From assembly GCA_907165135.1 (NCBI GenBank), contig OU015568.1:5890001-5954000 (forward strand): a DNA stretch of 64,000 bases, given 5' to 3'. Of this stretch, positions 1 to 64,000 are shown in pieces. How positions within the stretch are numbered: the first letter of the stretch is position 1; every line of letters starts with the position of its first letter. This DNA comes from Oikopleura dioica. Its lineage: Eukaryota > Animalia > Chordata. The notes under the pieces are model-generated. The model saw nothing but the letters and a program-made list of their open reading frames with translations, was not told where the DNA came from and did no database searches. The position numbers and the translations under genes were made by a program.

Positions 1-1275
1 TCAGATCTTTTCGTAAGAAATGACAAACTCAACTGGACAATAATTCTTGACGAAGTCCCTGTCGATCGAGTCGCTTCATTAGGAATCGGCCAAAAGACTG
101 ACATTTCTTTGACAATTTGACTTTTTTAGCCGAAAAAAGACAGCCTTATTTCCGCTTCGAAAGACCAATCTGAGCGATTCGGGCAAAGCTTTGAAGATTT
201 TGTTATTTCCTGCGAATTCGACCAGGCTCCTTGTGGAAGGGATGATTTTTTGACTTTTCAGCATGAGCAGTATGGAACTTGCCATACTTTCAATGGTCAT
301 TCCATGAAGCGCAGGAGTACCTCAAACATCGGTTAGTTTCCCCGAATATATAGAATATGAAAGTCTTGATTTCAGGAACGGAGTACGGATTAAAGCTAAT
401 TCTCTTCGCCGACGAGTCCGAATACGTCGGCGCCACCTCCGCGACCGTCGGAGTCCGCTTCGACATCCACCAGTATGGATCAATTTCGTTTCCAGAAGAA
501 CACGGTCAAAACGCTCCAGTTGGCGCTGCAACGGCTGTTTCTCTCAGAGCAAATCAAATTTCAAGAACGGTTCTGCCTTGGAACAAGGAGAACTGTACCA
601 ATGTTTATGACTCTAACGATCCGGAATATGACGGGCATTATACTTACAGAGCTTGTCAGAAAGGATGTCTTCAGCGGCATTTGAGGGATGAGTGCGGCTG
701 TGTGACGTCATTGTTTTTGAAGAAAAATGACCCTGTTTGTGGTTTACTCGACAAAACAACTTGTAAGTGACTGTATTGTGTCGTCGGTAATTGATTTAAT
801 TGAAGACCTTTGTGTCGAAAAAATCAAGGAAGACTTCCAATCTGGGCTAATTAACGATTGTTTCTGCAGCCAGCGCTGTTCCGAGGTCTTTTATGACCGT
901 TAGTAAAACATTCTTTAGACAATGACTAATATTTTTTCAGTGCATTACAGCACGGTAAAATGGCCTAGCTCTCAGTACGAAGGGCTGCTACTCAGCGCTA
1001 TTTCGAACTCAACCGCTGCGGCAAAAATTCGCAACTCAACTGATCTTCAGTCCGCTGTGGAGGATAATCTGCTTCGATTGAGCTTCACCTTCGACGAATT
1101 GAACGCGAAACTGATCGAAGAAAGCCCTAAATACGACATTTGGACGCTTTTTGCGAATATTGGCGGAACACTTGGACTCTACGTCGGAATTTCTTTCATT
1201 ACTTTGTTCGAATTTCTCGAAGTTCTAGCCGACATTTGTCTATTTACCTGCTGCTATCGCTGTAGCAAAGATTAA
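1..1275 (+). CDS. DEG/ENaC (ASIC-like) sodium channel, copy A, 5' part outside the window
   Basis: Spliced exons give FEDFVISCEFDQAPC, FQHEQYGTCHTFN, GLKLIL, GVRFDIH, the Cys-rich CQKGCLQRHLRDECGC, YSTVKWPS, and TM2 with the GxS filter (NIGGTLGLYVGISFITLFE). Near-identical to 27.5-28.9 kb. Confidence 0.92.
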
Positions 1276-1444
1276 TATCAAATAAAAAGCTGCTTTTCTT
1301 TTTTAAAAGACAATCTTCTTTGATTTCCCGGAAGACAGGTTTTCAGCTGCTCTTCAGAAAAATCATTTTTTAAAGATGTTTTACCCAGGATTCTCGTGAA
1401 TGAAACTGAAACTAGAATTCTTTCAAGATATTTTTGCTCACTGT

Positions 1445-3604
1445 TTATTTCGGAGTAAGAGTGATTGAATAGGCTTGAGGCAGAAGATACCACTTTTCTG
1501 TGTCCATGTTTAATTCATCGTTGGTCAAAGCAACAAACTCGTTATTTGGTCCGTAAAAGACATAATCTTTGTTGTAGTGGAAACAATCTCTCATCATTTC
1601 TTCAGAAGCATAGAATTCGCGAGAAATGGGAATTCTGATTTGATCGCCAGAATGGTCGATGAGAGTGTTTTGGAGAATGAATTTCGAGTTTTCGAGTCGG
1701 TCCAGCACCATTTGGTCGAAGATTAATGATCCGTCGGGGTTGAGATATGCGCCGGTGACGGTTAGGGGACGGGTGGAGGAGAATTTGTGGTGGAGAAGCA
1801 CTGAAAATATTTTACTCTTTTCAAAGTTAAGATGACGAAGTTGAGATACCTAGCTCGAAATCAAAATTGCCTATTGTGAATCCTCCACGCAAATTTTGAA
1901 TAATTTGCCATCCACTTTCATTCAAATAAGTTTTCAATTTCAATCTTCTGAGAAGCAAATCAATTTCGTTTGTTTGGAATTTTTGTTCTTCGAATTTTGG
2001 ATTTAAATTTAATCCAGCCAAACTGCGCGGATAAATCACCATCGTCAGAATTGTGAAGATTCTTTCGAAAGAATATCTTTCTTCCATTTTCCCATCATCA
2101 ATTCCCGAATCATTTTTCATCGCCCATCTCAAAAGAGTTGCGACGGAAATGGGGACACAAAGATTGCTTTCTTTTTGGTTCAGAACATTTTTCGTCACGT
2201 TTTTGAAGTCGAAATTGATCTGTTTCGTCATTTTCTGTTTGAGATTTGACATTGCCGAAGACTTTGTCAAGTTGGGATCGTCAAGGCAAAAATGGGAAGA
2301 CGCGTTTTTTAGCGAAATTACTTTTAACAGGCTTTTGATTTCATTGGTTGTTGGTTTTTCTTTTGATAGCCAGGCGGCATTGAATTTCTTAAAGGTTGCA
2401 ATTGTCACGAAAACGAAAAATTCAACAAACCTTTAGTTCATTTTTGATCTTTTCTCGCTCGCCTTCTTCGATGGGATTGTAAAGAAGACTCCAAGCAGAT
2501 TTCCAGTCGCAGAGAATAAAAATATGAAGTGGAGATCCTTTTTCTCCGAACGTATTACAAAGTTCACTTATTCTCGCAAAAGCAGCAGAGCCAGAAACTA
2601 AAAAATATCGGAAAATTTATTCAAAATAAACGAATTTGAAACTTACATAATAATTGACTATCTCTATATTTGCTTCCTCTCCGCGCGTAGCCCAATTCGC
2701 GGTAGCTCCTTCGTCCAGTCCATTCTTGCAAAGTTCCGTAATCGATCAACTTTGGTTCCCCATCTTTGAGGAGAACATTCTCGGGCTTCTTGTCGTGATG
2801 TAAGATTCCAACGCTCTTCAAATAATCAAGTCCGTTTTGCACTCCCACAGCTATTTTTTTTCGTTCTTCCAAGTTGAGATCTTCGTTTTTCAGTCGGCTT
2901 CGGAGATCGCAGTCGCTCCTTTCCATGATCGTGATCCACCCGAGGCAATCTTCATTTTTCTCGTCTTTACTTAAGAAGACTTCGATGTTGCAATAATTCT
3001 TGATGATGTTTGAATGAAGGGGGATCACGGAAACGTCATCTTTTTCTCTATTTTCAGCGCTCCCATAATCTAAAAATAAAAAATCGAAAACAAAATGACT
3101 AGTCTTACCATTGGAAAGATGAATCTCAAACTTCAACTCTTCTTCTTCTCCCACAAACAGCGCCGAGTCAAAAGCCTGCACCCTCACAGCCACTTCGAGT
3201 TCATCAAATTTTTCTTCCAAAACAATCGCTTCTCCTCCTTCAGAAATCGATTTGAAAGATTTGCCAAGAATCCATTCTCCAGTTTCTTCTTTCAATTCAG
3301 ATCGCGCGATTTTTCGACTTTTAAAAGTCGGATTTTTTTCAAGAATCGTTTTTTGGAATGCAGTTATCGCCCATTTTTCTTTTAAAAAGCCAGAACGAAA
3401 AACTTTTCCTTCTCTATTTTCAAAAACAACCTCCTCCCAATCAGAACTCGAATGATATTCAAACTCGCGTCTCTCAAGCGACAAAATCAGTCTGTCCAAA
3501 TCATCTCTGCTCGTCGTTCTTTTCAACTTCTTCTTAAAACCCTCCAGCCATTCCTCAACCGCTTCTCTCGTCAATTCTTTTGGATGCGACGTTACTCGAT
3601 TCAT
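1445..3604 (-). CDS. Atypical protein kinase fused to a C-terminal papain-like (clan CA-like) domain, copy A (putative catalytic His replaced by Asp)
   Basis: Exons join in frame via short GT-AG introns. Kinase motifs: SEGGEAIV, VAVR, HHDKKPENVLL, IDYG. Downstream: NQKESNLCVPIS, FDQMVL, FILQNT. Paralog at 40303-42461. Confidence 0.75.
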
Positions 3605-4010
3605 CTGCAGCTTCTTTTTCTGGAAATTCAAAAAAGGGGGGTTTCAATAGGTCTCTCCCTTGCAGAAGAAAGTTAACCGGCAAGAAAGCGCTCTAGTGAT
3701 TCTGAAATAACGACTGTATTTTTATCAAAAAAAAAAATAAACGAAGACAAAGTAACCAAATAGTCGTTAAGTCCTGCGCTGCGTCCTGCAACCAGTACGT
3801 ATGTTTGGAAAACGTGAGTCAGAGTGTAAAAGATAAATAATGAGATTTTTGAAAAACGAGTCCGCAAAGCGGCTTGACAAGATGTTAAACAAAAATTACA
3901 AAGATAATTTCGCAACGCGGCTTTTCATCATTGATCTTTCAGACCCTGAATCAGGTTTTCCAGACAGGCTGCCGAGCCAAGCCCGTACGAAAAAATAGAA
4001 ATCTTCTTCT

Positions 4011-4113
4011 ATCGCCGATAGACTATCCGTATTTCCCCCCGTCTACAAATTTCCAAAAATCAAAAATCGGCTTTTCATAGTATATTATCGGCATATCACA
4101 TATTATCGGCGAT
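4011..4113. mobile_element. Small inverted-repeat element at a rearrangement junction
   Basis: ATCGCCGATA at 4011-4020 and TATCGGCGAT ending at 4113 are reverse complements. It sits between the kinase block and the sulfatase fragment. Confidence 0.45.
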
Positions 4114-4119
4114 TCCTGA

Positions 4120-4689
4120 CATTTGAAGGAAGCCGGCTTGTGGAACAACACGATCTTCATCTTCTCCACTGATAATGGCGGACAAGTCTATGTCGGCGGC
4201 AACAATCTCCGAGGCAACAGGGGCGGCTACTGGGGCGCTCCTAAAAAGCTTCCTTTCTTTACGGTCGGATAAACTTCTTGAGCCCAGCGCCTGGGGCCAA
4301 TCAGAACGCTCGGAGATTCGCCATCTTTTCTCGCTGATTTTCAATCTCCCGTTTATACTATTTTTCGCACTTTTCCGCGTAAAACAAACAGTTCAAGAGT
4401 CTTCAAGAGCATCAACATGTAGAGAAGAAAACAGTCAAAAATGAGGATTTCCTATTTTTTCTCGCTCTTAGGATTCGTTTTTGGAGAGAAATTGAAATAT
4501 GAAGAAACAGAGTCTGACAGACCAAATATCGTTTTTGCGATAATTGACGATTACGGATACAACGACATTGGATACCACCAGGTACATTGACACTTTGAAG
4601 CTGTGGAAAGATCTGTTCTTTGAAATAGGACATCATCAAGACGCCGAACATCGATGCCATTTCCGCCTCCGGAGTGCGCCTTGAAAACG
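4120..4689 (+). pseudogene. Scrambled fragments of the ARSB-like sulfatase gene
   Basis: 4120-4225 matches the internal exon at about 29990-30110 ([21 protein letters not shown]). It is joined to 4230-4689, which matches the promoter and first exons at 28945-29390. The copy stops at GVRLEN, where a TIR element begins. Confidence 0.85.
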
Positions 4690-5452
4690 GTAGTATGGAA
4701 AAAAGTTTCGGTAAAATTGCCGAAATATGGTGAGCTTATTTTCTGATTAATATTTCGGTAACAGCCGAAACTTTTTTCACTTTTTTCCACTTTTTTCACA
4801 AAAATGTTTCGGCAGGCTACCGAAATCTTTTTCACTTTAAGGTTCGTTTCTAGCAAAAACATTTCGGCAAAAAAAGCGCCGGAGATGATAGAAATCAAGG
4901 AATCTAAGTTCCCCTGACCACGGGGCTTCGCCCCTTAGGTCCTAAGATGCCGGGGTCTAGTCTAGGGTTACTTAGGGTTACCTTCAGTAACCCTAACTAA
5001 CCCTAGCCTATCCCCCTCGGGTAATTTGTTCCGTCATTTTTGAAGGTGCCCCCTAACCCTAACCTTTATTGAAGCAAATACTTCGATTTCAATTTTTAAT
5101 CATCGGCTTCCTTCATTTTTGCGTAATAAAGAATGAAGCCAAAGAAATGATCTTCTGGATATGAGAACAGACAATAACTCGAGATTTTTAAGGTAAAAAA
5201 ATGACAAGGCACACTCATTGAATGCACATACCAGCGCAAATCAGGATGATAATGGAAAAACCTGCCGAAACTTTATTGCTCAAAAGACATCAAATTCTGA
5301 TTTTTGTTTCGGCTCGTACCGAAATATTTTTGCTAAAAACGAGTCTTATTTGTATAATTCTTTCGGCTGCCTACCGAAATATTTATCACATTTGACCCCT
5401 TGAAAGTGATTTATATTTCGGTCGCTTTTACCGAAACATTTTTCCATACTAC
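4690..5452. mobile_element. Non-autonomous TIR element with subterminal TTTCGG-N-CCGAAA palindromes
   Basis: The left end GTAGTATGGAAAAAAGTTTCGGTAAAA and the right end TTTTACCGAAACATTTTTCCATACTAC form an inverted repeat of about 27 bp. Several internal TTTCGG...CCGAAA units. No target-site duplication visible. Confidence 0.7.
4915..5075. repeat. TTAGGG-like hairpin element nested in the TIR element, with a related copy at about 9470-9530
   Basis: 20-bp stem: CTAGGGTTACTTAGGGTTAC (4962-4981) pairs with GTAACCCTAACTAACCCTAG (4987-5006), one mismatch. The same left arm and upstream sequence recur at 9480-9530. Confidence 0.55.
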
Positions 5453-5695
5453 GTTTATTTCAATTCAAATGTACAACTTAAAAAAAGCATCTCTCATTCT
5501 AACAAAGCCCAAGCGGCTTGATGGATCCATCGATGCAGCACATTTTCGTTTCTGAATTGAAAAACTCTCGCTTACCCGCCTCGCCGCAGCACTCCAAAGT
5601 CACTGTATTGCTGTTTCCGGAGCCATTCGAGCCAGAAGAATCACGTGAGGTGTAGCAGTTTTGTTGACGCTCAAATCCGTTGAAAATTAATGAAA
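5453..5695 (-). pseudogene. Inverted orphan copy of the last exon and 3' UTR of the PLA2-like gene
   Basis: Reverse complement of about 39930-40170 (GFERQQNCYTSRDSSGSNGSGNSNTVTLECCGEAGKREFFNSETKMCC). Upstream exons are absent here. Confidence 0.88.
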
Positions 5696-6147
5696 TTTCA
5701 TTCTGAACAATAAAATAAATTTTAAAATAAATACCGCTCTGCGGCTTCATCTCTAGAAAATAAATCTTTAACAATGACTACCTCCAACAACGATATTTTA
5801 GTGAGCAGTCAAGATGAAACAGTAGTGGAAAGCACAGTCGTCAGAACACCTGTTCGATCGCGTCACAAATCTGAATGCGATGCATCAAAAAAGATGCCAG
5901 CTCCACCACATCGAGAACGACGGAGAACATCCTCTGATAGCGGCGCACTTCTTTAGTATTTATTCCCGACAACTGTAAAAACTGTAACGATGCTATTTAT
6001 TAGTAAAGATTTGTAAAGAGATACTTGAATTGCTGGATACTTGCAGATGAAAACAAGGAAGACTAAGGATTGCGGTTGAACTGTGGTGTTTATTGCAGCG
6101 CATGAAGAAATGTCGAAAAATAAATAAAAGTGCCTAAGACCTCAGTG

Positions 6148-9100
6148 TCATGTCATTGCTCTAAGCGAAAGCTCGTTATTCTTGTAAAGCAGGGTTAGCT
6201 CTTGGAAGAAAAGGCTTTCATCAGGCATTCCTTGCTTGTGCAAACTCACCGATCCGCCATCTGGAAGCACCATCCCAGAGATCTTAGAGATGCCTGCTTT
6301 AACACGTAGGATGCCCGTGTAGAGCATATCCTCGATGCGGAACTCTCTGTAATCCGTTTCCTTTGCCGCTTCGTATATTTTTCTTGCTGCTGATGCTGTG
6401 AGAGCGGTGGCTTGCCCGTTACTATAGGTGGGAATAAAGTACTTTGGAGGATAGAGGTCAATCCAGGTATAGTACTTTCCGAAGTACATTGCTGGCGCTT
6501 CAGGGATGCATTCTCCTTTAAATATTTGTCGCGTCATTGTTTTTCAAATGAAGGCCCACCTTTTAAACACTTTATTTCGGGCACGGACGGATCCAACTTT
6601 TCTAATTGACCCTTCAGCTCGTCGAGCTTTATGAAAATATCGTCGTCGTGGAAGATCGCATATTTTTCTTCTTACAGTGATCAGTGAAAAACTGATAACC
6701 AGCAAATGTTTTCATTGGCAAGTTTTCATAATTGTCCTCATAATCATATAACACTATGTCGTTGTGTTTTTCGCTCTCGGCTTTGATTTCGTCAGTTAGC
6801 CATTCTTTCTCTTGTTATAGCTCACCAGATATTGTCATAAATCGAATTATTATGTATTCTATGGAGAGTTGCAAATTTGGCTTTATTTTCGCTGAGCTGA
6901 GCTGAGTGAGAAATTCTCTGAGCTGAGCTGAGCTGAGCTGGCCTATTTGAAATAGGCTATTTCGGAGCTCACTGAGCTGAGCTGGCCATTTTCAGAGGTC
7001 ATTGAGCTGAGCTGAGCTGAGCAGACCTTTTTTTAAGGTAGTTGAGCTGAGCTGAGCAGACCCTAATTAGAGCTGAACTGAGCTGAGTGAGCTATTTTTC
7101 ACTGTTTTTTTGTAGTGAAATTGTGTTTAAATCATTTAGCTGAGCTGAGCTGAGCTGAGTGATTATTGTCTGAGCTGAGCTGAGCTGAGCAGATAAATTC
7201 ATTTTCTAAAATCAGTGAGCTGAGCTGAGCTGAGCGACTCAGCCAGCTCAGCTCACTTAGCTCAGCAAATCTGCAACTCTGATTCTATGTAGGTAAGTAT
7301 CCGTAGCCTTTCCTTTTGACGATGGACTTCCAAGAAGAAAGAACAGATGGAAGGAATCCTGGTATTGCTTCTTTAAAATTTCCATGTAATATTTGCGGAT
7401 CTCATCTCGCCGAAAAGAGCCCTTCCGGCTCGATTTAATGAAACTCACGAAACCATCTCCGCTGCAAGACGGAGGTTTTATAAATTTGACTTGTTTTTGT
7501 TGCGATAGAATTTGCGTTCCACGAAGATATTTTGGCAGATTTCGTTTCGTTGGATGCGCAGTGAAAACTGAATTAGTAATGACATCTATTTGAAAAGCAA
7601 AAGAAAAGCGTTTACGTTGATATGCTTTGGATATTTTCAGCAAAGATAAGTTCATCTTTTGGTGAAGCGAATTTCGAATGAGTGTGAATCTGATCCCAAG
7701 AAACCACTTAATGGGTTCTCAAAGATCGAAGATAGCTGCGAATATTCTTGAGGTATTTTCATCATCGTAAAAGGATGAGTTTTTCCTCGCATGTAAATCT
7801 TTTTTCCAGTTTCAGGAGTGAACATCATTGCGTCAGCGACGCAAGATTCGCCATTTGATCCAACACCACACAAAAGCGTTCCTTTGTTCGGTAACGAAAA
7901 CTCTTAAAGATCTTGATCTGAGTACTGAGTCAGTACTACTGACTGGAAACTTTTGGAATGAGGAGGTATATCTTAAGGACCCCCGTCAACACTTTTAGAA
8001 AAAATATTTTCGGAATTTCAAAATTTTGACCCCGGAAATGGATTCTACGGGTCAAAAACGATTTTGAGGCTTCATTTTTGGGGGTCTATCTCGACTCCTT
8101 CGCCCTCAAAATCGCATTTGAAAATCGGACTTTTTGACGAAAAATGACGAAAAAGTCCCAATTTTGCTAAAATTTTAGATTTGTTTTTAAATTTTCGATT
8201 TTTTAGGAAAATTGTTGCCGGGGGTCCTTAAGTTCCTTAATGTTCTACCGCTTTCCTGGAGGGCTAGTGGAAAGAGTTTCTATTCCATCTTGAATCGTTG
8301 TTATGTCAATGATGTTGAGCCTGTTCGCGATCCAGACAATAGCACTGTACTCCGACCATTTTCCCTGGTAGGGATTTCGAAGAGGAGCTACTGGCATGTG
8401 AGAATTACGAAAATCCCCGAAAACTTTCTCGCTTGGGTCAAGAAAGTTGCCATAGAACTGAACGTCGACTTTTAATGATGGATAAAGCTTCATTGCGAGA
8501 CGCGCCATTTGACGGTGCATCATGCGGATATCCGACGACACCTCTTGAAGCGTTGAATCATTTGAGCTCGGTGTGTTCACCAACACTAACACACTTTTTC
8601 AACGGCTATTCCCATAATTTCGTTTTTATGGAAAATATACAAAACAAGTGTCAAATGGATAAAGCCGAGTGCCTGTGTTTTATCGGAATATCCTGGAGTG
8701 GAACTTCCGCGTCTTCTATCGAGTCGAAGATAGATTGAAGAGCAATGAGGCCTCCGTCTTCTCTGCCATTTTCCCAGAAGTCTTCGTTCTCATCCTTTGA
8801 ATCCTCTTTGCTTTCTGAGTCTTCTTTTGTTAAGGTTAAAGACAAGCTGGGACTACGAAGACAGACTCGACAGACTGTAAATATTATATTTTTGAAACGA
8901 AAGCAATTATAAAATATATTAAAATATCTGTAAAGACTTCTTTAACCACACTGAAAGCGCACTTGATGAAGAGTCATCATCGTTCGCTGTCATCTGAGAA
9001 TATTCATCTTTATTCCTTTCTGTAAATTCGCTTCTTGAATACTGGAGAATATTCAGCAAAGTCAGACATATACAGAGCAGTGTCAATCTAAATACAATTC

Positions 9101-9155
9101 AAGGCTCGCTTTGACAAAATGCTCAAAATTCTTACTTGTCACCCTTTAAAAGCAT
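6148..9155 (-). CDS. GT31 beta-1,3-glycosyltransferase (galactosyltransferase family), type II membrane protein; probably damaged
   Basis: N-terminus MLLKGDKLTLLCICLTLLNIL (anchor). Family motifs: FIKSSRKGSFRRDEIRK, FFLLG, ESEKHNDIVLYDYEDNYENLPMKT, FHDDDIFI (DxD), YPPKYFIPTYSNG, FRIEDMLYTGI. There is an apparent frameshift in an A-run near 6665 and a MITE insertion at 6864-7281. Confidence 0.8.
6864..7281. mobile_element. hAT-type MITE with internal (GAGCT)n repeats
   Basis: Ends GAGAGTTGCAAATTT and AAATCTGCAACTCTG, with a perfect 8-bp TSD ATTCTATG at 6856-6863 and 7282-7289. A second copy lies at 38916-39293 in the opposite orientation. Confidence 0.88.
7973..8231. mobile_element. MITE bounded by TTAA
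   Basis: TTAAGGACCCCCGTCAACA at the left and TGTTGCCGGGGGTCCTTAA at the right (inverted, one mismatch). It lies in an intron of the GT31 gene. Confidence 0.75.
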
Positions 9156-9694
9156 ATTTAAAAGAGATGTCCCTTTCCGGGAGATTTTTGCATGACGCTC
9201 CAATTCTAAGGAGTTTGTGTATTCTCCCTAAGTGAATTTCTCTACTTCTCTGGGAACTTCAGATCACCGATGAATGGTGGGTTTTTTCCTCTCATAAAAA
9301 CCGATAATTATTTTCTTTGTCTTCCCTTCGATCGGGAAGAGTTGTTCACTTTCGAAAAACTACAGCTGAAAAAATTGCGTCACATCTTGGAGGCGCCATT
9401 TCGATTCATCCCCGGGCAAGGAACGATGAGAAAGCGCGTGGGCACCCAACCGCCGGTACTACAATTGTACAATTTCTGCCCCTCGGTCCGAAGATGTTGG
9501 GGGTCTAGTCTAGGGTTACTTAGGGTTACATAGAAGTCTTAAATGAGGAAGCATATTACAACACTTTATTTCGCAGAAACAATCAACAAAAATAAATATT
9601 AAGCAGATACAGGTACTTAGTACAGGTTTTTAATAAACTGTTTCATTACAGATATAATCAGTATCCGTTTTTAAAAACCGGTTTTTTATTTTTC

Positions 9695-11705
9695 TCAAAT
9701 TCTGCCTCGATATTTTTGCGTGGATGTTGGCGGCCTAGGCATCCCTTTTCGCGATGCGTTTATGTACCTGAAAAATTTAATCGGTTTTTTTTATTTGCCA
9801 TCGAAAAAATTACTTTAGGACTTCTTCGGTCGAGTAGCCAAAAAGCACAAAGTCCAAATAATAATGTCTGTAAATCTCAATAGCTGTCTCTCTCGGGACA
9901 TTTTGCCAGTGAAGTTCATCTGGTGGCCTTTCTGTAGTTTCTGTATCTCTTCGATTCTTGACTTTTTCGTGTGTTCTTTCATCCCAAGTGTATTGCCCAC
10001 CGATATGAACTTTTCCATCGAGACCGATTTCCTTCAGCAAGGATGGAATTTCCTCTTCGCTGTTTTCCAAATGCGTTATATAATTAAAATCCATTGCACA
10101 AGCAGAACAAAGGGAGAAAATAGACCTCCAGTGAATATTGTGCCCAGCTTGGCCTCGATTTGCCGCGATGAATTCGATAAACGATTCGAAAGATTGGCTC
10201 ATTCCTTCTGGGATGCTGCCGAAATAGGGTTGAAAAGGCTCAATCGCGCCGTAATATCTTTCAAAATGGTTCATCCATTTGGGTGTAGCTCGCATTTTGT
10301 CGTGGTATGCTGAGTAGACTCGGGCGAATGGGTTTCTTTGAGCGATTTCTTCCATGATGAGGCAAATTTGTCGAAAAATGGAGAAGAGATGAATTACCAT
10401 AAGACTTTTTGGCTAAAAAATTTTTCGAGGTATCACTATATTCTGAAAGCCCACATCAGAATAAGTGGATTCCCAAAGTTCTAGCGCCTAATGACGTAAT
10501 TATGAACTCATTTATGACGATTAAAGGTTCGAAAAAGGTCCCAAAAGATGAAACTTTTTAACCGTTTTTAAGAGGATTTTGTTTGAAATTCAATTTTTCT
10601 TTTTGAAATCTTGTTCAGTATGAAAAACTGAATAATCACCCAGCAAAATTTCATCGAACCGACCGTTTTTATTTTCGACCGGCAAAATAACCGGTCGGTT
10701 AACTACGATATCGGACGGTTTTATGTCGGATGAGTATTCAGTTTTTCATGCTGAACAATATCCCGAAAAGAAAAACTTGAATTTCAAACAATAACCCTCA
10801 AAAACGGTTAAAAAGTTTTGGCTATCTTGATGCTAAAAGCATCTCTTCTGACGTCATAATGACGTCATCGGGCGCTAGAACCTTGTGAATCCACTAATTC
10901 TGATATGCGCTTTCAGAATATAGTGATAACTCGGAGAAATTTTTTTGGCCAAAAATTCTTATGGTAATTCATCAAGAGAAAATGAAGGGATTTTTAAAAC
11001 CGTTTCCTTGTATTTGCGACTCGATTTGACGCTGTTAGAACCTCTCCAAGATTTCTATTTTCTTTGGTATATTGATGAAGTATTGGGGCGATTGCTCTTG
11101 GCATAATGTTATAGATGCTACCATAGGTATTCCAAGCTTGATGATTTTCGAGCTTTTCCGAGTACTCTTCTGCTGCTTCTGATCCGTTTGTCACTTTTAA
11201 ATAATGAACATTAAGGCCCTTCTGCCAATTTGTTGTTCCGCTTTTTGGTGGTAGGCAAATCATGAGATCCATCGATTCTGTCAAGTTGAACACGTGTGAT
11301 TTTGTGATGTTATTTGCGATGCAGCTATCGGTAAATTTGGGAAGAGGAGCCTTTAGGTTATGGATTTGTTCATGAAGTCGAAGAAGTTTTTAGCCCAGGA
11401 AATTGTTCGGATTTGAGAGTTTGCTGGATCAGAGGAAGAGCTTTTACGAGCTCGAGAGGCTGATTTTGAGACAAAATTGAAAAAAAAAAAATTAATCAAA
11501 AGTTTCTGGAGCCCTTTTCAGAACATGCTCGGTCGTAAATCAGCTTTCTTCTTAGAAAAACTTCTCTTGTTCGTATTTCTTGAATTTCTTCTTTCAAAAC
11601 TCTCTCAGTATCGATTCCTGCGTATTCTTTCACGCTCGAAAAATCGCCAAAATAAATCATGTAGAATAAAATTGCAAGGGGAAAAATTATAAATGCTTTT
11701 TCCAT
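9695..11705 (-). CDS. Carbohydrate sulfotransferase (Sulfotransfer_2 / CHST-HNK1ST family)
   Basis: Type II anchor MEKAFIIFPLAILFYMIYF. 5'-PSB motif CLPPKSGTTNWQK, 3'-PB motif RNPFARVYSAYHDK, and C-terminal YYLDFVLFGY. Last exon YINASRKGMPRPPTSTQKYRGRI*. Confidence 0.9.
10388..10973. mobile_element. Foldback element (long inverted arms) in the sulfotransferase intron
   Basis: GATGAATTACCATAAG and CTTATGGTAATTCATC at the ends. The arms stay complementary over more than 200 bp (for example GTATCACTATATTCTGAAAGC vs GCTTTCAGAATATAGTGATA). Confidence 0.8.
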
Positions 11706-11874
11706 TGTTTTTGACCAAAAATCTGGGTGACCAAATTTTGAAAGCCTCGTTGCGCGCCACCCATGTTATGCAGTACTCTAGAATTGCTGTGCCCGTGGGC
11801 GGCGCAGCGCGAGTCGAAAAACTCGTTCACGTAAAAAGCACGCTGGGTAAGGCCAAGTTCTCCAGTCAGAGAGA

Positions 11875-14032
11875 ATGTTAACCCTTCCTTTTCTTCTTCT
11901 GGTTTTACTAGAATCATGCGTATCAGCAGATGAGAGACCAAACATAATTTTTGTGCTTACTGACGACTTGGGATGGTCAGATGTCACTTGGAATAATAGA
12001 GCCGTTGATTCAACTCCGTTTATGGCGAGTTTGATCGAAACGGGCAAAGCGAGCAAATTGAGAAACTCTTATTCGACTCACAGGAAGGGGAAGAATAATG
12101 AAATTGATCGTTGAGAGAAATGAAAAAAAACCCTCGAAAGATGCACTCCTTCGCGCGCTCAGCTGCTCACTGGTAGGTATGCTTTCCGATACGGCCTCGG
12201 AACGGACCCTCTTTCTTCCGAAGTTCCAGCTGGACTCAGCCTCGAGGAAAAGCTCCTGCCACAATACCTCAAGGAGCTCGAATACAGCACTCACGCAGTG
12301 GGGAAATGGCACCTTGGATACTGCAATGACTCATTTCTCCCGCAAAACCGAGGATTTGACACTTTTCTAGGGTAGGTATTACTAATTGCTCTCCTGATTT
12401 TAGTCTCAATTGAAGGCATTACGGGGGTGCAGTCGACTATCATAGCCATGTTGCTTCTGGCGATTTTAAAAACTATCTCAACCATTTTCTTGACGGAAAA
12501 CCGCACATTCCTGAGAGTGGCTTCGAGTTCGCCTCGTATACTTGGAGCAACAGAACGATCAAAATTTTGAGAGAAAATGCAGATGAGCCAAATTTCGTGT
12601 ACCTCGCTTTCAATGCTCCGCATGAAAAAGTCGATGCTCCACAAATTCTGAAGGTGAGAAATTTCTATTATCTTAGAAAAAAACCTTTTGATCGATTTTC
12701 AGGATGAAATGGACGCTCTTTATCCTGATTTACCAAGTACCCGACGAATGCAACTCGCCGCTGTTAAATCAATTGACATCGCCATGGAAAGTGTCATCAA
12801 AGAAGCATCAAAACTCGACCGAGAAACCATCGTCATTTTTCATAGTGACAACGGCGGCGCTCTCCAGGCCTATGGCAGTCTTGAAAAAGGTCCACGAGGA
12901 TGCAGCTTTCCCTTCAAAGGATATAAAAGCACCCTGGCGGAAGGAGGAACTCTGAGTCCGAGTTGGATCTATTCAACTAAAAGGCAATTTCATTCGAGAA
13001 ATATCGACGGAATCATTAGCATCATGGACTTTTTTCCGACGATTCTTCATTGGGCAGGAAAGCGCTCTAAAATGATTTCTTTATAAATAAATTTACAACT
13101 TACTGCTCTGAAAGCTCTCGAAAGGTTACAATAAACCGCTGCCGAGAAATCTCGACGGAATCGACCAACACGCGCTTTTCGAGAACTCGACTGTTTCTCA
13201 AATCAGAGATAAATTTATTTACGCGATTTTGCACGAATGGGACGATGATTCTCTTGCCTGGAAAACAACTTACGCCGTGCGTTTTGGAGATTTCAAGTTT
13301 ATGAACTATCGATCAAAGCTCATCGGAAATACTCAATGTCCCGAAGGATGGTCAAACCACGAGCACACGAAGTTTCTTTTCCCGGATCCGAGTCAAAGAC
13401 AAACGAAAATGAGAAAAGTTTGGGACTTGTCTGATCCTCAGCCGAACAAAGAAGTTGGCGAGATGATTCGAAGTTCTGGATTTTCACTCTATAATCTGAA
13501 AAACGACCCCTTTGAGCTCAACAATTTGGCGTTGAAGAATGAAGCTTCAAGAAAATACAAGGATTTGATCAACGAAATTCAATCATATGTAGCGGAGGAA
13601 ATGCAGAAGGGAATCGAGTATCCGCTCACGGGAAAACTGAAAGGAGGCAAATTACTCGCTAAAATTATGAGAAAAATCCCATTTGAAGAGAAAATGCAGC
13701 ACTACTACGACACTGGACGAATTTATCCTTTTGATAGGTATTGAGATTTTTAGTGTTCAATCCTGTTTCACGCAAGATTCTAGTGTTGTTCGAAACAAAA
13801 CAGGTTTGGACGGATATCTGGGAAGTAACTGGTGTCCAAACAAGCTCGACGAAGCTTTATTCAGCAAAATGTACTTTGAAGCCGTCGAAAATAACCAAAA
13901 GGTGAGCAATTATAAAAAAAACGGATAGACGAAACATTTTTTTTTAAGAAAAACGCCTTTTTGATCAATAAATATCTCTGGGATGGCCTTGGTCCAGATC
14001 GAAGCGGAAACTTGGACGAAGAAGATTTCTGA
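11875..14032 (+). CDS. Secreted or lysosomal arylsulfatase, copy A (appears intact)
   Basis: Signal peptide, PNIIFVLTDDLGW, CTPSRAQLLTGRY (formylglycine motif), GKWHLG, AFNAPH, IFHSDNGG. All introns can be removed in frame; two of them are GA-AG. Confidence 0.92.
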
Positions 14033-14350
14033 TTAAAAGAAATGAAATGATAATTTTAATGAAAATAAAGACATTAAACAAAAAGTTATTCTTTGAAAGT
14101 CGCAGAAATAGCCTTGGCCCCCTTAATCATGAGAACGAAAACAAGGTGCCAGATAGGGGTCAGCATAAATCTTGAAAGGGAGCAGCTTTACTGTCAGCGC
14201 CGCAAACTTGGCTGCAAGTCATTAACGCTCGTCAAGTCGCTCATAACTCGCCTCGAAAAACAATAATCAAGGACCGCTGATCACGTGTGAAATTTTATTT
14301 CTGCGGGGCGAATTTTGCAGAGACTGAGAAAAAAGAAGAAGACGGGGAAT

Positions 14351-17300
14351 ATGAACAGCGCTTTAATCCGGAAGAGAAACAATCAGGCCAAAGCGACCAG
14401 CAAAAAGCTGAGAGATAAATGGTAAGGAAAAAATCTGCCTAAATTTTTGTTGATTTGTGATTGATAAAAAAAGACTTGTATTTTGTTTTTTATATACATG
14501 TACATAACGATTGCTAGAGCTCGGCGAAGGGGAGGTGTCTGGAACCGAGAAAAAATTTCGACAGATTTTGCGTGGAAATTTTCAACCAATCAGAAGCCTC
14601 GATTCGGCAAACCGAGTAGCCGCCAACCAAAAATTTGTCGAAAATTTTTGTCAATTCCAAACACCTAGGCAACCTGTGTCAAAACCTGAGTCAGGTTTTG
14701 AAAGATCGCCTTATAATAAGAAATCTTTCAGAACCTGACTCAGGTTTTCTACACAGGTTTCCGAGGCCACTTCAATTCTTCGACCCTTAGATGAAAGAAC
14801 AGTTTTTCTTCAAACAAGCAATTTTTGATACAGTAACAGTCTGGCAATTCGGGATTGAAATGCTGAATGTCGGGGTTTGACATTCACAAACGAGCGGATG
14901 AGTTCTTTCACCGACTGTCGCGGCCAGTTTGATCGATCATTCGCGACAGAAATTAACCTTTTACCGGAATCGCCGCTCATTTTAAATTTTTCTTTTTCAG
15001 GAAAAAGGCCGAAAAGCGAGAAATCAACCTTGGCCAGCTTCTTCTCTGCGCGCATTGTAATCCAAGGTAAGCGAAAAAAGCTGGGTAGAAAATCTGTGTC
15101 AGGGTCTGAAAAGCGGAGCGCCTGTATTGAAAACCTGAGTCAGGGTTAAAATTTAAAACAAAATGATTTATTAGGTTATTCTTGCGTAGCCGCTCTGCGG
15201 CTTTGTTTTTTAAAAAGCGGCTTTTAATTAATGATCTCTAAAACCCTGACTCAGGTTTTCAATACGAGTTTGCGAGTTCAGAAAAAGAGTCGTTTTTTAA
15301 CTTTTCGAAAACGAAAGTGGATAGCGGTTATCATGGCTGGAATAAAAATGATTTACGTTCTCAAGCATTTACGGTCATAATTCTTGTTTATGAACATCCA
15401 AGGAAATAATTAGCGTCGAACGAAAAGGGTAGATGTGATGGTCATTTTTAAGAGAAAAAAAGGATAAAATGACTATTTGGACTTTTGGAAACAGTTTTAA
15501 CAATAGAGTTAATCGACGACTTAAAGGGTGAATACCTTGTTTCTGTAAAATAAGGGGGTAACTACGCGATTCTCATTCCTGACTAACGGACTCCCCAGTC
15601 AGTCAAATCGGTTGGACACTTTACAATGCAAAATTTGTCCAAACGAATTGAATTGGTTCCGTGGGAACCCCGTCAAAGTCACTCCGCCCCCAATTCTTTG
15701 ACCGGAGGTTGAATATATGATTACTCTTACCAATTCAGTTTTTTTTTTGACCACGTGATCACTTGGAGGACCCCTGGAGGACCCCACCTACTGGAAGACC
15801 TCTTTGCTGGAAGACCAATAATAACAGGGACAGACTCTCACATATTGAATTTTTGTGGTCATATTTCTACCACGTGATCGTGGAGGACCCTTTTTTTCTG
15901 GAGGACTCCTCTTCTGGAAGATTTTTTGTTGGAAGATCAAGTCTCAGCCCCGTCCCTGGCTTTTAAATTGAAATGGGCTTTAACTGTTTACGGGCTAGTT
16001 TTTCTTTTTTTTAACAAATTTAGTTCTAGAGAATATTCTAGAGATTAGATTCTAGAGAACTTAAAAAAGAAAATTTTGAACAAAAATTCCCTCTTTTTTA
16101 CCGTTTTTCGACTCAAAAGTCCATTCTCCGCCATTTTCGGTCCAAGATTCTTTCAGCAATTGACTAATTAAGTGCGAACAATCAACTTTGATTGAGCCTT
16201 TAGCTCGAAAATTATGAGCAGGTGAAAGTTAGAGCCCTGTTAGATCAGGTTTCTACTGTGTTTTTTTTTCAAGCGAGAAGAAATTTGATTTTTTAGAGAA
16301 TAAGGTGCTCTTTTTCATAACAGTAAGTTCGCCGATTCGACAAGGGCTTTTTATTTTAATGATAATTAATAATCGGCTCATTAGCATTAGCATTACTGGC
16401 GCTTGTTCAGAAAGAACCATTAGATGGTGACAAATTCGCAAAAGAAGTTAATTAACTTCCTCGTTTATCTTTATTATGCAGAAGAAACGGATCACGGCGG
16501 GCCAGGCCGATCTCCAGACCTTCCAGCTTTTTCGAAAAAGAGCTTCCTTCTTTGCAGAAATAAAGCGTTTTTAAGGAACATGCTTAGTTCTGTTGCTGGG
16601 CGAGCGCATGGATCGAGAGCGAGACCTTCAAAAGCCAGGTAAGAAAGAAAACTGTGTAGAAAACCTGAGTCAGGATTTGCCAGCGCGGCTTTTATTAAAA
16701 ATCATTCTGAACCCTGACTCAGGATTTTTACACAGGTCAAATCGGATGAAATTTTTTATTACGAAATTTTTGCAATCAAAAATTTTTTTTTGAAATCAAG
16801 GAAGAGTACAAAAATCATAAATTCCCGATCAAAGCAAAAAAATTAAACCAAGATGGATGACAGGATTATTCGAAAGATTATGTTTTTACGATGCTAAAAC
16901 TATGAACCTGAGAAAATGAGGCACGGAAAAAATCCGATTTATTAGAAATTTTTTAATTTTAATTTGAATGTTCGTCAGAGGAAGAAGGCATTCGAGTTTT
17001 AGCTTGGGCAGTTTGGGCGACTCGGGCAGATTTTTACAAAAGTAAGTTTTTTCTTTTTTATGAAATACAAGAGGAGCTATTAATCTAAACGGGCGGATTT
17101 AGTGGATAAGCATTAGAGTCTTGGCTCGAAAACCTGTGTAGAAAACATGAGTCAGGTTTTGAAAACCTAAAATAGAAAGCTACGCGGCCTTTTATTATAT
17201 GGATATAGTCATCGATTTTGGTCAGGTCTCCAATTTTGGCCAAATCGACGACTATACCCTTAAGTCTTCAAAGCCTGACTCAAGTTTTCTACGCAGGTTT

Positions 17301-20075
17301 CCGAGCCGAGGGTACTTCAAGTAGTATCCAAGATAGAACATTTTCTAGCTCCCGGGAATAGCCCAATAAATAATTAGCCATGCGAGAGTTTCTTTAGAAA
17401 TACGTTGTAGTGCGAACAAGTGAACCCTTGGAGCAAAGCATGTGTGTTTTGGAGCAGAAATAGAAGTAGTTTCTCGAGCTGCTTTGAGCGGATCAGGCGC
17501 GCTTATCTTGAAATATTCACTCAGACAAATTCTCCATTTTTTCTTAATCTCTTTGTCCCGAGACACAAGTGCATTTAAAAATATGCTGCAAGCCGGGTTT
17601 TCGAAACTGGTTACTGCTAAACAGAGAAGCGAGATTTGAGAAAAAAATTATGCTAATGCTTTCTCGAAGAACTTCGCTCCAGCCTTTTAACGGGTTCAAT
17701 AAAGCCAGAAGGTGAGAAGTTTTAATGATTTTTACAAAAATTTAAGGGGGGTCTGTTGAATAAGGGGGGGGGGGCTTTTTTGGCCCTTTTTGAAGCCTGC
17801 TTTTATTGGCGAAATATTGCATTTGTAAGAGCTTCTTCAACTTGTTGAGGAAATCTTTTTGCGGCGTCGGAAACCTCAGAAACCATGAAAATAAATTCGC
17901 GCCTTAAAGACACTTCACACAGTTTCAGAGTCCCATTTAGGAGAGATGAAAAGAAATAGGAAAGGCTTCACATTCTCAAAATTTATCAATTGTAAAATAA
18001 GCGGCGTTCGTTTTTATGGTTTCTCAGGAAAAGGACCGGCTCGGCAACCTGTACAAAAAACCTGAATCAGGGTCTGAAAAAGCTTAGCGGCTTCTCGTAA
18101 AGATGTTTCAGACCCTGACTCAGGTTTACCACACAGGCTGCCAAGCCAAGCCCCTTTACGTTTTTTGTTTCAAACTAACTTGATACCAATGTATGTATAC
18201 CAACTTATCGGTGTCTATCCATTTTAAATACCCTCCGAATTCTGCATCCCTTTAGCCTTAGCTACAGTAAATTATAGATGAAGACTGAGTCTGTTTGCCA
18301 CGTTCTCCGCCACTTTGCCTAAATGCCGGTTACAGTTCGTTGCCTCCTTCTTAATAATTCTAGAGACAGCTGTAGCCACCAAATCGCTTCCTCCTATCCC
18401 TCAATATTTCCTTTAAAAATCATTATTAAAGAAGAAGCTCCTCCACTTGAGCTGCCAAAACAGACTTTTTTTGAATATTGACAATTCCCTTTTTTTTGTC
18501 CTTCTGAGAGAAGCTCAAAATAAAAGAGACTTTTTTATTATGCTGGGGCGGCGGTTGCAAGTGCCAAAAGCACGCGTCCATTGGAAAAAGGCTGCGCAGA
18601 AAATGAGCTTGTAAGTCGAGCTGGAAATTTTAACACTTGTCTCATTGGGAAGACGATGCGCTTTATCACTTTTTGAGTGATAAGGGCATTTTAAGACATT
18701 GGCTTATGTAATCACTATGTGTTTTTTTTTCTTAAATAATTTTATAATTTGCGGCATATTATATTATATAATATTTACCTAAGTTTTTAAGGAGCTTAAA
18801 TATAAAGCCGCCTAGCGGCTTTTTTTTTTAAAAAGCCGCAATATGACCAATTCAATCATTTTTTTTAAATAATTGCGAAGCCGCTTTGCGGCTTCGATTC
18901 TTTCAAAAGCCGCTGCGCGGCTTTTCATTTGAGCTCTTTAAAACCTGACTCAGGTTTTTGCACAGGTTTTTTATATCAAATTTAGAGCCTCAAAGTTCTT
19001 TGTTTGTGAAAAATGAAAATGAGATAATTCTGCGATTTTGAAAATGCCCCGGATTTTGAGCAATAAAAAAGTAGTACTAGCAGAAGAAGGGCGCGCTTGT
19101 ATTGTGAGTGCCGCGAAGATAAAAGTTGTTGAAAGTGTTTCAGCTCGGTGACATACGCGTTAGGCTCCGAGCTTATGGCTCTTTTTAAACGCTCAATAAG
19201 AGCAAAATGGGAAACCATGCTTCGAGAGGAGGCAGACCGTCGAGAATAATTCTGGGATACGAGAACAGAAACTGCCTCGGCGAGAATTACTGGTAAGCGG
19301 AAAGGAGCTCTTAGTGGCTTTTTAAGAGTGCCAAAGGGGAGAAGATAATAAATTAAGCCAGAAAGAGGGGCGAAAAAGAAAAAGGGATAGGTGGGCTAAC
19401 GACAGAAACGAAACGGCTTAAAAGTGACAGGGAAGCAAGGCTAGAGCTGTCAAACTGAAATTTTGCCGAGTCACGTGAGCACCGAAACTTATTCGGAGGC
19501 CGATCACTGTTTTCAATTACAAACTTTATAATGGGGGTTATTTTTAATAATTAAAATATTTTATTTCAACATTATACTGAACATTTTTTATTATAATTTA
19601 TTTATATAAAAAATTGATAAATATTAAATATTCCAATTTAAATAAATAATTTTAAGTAAATCAAAATAGATTTAAATTATAACAATTAATAACAAAGCCG
19701 ATTTAAAATTTTGTTAATCTCTTAGTTAAATCTTTGAATAGAAAATCCGATAAATTTGCATTTTGAAAAGCATTTATCGAATCTGACAGTTGGTTAATTT
19801 TGCTGCTTTGGTAGGTTCTTTTGTTGAGTTTATTTATGGTCTATAAATCTTGGGCTTGTCGAAGGAGCTGCCAAACTCGTCAAGCGATCTTTCTCGCAAG
19901 GACTTCAAGTTGAACCCTTTCTTCCTTTTTCATCCCTTTTCGTTTTTTTTCAACCCTTTTTCAACAGAGATTTTCGGGATCCCAAATGCACCACGTCTCG
20001 ATAAGACGGCTAGATTCTGGAGCCAGTTTCAAGAGACATTCGAAGCCGACCAGAAGGACTACTAAAGAAGGGTAA
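14351..20075 (+). CDS. Possible lineage-specific multi-exon gene of unknown function
   Basis: Scattered short exon-like blocks end in GTAAG/GTGAG donors. The first two (14351-14421, 15001-15067) splice in frame: MNSALIRKRNNQAKATSKKLRDKWKKAEKREINLGQLLLCAHCNP. Later exons could not be joined and no family motif was recognised. Confidence 0.3.
15750..15940. repeat. Two diverged direct repeats, each with CACGTG plus paired TGGAGGAC and TGGAAGA motifs
   Basis: Units at 15750-15818 and 15869-15940 share ACCACGTGATC-TGGAGGACCC-TGGAGGAC-CTGGAAGA-TGGAAGA. Confidence 0.6.
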
Positions 20076-21341
20076 CAGTAACTGACTGTAAATTTCAACA
20101 GCGGGCAAATAGAAAAACTTGTAAATACTGAAAAGTCAGAATGGAGAGAATCAGTCTTGGAGGCTTGCCAATTTTTTGATGGGAGATCCGCACTTTTATG
20201 CAGAAGGCAAATGTTGATTTTTGTTGCTTTTTCTGTATTTTCCTACGATTATTCGCTCAAATTATTTGATTTTTATTTGACTTTTTTGAACTATTCATTT
20301 TTTCTCAATAAAAGGGGCTACAAACTTTAACAGACAGATAACGATCTGGGCTAGGGGACCTGTGTGGAAAACCTGAGTCAGGGTCTGAAAGTTTGACGGC
20401 TTTTCATCAAAGATCTTTCAAACCCTGACTCAGGTTTTCCTCACAGGTTATCGAGCTAGTAGGAGTAAAAAAAATAATTTTCCAAGCAAATAAATCACGC
20501 GCAGTCGAATAATATTTTTCGTGACAATTAAAATGTTCTCACTAAAAATGATTTCTGCTCCGAATTCCGCTCGATCATCAATAATTTTCACTAATTGCCC
20601 GCTTTTTTATGTTCACAAGTATCCGAAGCGAGATCCGAACGTAAAAGCTGACGGCAATAAAGCGAGTGCTTAGTAAAACTGGAAATACTTTTGACTTTTG
20701 CGCTTCTTGACATTTTCGACAAAGAATGAGTCCTTTTCAGAAGCAAGAGACTTCCTCTTTTTCTCGCTGAAAAATGCTGCTCCAATTCAAGAGCCAAGTT
20801 AGAAGGAGTAGCATCCAGAGATGGGATCGGCAACCTGTGTAGAAATCCTGAGTCAGGCTTTGCATTGAAGCTTTTCAGAAAACCTGACTCAGGCGTTCTA
20901 CACAGGTTGCTGAGCCTAGACACAGAGATTCCAGTAAGTCAAGAAAAAATGAACAACTGTCGTATTAGGAGACAATCTGGAGGGCAGCTTCTTTTTGAAT
21001 AAATTTCAGCGGGCAAATAGACGGCCTCAAGCATCTGATCTTTTGTCAGAATACTCGCACATTACAGTTGTGAGGAAGTTGGTTTTTTCCTATCAGGGAT
21101 CATGGAAGAAAATAGCGTAAAAGAGGAAATACAGGACTTGTAAGATTTCGTTTTTGAAGTATTTCTTAATTTTAACCCGAAATGATTCATTGACCAAAAT
21201 TTTGGAAAAGGGAAAAATGTGCCTTGAAGAAAGAATGATTCAATTTTAAATTTATCAATAAACAAAAATAGCAAAAACCCTTGAGGCTAAAACGCTTAAT
21301 CCAGAATTAAAAAAGGTACTTTCGTCAATTTCCCCCCGAAA

Positions 21342-24300
21342 ATGCCGGAAGAAACAGAGGAAATTGAAATCGAAGAGTTCTACTTTTTTTTTCGTTCAAA
21401 TTCTCACCCGTTATTTCAGGTTGACCCTGGACAACAGGACAAATGCGATAGTACCGGCGCCGCTAAAAGCGAATCGGGCGAGAATCAATGTCTCGGGGAC
21501 GAAGTTTGAGACTTTTATCGCGACGCTAGAAAAGTATCCAGGTAAGAAAAGGTTGCCATTAAGGGTTTCTCGTTGTTATTTAAGGGGAGAGGTTTTGATT
21601 AAAGTTTGTTCAGCTTCATTTATTTGATTAATTGATCGCCAACGAGTTCAAACTTAAGGGTACTACCATCGATTTCTCGAACTTTTTCCTTTTTGGATAT
21701 CAAAGGTAGTCCCCTTAATTTTCTGTTTTTTTTTTTAGATTCGCTACTTGGAAATCGCGAAAAGCGCCAAAAATTCTTCGATGCCGAAACTGACGAATAC
21801 TTTTTCGACCGAAACCCCGAATGTTTCAAAATTATTCTGGAAAGGTCAAAAAACGCCTTGCCGGGGACAGTCTTTGCCGAGCACTTAAAATATAACTACT
21901 TGGAAAACACTTGGAGTCCAAGTTCATGTTTGAAAATTCATGATTTTTGACCTTGACTGTGAGTCGTTTCTACAGTCGGATAAGCTGACGCTGCCGATGA
22001 CGGTGGACATTGAAACCCTCGCCGCGGAAATTTCTTACTTCGAATTGACGTTCAACTTCATCGACCGAGAAGTTCAAACTGAAGAGGACCTTTTTACAAA
22101 CAAAAAAAAGGTATTGACCCCTTTTGAACCCTTTTTATTTAACAAACAAATGAAGACAAAAAAGGACAAAGTGGTAATAGTAAGGGTAAGAAATTGCATC
22201 TTTCGTTTGTCTCGTCAAAAATGATATGTCAATAGAAAATATCAATAGCATAAGTGCCAAACTACTAGAGAACTCTTTGTGTCTGTTTAGATGTCAATAT
22301 TAAGGGTATATCAAGGGCTTAAGGCTTGGAAGCCCTTAATATACAGCCAGAATAAGTGCCTGTTTTTATCCGCTTTTTAGGAGAGCTCTCGAAATCGGGA
22401 AAAATTCGAAAAGCGATTTGGGACATGCTGGAGAAGCCGCAGAGCTCGACTTTTGCTTTCTGCTTTTCGGTGTTTATTCAAATGCTTATTCTGCTCTCCA
22501 TTCTGATTTTCGTCTTGGAGAGTTTGCCTGAATATCGCATCGAATACGGTAAAATCAGATTATTCAAAAAATATTGTTCAAAAAATTTTCTCAGTGCCGA
22601 CTTACATGGAGCCCGTTTTAAAATCCTTCAACTGCGAGGAAATAATCGACCGCTCCTGCTCCGTCTGGAACGACGTCAGTTCCTCCGACTGCCAACAACT
22701 CTGTCTCAACAACTCGATTCCAGACGACTGCTCCTTTTTCAACAACCGCCAATGTCACTCCGTCAGCTACGACGAATCCAGCAGGCAGTGCGTCTTCCAA
22801 TCAAACTGCAAGGAAGAAGAAGTGCTCTTCGAAAAAGTGATAAACGACGAAAAAGCGAGCGACATCGAAAAAACACTGGCGGTTTTTAGCAGCATAAATG
22901 CTGTTTGCATCGCGGTTTTCACGATTGAAATTATTTTGAGACTCATCGCCACTCCAAAGGTACAAATTTGAGAATTTTTTTTAAGAAAAATAGTCTTCCA
23001 TGATTTCAAAGACTAGAGTTAATCGAATAGGCTATTTCAATTTTAACCCATCAGTGCTTGCTAAGTCCAATCTTGGCTCGGAAACCTGTCTAGAAAACCT
23101 GAGTCATGGTCTGAAAGATCTTTAGTGAAAAGCCTAGTAGCGGCTTTTTTTAAAACAAAGCCGCAAAGCGGCTTCGCTAAAATAGAAGAAATTGATTCAA
23201 ATTGAAAGATATTATATCCTTTTTAGCGAAGTTGCCTTGCGGCTTAGTTTTTAAAAAGCCGCTGCGCGGCTATTCATCTTGAGATTTTTCAGACCCTGAC
23301 TCAGGTTTTCTAGACAGGTTGCTGAGCCCTTTATTTATTCCGGCAAGAGTTGATGGGTTAACTCATCATTGCTTTTTACCAATTATTTGGCTGTCGATCA
23401 GTTTTTAACAGTTGATTTAAATTTATCCAACACAGATTTTAATTGTGATTAATTAAAAATCTCGAATTAGAAAGAAGGCCCCCGTAGCAAATACAGCGGC
23501 TTCGGAGTAAGTAATTTCTTTCCACTTTGCATATTCCGTGCTTTGCATTTATAATCCGCCGTTGCTCATTCCATTTCCTCGTAACCCGCAAAACTAACCT
23601 TTCAGAGAAGACAAGAGCCACGGAAGAGAAAATCGAGCCGGCCGAGAGGCGTTGAAGAGAGTTCTTTTCACAAACGGCTGCGCTTTTTCTCAGCAGATTT
23701 CCGAGCTGCTCAAGGGTATCCTTTTTCGGGTATTTCTTGTCCAATCAAAATATTCATTCGTTTTTTTCAGGGTGATGATTTTTGTAAGCTATTTTTGAAA
23801 TGCATGCTTTTGCAGAATTGCAGGTTTTTCAACGACTTTTCGACTAAAGCATCAATAAGTCCTTTTTGGGCAAATTTGCTCAAATAGGTTAAATTTAGCG
23901 GATGAGCCATTGACTTAGTTTGGCAACAAGTGTAGAAAAGCTGTCTCAGAAATCCTCTTCTCAGAGCCCTGAGGCAGTTTTTCACACAAGTTGTTAAACC
24001 AACTAAATGGTTTCTTCGCAAAATTTAACCCATTTGAGCAAATCTGTCCAAAAAGGACACAAATCAAAAGTCGTAGGAAAACGCCGCAACTTTGGTGTTT
24101 CAAAATTCCCTTCTTCATCATTCTAACCTCCTCATTTCTAGCCAAAAGCCTTCTTCCTCGACCCGCTAAATATCATCGATCTTCTGGCAGTTCTGCCATT
24201 TTACATCGAACTCGTGATTCTTCAGGTTTATGGTAATCATGCATGAAACAGATTTGGAGTTGGAGATGCTTTCTTTCCAGAATTTATTGAGTTCAAATTC

Positions 24301-26130
24301 GAATAGTGATCATTAGATTAGACCAGTAATTTTGCTTTTATGATTTGCTTGAAATTATGATCGAGCTCTCTTTTGATTGGCTAAGGTTGGAGCGCCACCT
24401 ACTCTTTGATTTTTCTTGAATCTGATTAGACGGAATAAGGGAACTCAATTGATTTAATACTTAAATAATATTTATTACAATAACAAAATATAATTAATAA
24501 TTAAATGATAAAAAATATATAAATATTTAAGTTTTAATGAATAAATAAAAATAATAATAAGAGATAAAATTATTGATGAAATAAATTATTCTGATAATTT
24601 TTAGATTCTGCTGTTTCTTCATTTTATTGTCATATTTCTTTTGAAATATGCTTTCGACATTTTTTTAAATATTTTTCTTTTGAAAAATTCGAAAAAATTA
24701 ACAAAAAAAACCTCCCTCTTTTGAAATGATCTAACAAGAATTGATTTTTTTTTCTTTCGCTGGGCGAGTTTTATTTTTGATTGGCGCAAAAATGAGCAGA
24801 TCAGCTTTGTCAATGTCGTTGATGTTATCATATAAGAGCTCCAAACTGACATTTCTGGAGAGACGAGCGAGCAGAAATCGGAAATGTTTCGCATTTTGCG
24901 AATTATTCGGCTCATTCGCGTCATTCGCATCCTCCGCTTTTCCAGATACAATCAGAATCTTCAAACTCTTGGTAAGCCATTTCCTCGGCTCGGAAACCTG
25001 TGTACAAAACCTGAGTCAGGGTCTGAAAGAAAACTAATGAAAAGCCGCGCAGCGGCTCCTTTATCCAAGCCGCGAATTTTGCGGCTTCGTTTTATAAAAG
25101 CCGCCATGCGGCTTTTCATTATTGATCTTCCAGACCCTGACTTAGGTTTTTACACAGGTTTCCTAACCCAGGCCTTTTCTTATAAATGACCATCTGTTGA
25201 CGTTTTTCTAAGGAAGGAGTTTGCTGAAATCAACGAGGGAAATCGGCTTTCTGATCATGTTTTATTTGATCTTCTCGATTTTGTGCGCGACGATTGCTTT
25301 TTACGTCGAAAATGAAGTCGAGGACACTGGATTCGACAGCATTCCAAGGTACTTAATTCTTTCTCGTCAATTAACCGCTAATTTCTAGTTCTCTCTGGTG
25401 GGCAATCGTAACGATGACTACTGTAGGCTACGGAGACATGTTTCCCGTAACAGGTAAGCAAACAAACGACCGGCTCCATTTCTCTTAACCCGTTTTAGGA
25501 ATTGGCCGATTTATTGGCTGCATAGCTGTTTTCTGCGGTATTCTCTGCGTTGCACTGCCAATTCCATTCATTTCGAATGCCTTTGAAATGGAATACAAGA
25601 AAGTTCAGGTAAAAAAGAAATATTTATTGAATTGGTTTGGTAAACATGTAAGCAGTTTCCTTTTCTGGAAGTATCTCTCTGCCTTTTCGAGCTCAACTGT
25701 CGTCGTTTTTTTCGACGACAGAGTTCGCAATGCGGAGAAATTTTCTCTGTTTATTTTCTCGCCTTCGTAATTTCTGAAAAAATTTGTTTTTTCTGAATAA
25801 AATTCAAGAGCTTACCTCTTTAAAACGCCCTTCGGACTCTACCAAGCCAGTAGACTGATCATTCCAGCTTTTTGCGCCCTATTTATAGCGAAAATTCTTG
25901 ATCTAGAAAAAAATTCCTTCGCGCGGCGCCTTTTTTGAAGCAAATTTCTCTAGACAAGCTTGTTCCAGAGACTCTTGCCATTTCCCCTCCCTCTCAACGG
26001 CCGCTGGTATCTAGAACCTTTGCTTCAGATCAAGTCGAAATTCCCGCTGGACGAGCAAGAGCCCGGCGAAGACGAGACGCTCCGAATGCGCCTGTGCATG
26101 TACCTCTTCGAGCTGCAAATGGAAGGCTGA
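21342..26130 (+). CDS. Shaker-family voltage-gated K+ channel (T1 + S1-S6) with a Cys-rich PAN/apple-like extracellular insert
   Basis: T1 [10 protein letters not shown]...[12 protein letters not shown]1 [11 protein letters not shown]...LESLPEY. S3 [15 protein letters not shown]4 [21 protein letters not shown]. Pore [18 protein letters not shown]6 ALPIPII. Last exon 26029-26130 ends ELQMEG*. Confidence 0.93.
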
Positions 26131-27087
26131 GACCTACACAAAAACAAAAACGCAATTTTCAACTTTTGATTCGAGCTTTGGGAGCACTGAGATGGGAGAG
26201 CCTTTCTTTGCTGATTATCGATTCGGATTCCATCAACTGACAATTTCTGTAAAATGAAAAATCATTGTGCCACACTTTCATCCAAACAAATAAATTATTT
26301 TCTTATAAAAGTGGCTGATTTCTTGAAGGTGATTTATTGAACATTGTGGAAAAATTTAGCCGAAAAAATTATAAATAAAATCAAATAATTTTTTTAATTA
26401 ATCAAACCCTAACCCTAACAAATTTACTTCAATAACAGAAATTTTAATAAGTAAACTTTGTAGAAGAGACCACGGGCTTTTCAATGAGCTAGGTCACTAA
26501 GTGCCAATCCTAATATTTCGAGTACTTATGTACACTTGAATTCGAGCATCTCTTTTTCGATCATAACTCGGCTCGTCGGCAAGATATGAAAATTTTAAAA
26601 GACGGAGATGAAAGAGAATAAAAAGTTTTGTTTGTGATCAAAATTTCACATAATTTCAATAAAAAGTTCGGGCTTATTGGCGGAAGTGAAAAATGAGAAA
26701 ATGGCGCGCGGCGCTCACCCGGCCTAGTCCCTTAAAAATCTTCAAATTGTATGAATCATAAAAAATAGTCGAAAGCTTATAAAAACTTTGGTTGTACATT
26801 TTGAAATCAGCCTGGGAATCAACTTCAAATTCTAGACACGTGGAAGCGCTGGAATGTAATTCGATAATATCAACGCTTACAAGCCAAAATAACCACAGTA
26901 ACAATTTTATCTGAAAGAGCCACGAGATTCTTTACCAATGAATTAAGACAAACTTGAATTTTCATCAAAAGAAATGCATGTATTCAGAAAACGATCAAAG
27001 AAAAAAGCAATTTGCGACAATTAAAAATAATTATTTTTCCTCACATTTACTTTTTCTTTCAATTAATTTGAAAAAAAAACAGAGAAA

Positions 27088-28936
27088 ATGAAAAATTCGA
27101 AAGTCAACGAAGCGGCTCTCTTTTCGAATTTTTGCGAAAACACTTCCGCCCATGGTCTCGGAAAAATCTCCGGATCAAAGAATCGAATTCTCAAATCGAC
27201 TTGGGCGCTCATTTTTCTGATTTCGCTGACGATTTTCTTCTGGCAGGCGACAATGCTGATCCTGGATTATCTCGAGTACCCGGTGAACTTGACGATGAAA
27301 GTGGTCAATCATCGCAACTCGACGTTTCCGGCCATCACCATTTGCAATCAGAATCGATTTCAAAATTCGAAATTGCAAGGAACGCCTTTTGAGCCGCTTG
27401 TTCGAATCGACGAGGCGCTAGAAAATGACCCGACGCTGAAAAGAAGAAAGAGAAGATTTGTGGAGCTGCAAGAGTTTTCTGATTTTGAAGAAAATGACAG
27501 TCAGCTGGTTTCGGATCTTTTCGTTCGGAATGAAAAACTCAACTGGACAATGATTCTTGACCAAGTCCCTGTCGATCGAGTCGCTTCTTTAGGACCGGCC
27601 GAAAAAGTGACACTTCTTTGATTGGCGAGAACGAAAAGCCGCTTGCAGCTTGGAGAAAAATGAGGCAGAAGAGCCGCATAATGCGGCCCGCATTATAACA
27701 GGCTTTATTTTTCCTACTCAAAGCCGCAAGCGGCTTTTCACTTGCCAAGGCTACGAAAATCTCTTCCTTGATTTCAAATTCTTTTTCAGCCGAAAACAAG
27801 ACAGCCTGATTTCCGCTTCGAAAGAAGAATCTGAGCAGTTCGGGCAAAGCTTTGAAGATTTTGTTATTTCATGCGAATTTGACCAGGCTCCTTGTGGAAG
27901 GGATGATTTTTTGACTTTTCAGCATGAGCAGTATGGAACTTGCCATACTTTCAATGGTCATTCCATGAAGAAGAGGAGTACCTCAAACATCGGTTAGTTT
28001 CCCCAAATAAAGAGAATCTCAAAGTCTTGATTTCAGGAACGGAGTACGGATTGAAGCTGATTCTCTTCGCCGACGAGTCCGAATACGTCGGCGCCACCTC
28101 CGCGACCGTCGGAGTCCGCTTCGACATCCACCAATACGGATCAATTTCGTTCCCGGAAGAACACGGTCAAAACGCTCCAGTTGGCGCTGCAACGGCCGTT
28201 TCTCTCAGAGCGAATCAAATTTCAAGAACGGTTCTACCTTGGAACAAGGAGAACTGTACCAATGTTTATGACTCGAACGATCCGGAGTTTGACGGACATT
28301 ATACTTACAGAGCTTGTCAGAAAGGATGTCTTCAGCGGCATTTGAGGGATGAGTGTGGCTGTGTGACGTCATTGTTTTTAAAGAAAAATGACCGTGTTTG
28401 TGATTTACTGCACAAAACAACTTGTAAGTGCCTGTATTGTGTCGTCGTTAATTGATTTAATTGAAGACCTTTGTGTTGAAAAAATCAAGGAAGACTTCAA
28501 ATCAGGGCTAATTAGTGACTGTTTCTGCAGCCAGCGTTGTTCCGAGGTCTTTTATGACTGTACGTAAAACTTTCTTTAGACAATGAATAATATTTTTCCA
28601 GTGCACTACAGTACGGTAAAATGGCCGAGTTCTCAATACGAAGGGCTGTTGCTCAGCGCGATTTCGAATTCAACCGCTGCGGCAAAAATTCGCAATTCGA
28701 CTGATCTCCAGTCCGCTGTGGAGGATAATCTGCTCCGACTGAGCTTCACCTTCGACGAATTGAACGCAAAACTGATCGAAGAAAGCCCAAAATACGACAT
28801 TTGGACGCTTTTTGCGAATATTGGCGGAACACTCGGACTATACGTCGGAATTTCATTTATTACTTTGTTCGAATTTCTCGAAGTTGTTGCCGACATTTGC
28901 CTGTTTACCTGCTGCTATCGTTGTAGTAAAGACTAA
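27088..28936 (+). CDS. DEG/ENaC (ASIC-like) sodium channel, copy B, full length
   Basis: N-terminal FCENTSAHG motif, TM1, ITICNQNRF, Cys-rich ectodomain, TM2 with GIS filter. Confidence 0.93.
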
Positions 28937-29141
28937 ATTCAATAAAAAGCTTCCTTTCTTTATGGCGGATAAACTTCTTGAGCCCAGCGCCTGGGGCCAA
29001 TCAGAACGCTCGGAGATTCGCCATCTTTTCTCGCTCTTTTTCAATCTCCCGTTTTTACTATTTTTCGCACTTTTCCGCGTAAAACAAACAAATCAACAGT
29101 CTTCAAGAGCATCAACATGTAGAGAAGAAAACAGTCGAAAA

Positions 29142-30853
29142 ATGAGGATCTCATTGGTTTTCTCGCTTTTAGGACTCGTTTTTGGAGAGAAATTAAAATA
29201 TGAAAACAGCGAGTCTGACAGACCTAATATCGTTTTTGCGATAATTGATGATTACGGATACAACGACATTGGATACCACCAGGTAAATAAACATTTGAGG
29301 CCATGTAAAGAGCTGTTCTTTGAAATAGGACATCATCAAGACGCCGAACATCGATGCTATTTCCGCCTCCGGAGTGCGCCTCGAAAACTACTACGTGCAG
29401 CCAATCTGCACTCCCTCCCGCTCCCAGCTCCTCTCTGGCCGCTATCAAATCCACACTGGCCTGCAGCATCAGCTCATTTGGATGGGAATGCCCTCCGCTC
29501 TTCCCTTAGACACGGAATTGCTCCCCGAGACGATGAGAAACTGCGGCTACCACACGATGGCCGCGGGAAAGTGGCATGTCGGCTATGCCAAAACGGCAAA
29601 CACGCCTTGGGGCAGAGGATTCCAAAACTTCACCGGTTACCTCGGCGGATCGGAGGACTATTACAAGAAAACGCGGTGCTTGGACTCGCACACTTGCGGA
29701 ATCGACCAAAACACGGATGGAGATGTTTTCGGGCAGCGAGTTTACGAAGCTGATCCAAGCGAATACTCGGCGTTTAAATACATTCGCCAGGCGAAAAAGT
29801 ACATTGACGGGCGAGACAAAAACAAGCCCTTCTTTCTCTATCTTCCCATGCAATCAGTTCACGCGCCGCTCGAAGCACCAGCCGAGTACATCGCAAAATA
29901 CGACGGAATCATCGACGACAAGCCGAGAAAGATCTACGCGGGAATGGTGTCCGTGATGGACGAAGGAATAGGAAACATCACTTCACATTTGAAGGAAGCT
30001 GGCTTGTGGAACAACACGATCTTCATCTTCTCCACTGACAACGGCGGACAAGCTTATGTCGGCGGCAACAACCTCCCTTTGCGAGGCAACAAGGGCGGCT
30101 ACTGGGAAGGCGGCGTTCATGGAAACGGCTTCGTCGCTGGAGGATACTTTGAGACCCGAAGAACCGGGAACGAAGTCGTCAACAAGGAGCTCATCCACAT
30201 TTCCGACTGGTACCCGACGATCATGGAAGCTACTGGCTGCCAGAAAGCGCCGAATTCGCCCGATTTGGATGGAATGTCTCAGTGGAAAATGCTCCTGGAT
30301 CTGGAGCAGTCTCGTGAGTCAAAATTCTAGCGCGCTTTTTTTATTGAATTTCGTTAGCTCGGGATGAAATTTTGCATAACATCGACGAAATGACCGTGGC
30401 GAAAGGCTCTGACAATCGAACTTTCAAGTCGGACTTCGATATTTCCGTCCAAGGTAAAGCAAAAATCAACCCTCAAAATTCAACCCAAAAATTCAAGCGG
30501 CGATCCGCTGGAATAACTGGAAATTGCTGACCGGCGACCCTGGCTACCCAGACTTTCCAATCACCATTCCTCCTCAAGGCAACAAAAAGCCCATTTTCAC
30601 GGTCGAAAACGGGCTTCAATACCCAATCCCGCCGCGGCCAAAACCTCTCGACCGACTCGTCCGCCTCTATGACGTCATCAAGGACCCAACTGAGAGCAAC
30701 GAGATTTCAGACTTCCATCTGGACGTGGTTGAATTTCTGCTAGATCGACTTTCGTTCTGGAACTCGACGCAAGTGCCGATCAATTTTCCCGATGTGGATC
30801 CGAAGAGCTTTCCGGAATATCATCAGGGCTTTTGGAAACCTTGGCTTGGCTGA
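29142..30853 (+). CDS. Arylsulfatase B/I/J-like sulfatase
   Basis: Signal peptide, PNIVFAIIDDYGYNDIGY, LENYYVQPICTPSRSQLLSGRYQIHTGLQH, GKWHVG, QSVHAP, FSTDNGG, NLPLRGNK, WEGG, C-terminal WKPW. The introns splice in frame. Confidence 0.95.
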
Positions 30854-31289
30854 ATAAGTGAACTTTGCTGAAAACTGAGAGAAATAAAGAAAAGCATAAA
30901 AAACTGAGGAATTACCTTAATCTTGAATTTGAGAAAGAACTCGTCTGTATGTAATTACACTTTAATTTATGCATCGATAGACCCGCTGTAAGGTAAATTT
31001 TAGCTTCCGGAAGTCAAACATTCGTTGAAATTTACTCAGCTCAGCAGGTAATCTCGCTCACTTCCTTCCTCCATCAAAAACCCCTCCTATTCCAACGCCC
31101 TATAATTTCGACTAAAAATTCGACTTTTACTGGCATGGCGTGGAATTTTTGCAAATTGAATGCTGGGATTTAAACAAGCTCACTCTCGACGATTTTCTTG
31201 GCTCAGTCGAGATCAGGTTCTCTTCCTTGATTTATTTTCTTCAACAATCAAAATACAAATAAATTAAACGAAAAATATATTTTTATTTC

Positions 31290-33746
31290 GCCTTTAATCA
31301 GTGAACAATCGCTGTCGAAATCATCTTCGTCCTTCTCCATGTTTCCGCTGCCCAAAGTAGGGGTATTTCGATCTGGACCGCGGCCATCCCACAGATATTG
31401 ATTGATCAAGAAAGCGTGTTTCTGCAAAAAATAATTTGACTTTTTATTATTTTTTGATATTTTCTCACCACTTTGTTGCTTTCGACGGCTTCAAAGTACA
31501 TTTTGGTGAATACAGGCTCGTCCAGTTTGTTTGGACACCATTTGCTTCCGAGATACCCCTCTAAACCTGTTTCGTTTCGAGTAGCACTAGAATTTTGCAT
31601 GAAAAAGGCTTCAACACTGACAATAAAGACACCTGTCGAAAGAGTGAATTCGTCCAGTGTCGTAGTAGTGCTGCATTCTCTCTTCGTATGGCATTATTCT
31701 CATAATTTTTGCGAGTAATTTGCCTTCTTTTCCCGTGACCGGAACCTCGATTCCCTTCTGCATCTCTTCCGCTACATATGATTGAATTTCGTCTATCAAA
31801 TCCTTGTATTTTCTTAAATTTTCATTCTTCAACGCCAAATTGTTGAGTTCAAAGGGGTCGTTTTTCAGATTATAGAGTGAAAATCCAGAACTTCGAATCA
31901 TCTCGCCAACTTCTTTGTTCGGCTGAGGATCAGACAAATCCCAAACTTTTCTCATGTACTTTTCTCTTTTACTCGGATCCGGGAAAAGAAACTTCGTGTG
32001 CTCGTAGTTTGACCATCCTTCGGGACATTGGGTATTTCCGATGAGCTTTGATTGATAGTTCATAAACTTGAAATCTCCGAAACGCACAGCGTAAGTTGTT
32101 TTCCAGGCAAGATTTTCTTCGTGCCATTTGTGTAAAATCGCGTAAATAAATTTATCTCTGATTTGAGAAACAGTCGAGTTCTCGAAAAGCGCGTGTTGGT
32201 CGATTCCATCGAGATTTCTTGGCAGCGGTTTATTGTAACCTTTCGAGAGCTTTGAGAGCCGAAAATTTTTTGATTGAAAAAATTTTCTTGGGCTCTTTCC
32301 TGCGAAATGAAGAATGGTCGGAAAAAGTCCATGATGTTGATAATTCCGTCGATATTTCTCGAATGAAATTGCCTTTTAGTTGAATAGATCCAACTCGGAC
32401 TCAGGGTTCCTCCTTCAGTCAGGACGCTTTTATATCCTTTGTAGGGAAAACTGCATCCTCGTGGACCTTTTTCAAGACTGTCATAGGCCTGGAGGGCGCC
32501 CCCGTTGTCGGATTGAAAAATTACGATGGTTTCTCGGTCGAGTTTTGATGCTTCTTTGATGACACTTTCCATGGCGATGTCAATTGATTTCACAGCGGCG
32601 AGTTGCATTCGTCGGGTACTTGGTAAATCAGGATAAAGAGCGTCCATTTCATCCTGAGGATGGCGTCTTTTTTCAAAGATTGAAGACCTTCCTTACCTTC
32701 AAAACTTGTGGAGCAGCGACTATTTCATGCGGAGCATTAAAAGCAAGATACACAAAATTCGGCTGATCTGCATTTTCTCTCAAAACTTTGTTCGTTCTGT
32801 CCTGGGGTCGGCATCCGTGCACGGCGCCCGGGGCACGTGCCCCGCCCCGCTGCCCCGAATGCCCCGTTTTTTACAACGGGGCGGGACGGGGCACCGATTG
32901 TATGGTGCCCCGTTGTGCCCCGCTTCACTATTCTTGGTAAAATTGAGGTTCTAGAAATGGATTTGTGGCTCAGGGGCACACGGGGCAAACGGGACACGCG
33001 GGGCGGGGCGGGGCACCATGATTCGACGCGCCGATGCCGACCCCAGGTTCTGTTACTCCAAGTGTACGAAGCGAACTCGAAGCCGTTCTCAGGAATGTGC
33101 GGCTCTCCGTTTAGAAAATGATTCAGATAGTTTCTAAGATGCCCTGAAGCAGCATGAGTATGGTAGTCGACTGCACCACCATAATGACTTTAAATCAGCT
33201 GAAATCAAAGCGAGAATGAGAACCTACCCTAGAAAAGTGTCAAATCCTCGATTCTGCGGGAGAAATGAGTCATTGCAATATCCAAGGTGCCATTTGCCCA
33301 CTGCATGAGTTGTGTATCCGATCTTTTTCAGGTATTCTGGCAGAAGTTTCTCCTTGAGGCTGAGTCCATTTGGAACTTCGGAAGAAAGAGGGTCCGTCCC
33401 AAGGCCGTATCGGAAAGCATACCTACCAGTGAGCAGCTGAGCGCGCGAAGGAGTGCATCTTTCCAAGAATTTCGCATTTTAACGATTCAAGCCTTGAATT
33501 TCAAGGATCCTTCATTCTAGTTATTTTAATTCTCTTCCTATGAGTTGAATAAGAGTTTCTCAATTTGCTGGCTCTGCCCGTTTCAATCAAATCCGCCATA
33601 AAAGGCGTCGAATTAACGGCTTTGTTATTCCAAGTGACATCTGACCATCCCAAGTCGTCAGTAAGCACAAAAATTATATTTGGTCTCTCATCTGCTGATA
33701 CCCACGATTCGATAAAAATCAGAAGAAAAAAAGGAAGGGTAATCAT
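31290..33746 (-). pseudogene. Arylsulfatase copy B (inverted paralog of 11875-14032), probably disabled
   Basis: Same exon structure as copy A. It carries a 245-bp insertion inside exon 3 and a 1-nt deletion in a T-run near 32325 (five T after GAC vs six in copy A). Confidence 0.85.
32802..33046. mobile_element. GC-rich hAT-like MITE with GGGCAC/GCCCC repeats, inserted in a sulfatase exon
   Basis: TIR CTGGGGTCGGCATC / GATGCCGACCCCAG. 8-bp TSD GTTCTGTC / GTTCTGTT. Copy A at about 12545-12560 shows the empty site. Confidence 0.9.
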
Positions 33747-33989
33747 TTTCTCTTTGATCGGAAAAAATATTATTTGAGCGTGATTTTTTAAAAAGGCCGA
33801 AAATTATCTCATCTCCGAATCTGTTTTTCTGAGATTTTCAAAATATGAATTTTCTTCCATGCGCGCTTTTTGGATCCGAAGTTCTAGTTTTGGAACTTTT
33901 TGCAAGGATAAATCAGATAAATAACCAAGGAAAAATCTACATTCTGATTGCCTCGGTTTTGCTGAGCCTGATTTATTTTGAGGTAGTTT

Positions 33990-34255
33990 TCATTAGGCTA
34001 AGCTTACTTAGCTTAGATAGAAATAAATAAGCTTAGCTAAGCTAAATTGAATCGCTTGGCTAAGTTAAACTTAGCTCAAAAATTTAAGCTAAGACTAACT
34101 AGCTTCAACATGATTTTAGCTAAGTTTGCTTAGCTTACTTAAATAACTTATTCCGAATAAGCTTAGGGCGCCTAAGTTAGGGGGAGATACGACTAAGCTT
34201 TGCTAAGCTTAGTATTTTGAAAGAAAAAAATTCAGCTAAGCCAAGCTTAGCTTCA
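33990..34255. repeat. (CTAAG/CTTAG)-rich self-complementary repeat, probably a MITE remnant
   Basis: Dense GCTAAG, CTTAGC and AAGCTT units over about 260 bp. No clear termini identified. Confidence 0.55.
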
Positions 34256-34631
34256 TTTTTCAAGCCGAATACTGAAAAATAATTTCATTATTTGCTAGAA
34301 TTAAAATTTTATGAAAAATATTTTTTTATCAAAACAGAAATTATAAAAACGATGCTCCTGAAAATCTTTCCAGAAGCCATTGAATTTGAAGTAGTCTTCT
34401 GAGCAGCGCTTGTTTGAAATTTGCTTGGCGATTGAGCAAATCTTGTCCGAACATTTAAATTTTCATTTTGATTTCTTTGCTTGTTTGAGCATTTCTAATT
34501 TCGAGATATCAAACCATAGCGACAGAGAAAAAATTAAAAAGCGCTAGAGGAGCTGTTCAAACAGAAAATTTGAAACAGAAATCAGAAGACAATTGTTTCG
34601 AATTTGTAAAAACGAAAACGAAGAAAGAAAC

Positions 34632-37600
34632 ATGATGATTGAAATGAACTCGAACAATGACCTGGGACTCATTGCCGAGGAGGCCTCTATTCCAGAGATT
34701 GACGAGTCTAAGGTAACACTCGCAACAAGAAAACCTGAGTCAGGGTCAAAAAGACCTCTTACTAGAAAGCGCGTAGCGGCTTTTTTCTAGGACGAATTCG
34801 CTTTGCTATTTTTTTGATGAATTTTCAAATCCTGGCGAAGCCGCCCTGCGGCTTTCTTTAAAAATTAAGCCGCTCTGCGGCTATAAATCAAAATTTCTCA
34901 GACCCTGAATCAGGTTTTCTACACAGGCTAGATGAGCGCCAATTTGATTCATAAACTTCTGCTTTATTGGGGGGATACCCTTAATCTTCCCTTACTCATT
35001 TTCCAAAGGAAAACTCCTTATTTTCCGAACCGTTAACCTACCACCGCCCTTTGGTCCATTTCCGACCAATCTCCCTGCCCGAGGTAAAAAAAACAAGTCC
35101 ATGCATAGAAATATCTTATTATTTGTATGCCCTTAAATGTCCTGACTCCCAGGCATGCGAAAATCTAAAGTTAATACTTCAGATGTTCAAATAAATTCTC
35201 TTCCGGCGTGAAGAAAATTCATTTTTTTAAAAATTCAAAATTGCAAAATTTCAAAATCAGAAATTTCAAAAAACAAATATTTCATTCTTCCTTCTTTTTT
35301 TTTGGAATCCGTTTTCGTTTTCTTCCTTGATCAGCAATTTTTGTTGACAGAACTCTTCAAAAAGTCGATTTTTGTCAGAAAGAAAAATACAGTTCTGAAG
35401 TTGTTCGCTTGATAATGTCATGTTGATTTTGACGTTATCGCAGGAGATGAAATTTTTTTTAAGAAAACACGAAGGCTCAGTCGGAGATTTTCAAGGGCAT
35501 TTATTGGCAAAGCAAGGAGACATACGATGACGGAATTGGTTGAAGATCGAAATTCTAGGAAAAGATTTGAAAAATAGAAGAGCTCGCTTTCGGGGCTAAA
35601 AAAGCCGCGCGCTGCTAATTTTCGAAAAAATTTTCTTTCTCATAATCTTCGAGGGAGAAAAGACTTAAGCCGCGCTTTTTGCGGCTTTTTTGTTTTTTTT
35701 GCTCGAAGCCGCAAGCGGCTTTTCGTCTATTTGTTAGCAAATTGAAGAAAAAGACTAGAATTTTAATCAAATTTATCCGCATGCGGCTTTTTGAAAATTA
35801 GGCCCAGTTTTCAAAATCTTGAAAAGACGAAGTTCCTTAAAATTTGGCCGAGAGGAAACTCAAACTAGCACAGGTAAATTTCAAATTCGCCAAAAATGCA
35901 AAACTCTTTCTTATTTTATTCGTTTGCACTTTTTCGAAAATTCTCGTTTTGTTTAAAAAGTTGTAAAATTTTACGCGATAATGAGCTTCTTTTCCACTTT
36001 GATCGTAAATTTGAAGCTCATCCGGCTTCGTTTTTGGGGCGGCAGCGATCTGATTCCGTGACGTCGGGAACAACTGCTGCGGATGGGAGAAGGGGAAGTC
36101 TGCTTTTTGGAAATCGGCGAAATTCTAGCGTTAGGAATCGTTGCGAAAATGAACCTTTTAGAAAGTTTAATTTCACGTCGCTTTTCGACCTCGTTTTGAA
36201 TGAAAATTCGGCAACGCTGATTTGAGGGCTTTGGCCGATTCGAAATTCCGCTCTGCGGTCAAAAACACCATCATGGTAGAGTAACCGACCGATTAAATTC
36301 GAGACCGAGACACATTTCTATTTGTGTTTTCGAGGGATTAGCGATGCAATATGAAGCGAAAATCGATGAAAACTGAGCTCTTTATTTGCCTTTATTACGA
36401 GAAAATAACAGTATTTGAAAGCCAAGAAGCTGAGGTTCATTTTGACTATCGACAGTAGGGAGGTTCAGTCATGCCCTGAGGGGGTTTCGGAGCTCCAAAG
36501 TCATGTAAGTATAGGATATCCAAAAAAAGCCCTCGGGGCATGCTTGACCCCCCCTACTGTCAATAGTGGAAATGATCCTGAGCTTTTGGGCTTTCTATAA
36601 CTGTTATTCTCCTGTAACTGGGGCAAGTAGGAGCTCAGTTTCAACGATTTTCTCCAGGAAAACATATTGCCAATATACCAAGTTTGAGTATATTTAGGAA
36701 AAACATCCTTTTTCAGAAACAGCGGGCAACGGTGTTTCCTATCACGCGATTTAGAATCGTTTTGAAGGAGTTTATGATGGTAAAATTGTCGATAAACAAA
36801 AGCAACAATCAATATTCTTTTTCAAAAATAATCATTAGCCGAAAAGTGAATAGCCAAATTCAGAAAAATCAGTCTTATTCCCTCAGAAATCGGTTTTATG
36901 ACGAATCGACGAGCTAGTATGACGGTAAGAAACGAAAACAATCAGTTGAAAAGAGCGTCGAATACAGGAGCAATACTGTAACTTGCTTTGTTTAGAATAG
37001 ATTGACAAACGATGGAAGGACATTTTCAGGCCTGCCGATGACATTTTACAACCCGGAATATCAAGGAACGGGTCAGATTTTGATTTTTTGAGGTGGTTTT
37101 GAAATTCTAGCCAATGTTTTCAAGCCTTTAGTCGACTATTTAAAATAAAAACTCGATTAAATTTTTGACCAGTCGAAAATTTCAGGGAAAAAGTCGAAAA
37201 AATCGGGAAAATTGAAAAATTTGCCGAGGAAAAATCAACATTTTCGACAAGTTTTTCGACTTTTCCGACATAATTCTCGACAAAATCAATCAATTTGTCG
37301 ACCAGTCGAAATTTTTGTCGACAAACTTCACCCTGGACTTGGCAACCTGTGTTGAAAACCTGAGTCAGGTTTGATAAATAATTGAAAAGGTTATTTTGCC
37401 TGACTCAGGTTTTCTACACAAGTTGCCGAGCCCAGCCTTGAGCGCCCAAAAGTGCCGAGACATATTTTTCGCACACGTGAGCATTTTCACAGGACGGCCA
37501 AATCCTCGGATCCGAAGTCCTTGGCGCATCATCCGAATTCGCTTAATTTTAATTCGCCCGGATCAATTCGGCGATCGGAATTTCACTCAGCGCCCAGATC

Positions 37601-38551
37601 TTCGGATTTCTCCGATTTCAAATTTTCAAAGCCAGTTTCCTTGCTTTTTTCAAAAAGGATTTAAAAAGCTCTGAGCCTGGGAAAAAGAACGTGAATTGTT
37701 CGAAAACACCTACAAGCTCAATCCAGATCGCAAATTCAAGTAAGTTTGTTTTTCTTGAGCAGCATCTTTTCTTCAAGAGCATACTGTCACGAATGACTGT
37801 TTGTTGTTTGTGAAGCTGGGTAAAGAGAGAGTTCCAGGAGAGTTTGTACTTTACAAACAAATTTATCACTTGATGAACAGCTTCAAAATAAACACTGATG
37901 TATCGAAAGCAATTCATTTTATTACAGTAGTTTTCGATACGAAAAGCGCGAGTATACTCGGGCACGTGGGTTTCTGGGCTTGGAAACCTGTGTAGAAAAC
38001 CTGAGTCATAAATTAAAAGGTTATTTTGCATAGCCGCTTCGCGGCTTCGTCTCTTAAAAAAGCCGCTCCGCGGCTTTTCATTAAAAATCTTCAGAATCTT
38101 TAAAATTCAAGATCAAAATAGGATCGTAAATTTTGCTGTGACTGGAAGACTGTGGTCAATTGGACATTTGTTGATAATTTTTTTTATAACTTTGTATTTC
38201 AGCGTGGCAAATGTCAAGCCCCTTATCGCGGCTACAGTGGCGAAATTTGCGGAGAACTCGAGCTACAGCCACTACCACGCCCAGAGCCGCGTGGGAATGA
38301 TGTGCGACAGGGTGCGAGAAGAACTCAAGCAGTTTGGCTACGCGCGCTATCGATACATTATTTCAGGTTTGGAAATTTTTCTCGATCGAAAATCCCGATT
38401 TTCAGGCTTCATCGGGGAACAAGGAAGACACGGACTGCACATCGCTTCGAGATCGCTCATCAACGACACTTTCGACCGCTCCTTCGAAATTTCAATCAAC
38501 ACGCCGAAATGCATCACCATTTGTACTGTCCACGCCATTTTTACTGAATAA
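34632..38551 (+). CDS. Tctex1-domain dynein light chain (TCTEX1D-like), probably with a long RRxS-rich N-terminus
   Basis: Core exons give FENTYKLNPDRKFNVANVKPLI...RYRYIISGFIGEQGRHGLHIASRSLINDTFD...TVHAIFTE*, the Tctex-1 pattern. The core (36860-38551) is firm. One junction to the upstream exon block is unresolved. Confidence 0.75.
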
Positions 38552-38679
38552 AAAAACGTAAATCAAAACGCGCCGCGCTAATCCGAAATCAACAGCGCCA
38601 TCTGAGCGGTTCACGAAATTCTCAAAATTCTCCTTGCTTTTCACTTTGTGAAAAAAATACAAAGAGAAAGGCTGAAAAG

Positions 38680-40120
38680 ATGAAAATCGCACACTTTGGA
38701 ATTTCGGGAGTTTTGGGAAGCTCGCTGCTGAAATTCGACTTGGCGGAAAGAACGAGAATAATGGAGCAAAGCTTGAGTTTGAGAAGATGGGACAATTTTT
38801 ATGAAATGTTTATGGCCAAATACGACTTTGTAAGTAGAAATCACTCTTTTCTATTTCAGTCTCGGCTCGGCAACCTGTGTAGAAAAACTGAGTCAGGGTC
38901 TGAAAGATAATTTTTTAGAGTTGCAAATTTGCTGAGCTGAGTGAGCTGAGCAGTCGCTCAGCTCAGTGATTTTGGAAAATGATCTGATCTGCTCCGCTCA
39001 GCTCAGCTCAGACAATTATCACTTGGCTCAGCTCAGCTCAATGATTTTAATACAATTATTCTACCGAAAAACAGTAAAAACAGCTCAGCTCAGCTCTAAT
39101 AAGGGTCCGCTCAGCTCAGCTCAAAGCTCTTAATCAAACGGTCTGCTCAGCTCAGCTCCGCTAAATGACCTCTGAAAAAAGCCAGCTCAGCTCAACTCAG
39201 GTCAGTTACCTCGAAAATAAACCAGCTCAGCTCAGAGAAATTTTTACTCAGGTCAGCTCAGCTAAGAAAAATTAATCAAAATTTGCAACTCTGGAAAGAT
39301 CTAAAACAAGAAGCCGCGTAGCGGCTTTTTTTTTGCTTTCTTCTTTGCGGCTTCGCAAAATAACATCTCCAAGCAATTTTGCGGCTTCTTATTGGAGATT
39401 TTTTCGACCTGACTCAGGTTTTCTACACAGGTTTCCGAGCCGAACTGAAACACAGAAGAGTGATTTTCTCCATGTCCATATTCTCCTTCTTTTTTCTAAC
39501 GTTTCTTCTCTAGACCGATTTGATGGAGATCTACAGCTACGGATGCTACTGCCTGAGCATGGGCGACCGACCATTGAGCGGCACAAACGCGAATCGACCT
39601 CCAGTCGACGCCCGGGACGAGCAGTGCAAAGCCTGGACTACTTGCTACAAGTGCGCCAGAATCGACGTCAACAAGAATTGCCAGCCGGAACGAGTCAACT
39701 ACAGCGTATGATAAAATTTTATTTTGATGATGTATTTTTTAATTGAAGTGGTCGATGGACGAAAACAACAACATCGTCTGCGCCGCCGACAACAATCCCT
39801 GCAAAGCGGCGATTTGCGAGTGCGACAAATATTTCGTCGAAAACTTCAAAAGCATCGATCACACTTTCAATACTGATTTTAGGTAATGCTTTATTGGAAA
39901 CATCATTTTATCTTTCAATTTTTCATTTAGCGAATTCCACGGATTTGAGCGTCAACAAAACTGCTACACCTCACGTGACTCTTCTGGCTCGAACGGCTCC
40001 GGAAACAGCAATACAGTGACTTTGGAGTGCTGCGGCGAGGCGGGTAAGCGAGAGTTTTTCAATTCAGAAACGAAAATGTGCTGCGCTGATGGATCTATCA
40101 AGCCGCTTGGGCTTTGTTAG
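38680..40120 (+). CDS. Secretory PLA2-like protein with a substituted catalytic dyad
   Basis: YGCYC calcium-loop region, PVDARDEQCKAWTTCYKC (the canonical form is CCxxHDxCY), CKAAICECD, and a Cys-rich C-terminal extension ending KPLGLC*. Confidence 0.85.
38916..39293. mobile_element. (GAGCT)n hAT-type MITE, second copy, nested inside a CCTGAGTCAGG MITE in the PLA2-like intron
   Basis: Ends TAGAGTTGCAAATTT and AAATTTGCAACTCTG. It is the reverse complement of 6864-7281. The host element spans about 38858-39441. Confidence 0.85.
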
Positions 40121-40302
40121 AGAGAGATGCTTTTTTTAAATTGTACATTTTATTTGAAATAAACTCAAAATTTGTTAATTTATTTGTTTTATTAGTGAGA
40201 ATACGCGTGCAAAATTACAGAGAAAATTTTTTGGAAAGAAGGCCAACTGAGACTGAAGCTTAAATTTTACTAGAATTTATTCAAAAAAATTTGGCTTACT
40301 GT

Positions 40303-42461
40303 TTATCTCCGAGTAAGAGTGATGGAATAGGCTTGAGGCAGAAGATACCACTTCTCAGTTTCCATATTGAAACCTTCGTTCGTCAAAGGAATGACCTCGT
40401 TGTTCCGTCCGTAAAAGACATAATCTTTGTTCCAGTTGAAACAATCTCTCATCATTTCTTGAGAAGCATAGAATTCGCGAGAAATGGGAATTCTGACTTG
40501 AGCGCCGGAATGGTCGATGAGCGTATTTTGGAGAATGAAGGCGGAGTTTTCGACTCGGTCCAGCACCATTTGGTGGAAGATTAATGATCCGTCGGGGGTA
40601 AGGTAGGCGCCGGTGACTGTCAGGGGACGGGCGAAGGAGAATTTTGGGTGCAGAAACACTGAAAATATTTGATTTTAAAAAAAGCTAAAATAACCTAACT
40701 TGATACCTGACTTGAAATCTAAATTGCCTCTAGTTTGTTTAATATAATCCATATTTTTCACAATTTGCCATCCACTTTTATTCAAATAAGTTTCAAATTT
40801 CAATCTTCTGAGAAGCAACTCAATTTCGTTTGTTTGGAATTCTCGTTCTTCGAATTTCGGATTTAAATTAAGTCCAGCCAAACTCCGCGGATATATAATC
40901 ATTGTCAGAATTGTAAAGATTGTTTCATATGAATAATAATCTTTCATTGTCGAGTCTTTAACTCGCAAATCATTTTCCAACGCCCATCTCAAAAGAGTCG
41001 TGACTGAAATTGGCACACAAAGATTGCTTTCTTTTTGGTTCAAAACATTTTTCGTCACGTTTTTGAAGTCGAAATTGATCTGCTTCGTCATTTTCTGTTT
41101 TAGATTGGACATCGCCGAAGACTTTGTCAAGTTTTGATCGTCCAGGCAAAAATGGGAAGGCGCGTTTTCTAGCGAGATTACTTCTGACAGGCTTTCGATT
41201 TCATAGGTTAAGGGAGTTTCTCTTGATAGCCAGGCCGCATTGAATCTCTTAAGAATTGCAATTGTCAAAAAAACGAAAGATTCAAAAACCTTAAGTTCAT
41301 TTTTGATCTTTTCTCGCTCGCCGTCTTCGATGGGATTGTAAAGAAGACTCCAGGCAGACTTCCAGTCGCAGAGAATCAAAATGTGAAGTGGCGATCCATC
41401 TCCTCCGTTTCGATCACAAATTTCGGCACTTCCCGAAAACGCAGCGGAACCAGAAACTAAAAAAATCACGGAAAATTAATAATAACCGTATTTAAAACTT
41501 ACATAAATTAAAGGAATCTCTATATTTGCTTCCTCTCCGCGCGTAGCCCATTTCGCGGTAGCTCCTTCTTCCAGTTCTTTCTTCTAACGTTCCGTAATCG
41601 ATTAACTTTGGTTCTCCATATTTCAGGAGAACATTCTCGGGCTTCTTGTCGCGATGATGGATTCCGACGCTTTCCAAATAATCAAGTCCTTTTTGCACTC
41701 CAATTGCTATTTTCTTCCGCTCTTCCAAGTTGAGATCTTCTTTTTTCAGCCGTTTTCGAAGATCGCAGTCGCACTTTTCCATGATTGTGATCCATCCTAT
41801 ACAATCGCCCTTATCCTCGTCTTTGCTCGAGTAGACTTCGATGTTGCAATGATTTTTGATGATATTTGAATGTCGGGGGATCACGGGAACGTCATCTCTT
41901 TCGTCGTTTTCTGCGGTTGCGTAATCTAAGAATAAAAAAATCGAGAAGAAACTGATTCTTCTTACCCTTTGAAAGATGAATCTCAAATTTCAACTCCGCC
42001 TCTTCTCCCAAAAACAGCGCCGAGTCAAAAGCCTGAACTCTAACCGCAACGTCCAATTCTCCAAATTTTTCTTCCAAAACAATCGCTTCTCCTCCTTCAG
42101 AAATCGGTTTAAAAGATTTGTCCAGAATCCATTTTCCAGTTTCCTCTGTCAATTCAGATCGCGCGTTTTTTCGACTTTTAAAACTCGGATTTTTTTCAAG
42201 AATCGTTTTTTGAAATGTAGAAATCGCCCATTTTTCTCTTTCATTGCCATCACGAAAAACTTTTCCTTCTCCATTTTCAAAAACAACCTCCTCCCAACAA
42301 GCATTATAAGAATTTTCAAACTCGTGTCTCTCAAGCGACAAAATCAGTCTGTCCAAGTCATCTCTGCTCGTCGTTCTCTTCAACTTCTTCTTAAAACCCT
42401 CCAGCCATTTTTCAACCGCTTCTCTCGTCAATTCTTTTGGATGCGTCGTCACTGGATTCAT
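40303..42461 (-). CDS. Atypical kinase fused to a papain-like domain, copy B (Gln/Cys/His/Asn-type residues all present)
   Basis: Same exon structure as copy A. HRDKKPENVLL, IDYG, NQKESNLCVPIS, FHQMVL, FILQNT. Confidence 0.78.
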
Positions 42462-43154
42462 CTGCAGCTTCTTTTTCTCGACTTCGAAATTCAAAAAAAG
42501 TAAGTTTTTAAAATTGCTCTTCTCAAAAACGGAAGATCATAAACCGGCAAAAAAGCGCTCCCTTGACTCTGAAATTACGACTTTGTTTTTATTACCACAA
42601 AAAAAAAACGAAGTCAGAGTACCCGAAAAATCGTAATTTACGATTCGTTAACCCCCGTGTTAAGCTCGCCAATCTGTGTTGAAAACCTGAGTCAGGGTCT
42701 GAAAGATCAAAAATGAAAAGCCGCAAAGGGGCTTTATTTTCAAAAGATGTAAGCAAGATGTTAAATACACATAACAAAGAAAATTTCGCGAAGCAGCTTT
42801 GCGGTTTAAAAAAAAGCCGCTTTTCATAATTGATCTTTCAGACCCTGAGTCAGGTTTTCCACACAGGGATTTCGAACTCTGTTGCCGAGCCCAGCCCCTG
42901 CGAAAAAGAATCTTCTATTTCATATAAATTCTTAAAAAATCGATCAATTGACAAAATAAATATGGTAAAATTTTATTCACAAATAATAAATTTTTCATAA
43001 ATTTCTTTCATTTGCAAAATGGTGGGCAATGATTGACGAAAAAATGGACAGAAACAAGCTTTTTTTGACAATATTTAATTTCAAGAATTTTCATCAATTC
43101 GGCTGCTTCCTGAATTGAAATGCATGTACAAGTGAGTTTACTGGAGGGGTCTCC

Positions 43155-44350
43155 TTAACACGTGATGTCGATTTCTTCGGAATAGGAATGGGCGATTTCC
43201 GATTCGGAGTGGCCGGAATCGGACGATGGACTCGCCATTTGCAAAATCTAAGAAAACGTAATTTTCGGCGAAAATCTTTCTTCTTCTTTTTCTTTGTTGT
43301 AATTTTGAAGAATCTCGACGCATTCGAGCAGACTCATCATTGGAGTCGTTACCTTGGGGGCGTAGATTTCCGGAGAAGATGGATTTTGGAGACTTTCCGA
43401 CTTTTCGGAGGAGTTTGAAGAGGGGGTCTTCCTTGTTGTCTCCTAAAAAAAATTTTTATAAAAAAATTTTTTTAGAATTTTTTTTTTTTACTTTTTAGAT
43501 TTTTTTTAGAATTTTCAGAAATTTTCAAAATTTTTTTAAAAATTTTTTTCGTTCAAATTATGAGCTTTTGAAAATCAGACACGCTGGGTTTCTTTTTTTT
43601 TTGCTTGAAGTCAAAGTTGTTTATGCAATTGTGACAATGGTTCATCCCAATTATACAAAAGGCGTAAATAAGAAAACCCGCGCTGACAGGTTAATTTATA
43701 CAATCTTACGTGGCCTGCGCTGATTTTAGCTTAGACCCGCGCTTTTAGACTGTTTGAATTGGTCAGAATTACAGCTGCGAAAGTGGCGTTTCGCGAACTT
43801 GGGAAATGTCTTTCGCAAATTATTAACAGGGTGACACCCTTATTAAATTTGACAAAAAATAATCAGAGAAATAATGCTTCCTCATTACTGCTAAAAAAGC
43901 CGCACGCGGCTTCGAGCAAGAAAATTATGAAAAAAGCCGCGTTTTCGCGGCTAAGGCATATTTTCGCTCCAAGCCGCGTGCGGCTATTTGAATTCGAGCC
44001 CTTATTAGGAAGCATTCGTTTTCTGATTATTTCAGTCAATAAGGGTGTCACTCTGTTAATAACTTGAGTCTCTTAATAAAAATATAAGATTACCTGATTT
44101 TCTTCTGATTGTTGATTTTTGCCTTCGTTTGAAGAGTTTCGAGAAGCCTTAAAAACCGTTATTTTCTCATCAAAATATCAAGAGTTCTGTGGCTTGAATC
44201 ATACTGAAAGGAGTGTCCCAAATCTGCAAAGTTCTTCGTCTTTTTTTCTGTTCAAATCTTCAAGAATCGAAATTTTTCCCTCCAAATTGAGTCTCGTGTC
44301 GTTCCAAAACGATTTCTCCGTTTCGAGTCGTCGAATTTGTTGCTGAAAAA
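43155..44350 (-). CDS. 3' exons of an unidentified gene with a coiled-coil segment and a Ser-rich tail
   Basis: Exon-like blocks read QQIRRLETEKSFWNDTRLNLEGKISILEDLNRKK and TTRKTPSSNSSEKSESLQNPSSPEIY...SEEIDITC*. The start was not found. Confidence 0.4.
43820..44062. mobile_element. Palindromic MITE with GTGACACCCTTATT termini and an AAGCCGC core
   Basis: TTATTAACAGGGTGACACCCTTATT vs AATAAGGGTGTCACTCTGTTAATAA. A possible TA TSD. Confidence 0.7.
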
Positions 44351-46416
44351 GTATAATTACGTTTCGAGAAAGAAACTCGAGTTGGGTAATGGGGCGAATA
44401 AATCCGGAAAGCTAAAGAAACCACAAGTAAGTTCCAAACGTATGTAAGAGTTAGGCCAGTAGAAGGACAGCCAGGGCGGAAATTGTATATTGAGAGAAAT
44501 GATGCTCTTGGTTTTCGAAAATTAAGGAAGGGGGGTCGAGAATGATTTTTTCAGGGGCTATCGTAATTTCGCTAATACATACTTATAGTCTGCATATGAA
44601 ATTTATATTTTCGGAATCTACAGATCGTCCCGAATCTATAGAGCTTAAAATCATTTGATAAAAATCAGATTAAGGGTGTCAAATTGAGAAAATTGTAAAA
44701 AAATGACCATTTTTTGTGAATTTTCGCGAAAATGGCCCTATTTTGACCCGTTTTTGACCGACTTTTTCTGACCAAAATTTTTTCATCTTCTCGACGATAG
44801 ATTTTTTCAACCCTTTTCTACTCACCAGCGTATTCATATTTAGCCTTTCTAATCAGGTTTTCCCGCATTTTGGTTAACGAAAATCCCGATTCTCCTCGAC
44901 CCCTCCCCTCTATTTGAATTGAATTTTTATCAGAATTTTAAATTCTTACTATTTTCGCTTGCAAAGGCTCTGGTGGAAGTTTGATTCTGGCTAAGAGAAA
45001 TTATCTAAAAGCAAGAGCGTAAAAAATGCAGCAAAAAAGGTCAGCTTCGCGCTCGGAACAGATGATGATGGAGTAATTGAGCATGGACTGTTTTAATTAG
45101 AAAGGTGATGAGCTTTTTGATATTTTCGCGCCGCCGTGGACCGAAAATGTTACGCGGCGTGAAATGCAGCGCAGCGCGGCGGGCGGGTTAATTCTTTCCA
45201 AAATTAACCGGTTGTGGCCTTTTTGTGAACATTCCAGATTTGTGACACGTCAGAAAAGAAAAACCAGCGGTCCATCATGTCACAGCCCGTGTGATGTAAT
45301 TAGCCAAGCGCTTAATTCGACAATCTTAATGATGAGCCTTTTTTGACGCCGGAAACCGCGCGGTTGGTTAACTGTCTCAAGACGTTTTTTTTACAAGTTT
45401 TTGATAAGAAATGCAACTCATTTAAAAATTTTTAGGTGGAATAAATTTGTTAGAATTTTCAAAATTATATTTTATTTTTTCGAAATTGTGTCTTTTGAAA
45501 CTATCAAATTGGCGTAAAGTATTTTTGTTATGTTTTTCTTTCGGAAAGGAAAATAACGTGTGTCGGTAATGGCCACTTGGCGCAAAAAGCAGCTTACAGC
45601 GTTACGGAATCGTTACTCCTTCTAAACCTTTTTTCTATAAATAGTAGTTTACTATTTACGTCTCGAAGAGAGACTTTATTTTTTCGGATGTGATTACACC
45701 TTGAATTTTGGGCGCTTTAGACTTTGACGAAAACAAAGAATAGGCACGGCAAGCTGCGTAGAAAACCTGAGTCAGGGTCTTAAAGGGCTAAAATGTAAAG
45801 CCGCTGAGCGGCTTTTTTTGACAAAGCCGCAAACCGGCTTCGCAAAAACTTCAAAAAAACAGATGAAAATTTCGCGAAGCCGCTCCGCGGCTTTTCATTT
45901 TAGCCCTTTAAGACCCTGACTCAGGTTTTCTGCAAAGGTTGCTGATTGAAGAAAAAAATTTTTTTTTGAAGAAAAAAAGTCATTTTGAAGCTTGTTATTG
46001 CCGATAAATACGCTTTTTCGATTTGTTCTTTTTTTCCGGAATTTTATTCTTTCAATTTCGTTTCAAATAAAAAAGCGTCTTCCTTCCGGCTTAGTCCCTT
46101 CTTCCTTCCTGTCTCATCTTTTGTTCACAGAAAGTTCAAAAAATCAGTCCCGAAATAAATTTAATCGAAATTTTTGTCCAAAAAGAAAGGAGACAAAAGA
46201 ACAAACTTTCAAGTGAAATCGGTGACGGGAAAAATCACCGCAAGTTGGTGAGGTTCACGAAAGAAAGGGGCAAAACCTTCCAAAAAACGGAGTCAAAGGC
46301 GCCTTACTGTGGTCGAAAGTGGCCACAATCTAATGCTTCTTCCGCTAAAGGATATTTTTACTTTCTTTTCTCTGATTTGTTTTAACGGTTTATTCAACCA
46401 TATTTTTTTTTGAAAA

Positions 46417-46691
46417 TTAGCAAAGTGACACCCTTATTCCAAATCAAATTTATAGAAAGTTACCATAGAAAATCGGGTTTATCTTTCTTTATTTCTGATA
46501 AAAATCGAGAAGCCACTTGCGGCTTCGAGTAGTGATGGACAGAAAAGCCGCGCTCCGCGCGGCTTCTTTGTCTTTTTACTCGGAGCCGCAAGCGGCTTCT
46601 CGATTTTTATCAGAAATAAAGAAAGATAAACCCGATTTTCTATGGTAACTTTCTATAAATTTGATTTGGAATAAGGGTGTCACTTTGCTGA
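46417..46691. mobile_element. Near-perfect palindromic MITE of the same GTGACACCCTTATT family
   Basis: About 110-bp arms are almost exact reverse complements, which suggests a young insertion. Confidence 0.85.
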
Positions 46692-46789
46692 TCTTTAAAA
46701 AAGATTCTGGTATAAATCTGGAAAATTCCGGCCAAAAAAGAAGCAGCCGTTCAAAGCGGGCTAATCCGGCATTGGCCGAGTAAAACTCA

Positions 46790-49393
46790 TATGGAAAGGA
46801 AACGTGTTGGAATTATCTGCGGCTCAGCGCCCGGATCGCCAAAAAGTGACCGGTCAGATTCTGTTTCAGTAACATGGATCCGGAAGATGCGCTAAGCCAC
46901 CAGGGTTTTGTGCAACTCAATATCACGGTAGTTTCTTTTTTAAAAATAGACTTCGATTTTGGACGGAGCCAAAATGGGGTTCTCGTCATTTTGTTTTCAA
47001 TTTGAATTTGATATTCTTACGTTTTGAAGATGCAGCAAGTTTTCAGAAGACGCTGCCTGTGCCGCGATGGTACAGAGGGAATTGTAGAGATGCGGGTCGG
47101 CGCGGATCGCCGGCGAGCAGTGGATTAATGCGGCCAGCCAATTTGATGTCAGCATCGCTAAAACGACGATTTTTATTTTGAAGATTTGCGGCTTCGAGCA
47201 AATAAGAACGAAAAAGCCGCGCTGTGTGCGGCTTAAGTTATCTTTGACTCGAAAAACCATATCTCAAATTCAAAAAGCCGCGCGCGGCTCATCAGTCCTC
47301 TTATTTAAGCCGCGCGCGGCTTCTTTATTTTGTTATATAATTTTTCGAGCCAAAAAGACCATGAGCCACACAAAGCGCGGCTTTTTCGCTTTTATTTGCT
47401 CAAAGCCGAAAGCGGCTTCTCGAGTTTTAACAATAAAAAACCATGATGTACCTTGATGTTGTGTGGAAGTCGATAAAAGAGCTTGTGGAAGATGTGGAGT
47501 CGTCGGTAAAATTCGCTCGATGCTCAAGTTTTTGGAAAACTTGATCTCCGTCGATTCGGCAGAATCAGACTCGTTGGAGCCTTGTCCGACCGAACCCGTT
47601 CTTTCCAGTCGTTTTTGACTGCCAGTTCCTGCTCTTTCCGGCTCGCTGGTGTAAAAGGTCGGCATGATCAGGCCATGAGCGGGTGTTTTCTGCGCCGTGT
47701 GGATTCTCGATTGTTTTGGAAGAGATTCGGAAGGGTCGAAAGTTTCAGAAAGTCGCTCTCTTTTGTAGACTCGGCGGCGAATCTTGTCTTCGGAGCCTGA
47801 AACCGGAGATTTAAAAACGCCCTGCATTTTCGATTCTACCTTTGTGGACTGCGGGGAGCAGCTCATATACACGGTACGGGTCAGAAATGTCCAGCCGCGA
47901 CAGGTCGGGTAATTCGCGAATGTCAGGCATTTTATTGAGAGCGCAGCGAAGACGAGTTTTCCAAACGATGGGCTCGGGCTTATCGACTCCTGAAATGAGA
48001 AATTATGAAACAGGTCATTTTTGACATGTTTGCAGAAGATATTTATCGAAATATTACAGAAAGAAATTAAAAATTGGGTTCTTTTGAATGATGATTTTTG
48101 ATTGGCTCTTATTGAAAAAACTGGCTTCTGATTCGTCGAAAAGCCCGCTGGACCCAAATCTTGCTTTTTTGTTCTTTTTTGATTGTAAAAAATAAAGGGA
48201 TCCCCATCTCATAGAAAAAAAAAACTTCAGTAAGGTCGCCATTTTAACGGATTTTATGACTGTACCTTCTCTGTACCGCCCCGAATGCTTCGCCCACTCC
48301 ATGAAGATCTTAGAATCTTCGAGGTTGTAATCCTGTCTTCCAGCATGCTTCCACGGCATTCGAAATATCGTCCTATCTTCGTTCAGCCAAGTCAGTCCTG
48401 GAACATCGCCGCTAGAATTTATTTTGTGAAAATCGAGTTAATGAATTTGAAAGCGGAAATATAGCGGATCAAAGCGATCAACCCAAAAGCGAATGTTATT
48501 GAAGTGAAAGGGTAAAAGTATAAATTTTATGGCGGCTGAGAGATCAAAGTTGCGATGAGTACCAAGTCGGCTAAATCTTTCACTTTCAAGCTCAAATTAA
48601 CGAGACCGCAACACTCAGAAAAACTGTCGTTTCAAGCCTTTTCGAGCAAAAACAAACAAATTAAAAAAAAACATAAAAATGAGTTTCACACCTGTCGAAA
48701 TTCTGATAAATTGATCAGATGAAAAGCCGCTTGCGGCTTCAAGAAAAAAGATTAAAGCCGCAGCTAACGCGGCTATTTCAGATAGCCGATTTCTCCTGAT
48801 GCGCGCGGCTTTTCGATCATATCATTGGAAACTTTGCGGCTTTTTGTCGGCTTTTGAGAAAACAGCCGCCTGCGGCTTCAGGCAAGAATTCTCCAAAAAG
48901 CGGCTTTTTCACTTTTTAGAAAAATTTTATGATTGACTTACCCATCGATCATTTTTTCGAGCCAGGTTCTGAGTCTGTCCCTGTATTCGTATTCGTGAGA
49001 TCCAGTTCCCAACGAACCTGTGGATCCAGAAGAGCTACCGGTTGGAGATCGCGGTCCATTTGACTGGAGAATTTGATCTACTGTCTGTTTCTGAATAATT
49101 TTTTATAAAAAAGGAAGAGATTGGCTGATCTGCATTTTGATATTGTAAAAAGCCGCGCGCGGCTTCTTTCCTCAGCTTCAAACCTGCGTGAAAAACCTGA
49201 GTCAGGGTTTTCAAGATCTTTTAGGAAAAGCCGCGTTAAAAGAAGCCGCAAATCAACGCGGCTTTTAATGAAAGATCTCTCAGACCCTGACTCAGGTTTT
49301 CTGCACAGGTTGCCGAGCCCATCTAAAAACTGATAATTACTGTACCTTTACAGGGCCATTGGAAAGCCAAGGTCTTTGAAAATCAAGCGTCAT
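46790..49393 (-). CDS. Interferon regulatory factor, IRF4/8-like DNA-binding domain
   Basis: Spliced DBD reads RLRTWLEKMIDGGDVPGLTWLNEDRTIFRMPWKHAGRQDYN...FMEWAKHSGRYREGVDKPEPIVWKTRLRCALNKMPDIRELPDLSRLDISDPYRVY, with all five Trp present. The 3' end is approximate. Confidence 0.92.
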
Positions 49394-50849
49394 TTGTTAT
49401 TTTTCTAGCGCCGTTTTCTTCTTCGAAGATTGGATTCTGTTTCTGATCTCTATTGAAAAAAAGATTCGAAGCTGTTTTGAAAATTATGAAAGTAAAAAGT
49501 AAAAGTGTTGCTAATTGATAACTTTGGCTAATGTCTTGTAAGGACCCTTCAAGAAAAATGTCTCAAGACGCAAGCGAAAAATAATCTGGCGCTGCGGAGC
49601 ACATCCGCGTAAAAAAAATCGCGCCGCGGAAAAGCGCGTATATTTTTAGCGCTCTTGTTTTTGGACTGCTTCTATTTCGGTGCTTTTTCGTGAACTTGTG
49701 CTGAAAATGAGAAATAAGGGTGTCAACATCGCTTAGAGCAATATCTTTAAGAATACGATGTTGAGACCATTAAGAAATCTATGATTTTTTGGGCTAGGAA
49801 TGATCTGTAGAAAATCTGAGTCAGGGTCAAAATAGCTTAAATAAAAAGCTGCGCAGCGGCTTTTTCTTAAACAAAGCCGCAAAGCGGCTTCGCAAATATT
49901 ACCATTTTAATATTAAAAAAATCCTAGCGGAGCCGCTTCGCGGCTTTGTTTATAAAAAAACCGCTGCGCGGCTTTAACTTTCAGCTCTTTCTGACCCTGA
50001 CTCAGGTTTTCTCCACAAATTGCCCAGCCCAGATTTTTATAAAATGGCCATTTTTTCTTCTAAAGTTTCGAATCTAAAATAAACGAAACAAAAAAAAAAT
50101 CAGCGAAAATAAATATTGCTAATTTTTCAATGTCAAAAATGTCTCCCATTTTAAAGCTTTTAAAATCTGCCGTCTTTTCCGCTCTAAGCCCATAAAGAGC
50201 TCCCATTTGAAGATGAACCTTGTATGGGCTTTGATCGTTATTTGCGCTAATTCGTAATTTGTCGAAAGAAGCTCTTTTTTACGAGGCAATTTGTTGATTT
50301 TTCGAAGTACACTTTTTGGACACGTGCCTTCGACAGACTCAAACTTCAAAGGAGATCTTGGTCCAATTTTTTGAAACTGAAATTTTTCAAAAAAAAATTG
50401 ATTGATTTTTCTAATAATTGGGGCTTCTTATTAAAGAAATATTCTTACCTGTTTTTTTTTCTATTTTTTGCTCACTGTTATTATATAAGTAAGAAGCATG
50501 TTCCAAAATGACTCGAGCTTGTTGACCAGAACGTAAATTCTAGAATATTTTTTCCAAAAAATGGTCTTTTTTAGTTCATTTTCTGTAAACTTTACAGTGT
50601 AAAGTTTGCATTCTGAAAAAAGGATCTAAAAGCTGCGAAAAGTGGAAGGAAATAGCACAATCACGTGACAATCCGACCTTGTCCAAAATTTTTAGAAAAA
50701 ACTTTTCTTTTCGCAATTTTTTTTCAGTTTATCTGAAGGACGGCAATCGCGATTTGCACCTTGTAAAAAATTCTTCTTTGTCTTCTTTCAACAATTTGAA
50801 ACTTTCTTTCGCCCTTCTCAACTTTTTAGACAATAAGAAAATCGTCCTC

Positions 50850-51021
50850 AAGGGCTCGGCAACCTGTGTTGAAATCCTGAGTCAGGGTCTGAAAGAGCTG
50901 AAATGGCAAGCTGCGCAGCGGCTTTTTTGCGACTTTGTTCCTCAAAAAGCCGCGGTGCGGCTTTCCATTTCAGCATTTTCAGACCCTGACTCAGGTTTTC
51001 TACACAGGTTGCCGAGCCCAG
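50850..51021. mobile_element. Representative copy of the dominant CCTGAGTCAGG MITE family (about 23 copies in the window)
   Basis: Ends GGCTCGGCAACCTGTGT-AAA-CCTGAGTCAGGGTCTGAAA and the reverse complement, with an AAGCCGC/GCGGCTT core. Other copies lie near 3880, 14668, 15088, 16650, 17125, 18035, 18810, 20345, 20822, 23075, 24985, 34728, 37335, 37975, 38858, 42655, 45745, 49180, 49800, 51483, 52565 and 62715. No consistent TSD seen. Confidence 0.9.
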
Positions 51022-51344
51022 TCGATAATATTTTCTTCAAAAACGCCTGTCTAAAAATGATCATCATCAGAATTCTCAAAAGCCCCATTATGTTCAAAGA
51101 ACTTCTGAATGTGTATGATTTATGTAAGAGAAAAAAAACGGGGCAACAAGAAAAAGTCCGAAATTATCACAGACTGACCCAGTTACGTGAATATTTTAAC
51201 ACGGCCACATCATCGGAGTAAACTTCTATCTAAGAATAAATTTGCTTCTATTTTTGAACCGTCTATATTTTTCACGACGCGAAATTAAAGATTAGGTAAT
51301 TTCGCTTTGAGCTTTATAAAGGTAACTTTCAGACCGTAATTTTG

Positions 51345-51735
51345 GGTAAAAACAAAATATGGGGGTACCCTTACTGATCCCCATTTTGGTTCATTTGATG
51401 CCTTGTTCACCCTTTTACTTCTTGCATTTGGCCCCTTGTTCATCCTTGGGCCACGTAGCCTTTCTATTCAAGCGACCACGGACTGGGGTCGGCAATGTGT
51501 ACAGAAAACCTGAGTCAGGATTCTGAAAAAGCGTTGAAAAAAGTCGCAACGCATTTTCAGAACCCTGACTTTTGTGCAGGTTGCCGACCCCTGTCCGTGG
51601 TCGCTTGAATAGAAAGGCTACGTGGCCTTAGAATGAACAAGGGGCCAAATGCAGGAAGTAAGAGGATAAACAAGGCTTCATTTGCCTCAAATAAAGGATC
51701 AACCTAAAGGATGCCCGTATTTTAGTTTCTAAGAG
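51345..51735. repeat. Foldback structure: about 140-bp inverted arms around a central CCTGAGTCAGG MITE
   Basis: CCACGTAGCCTTTCTATTCAAGCGACCACGGA left of 51483 is mirrored by TCCGTGGTCGCTTGAATAGAAAGGCTACGTGG right of 51592. Complementarity decays outward. Confidence 0.85.
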
Positions 51736-52698
51736 TTTGCTCGCTCTCTTCCATGATATCAACTAGTGGAAAAAAGCCTAGTTTGCACCCTAGAACAAGT
51801 TAGAGTTCATTTCTCGCGCTTGTTTCGAAATCCGGTGGACAATCGCTTGTCCAGCAATTTCAGCCGGAGAGGAAATTCACCAAAGTGGCTGGAGTAAAAC
51901 TCAAGATCTGATTCCCATTTGGCTCGCGCGCGCCTGAGCCACTCGAATCCGCGCGGCTCAAAATACACTGACCACTCGCTTTTTTTGCGCGTTTCTAATC
52001 AATTCACGGATAATCGCGCATTTGGAACACGTTGAGCTGGATTTCCCTAACGCCGGAACCGCATTTCGCCCGGAAGATCAACCAGCCGGATGGAAGAAAA
52101 AATTCAAAATCATAAATTCATTTTTTGAACCAACCGCGACGAAGTCAAATTTGATTGAACTTGCATTTCAATTTGAGCTCTGGAATTTTAGTAAAAAAAA
52201 CTGAGTCAGGCTCTGAAAATTTTACGAGATTTTTTCCAAAATAATCCAAAACAAGAACTCTTGAATTTCCTCTTCGCTCGCCTGAATGTCTCCAGCTCCA
52301 GTTGGATCAATTAAAAAACGGAAAGAGAAAGAAACCGAGCATGTGTGAAGTGGGCAAGTTTTCTTTCTTTCGCTTTGGCGGCCGGTGACCGACGCGGAAT
52401 ATCATCTCAAAGATGAGCGGAATCGAATTGGCCCTTGCTCAGACGAACTTCCGATCAGAGGCGCCTGGTCGAGAACTTCTAGCGATCTTGTTCATAATAC
52501 AAGAAAGCAAAAAACTCTTTTGATTAAATTTATTCGTAAATCTTTCAATAACAGGGCTGCTAAGTCAGGCTCGGCAATCTGTGTGGAAAACCTTCAGTCA
52601 GGATTTGAAAGAAACCTTAGTAAGAAGCTTTTTCAAATCCTGACTCAGGTTTTTTTACACAGGTTGTCGAGCCCAGTCGTCAGGGAAGGCTTCACTTG

Positions 52699-52887
52699 TT
52701 ACCATCTTTTATCATTTTGATCATGCGCATGGAATGAATTGATGTACCGGGCAATCGGACTTTCCTGGTAGGAAATCATCTTCGAGTAGTCAGGTCGAGT
52801 TGTCTCCGCTCTGAGCCGATCAGCGAGCAGTTTGGCCGGGTCAGAAAAAGCAGAGCCAGTAAGAAAGAGAACAATAAGAAAAATCAT
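52699..52887 (-). CDS. Small secreted protein or peptide precursor (first exon)
   Basis: MIFLIVLFLTGSAFS signal-like N-terminus followed by DPAKLLADRLRAETTRPDYSK...DKR, then a GT donor. The downstream exon is unresolved. Confidence 0.45.
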   Translation of the reverse strand: MIFLIVLFLTGSAFSDPAKLLADRLRAETTRPDYSKMISYQESPIARYINSFHAHDQNDKRW

Positions 52888-53409
52888 TTCCAAGTTATGA
52901 TGAATCTATAGTTGCTTCTTTGAGAGTTGAATTCCAGCTTTTATTGGAATATTTTCGGCCCGTGAAATATGGCTGGGCTTTTCGTTGATTCTGCTTTTCA
53001 TGATTTATTGATAAAAAAGTCTATTTTCTGCATTGTCGTTCTTACTGTACCTGAATACGGTATTCGAAATGAAGACTCGCCGAAAAATAGGTCAAGCCAA
53101 TTAGTAATTTATTAGTCGAAATAGTATATTTCTTATTTTGCTTAACTGTTTTATTAAGGATGGCATTATGGCAATAAAGATGATAATCTTATTCCAAAAA
53201 GTGTTTAATTCCATCTCTAGAAACTGTCCATTCTCGTCGGTCTTCCAGCAAGAAAAAAAGTGTTGTTTTCCAAACCGCGCTCCTCCGGAAGAGCGCCCCG
53301 CCCGGCCAATCACGAACCGCGCACCCTGTCGATGACCTCAACCAAGTAACAATTTTCTCGAACGCCAAAACTTCTCTTTTTCTCAAAACAAAAAATTCAA
53401 GAGCTGAAA

Positions 53410-54348
53410 ATGGAAGAACTGACGAGAGAGAACTCATCGACGAATCTGCTGCCGGAAAATGTGTCGAATATGCTCGAAGGGACGATGAATAAAGCTTCGA
53501 AAACACTTTTTGGAAATGTCGAGACGAAGAAATCTTATCACATCTACGATAACACCCTCAGTTCGCTTCCGGTCAACAAGAGTCAATCTTCGCTCAGCTT
53601 GCAGGTTCGATTCTTATCAATTAAACAAGTTGTTACAGTATCTATAAATAAAACTTTATCTAAATCTATAAAGATCGCTCTTCCCCGATCTTTCTTTTGA
53701 TAAACTAAAATCTTCAGATGATGCTCTACTTCGACGCAATCTTCTTCATCGTCTGGTCCATCGCCAGTATCGTCACCATCATCCGCCGTGGCCAAGGTAA
53801 GAACGTCTTGATTTGCTTCAACAACCCTGACCACATATTCAGGCGAAGGTTACCCTGATGGCTACCTAAACAGCGCTTGGTACGTCATTCTCATCGCCGC
53901 CTGTGCGCTCTTCTTCATCATCAACCCTGCTCGAATCTACCTCGGCTACATGGCGAATGTCACAGAATCCCTTCCTCACATTGCCAGCTTTCTCTTCCTT
54001 TCAATTTTCCCAACAGTCGTCGTGGCACTCATTACTTTCGTTCCAAACTTCTTCCCGAGCTCGATTTGTAAGGTCGGGGATGATGGCTTGATCGATGATT
54101 TGAGATGCAGACCGTGGGGAAATACTGTTGCTCAAGGAATACAGGTAAGAAGGGGCCTTTCCTACACCTCAGAATCGTCCTCTTTTATCATAAACTTCCA
54201 GGTTTCGTTCATCCTCGCCGAAGTAGTCCTCTCCTACCGCGCTGGGCGGCGAATGTCCCAGCATCGCGAAGAGACAGCTGATTTGTACCGCTTCATGGAC
54301 GTTACCAAAATGGATCCTTTACTGCCAGACTCAAAGAAATTCCACTGA
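53410..54348 (+). CDS. TMEM17: TMEM17/TMEM216-family ciliary transition-zone membrane protein
   Basis: SSLSLQMMLYFD, RIYLGYMANVTESLPHIASFLFLS and four hydrophobic segments match the Transmemb_17 pattern. Confidence 0.8.
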
Positions 54349-54429
54349 ATTCTCTTTTTTCTTTATTTTTTTACATCAATTAAAACTTTTCTTTTTTAAA
54401 ATTGGCTTTCAATATCCCCTTTTAGAAAA

Positions 54430-56115
54430 ATGATTAGATCAGGAATCGCCATTATCGGGCGGCGAACAGCTGCTGCTCTCACAGGTAACCCTTAATCCCT
54501 CCCTGAGCGGCTCCATCCGTATTTCTAGAGGCCGACATGGCTGCCTCCGTGAAAAACGCCTCAAACTTCAAATCCCGCCTCGTCGAGCCATCCGACCAGC
54601 GTGATTTCCGACCAATTTACCTCGACGCCGCAGCTACTACTCCTCTTGACCCGCGCGTATTCGACAAGATGCTTCCCTACCTGACGTCTTATTATGGGAA
54701 TCCACACAGTGTCTCGCACGCCTATGGTTGGCAATCTGAAGCAGCTGTTGAGCAAGCTCGAGAACAGGTAAAAGAACGGGTCAATTAACAATCGAAGAAA
54801 TGCCTTCAGATCGCTTCTTTAATCAACGCGGATCCTCGAGAAATCATTTTCACGAGCGGCGCGACCGAGTCGAACAACATCGCGGTCAAAGGCTACTCCC
54901 GTTTCTACAAAAAGAAGATGAACCACATAATCACCTCTCAAATCGAGCACAAATGCGTTCTGGACTCCTGCCGGCAGCTAGAACTCAACGAAGGATTTGA
55001 AATCACCTATTTGAAGCCACAAGAAAACGGGCGAATTAATTTGGAAGAGCTGGAAGCGGCGTTTAGGCCCGACACGGGCTTAGTTTCCATAATGGCGGTT
55101 AATAACGAAATTGGAGTAATGCAGGACGTCGAGGCGATTGGTAAACTGTGCAGAAAGAACAAAATTAGGTTTCATACTGATGCGGCGCAAGCGATTGGCA
55201 AGACTCCTATCGATGTCAAGGTGAGAGTACCCTTCAATGAAGCGTCCCTTCATAATTTTGGGTGATTGGGAATATAACAAACCCCCTGTTTCGAAGAAGG
55301 ACCCTTATCCATCCCCCCATCATATTTGTACCTAACAAACTTCTTTCAGAAAATGAACATTGATTTAATGTCCCTTTCGGGTCATAAAATCTACGGACCC
55401 AAAGGAATCGGCGCTTTGTATGTCTCTAGAAAGCCTCGCGTTCGACTTGATCCAATCATCAGCGGTGGTGGTACGTATTTATCAGCTCTTTTTGACTATT
55501 AACCGTTTATTCTAGGTCAGGAGCGAGGGCTGAGATCAGGAACTCTTCCTCACAATCTCGCGATCGGCCTCGGAGAAGCTTGCCGAATCGCTCAACAAGA
55601 AATGGCAGCAGATGCCGAGCACTGTCGAAAGCTAAACGAGCGATTCCGGGAACGAATCAGCTCCCTCTCTCACGTCACATTCAACGGCGATGAAGAAGGA
55701 GGAATGAGCAACATTCTCAATCTCTCTTTCGCGGCGGTCGAGGGCGAGTCGCTTTTGATGTCCATGTCTGGCGTCGCTCTTTCGTCAGGATCTGCGTGTA
55801 CTTCTGCTTCTTTGGAACCTTCCTATGTTCTCAGAGGTGAAAAAAACTACTTCCTCCATTTCAGAAACGCGGCTTTTTGATTCCCAATCAAAGATCCTTT
55901 TAAAGACATAATTTTAAGCCATTGGAAGTGATGTCGATCTAGCGCACAGTTCAATCCGCTTCGGACTCGGCCGATTCACCACTGAAGAAGAAGTCGACTA
56001 CACCGCGGACAAACTTGTAGAGCACGTGAACAGACTGCGCGATCTTTCGCCCCTCTGGGACATGTTACAGGAGGGCATCGATTTGAAGTCGATCCAGTGG
56101 GGATCCCACCACTAG
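54430..56115 (+). CDS. NFS1: Mitochondrial cysteine desulfurase
   Basis: [53 protein letters not shown] (PLP Lys), [17 protein letters not shown]. Confidence 0.97.
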
Positions 56116-56316
56116 TCAAGCCGTAGTTCCTTCTTCAGTTCCTCCTCCCTGCTTTTTGACGCTTTTCTTCTTAACCTACGCACCTTTTCTAGGAGCCCCT
56201 TTTCCTGATCATCCATTCAAACTTTAATTATCATAAAAAAACTCACATGCTAGATTCAGATTAGCAAATCCTAATCTTTCACCTCTTCATTCTCCTTCCT
56301 TTTCAGATTTATAAGA

Positions 56317-57976
56317 ATGTACGGACTTCGCCAAACCGGCCGAACCCTCCAGCTGATCAATTTGACCACACAGCGATCGTTGAGCTTCACTTGTTCGCTC
56401 AACAAGGAGACCTTCGTCCGGGACAAGCCCCATGTTAACATCGGAACCGTCGGACACGTTGATCACGGAAAGACTACTCTCACTGCCGCCATTACTAAAG
56501 CGATGGCTGAAGCGTTTCCCGAAATCAACTCTTTCAAAGATTACAAAGGTACTTCTTCACTAGAAGTTCGACCCTAACCATCAATTCTAGCTATCGACAA
56601 TGCCCCTGAAGAACAGAAGCGAGGCATCACTATCAACGCGTCCCACGTCGAGTACTCCACCACCAATCGTCATTACAGCCACGTTGATTGCCCTGGCCAC
56701 GCTGATTACATTAAAAACATGATTTCCGGCACTTCAACTATGGATGGCGGTATTTTGGTTATTTCAGCTGCTGATGGTGTTATGCCACAGACACGAGAAC
56801 ATATTGTTTTGGCCAAACAAATTGGAGTTAAACATTTAGTAGGTACGCTCCTTATTCTGGGTCACTTATCGAAAGCTTCAACTGAATGTATTCTTTAGTT
56901 TTTATCAACAAATGTGATACCGTGGACGAAGAAATGATTGAACTTGTCGAAATGGAAATCAGAGAAGAATTAACTGCCTGTGGCTTTGACGGTGATAATG
57001 CTTCAGTTATTCCAGGCTCGGCCCTTTGTGAAATCGAAAATAAACAGCCTGAACTTGGACGGGAAGCTATTCTTAAACTCATGGAAGGTAAAACTCTCTC
57101 CCCTCTTGCTCCTTCTTAATCCCTCTTCTTAGCCGTTGACAACGACATTCCAGTGCCAGAGCGAAACTTGGACGAGCCACTTTTGATGCCAATCGAGAAT
57201 CTTTACAAAATCCCTGGCCGAGGAACCGTCATCACTGGCAACGTCGAGCGCGGTGTTGCCAACAAGGGCGACAAGGTAAGACAACAGCGCGTGAACAAGG
57301 GTTGAGGATCTTTTAAGGTCGAAATTATTGGTTATGGCAAGCACTTCAAGGCTCAGATCAACGGAATGGAAACTTATTTGAAGACTTTGGACCGATTGGA
57401 GCCCGGAGATAACGCTGGTGTTCTCGTCAAAGGTATTCCTTCGTCTTTTAGCAAAACTATAACCTTCTTCGATAGGTGTGAACCGAGAGCAGCTGAGAAG
57501 AGGAATGGCGATCGTCTCCCCTGGCTCAGTCAAACCAGCGTTGAAAGTTGAAGCGAACATTTACATTCTCACCGATGAGGTATCCTTTCACCCCTTTTCG
57601 ACCGTCCTTGTTAACCCCCTTTTCTCAGGAAGGAGGCACTGGAAAGCCACTGAAACACATGGGCCAGAACATGATCTTCTGCCGAACCTTTGACTGCATG
57701 GCGGCGACGATGTACAAGGACGAAAAGGACCGAATCCTCCCCGGCGAGAACGGACTCATGAACTTTGTTTTCCGAGTCCCAATGGTTATTGAAGAAGGAG
57801 ACCGGTAAGAGTCACCAATTACTCACCCTTGGGTATTCTTTTTTGTTAGATTTACTGTTCGATCTGGAAAGACAACCGTTGGAACCGGAATCGTAACGAA
57901 GGTTTACGACGAATTGACCGAAAAGCAAGTCGCTGAATGGTTCGACACGAAAGCTAGTATGAAGAAGCCACTCTAA
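56317..57976 (+). CDS. TUFM: Mitochondrial elongation factor Tu, divergent in domains 2 and 3
   Basis: Transit-like N-terminus, [44 protein letters not shown]. Confidence 0.95.
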
Positions 57977-58122
57977 GTATTTAGCGCTTTTTGTTACTGT
58001 TACTGCGCTGTTACTTTTGATCTGGCATTTGAAATGTTTCCAAAATTAAGTTATTAAAATATAATTTCAAAAACAAGCAATACAACTGTGTGTATTTACA
58101 AGAGCGTTTATTCAAAAAGTAC

Positions 58123-60167
58123 TTAGTGAATGGACTTGTATCCTTCAGGACAAATGTCAGGAATTCCACAGGAACCGAACAATCTGTCAGCTTTCAGGCA
58201 GAGTGTGATTGAGCATTGAAGGTAGAGCTCGAAGGTCGACTCGATTTTGTCGAAGGTGAACGACTCGTAGCTTTTTTGGCTTTCAACTTTTTGATTTACT
58301 GGGAAGTCTTAATTGGCAGTTGTCAATTAAGAAGCAATTTGCATTTATTTTGAAAATAAAAACTATAATTGGTCATGAACAAATCACAATGTGTATTTTT
58401 AGTGTGAATACAGAGCGATGCATGAAATAATTTAATTTTAGACCAATCAGACTCTAGAATTTTCCGCAGCTTTTATAAGCAAATCAAAGCCCTGCCTAAA
58501 ATCTATCATTTTCGAAGAATACGGTTCGGCTGAATGCATCTCCGTCTTTGCCAAGTCCGACAAGCAGCCATCCTTGATCACCATGAAGTCTTTCTCACTC
58601 TCCTGGCTTGAAATCGTGCACTGTTCAACAAAAAATTCAACCGGGAAGCTTGAATCAAACTCTTCCCTCCACTCTACTCGTGCGTTGACTCGATCACCGA
58701 TCAGCAGATTTGCTGCGTCGATTTCAGTCTCGTAAGAAGAACTTTTGTAGAATTTGATCCCGAAGGTTTGGTCCCAATTCACGAATTTTTCGATGTTGGA
58801 ATTGACGATGTTGGTTGTGACGGAATACTTTGATCTGTCAGTAGTAGTGGAAGACGTATAAAAGCAATTAAACCCAAACTCGGACGAAAAATCATTCGCG
58901 AAGAAGATTCTAGCGCCGGCCATCGTCTTCTTCGTAAAATGAAACACCTGCGAAAACTTGATCAAAAGTCCTTCATCCACTTCCGAAGACTCCGCTGTCA
59001 TTCCGCACTGCCCGAGCTTGATGGAAAAAGAAATGCCGGATTTTTCCTCGTCGTAGGAAATGATCGGATCGCAATTTTCTTCGGAGAAATTGAGGAGTTC
59101 GCTGATGTCACTCGCGATGAGCTCGGGATCGTTGAATGCGTCCAAGCGGATGAAGCCTTCCATTCGGTCGGACTTGCACTAGAATCTTTAATTGAAGAGC
59201 TCTCCCCTTTCTGGTCTTTTCATTACCTCAAGTTTCAAGCAATCCGGATTGGCAATAACACACGATTTCTTCGAATCATCATGTGCCCAGCAACCAGTCT
59301 TGTCCTGATCCACCGTCGCGTCGTAGAATGAATACGAGCTCAGGCATTCATTCGATTTGGAACTTCCCACAGCGGAAGTGTGAGCGATTGCCAACGACTC
59401 CTGAAAAGTTCCATCTCCGCGGGCAATGTCGATTTCTCTCTTTTGCATCGGCTTCTTGTCGATCATCACGTCGATGACGTCGATCAGTTCGGTCCGGTTC
59501 AGAGCGCCTAGAATTTCTGAATCGGGAATTAACTTACCGCCGCGGTGGAAGTGCAGCGCTGGGTACGCGTGGACCCCAAGTTCGTTGCACTTTTCTTCGT
59601 AAAATGAACAGTCGAAAGTTGCAACTAAAAATTTCTCAACAAAAAGAGAGAAAATTCGATGTTACATTGAATATCATCTCCCCAAATCTTCTCCCTTCCC
59701 AAATCGACCAAATCTTCCGTCATTTTCGAGCAGGGCGCTTCGCACCAGTCAACATGAAAGCTGACAACTGACAGTTTCGGCTCTTCGACAAACAGGTCGA
59801 AAGTATTTTCCGAGATGGGAATGACGACGTCTTCTGGCGCCGGTCCAGTCGCATCGAGCAGAAATTTTTTTAGTTCAAAAACTGACCTGTCAAGAAGATC
59901 CGGAAAATCGGCGTAGTGCTCGTCGTTTTTGTAAAGAATGATTTTCGGAAATTTCGTGATTCCTAGGTTTCCGCAGAAGATCGCTTTTTCCATGCAGTTG
60001 ATTGTCTCTAGCTCGATTTTACTGTCCGTTACTCTACGAAGCTCTTTCCAGACGTCATTCAATCTGTAGCAAGGGCCGCACCAGGGCGTTCCAAATCTCA
60101 CGAGCTTAAAAACGTCCTCTGCGTTGGCCAAAAGGGCAAAAGGGCCGAAAAAAGGCAAAAGTTTCAT
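58123..60167 (-). CDS. Secreted protein with two thioredoxin-like domains fused to a ZP domain
   Basis: Signal peptide, WCGPC, second Trx fold with WCEAPC, then an open frame through HFHRGGKLIPDSEILGALNRTEL. ZP-N starts CLKLE-CKSDRMEGFI. ZP-C includes FFVEQCTI, VIKDGC, FSYESFTF, LYLQCSITLC. No TM segment. Confidence 0.8.
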
Positions 60168-60532
60168 TTTCGATTTTTCTTGGTAATGAAAGAAAAAAGC
60201 CTTGAACACGGCAAATATGGGCGAAAAAAGCGCCGCCTCCTCAAGTGGCGAGTTTTGGTGAAACGTGTGGTTGAGCACCAAATAAGCGCCTTGGCTCACG
60301 TTGATGGGGAGATAATTATATTTGCGTGTTTTGACCAATAATTTCCGCGTGTCTTAATGCTTCCTTGATGTGCGTGTCACAAGCTGCAGTATCATAAGAT
60401 TGCTCTTTTTTTTCGAAAACTTTGTAAAAAAAGTCAATTTTGATGTTCTCATTTATTCTGATAAAATCAAGAAGATATTTTAAAAAACAGTTTTATAATT
60501 GTACAGTTGTCAAGACATGGGCTGTCGATAAT

Positions 60533-61684
60533 TTACTCATCGTCGTGGTGATGGTCGTGTTCGTGATCGTGGTGGTGGTCGTCCTCGTGGTAGTTGTTGA
60601 GCCAGTCGTAGTCTCGGAACTCTCGTTCGCGGTCGAAGTTTCGCTCGTTTCGGAAAGCGGCTTTGAAGGCGGCGGAGGAGTCCGAGTAGAAGATGACGTT
60701 TCGGTCGGCAAGAGGCTTGGAAAATGAATGAGAGAGGGGTTCGGAGACTGGTCGTCTTACCTGGACTGGTCGGAAGTTGTCTTCGATGTGTTCATCAGCA
60801 AGATCAGCGGATCGGAGCAAATTGGCAGCCTAAACAAGAGGAGGTAATGGCATGTATGTTGTCTAAACTTACGGTTTGTCGGCTGATTCGGATGGGGTCC
60901 TTGAATACGGTCCACTGGACGGCTTCGGAGCATGGTGGGGTGGTGAGGGATCCTTCGTATCGGTAGAAGTTGGAGAGATCGACGCCTTCGATCAAGTTGC
61001 TGATGGAGAAATCGAAGTGTCGGAAGGATCCGTCTTCGTTGCCCTTGAGAGGGATAGAGGGGGTTTGATATGAACGCAAGTTACCTGTTTGTTCGAGTGC
61101 CATCGAAGTCGTCGGGCAAGTTCGCCAATGGCCTCGTTGGATTCGTCACCATCGGTGACCTCGATCATGAAGCCAAGGACGGCAAGACCGTCGCCGAGGC
61201 CAAGACCGGTAACGAGGTCGATGTCGGATCGGTAGTGGACGAAGTGGACCTCGGCGAAGGTGTGGTGTCCATTGATGGTGTGTTCGGAGCCACCCTGGCC
61301 GGCCTTGTCACCCCAGTGGAAGTGGAAAGAGTGGAACTAGGGAAAAGAGTGGTGCTATTGAAGAGGGTGGTTTTTGAGTACCTGGTATTCGTTGCCAATG
61401 TGTCCGCCAGAGAACTTAGCGTCGTAGTCGTCAGAAGTGAGGACGATGGTGTGCTCGTTGTCAGCAAAGTTCCAGGAAGCCTGCTGATCGTAGCCGGTCA
61501 TGTTCCAGTTCTCAGCGCAGTCCATGAAGTGGAAGTTTCTGTAAGTGTAGTCCAAGTCGATTGGCGACCCGCGGACCTGGTCGGTGCACTCGTCTCCCCA
61601 GGAGGAGCCATCGACTCCGAAGGTTTCGGGGTATTCCCAGGAGGCGGCGAGGGCAGAGGCGGTAACTAAGAAAAGAAATGTCAA
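60533..61684 (-). CDS. Secreted alpha carbonic anhydrase with a His/Asp-rich C-terminal tail
   Basis: GSPID, NEHT, HFHWG, GSEHTING, AEVHFVH, LAVLG, FYRYEGSLTTPPCSEAVQW, DNFRPVQ-PLADRNV. The three Zn ligands are present. The first exon is uncertain. Confidence 0.93.
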
Positions 61685-62341
61685 TATGGTACTTGCTTGG
61701 TTTTGTTCTTCGTCTTACATATTTCGTCTGTATATAGAATAGTCAATATTGGTTAATATATGAGTTCTTATTGAAGTCATGATGGTTGTATATTGAATAT
61801 TTTTGCGACTCTGCAGCTCTCTTGGAAACTTTACCGGTGGCAAGGAGTTTCATTTTCGAATGATTCTAACCAAAAGCGAGCTAAGTTGCTGGCATATGTA
61901 AGCAGCTCGTAAAAAGGAAGGATCGTTCGTTTCCGCCCAAAAAACGCCGATCGAGGGAGAGCGCGAGCTGACGGCTCAGACGACGTTACGACCCGGCAGC
62001 GGGTTTTACGGGCTTTTCTGGGTCAGCTACGATCATCGATGTCTAAATATCTCTTCGGCGTTTATGATGATGGACATTTTATCAGCGATTTTCTATCAAA
62101 GATAAATGGATAATAGAGCATTTTTTCTGCATTAATAAAAGATTTTTCAAAAAAAAAATTTATTAAATAATTAATTTTAATTATAATTAATTATTTATTT
62201 TTTAAATAAAATCAAAGAGGTTAATAATATTTTTTATTCTTTACAAAGAATTCAAATCAATAAAGCGCAGATTTTGGAATTTATTGATTTGTGATGATTA
62301 TAAAATCGTTGTTTTGTCGAAGCTGGTGGCAGATTGCTTTT

Positions 62342-64000
62342 ATGGCCATGAAGCCGTTTTTACGAAGACAGAGTACTCTTGTTCAAGACGCGCGTCAACA
62401 AATTGCTAAAGCCAGGTTTTTTTTCTCAGAACGATCGATTTTCATAAATCATCAATTTTCAAATCTAGGGCGAAAGTGGAAGCCAAGAACCTGTACTTTT
62501 ACTTGAAGCAGAACAGCGATGATGTTTCTACGACTCAGGAACTGTCGATCATCTTTCAAATTTTGGTTGCTAATCGAGTCGGAGTCCAGCGATTCCGTCA
62601 AGTGGTTCCGAGAAATCCCGGGCGGGCTTCTCTCGCGAGAAAGTTGTCGAAGGCTTCGATTGGATCGGATGACTTGGAAGATGTTTTCTTGCAAATTGAT
62701 GAACCAAAAGTATGAGCTCGGCTCGGAAACCTGCGTAGAAAAGGGCCTGAGTCAGGGTCATTTTATTTGAACTTTTTCAGACCCTGACTCAGGTTTTCTA
62801 CACAGATTCCTGAGCTTAACATAACGGTTTCAGGACAATTCGAGTCAAATTTTTGTATTTAGAAAATTTTGTCATCATCTGCGACAATCGTCGTCATCGA
62901 AATCAAAGCACCTGAATTTGTGCTCGAGGTAAGCTGGGTCTAAGCCGGGAGTATAAAACTTGACGATGGCGGTGGTTACTTAAAATGAAAAAACTGCAAA
63001 ACAGAGTCGTTAACCTAGATGACCTTGTAGCGCGATTTATGTTTCTTTCCGCTCTTTGTGGGAGGGTTAATTTGTTTCCGTAACCTTGAAGTTTTGTTTT
63101 CTTTTCAGGGAATCTATCGAGCAGTAGAAGAGCAAGGAGTTATCCGAGCGGATGGAGCGTTCAACCGCAAGCCAGTTTCTGGGAGTTTTCCGCGATCAAG
63201 AGCAGATCTTTGCTGCGTCAAGGAGTTTATCGATCTTGCGCCAGATCATCCAGGCTTTGTTCAGTTCTGTTTGTCGACTTATATATTTGAAAATTTTTAT
63301 TGAGCGAATAAAAAGGATCAAAAGACGCGGAATATGTAACCCGGCGAAGAATGATTAACGACTTGGTAAGTCTAAAAAATCATCAAATAATGGTTAATCC
63401 ATCTCTTTAATTAAGGTTCGCCAGAACTCCCACTCACTGCCAACTGTATCTTACACCGACGAAGAAGAACTTTGCTGGAGAACGATTTACAGCCGACTTC
63501 AAAAACTATGGCCGACATACGCCTGCTCGAGATTTCAAGAAGGATTGAAAATTCTGGAAGAAAGCGGCGTCGTGAAGCAAAATCAAATTCCGAACTTGCA
63601 GCAAGTTTCGGATTTTCTTGAAGAAACAACCGGATTTATTCTGAAACCAGCTTCTGGTCTTTGCTCGGCGAGGGATTTTCTCAATTGTTTGGCGATGAAA
63701 GTAAGGCTTGATCAAAATAATTCCCGAATTTATCCGTTTTTTCAGGCCTTCCCGTGTACTTTATACATGCGTCACCACAGCGAGCCGGGCTACTCTCCAG
63801 AGCCAGACCTGGTCCACGAAATACTTGGACACGTGCCTCTGCTCGTAAAAAAAATCGCCCAACTTTTCAAAATTAAAAAAATTATTTTCATTTTCAGCTG
63901 TTAGATGATGTGGCGGAATTCACCCAGAAAATCGGCCTCGCGAGTTTGGTCGCCTCGGACGAGGAAATTGAAGAACTGGCGAGGCTGTATTGGTATTCGG
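62342..64000 (+). CDS. TH: Aromatic amino acid hydroxylase, tyrosine hydroxylase-like; 3' end outside the window
   Basis: N-terminal [12 protein letters not shown] resembles the TH RRQSLIEDARK regulatory motif. Also [46 protein letters not shown]. Confidence 0.85.

Follow-up and report, generated by a model that had tools for sequence, protein, structure and literature searches.

In Kv channels, the S1-S2 linker is usually regarded as a short, glycosylated, unstructured connector. The locus considered here, gene g10029 on chromosome PAR of the planktonic tunicate Oikopleura dioica OKI2018_I69, raises the question of whether such a linker can hold a folded domain, and of what that domain would do at the voltage sensor. 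Coordinates refer to the window, the whole 64,000-nucleotide stretch of DNA that was analysed.

Gene structure and public record

Public databases list the product of g10029 solely as a predicted protein that has neither a name nor a PAN annotation. The exon at 22595-22959 is 100% identical to the corresponding part of one such prediction, CAG5082086, and unnamed predictions of this protein have already been deposited for two O. dioica genomes. The protein sequence is therefore not new, and the novelty lies in the reading of the S1-S2 loop alone. The public gene models of the locus are mis-spliced, and the exon at 21964..22110 is left out of the annotated proteins P0006 and P0011; because of the mis-splicing and of the missing PAN annotation, the architecture is invisible in current databases. 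The coding exons and the features that they carry are as follows.

19986..20071, + strand: first coding exon of isoforms t2/t3 (MHHVSIRRL...), from the annotated N-termini of P0006 and P0011 placed in the window
21420..21541, + strand: start of the T1 (BTB_2) tetramerisation domain, from Pfam BTB_2 and alignment with orthologue transcript L001 (344-465)
21739..21839, + strand: T1 exon with a non-canonical GA donor (intron 21840-21963, GA-AG); BTB_2 E 1e-6; L001 464-566
21964..22110, + strand: end of T1 and T1-S1 linker; L001 566-710; skipped in the public annotation
22380..22548, + strand: S1 exon (exon D), with S1 aligned to Shaker S1
22595..22959, + strand: exon E, S1-S2 extracellular loop and S2; a 121-codon open frame, contiguous with exons D and F in L001
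22630..22812, + strand: 8-Cys PAN/apple-like module of 61 residues; PAN_1 E 1.7e-5, 25 bits; ESM features; fold matches; Cys invariant in orthologues
22810..22887, + strand: acidic linker from the module to S2, probably helical (low-confidence helix at residues 73-83 of the first model)
22885..22959, + strand: S2 helix with the conserved charge-transfer F and E; Ion_trans positions 29-57; Kv4.2 and Kv2.1 S2 matches; column check
24142..24232, + strand: S3 exon (exon F); Ion_trans positions 61-84; L001 1243-1335
24837..24971, + strand: S4 exon with seven Arg at every third position; Ion_trans positions 88-118; divergent RNA reads
25213..25348, + strand: S4-S5 linker and S5 exon; Ion_trans positions 121-174; RNA reads
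25389..25453, + strand: pore helix and TVGYGD selectivity filter, from translation
25499..25608, + strand: S6 exon (PIP hinge); Ion_trans positions 209-240; deepest RNA read coverage of the stretch
26029..26130, + strand: last coding exon and TGA stop (..LFELQMEG*); L001 1777-1883; read ends

Isoform t1 uses different first exons, at ~14351 and ~16577. A candidate micro-exon lies at 23471-23506. A start codon at 21342 (MPEETEE) was considered and dropped, as the orthologue transcript and the annotation place the first exons upstream. Two junctions in the T1 region depart from the canonical pattern. The alignment of L001 464-566 runs up to 21839, where the orthologue reads IL/SFLQSDKL, and the 22110/22380 junction is in frame only if splicing is non-canonical or if a base is missing from the A8 run at 22102-22109. 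At the 3' end, loose RNA read ends at ~25621 run on into FPLDEQEIGE, the orthologue version of the last exon.

The channel core

By its sequence, the gene is a divergent Shaker/Kv1-type channel, with voltage-gated K+ conduction as its predicted function. Pfam matches to BTB_2 and then Ion_trans follow the exon order. BTB_2 is matched in the orthologue P0001 with an E-value of 1e-21, and T1 aligns to the Shaker T1; the Cys pair of the Kv2-4 T1 zinc motif is absent from the protein sequence. The Ion_trans core, S1-S6, lies on successive exons and is matched in the full proteins with E-values of 1e-44 to 1e-47. In S4, R1-R6 are all Arg, and the equivalents of F290, E293 and D316 are conserved in five of five clade members. 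The first-pass annotation had identified a Kv channel with intact S4 charges and an intact TVGYGD filter, and this identification stands, as T1, the S4 arginines, the charge-transfer residues and the filter are all present in the predicted protein. The residue N at the position of Shaker E283 in S2 was not taken as a special trait, since N also occurs there in 21 of 116 other homologues.

Among solved structures, the lowest E-values are obtained with Shaker and Kv1.2 (1e-72), followed by Kv2.1 (1e-63), Kv4.2 (1e-60) and Kv3.1 (1e-50), and query residues 177-263 are unmatched in the alignment to the Shaker/Kv1.2 structures. In the FastTree phylogeny, the clade is monophyletic (support 1.0) and is nested in the Shaker group, a set of 90 tips that contains every labelled Kv1 and Shaker sequence (support 0.82); its exact placement is uncertain because it sits on a long branch. 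With Drosophila Shaker and mammalian Kv1.2 and Kv1.3, the protein shares a T1 domain that lacks the Kv2-4 zinc motif, an S1-S6 core, Arg at every third position of S4, the F/E/D centre, TVGYGD and the S6 P-x-P hinge. It differs from them in belonging to a long-branch clade found in appendicularians only, in carrying an aromatic residue, F or Y, where Shaker has T449, and in a loop of 104 residues with 8 Cys and a predicted PAN-like fold, whereas the median loop of the homologues is ~30 residues and Cys-poor.

The Cys-rich module of the S1-S2 loop

Exon E is bordered by AG immediately before 22595 and GT immediately after 22959. The preceding exon stops at 22548 in phase 1, so that E-Y-V is read across the intron. 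Translated in frame, positions 22597-22959 of the + strand contain no stop codon and encode eight Cys between N12 and K72 (22630-22812), followed by S2; the in-frame, eight-Cys insert with S2 on the same exon, as initially described, is thus reproduced to the exact sequence. The following exon was initially placed at 24148, and its start is corrected here to 24142, which has a canonical AG (...TPK/PKAFF) and corresponds to the TPKPKSFF read in orthologue transcripts. The loop comprises 104 residues, from the Y of LESLPEY to the I of INAVC. The 61-residue module holds 8 Cys (codon starts at 22633, 22657, 22690, 22702, 22729, 22753, 22789 and 22807), as against 8 in the remaining 481 residues of the corrected 542-residue protein (binomial P ~8e-6), and it contains one N-x-S sequon (NNS). 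All eight module Cys are unchanged in the aligned orthologues, and within the loop conservation is lowest in the acidic linker (62% identity). Thirteen internal in-frame GT..AG introns that would remove the module were considered and rejected, none having a plausible acceptor tract.

From sequence and modelling, the loop is best read as a PAN/apple-like domain. This was also the first interpretation, and Pfam, language-model features and fold search agree on it, with scores that are near the cutoff or weak. Relative to the Pfam PAN_1 (PF00024) gathering cutoff of 21.4 bits, the isolated exon or loop scores 21.7, 22.5, 25.0 and 23.1 bits; the score falls under the cutoff in full-length P0011 and P0001 (17 bits) and in the loops of P0019 and P0020 (13-15 bits), which match no other Pfam family. 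PAN_1 is matched by 10 of 11 module homologues, and other families do not recur. PAN clusters are also at the top of the ESM feature search (0.92). The C-x3-C motif (22690, 22702) lies in a predicted helix at residues 21-29, and the C..S-Y..C motif lies in predicted strands at residues 47-51 and 56-60, so that the Cys framework of PAN domains, with C-x3-C in the helix, Cys in the strands and an aromatic residue between, is found in the module; it is invariant in alignments A2 and A3.

The AF2 model, which was built from 11 sequences and is of medium confidence (pLDDT 67.7), shows a beta-beta-alpha-beta-beta-beta order; an earlier model of the 97-residue loop, made from 7 sequences, had a pLDDT of 50.6 and was for this reason left out of the fold searches. 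The top Foldseek matches in the PDB, themselves weak, are the N domain of HGF NK1 and the apple lectin SML-2 (probability 0.8, TM 0.51, E ~0.8). With VIA-align against 48,161 chains, ranks 1-4 are the HGF N domain, the TgMIC4 apple domain, the plasminogen PAN domain and SML-2, the best match having a Z of 4.1 and an rmsd of 2.4 over 48 residues, which is weak in absolute terms. In the ESM Atlas fold search, PAN_1 families occupy 6 of 10 rows at TM 0.50-0.56, likewise weak in absolute terms. By their entry titles, the PAN-matched structures include galactose, lacto-N-biose and heparin complexes. Profile searches of PDB sequences gave no significant match: alignment A1 retrieved two apple-domain lectins only (E 0.7 and 6), and the wider alignment A3 retrieved an odorant-binding protein only (E 0.22).

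The PAN/apple domains of HGF (N domain), plasminogen, factor XI, prekallikrein, TgMIC4 and SML-2 would share with the modelled module a C-x3-C helix packed on a beta-sheet. They are extracellular and disulfide-stabilised, and they provide its best Pfam, feature and fold matches. The module itself is probably extracellular, given that the S1-S2 linker lies outside in all aligned solved Kv structures. It differs from classical PAN/apple domains in having 8 Cys, two beyond the apple set, where they have 4-6, and in its length of ~60 residues with borderline sequence scores against PAN_1. PAN/apple domains are found in secreted or single-pass proteins, whereas the O. dioica module lies inside a loop of a polytopic channel.

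Transcription and selective constraint

Three intronless contigs from JGI samples encode orthologues with the loop in frame, and two of the three are polyadenylated. L001 (2046 nt) matches the exons of the window one after another, lacks all introns and has exons D, E and F contiguous; L002 and L003 (encoding P0019 and P0020; ~60% identical) have AATAAA and poly(A) and carry the 8-Cys loop in frame. The loop is also present in CBY12307, a protein of the Bergen genome. A search for orthologues with the insert, which had been proposed as a check, thus found them in related appendicularians with all eight Cys conserved.

RNA reads on the window are 88-95% identical to it, 3'-biased and of the P0001-type lineage (VTAIG, EQEIGE). 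These divergent-lineage reads cover the S4-S6 exons and support the last junction, and their depth over exons D and E is zero at an identity of at least 88%. Being divergent and 3'-biased with no D/E depth, they are therefore uninformative on exon E. The insert is transcribed, as shown in the orthologues rather than in reads of the Okinawa lineage.

Between two O. dioica lineages, the PAN region has a pN of 0.146 versus a pS of 0.868, and the pN of S2-S6 is 0.031; in a second pair, pN is 0.365 versus a pS of 0.955, with 8/8 Cys kept. Relative to the channel core, the module changes at five to eight times the rate while retaining its Cys. As judged from these substitutions, the Cys scaffold of the module is under purifying selection across lineages with saturated synonymous sites. 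Weak constraint is another possible reason for the rapid change of the module.

Occurrence among Kv channels

Among the 121 nearest Kv homologues, the S1-S2 loop has a median length of 30 residues, and a long Cys-rich loop is found in this clade only. The view that S1-S2 loops of Kv channels are normally Cys-poor is borne out, with long Cys-rich loops absent from the other 116 of these homologues. The architecture was first put forward as undescribed, and none was found outside the clade in a search of 1.84 billion representative proteins or in the literature searched; in the latter, a full-text search of incomplete coverage, neither this protein nor any Kv channel with a folded domain between S1 and S2 was described. 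The second match of the large protein search, P0002, was discarded as a bacterial repeat protein whose score sums weak repeat matches. Closest to the module in sequence are marine metagenome ORFs that are unannotated and carry no precomputed Pfam domain.

The Kv1 of Ciona intestinalis (KCNA1-like, P0050) is likewise a tunicate Shaker-type channel with a long S1-S2 loop (73 residues). However, that loop has no Cys, as against 8 in O. dioica, and is of low complexity with abundant N-glycosylation sequons, and for these reasons it is not regarded as a folded domain.

Proposed role of the module

The reading that we favour, with a probability of roughly 0.7, is that the gene encodes an expressed, divergent Shaker channel, so far seen in appendicularians only, whose S1-S2 linker holds an autonomously folding PAN-like domain that is probably a binding module. 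The linker would be expanded to ~104-113 residues and consist of the 8-Cys PAN/apple-like domain and, leading from it into S2, an acidic helical linker. In the tetramer, four PAN-like domains would then stand on the outer channel rim, immediately over the voltage sensors. By analogy, the module most likely serves for extracellular binding, by which the channel would be anchored or clustered or a partner brought in, because PAN/apple domains elsewhere bind glycans or proteins. Fast evolution of the module with its Cys kept fits an interaction surface.

The domain may secondarily affect how the voltage sensor moves, in the manner of a built-in auxiliary-subunit ectodomain. The ectodomains of DPP6/DPP10 with Kv4 and of the Ig-domain Nav beta subunits adjoin voltage sensors. 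The common feature would be a folded extracellular domain by the S1-S2 face that could tune gating and localisation; the O. dioica domain, unlike these subunits, belongs to the alpha subunit, so that the likeness is one of working in a similar way and not of membership. A stronger version holds that a glycan, a component of the matrix or house, or a partner protein docks onto the top of S1-S2 and thereby shifts the voltage-sensor equilibrium, gating being set directly by this ligand; on our assessment it is quite improbable. If it were true, the rapid change of the module surface around a constant Cys scaffold would represent co-evolution with the ligand.

The module may also be a folded 8-Cys domain without a ligand, acting as a structural cap for voltage-sensor folding, ER export or stability and replacing the N-glycans of Kv1 loops. 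Other sampled Kv1 S1-S2 loops are Cys-free and rich in N-x-S/T (such as the 73-residue loop of Ciona Kv1), the module retains one or two sequons, and it evolves fast outside the Cys; however, a disulfide domain of 60 residues would be an expensive way to replace glycans, the scaffold has persisted between lineages with saturated synonymous sites, and the structures closest to the module are those of binding domains. We consider this unlikely.

A little less probable is that the module represents a distinct 8-Cys family (C..W..C-x3-C..N..P..C..C..Y/W..C..C), so far undescribed, whose likeness to PAN is confined to a helix plus hairpin. The PAN_1 scores around or under the threshold, the non-significant profile searches of PDB sequences, with an odorant-binding protein in one of them, and the metagenome ORFs without a Pfam domain as closest relatives would all be compatible with such a family, as would the defensin-like small folds that were also found (Z 2-3). 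Against this, PAN_1 is the sole recurrent Pfam match (10 of 11 divergent members), PAN ranks first in the feature search and in three structure libraries, and the C-x-C strand motif that defensins need is absent.

That the insert is a gene-model artefact or a spliced-out exon piece, the working channel having an ordinary short loop, is highly improbable and already largely refuted: exons D and E lack any read at an identity of at least 88% and the exon contains in-frame GT..AG pairs on paper, but the loop is in frame in three orthologous transcripts, two of them polyadenylated, is under strong purifying selection, and shares its exon with S2, so that exon skipping breaks the frame.

Implications

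On the favoured reading, a binding-type PAN-like domain, its fold predicted, is built into the S1-S2 linker of a Kv channel and is present in orthologue mRNA, which would mean that a complete domain can be accommodated on the outside of a voltage sensor. The channel may thus offer a natural model for how extracellular partners, such as auxiliary subunits, toxins and matrix, act on voltage sensors, and it suggests a possible scaffold for engineered, ligand-tuned Kv channels.

The S1–S2 loop of g10029

Exon E of the Kv channel gene g10029 (22595-22959), which follows the S1 exon D (22380-22548), contains an open frame of 121 codons (22597-22959, + strand, by translation) and is bordered by AG before 22595 and GT after 22959. 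The exon begins 15 residues past the end of S1 and encodes, in order, an 8-Cys stretch, an acidic linker of 25 residues and, at its end, S2.

22630-22812, + strand: 8-Cys stretch of 61 residues (the module), in the translation of exon E

Outside this stretch, the remaining 481 residues hold only 8 Cys (binomial P ~8e-6), and the Y of LESLPEY and the I of INAVC lie 104 residues apart. Because the open frame, splice borders, Cys count and loop length match it, the description in the first-pass annotation of an 8-Cys S1–S2 loop on the exon of S2 is confirmed; the downstream S3 exon (exon F, 24142-24232), however, starts at 24142 and not at 24148.

A Shaker-type channel

Exon E matches CAG5082086 (Oikopleura dioica, Oidioi.mRNA.OKI2018_I69.PAR.g10029.t2) at 100% identity, which places the window on chromosome PAR of the Okinawa reference genome. 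The coding sequence, rebuilt using an orthologous transcript as a guide, comprises 12 coding exons (19986-26130) and specifies a protein of 542 residues, and the Pfam matches in successive exons run from BTB_2 (T1) through Ion_trans positions in S2-S6 order. Among solved structures, the orthologue protein P0001 matches Shaker and Kv1.2 best (E 1e-72), followed by Kv2.1 (1e-63), Kv4.2 (1e-60) and Kv3.1 (1e-50), and its alignment with Shaker is split in two, with query residues 177-263 unmatched. In a FastTree phylogeny of 121 homologues, with the loop excluded from the alignment, the appendicularian channels sharing the Cys-rich loop (the clade) are monophyletic (support 1.0) and form a long branch within the group to which every labelled Kv1 and Shaker sequence belongs (support 0.82). 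The S4 arginines R1-R6, the equivalents of the charge-transfer centre F, E and D, the TVGYGD filter and the S6 P-I-P hinge are kept in all clade members, which bears out the earlier reading of intact S4 charges and filter. Judged by sequence, g10029 is an intact Shaker-type channel.

In the pore exon (25389-25453), the position that corresponds to Shaker T449, directly after GYGDM, is occupied by F in O. dioica and by Y in the orthologues P0019 and P0020; in Shaker, an aromatic residue at this position is associated with high sensitivity to external TEA and with slow C-type inactivation.

Fold and possible role of the module

PAN_1 is the only Pfam family that matches the loop (21.7-25 bits, cutoff 21.4; E 1.7e-5 to 1.8e-4), and it matches 10 of 11 members scanned singly, with no second recurrent family. 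The score drops to 17 bits in full-length proteins, under the 21.4-bit cutoff, and to 13-15 bits in the loops of P0019 and P0020, which explains why databases show only BTB and Ion_trans for the clade proteins. An exhaustive HMMER search with exon E against 1.84 billion representatives returned five proteins at E <=0.001, including the orthologue cluster and three short marine metagenome ORFs with the same 8-Cys pattern; a bacterial repeat protein among the five was judged spurious. Further 8-Cys metagenome ORFs were gained by profile search.

Several of these short ORFs (P0003, P0004, P0005, P0010, P0016, P0017 and P0018; loci L004 and L005) are non-channel and carry the same module, with the pattern ..CNGWSGIS..C-x3-C..NE.P..C..; one source is a Tara Oceans contig, and one ORF opens with a signal-like hydrophobic stretch. 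Larger eukaryotic genes may contain these ORFs as exons.

A language-model feature search ranks PAN clusters first (0.92), and the AlphaFold model of the module (11-sequence alignment, pLDDT 67.7) shows a beta-beta-alpha-beta-beta-beta order. The top Foldseek matches in the PDB are the HGF NK1 N domain and the SML-2 apple lectin (probability 0.8 and 0.72; TM ~0.5; E ~0.8). Ranks 1-4 of VIA-align over 48,161 representative chains are the HGF N domain, TgMIC4 apple, plasminogen PAN and SML-2 (Z 4.1-3.0), with Factor XI and kallikrein apple, an Eimeria PAN module, the S-locus receptor PAN and leech antiplatelet protein at lower ranks, and PAN_1 families occupy 6 of 10 rows of an ESM Atlas shape search. 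The Pfam matches, on either side of the cutoff, and the feature and fold searches point the same way as the PAN/apple assignment of the first-pass annotation; profile searches of the module against PDB sequences gave no significant match. Because the methods agree while every single score is weak, we call the module PAN/apple-like, with a probability of roughly 80-85%; it has two Cys more than an apple domain.

A Cys-rich, PAN-like domain with a predicted fold lies in the extracellular S1–S2 linker, and the proposed combination of a Kv channel with an extracellular PAN module stands as an architecture. In the tetramer, four such domains would sit at the rim, above the voltage sensors. Since the PAN/apple domains closest in structure bind glycans, heparin or proteins according to their entry titles, extracellular binding is the most likely role, which would anchor, cluster or partner the channel; binding might also affect voltage-sensor movement, the coupling proposed in the first-pass annotation. 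A structural cap without ligand, standing in for the usual S1–S2 loop glycans, is a less likely role. Less probably, the module represents a separate 8-Cys family that is PAN in appearance only; the agreement among methods argues for the PAN/apple-like reading.

Transcripts and gene models

The RNA-run reads come from a divergent lineage and their coverage excludes exons D and E; mRNA support rests on three independent orthologue contigs from JGI samples. L001 (2046 nt), which encodes P0001, aligns exon by exon to the window at 80-87% identity, with all introns absent and exons D, E and F joined directly. L002 and L003, which encode P0019 and P0020 (~60% identical to the window protein), have unbroken reading frames, with AATAAA and a poly(A) tail downstream, and are therefore mRNAs. 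The PAN-like domain is transcribed in these orthologues, and a gene-model artefact is largely excluded because the orthologous transcripts contain the loop.

In the public models g10029.t1-t3, a non-canonical GA-AG intron (21840-21963) is retained and the exon 21964-22110 is skipped, which deletes the second half of T1; the junction 21839/21964 (..IIL/SFLQSDKL) is backed by L001. The junction between the T1-linker and S1 exons (22102-22111, 22379-22381) is out of frame under GT-AG splicing; keeping the frame requires either a non-canonical splice displaced by a single base or an A8 run that the assembly gives one base too short, and A9 would create a canonical phase-1 donor. A 12-residue micro-exon in the S2-S3 linker (23471-23506, within a 1.2-kb intron) is present in t2 and t3 and missing from t1, the Bergen protein and L001; either alternative splicing or an annotation artefact may account for it. 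Alternative first exons lie at ~14351, ~16577-16640 and 19986-20071; the N-terminus of t1 (MNSALIRK..) resembles that of Bergen, and t2 and t3 begin with MHHVSIRRL... These differing cytoplasmic N-termini could confer differing inactivation behaviour.

Palindromic MITE-like copies sit in, or just upstream of, introns of g10029, and one copy makes up almost all of the 241-nt intron that separates the S4 exon from the S5 exon.

20344-20456, 20819-20916, 23070-23329, 24982-25172: palindromic MITE-like element, four copies, arms ~45 nt (..AACCTGAGTCAGGGTCTGAAAG..)
23859-24058: separate inverted repeat, 81-nt

Conservation and rarity

The same loop is present in the Bergen genome protein CBY12307/E4XR91 and in single-exon ORFs of further lineages, and all 8 Cys are invariant across these, P0001, P0019 and P0020. 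Between the window and L001, the module has pS 0.87 (synonymous sites saturated) and pN 0.146, and S2-S6 has pN 0.031; the module values for the L002/L003 pair are pN 0.365 and pS 0.955. The low pN relative to saturated pS indicates that the module is coding and constrained; it evolves five to eight times faster than the channel core, with the Cys scaffold fixed. The Cys-rich PAN-like domain is conserved among appendicularian orthologues, and the channel architecture is so far confined to appendicularians.

The 121 closest Kv homologues span cnidarians to vertebrates and have a median S1–S2 loop of 30 residues, and among them only the clade has loops of >75 residues or with >2 Cys; the next longest, in Ciona Kv1, has 73 residues but no Cys. 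No Kv homologue among the matches listed has a precomputed PAN domain, and full-text literature searches found no description of the g10029 protein or of a Kv channel with such an architecture, in agreement with the earlier remark that no such channel was known. The architecture, a Shaker-family channel whose voltage sensor carries an inserted domain, is already in public databases, although unrecognised there.

Follow-up and report, generated by a model that had tools for sequence, protein, structure and literature searches.

Protein-kinase-like domains and papain-fold domains are building blocks of known kinds. The natural Lys-to-Arg kinases KSR1 and STRAD-alpha bind ATP and are poor or inactive catalysts, and papain-type hydrolases typically carry an oxyanion-hole Gln before the Cys. 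Our literature searches turned up neither a fusion of these two domain types nor any paper on the gene family reported here. The gene studied, an intact member of that family, lies in the window, the whole 64,000-nucleotide stretch of DNA from the planktonic tunicate Oikopleura dioica that was analyzed, and encodes such a fusion protein. Our overall reading is that its C-terminal domain is an active thiol hydrolase that the fused kinase-like part switches in cis, and we give this reading a probability of about 0.6.

The coding region of the gene (copy 1) occupies positions 40303-42461 of the window on the minus strand, as do all coding features given below for the window. Its five exons are separated by four GT-AG introns of 40-48 nt: intron 1 (41926-41965, 40 nt), intron 2 (41457-41502, 46 nt), intron 3 (41248-41289, 42 nt) and intron 4 (40659-40706, 48 nt). 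Scripted joining of the exons gave 1983 nt, equivalent to 660 codons and a stop, with no internal stop, in agreement with the single frame and four short introns of the original prediction. All the strings it had quoted (SEGGEA, VAVR, HRDKKPEN, NQKESNLCVPISVTTLLR, FHQMVLDRVEN and AFILQNT) are present in the frames it had given. The start ATG is immediately preceded by a CAG acceptor-like site, and an AATAAA lies about 20 nt past the stop codon. The joined exons served to count length and stops and to show 9-residue windows at the junctions, and all searches were run per exon or on intronless paralogues.

The protein is cytosolic and consists of three parts: an N-terminal region of about 115 amino acids, a divergent protein-kinase domain, and a papain-fold C-domain of about 270 amino acids. 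Exon 1 (41966-42461) encodes the N-terminal region (residues 1 to ~115) and the kinase N-lobe, exon 2 (41503-41925) the kinase core, and exon 3 (41290-41456) the kinase C-lobe, in which the activation segment has a degenerate end (SGSAAF) and the motif CDWKSAW resembles alphaF. Exon 4 (40707-41247) begins the C-terminal part with a conserved linker motif, FCLDDQNLTKS (41119-41151), followed by the helical half of the predicted papain-fold domain, including YPRSLAGLNLNP (40858-40893). Exon 5 (40303-40658) encodes the beta-sheet half and the stop. The N-terminus (MNPVTTHPKELTRE...) is hydrophilic on inspection and has no signal-peptide-like segment, as predicted. For the N-terminal region, language-model (ESM) features yielded only weak leads resembling a kinase N-lobe.

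Judged from sequence, the kinase-like and papain-fold domains are fused in frame in one 660-residue chain. The frame continues across the GT-AG introns. In each of the paralogues L032 and L033, one open frame (655 and 669 aa) takes in the N-terminus, the kinase and the exon-4 part, and NCBI models of O. dioica proteins unite the kinase and C-domain parts (for instance CBY13560.1, 664 aa). The fusion proposed by the original prediction is thus borne out at the level of gene models. The two halves could nevertheless be separate products, if an internal promoter, a polyadenylation site or trans-splicing acted between exon 3 and exon 4. Operons and SL trans-splicing are widely used in O. dioica, and several database models hold only one half. 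We consider this very improbable. Because intron 3 keeps the frame and contains no stop, the reading frame runs on whether it is spliced or not, and both parts share an uninterrupted frame in L032 and L033. Exon order and intron phases are the same across the paralogues examined, and the metagenomic relatives also carry the kinase and papain-fold modules on one ORF.

The kinase assignment is supported at the sequence level. Exon 2 matches the Pfam family Pkinase (PF00069) with 46.2 bits, above the cut-off of 31.7 (E 4.9e-12), and the paralogues score 36.9-44.8 bits. Exon 2 also matches 296 PDB sequences at E up to 0.001; those listed are all protein kinases, and the PDB neighbours of the kinase part are generic or CAMK-like kinases. 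Exon 3 aligns with the segments GTPGFASPEQ and FLFCQWNTAW of a divergent metagenomic subfamily.

The oddities noted in the original prediction are real. The beta-3 Lys (of VAIK) is replaced by Arg in all 50 paralogues compared; in copy 1 this is Arg141, within VAVR (42039-42050, exon 1). The Gly-rich loop GxGxxG retains only a GG doublet, in the SEGGEA of copy 1 (42084-42101, exon 1), and GGEA is invariant (50/50). The catalytic loop (HRDKKPEN in copy 1, 41633-41656) and the DFG position (DYG, 41591-41599), both in exon 2, keep their key residues: the catalytic-loop Asp is present in 55 of 56 paralogues, the Lys and the Asn in 56 of 56 each, and the DFG Asp in 56 of 57. The HRD Arg occurs in just 3 of 56, so the kinase family is mostly non-RD; copy 1 has HRD.

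The retained catalytic-loop Asp, the Ser/Thr-type Lys two residues on, the Asn and the DFG Asp would also fit a bifunctional kinase-plus-protease signalling enzyme with no pseudokinase switch. Its active non-RD Ser/Thr kinase, with Arg standing in for the beta-3 Lys, would phosphorylate either substrates or the linker, and its protease would work on these targets or on different ones. The invariant Thr and Ser of the linker NLTKS and the dN/dS of the kinase part, the lowest of the three protein parts (0.09-0.32), are in keeping with this. We nonetheless hold it to be rather unlikely, given that the Arg is found in 50 of 50 copies, only GG is left of the Gly-rich loop, the APE-like motif has degenerated, and KSR1 and STRAD-alpha are ATP binders with poor or inactive catalysis. 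As for our overall reading, the beta-3 Lys-to-Arg change classically kills kinases, so a switch based on phosphotransfer is doubtful.

Sequence searches with the C-domain gave little. The last ~270 amino acids of the protein matched no Pfam family above threshold, whether searched as exons, as paralogue ORFs or as 52 alignment members. The sole Pfam match was sub-threshold, to Peptidase_C1_2 (PF03051; 15.3 bits against a cut-off of 22, E 0.009), and appeared in 2 of the 52 members. The C-domain had no match to PF00112, and a genome-wide scan with that family returned 19 matches at about nine places, none at the loci found with the family exons. PDB sequence (phmmer) and profile searches with the C-domain returned no peptidase and no PDB sequence match. 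Comparison by hhalign with one C1 ORF of the same genome, an atypical TINAG-like sequence without the catalytic Cys, gave a probability of 0.2%. The signal peptide and inhibitory propeptide of C1A enzymes are absent, and a kinase precedes the domain.

The candidate catalytic residues follow the papain order: Gln433 and Cys439 in NQKESNLC (41017-41040, exon 4), His571 in FHQMVLD (40558-40578, exon 5) and Asn587 in ILQNT (40522-40536, exon 5). In copy 1, 132 residues separate Cys from His and 16 separate His from Asn, against 134 and 16 in papain, so the order and spacing agree with those originally proposed. Among the paralogues counted, which cover about 57 of roughly 120-130 loci, the Gln is conserved in 57 of 58, the Cys in 55 of 58, the His in 56 of 57 and the Asn in 55 of 57; in 3 of 58, Ser replaces the Cys. 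In C1 enzymes the Asn is followed by a Trp (NSW), which this domain lacks (QNT). A profile-profile comparison linked the O. dioica family to the metagenomic subfamily with a probability of 99.7%, and the classic HAV...KNS motifs of the latter align with HQM...QNT of the former.

We modeled the domain alone with AlphaFold for the intronless paralogue L031 (138-row alignment; pLDDT 79, pTM 0.73). The structure discussed here is therefore a prediction for L031, which is 48% identical to copy 1 over exon 4 and 42% over exon 5. An earlier 381-residue model that included the tail of the kinase C-lobe had a pLDDT of 63 and matched no fold. With the L031 model, Foldseek found cathepsin L as the best match (probability 0.96). 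In a structure search independent of Foldseek (48,161 chains), the top 50 rows were all clan CA peptidases, led by Der p 1 (Z 10.7 over 169 residues), with xylellain (Z 10.6) and cathepsin B (Z 9.5) also among the best. A further structure search retrieved 86 chains at Z >= 8, and all 50 listed were C1-family peptidases. The papain-type alignments begin at the Gln equivalent to papain Gln19; for instance, residue 19 of cathepsins K, L and F is aligned to the Gln at model residue 63. In the model, the Cys is at the N-terminus of helix 69-85, the His is on strand 186-198, and the Asn is just beyond the next strand. Language-model features led to clusters of C39-like and Mac-1 peptidases.

The C-terminal ~270 amino acids are thus predicted to adopt a papain-like (clan CA) fold, as the original prediction expected, and we note that a Z of about 10 obtained with a model indicates a shared fold, not activity. 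Its suggestion of a deubiquitinase-like enzyme found no specific support. The nearest neighbours are C1A cathepsins (Z ~10), ahead of UfSP/ZUFSP (Z 6.0-7.2), and no Pfam match to a family of deubiquitinases or ubiquitin-like-protein proteases (UCH, USP, OTU, Josephin, UfSP, ZUFSP) was found.

The papain-fold domain might also be something other than a peptidase, with another thiol-dependent activity (of the transglutaminase, acyltransferase or amidase type) or a role as a non-catalytic binding module. No peptidase family is revealed by sequence, the C1 Trp after the Asn is gone, and frames have stayed open in copies where Ser replaces the Cys (3/58) or, as in the second window copy, Asp replaces the His. 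The top structural neighbours, however, are all peptidases, mostly of family C1A, and the oxyanion-hole Gln stands six residues ahead of the Cys in 57 of 58 copies. All four residues are near-invariant under purifying selection, which argues for catalysis. We judge a non-peptidase role to be distinctly improbable and retain the putative thiol hydrolase.

The original prediction described two copies of the gene. This holds within the window, where a second copy lies at 1448-3604, but genome-wide these two belong to a much larger family. The five exons of the second copy are all open and 76-84% identical to those of copy 1 (dN/dS 0.25-0.42). Its Cys is retained, and Asp occupies the position of the putative catalytic His (FDQMVLD, 1700-1720). 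A further copy lies on either side of the window (C1:5886291-5887230 and C1:5969798-5970734). Across the 64-Mb genome there were at least 133 matches to exon 4 and at least 123 to exon 5, and the family numbers at least 120 genes. With within-genome E-values down to 1e-91 and a dN/dS of 0.09-0.57 across all three protein parts, chance is excluded, and the family evolves under purifying selection.

The DNA of the second copy is 82% identical to positions 40269-42867 across 2.6 kb. This match spans a MITE-like inverted repeat (42674-42866; 51-nt arms, 90% complementary) located about 200 nt upstream of the copy 1 start codon. Its arms recur elsewhere in the window, and the repeat was duplicated along with the gene. 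The possibility that the gene is transposon cargo was rejected as unlikely: the homology between the window copies stops about 35 nt past the stop codon and about 400 nt before the start codon, the copies have their introns at the same positions, and dN/dS is below 0.6. A viral origin was also considered and dropped, as a BFVD search was empty at E <= 0.001. An exhaustive profile search for relatives produced 240 clusters; among the best 150, the named relatives looked up were all from O. dioica and the others were marine metagenome fragments. When the divergent relative P0171 served as query in a word search, all the proteins returned were metagenomic.

How such a protein might work can be outlined as follows. 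The C-domain would work as a thiol hydrolase of the peptidase or isopeptidase kind. Because the protein has no signal peptide or classical propeptide, this activity would need intracellular control. Nucleotide is probably bound by the fused kinase-like domain, which may act in cis as the switch for the C-domain, with the conserved linker FCLDDxNLTKS possibly serving as a propeptide-like or phosphorylatable latch. Hydrolase activity, nucleotide binding and gating in cis are all inferred here.

A role in defence, which the original prediction raised, is likewise conjectural. In its most specific form, the family would be an intracellular guard/decoy arsenal: the non-RD, ATP-binding pseudokinase and the variable N-terminal region would act as bait or sensor for factors of pathogens or selfish elements, and their disturbance would free the fused papain-fold protease as a single-chain executioner. 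The classical immune gene set of O. dioica is thought to be reduced, and an arsenal of this kind, if true, would explain the more than 100 diverged copies. We regard it as quite unlikely.

What is new here is the kinase-papain-fold fusion, a protease domain outside every Pfam family, and the expansion of the gene family to well over 100 members in a chordate whose genome is a compact 64 Mb. Should the protease prove active, and should the nucleotide state of the kinase-like domain control it, the family would represent a novel kind of signalling or effector switch within a single chain, as well as a sizeable and unexplored area of Oikopleura biology. At the least, it establishes a clan CA family and a lineage of natural Lys-to-Arg kinases that are both new and open to structural and biochemical study.

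Compared with known systems, the C-domain shares its predicted fold with C1A peptidases (cathepsins K, L, F and B, and Der p 1; Z 9.3-10.7, 150-170 aligned residues, rmsd 3.3-4.2 A). As in these enzymes, Gln-x5-Cys marks the start of a helix in the L031 model, with His and Asn on successive strands, and the spacing in copy 1 is close to that of papain. Unlike them, it lacks a signal peptide, a classical propeptide and the NSW-type Trp, lies C-terminal to a kinase, and shows a structure-aligned identity of only 10-14%; Pfam, HMMER and hhalign gave no signal. Bleomycin hydrolase and PepC (C1B, Peptidase_C1_2) resemble the O. dioica protein in being cytosolic and without a signal peptide, and the NQK-S--C around the Cys accounts for the sub-threshold Pfam match. 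The structural match to yeast Gal6 (Z 6.5) begins Gln to Gln (model residue 63, chain residue 67). The Pfam score is nevertheless below cut-off and limited to the 2 of 52 members, the O. dioica domain is about 170 residues shorter, and a hexameric barrel architecture is not evidenced. C39 domains (PCAT1, ComA) also join a compact papain-fold domain to another functional module, with Z 8.6-9.3 and C39-like clusters nearest to the O. dioica domain in language-model space. They differ in belonging to bacterial ABC transporters and in using a Cys/His/Asp set; they align over only ~126 residues with no sequence match. On the kinase side, KSR1 and STRAD-alpha have the same Arg at the beta-3 Lys position with the other nucleotide- and metal-binding residues retained. 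We found no specific sequence kinship to either of them, and in O. dioica, unlike in these proteins, the kinase part is fused to a papain-fold, putative hydrolase domain.

The gene on the minus strand at 40303-42461 consists of five exons, all on that strand (exon 1, 41966-42461; exon 2, 41503-41925; exon 3, 41290-41456; exon 4, 40707-41247; exon 5, 40303-40658), separated by introns of 40, 46, 42 and 48 nt that are all GT-AG. Three of these introns are in phase 1, while the third is in frame and stop-free. The exons total 1983 nt, which gives 660 codons and a terminal stop codon in a frame that no other stop interrupts, and an AATAAA lies ~20 nt past the stop codon. The original prediction of one frame across four short introns thus holds, and all the strings it quoted were found in the gene. 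As search queries we used single exons or naturally uninterrupted paralogues; exons were joined only for the length and stop count and for junction windows. It is unlikely that the kinase and the C-terminal domain (C-domain) are made as separate products, because the frame stays open through the third intron, spliced or unspliced. In addition, in each of paralogues L032 and L033 one uninterrupted open frame (655 and 669 aa, respectively) takes in the N-terminus, the kinase and the exon-4 part, database models span both halves (for instance CBY13560.1, 664 aa), and divergent metagenomic relatives also carry both modules in one ORF.

On sequence comparison, the C-domain is placed in no family. 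Pfam gave nothing above threshold for it; Peptidase_C1_2 around NQKESNLC scored 15.3 bits where 22 would be needed (E 0.009), a sub-threshold match seen in just 2 of 52 members. PDB sequence and profile searches with the C-domain returned no peptidase, and hhalign against one cathepsin-type ORF of the genome, an atypical one without the catalytic Cys, was blank. Scanning the whole genome for Peptidase_C1 yielded 19 matches at about nine sites, and no locus matched by exons of the kinase/papain-fold family was among them. Membership in the C1, C39 or deubiquitinase families was not found by these means, and the suggestion of a deubiquitinase-like effector was not borne out. One intronless 323-aa ORF of the genome is cathepsin-B/TINAG-like (L043:692-1663, plus strand; G000:C5:2118991-2119962) and has retained both the His and the NSWG motif; it reads CGASFAFS against the CGSCWAFS of C1 enzymes and so lacks the catalytic Cys.

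In structure prediction for the C-domain, an initial model extending into the kinase tail had a pLDDT of 63 and matched no structure. For the second, we modeled the C-domain alone from the intronless paralogue L031 (L031:154-1011; 138-row alignment), whose identity to the window gene, as computed by the alignment tool, is 48% over exon 4 and 42% over exon 5. This model had a pLDDT of 79 (core mostly >85) and a pTM of 0.73. When the L031 model was compared with 48,161 chains by a method independent of Foldseek, all 50 top rows were clan CA peptidases, as the papain-like reading had anticipated, including pro-Der p 1 (Z 10.7, the highest; 169 aligned, rmsd 4.2), xylellain (10.6), Der f 1 (10.3), cathepsin B (9.5), the PCAT1 C39 domain (9.3), IdeS (7.8), UfSP (7.2), ZUFSP (7.1), Gal6 (6.5) and ATG4A (6.4). 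A second-look search found 86 chains at Z ≥8, and all 50 listed rows were C1-family peptidases. Separately from structure, language-model features pointed to C39-like and Mac-1 peptidase clusters.

Most of the top structural alignments start at model residue 63, a conserved Gln, whose partner is residue 19 in cathepsins K, L and F, residue 23 in cathepsin B and residue 67 in Gal6. These are the oxyanion-hole Gln positions of those enzymes, which puts the Cys six residues on at the catalytic Cys. In the model this Cys opens helix 69-85, the His lies on strand 186-198 and the Asn directly follows the next strand. The corresponding residues of the window protein are Gln433, Cys439, His571 and Asn587, and they are conserved in 57/58, 55/58, 56/57 and 55/57 paralogues, respectively. 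The sole His exception is the second copy in the window (FDQMVLD, 1700-1720), which is otherwise intact. The C-domain is thus predicted from the model to fold and work like a clan CA peptidase, structurally nearest to C1A, and a new clan CA family is the most fitting description of it. A full-text literature search found no paper on the family or on the kinase-plus-papain-fold architecture.

The family is very large in O. dioica. The claim of two copies is correct for the window, where copy 2 (1448-3604, minus strand) shares 76-84% identity with copy 1 per exon and 82% at the DNA level across 2.6 kb, but not for the genome. Two more copies flank the window, making a local cluster of four, and across the 64.3 Mb genome (19 contigs; the window is C1:5890001-5954000) at least 133 places match exon 4, 14 of them with internal stops, and at least 123 match exon 5. 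The densest clusters lie at C1 14.5-16.6 Mb and C2 11.0-12.7 Mb. In pairwise comparisons of the window gene with eight paralogues, dN/dS was lowest in the kinase exons (0.09-0.32), against 0.25-0.57 in exon 1 and 0.19-0.42 in the C-domain, so all three parts are under purifying selection. An exhaustive profile search found 240 clusters among 1.84 billion representatives (the best 150 of 240 were listed), and the named relatives that we looked up were all from O. dioica, as "unnamed protein product" or OKI2018_I69 gene models. Database models of some paralogues, including P0004 and P0019, start with a hydrophobic segment (MLELSILAFFATCIAGMIQVA…) that is absent from the window gene, which points either to membrane anchoring or secretion of some members or to mis-modeled 5' exons.

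Just upstream of the window gene lies a MITE-like inverted repeat (42674-42866; 51-nt arms, 90% complementary) that was duplicated along with it, and its arms recur near 3911-3984, 20397-20456, 23072-23328, 24984-25174, 49254-49319 and 50957-51021. The window start (1-5700) is a patchwork of pieces duplicated relative to 27511-42867: 121-1301 matches 27781-28961 (93%), 4242-4688 matches 28943-29388 (92%), 1411-3968 matches 40269-42867 (82%) and 5453-5684 matches 39935-40164 (inverted, 95%). The pieces are of different ages or have changed at different rates. Small plus-strand ORFs at 39743-40120, immediately downstream of the gene, contain CECD-type, Cys-rich sequence (…NNPCKAAICECDKYF…), which would fit the PLA2-like neighbor originally proposed.

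Exon 2 exceeds the Pfam Pkinase threshold (46.2 bits, E 4.9e-12) and its PDB matches are generic Ser/Thr kinases. Of the oddities noticed in the window gene, the GGEA of the Gly loop and the Arg at the beta-3 Lys position are each present in 50/50 in a comparison of 50-57 distinct paralogues. The catalytic-loop Asp is kept in 55/56, the Lys two residues after it and the catalytic-loop Asn in 56/56 each, and the DFG Asp in 56/57. The kinase-like domain thus retains all of its metal- and phosphate-binding residues but the canonical Lys, whose place is always taken by Arg. The HRD Arg occurs in only 3/56 (the window gene among them), so the domain is mostly non-RD.

The papain-fold hydrolase would act intracellularly. 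Lacking both a signal peptide and a classical propeptide, it would need some other control, for which the fused kinase-like domain would be the obvious candidate, in cis. Just upstream of the papain fold is a linker, FCLDDxNLTKS, with invariant Thr and Ser; the helix right after it, in a low-confidence region of the model, aligns with procathepsin propeptide segments in several rows. These features make it testable that the region is a latch freed by nucleotide binding or phosphorylation, and we offer this strictly as a testable idea. A defence role is speculation; the size, divergence and clustering of the family would fit it, as would kinase-like domains that are mostly non-RD and an N-terminal region that evolves faster.

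Known systems offer parallels for both halves. KSR1 and STRAD-alpha are natural Lys-to-Arg kinases that bind ATP with poor or absent catalysis, and by analogy we would favor, though not strongly, a switch that binds nucleotide rather than a robust kinase. As originally predicted, the spacing of the C-domain is papain-like (Cys to His 132 and His to Asn 16 residues, compared with 134 and 16 in papain). A divergent subfamily, found on metagenome contigs only, has HDQxxTNLC, PHAVT and FxIKNS, close to the classic C1 motifs; hhalign aligns it with the Oikopleura family at 99.7% probability, its HAV...KNS falling on HQM...QNT, and a search of the O. dioica genome for this subfamily found none at high identity. 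A divergent marine relative, P0156 (686 aa, ENA metagenome contig; see also P0169 and P0171), carries a papain-fold module, a kinase C-lobe and a second papain-fold module within a single ORF. Its motifs are nearer to canonical, with GFASPEQ in the kinase and HAV...KNS in the protease, although its first module has TAV at the His position. The three Cys exceptions in O. dioica all have Ser in open frames: L009 (C5:15523962-15524489, NLSVP), L028 (C4:5411718-5412242, DLSVP) and L033 (C4:3230988-3231509, FLSVP). This replacement recalls SERA5, a papain-fold protein with the same Cys-to-Ser change that is also among the structural matches.
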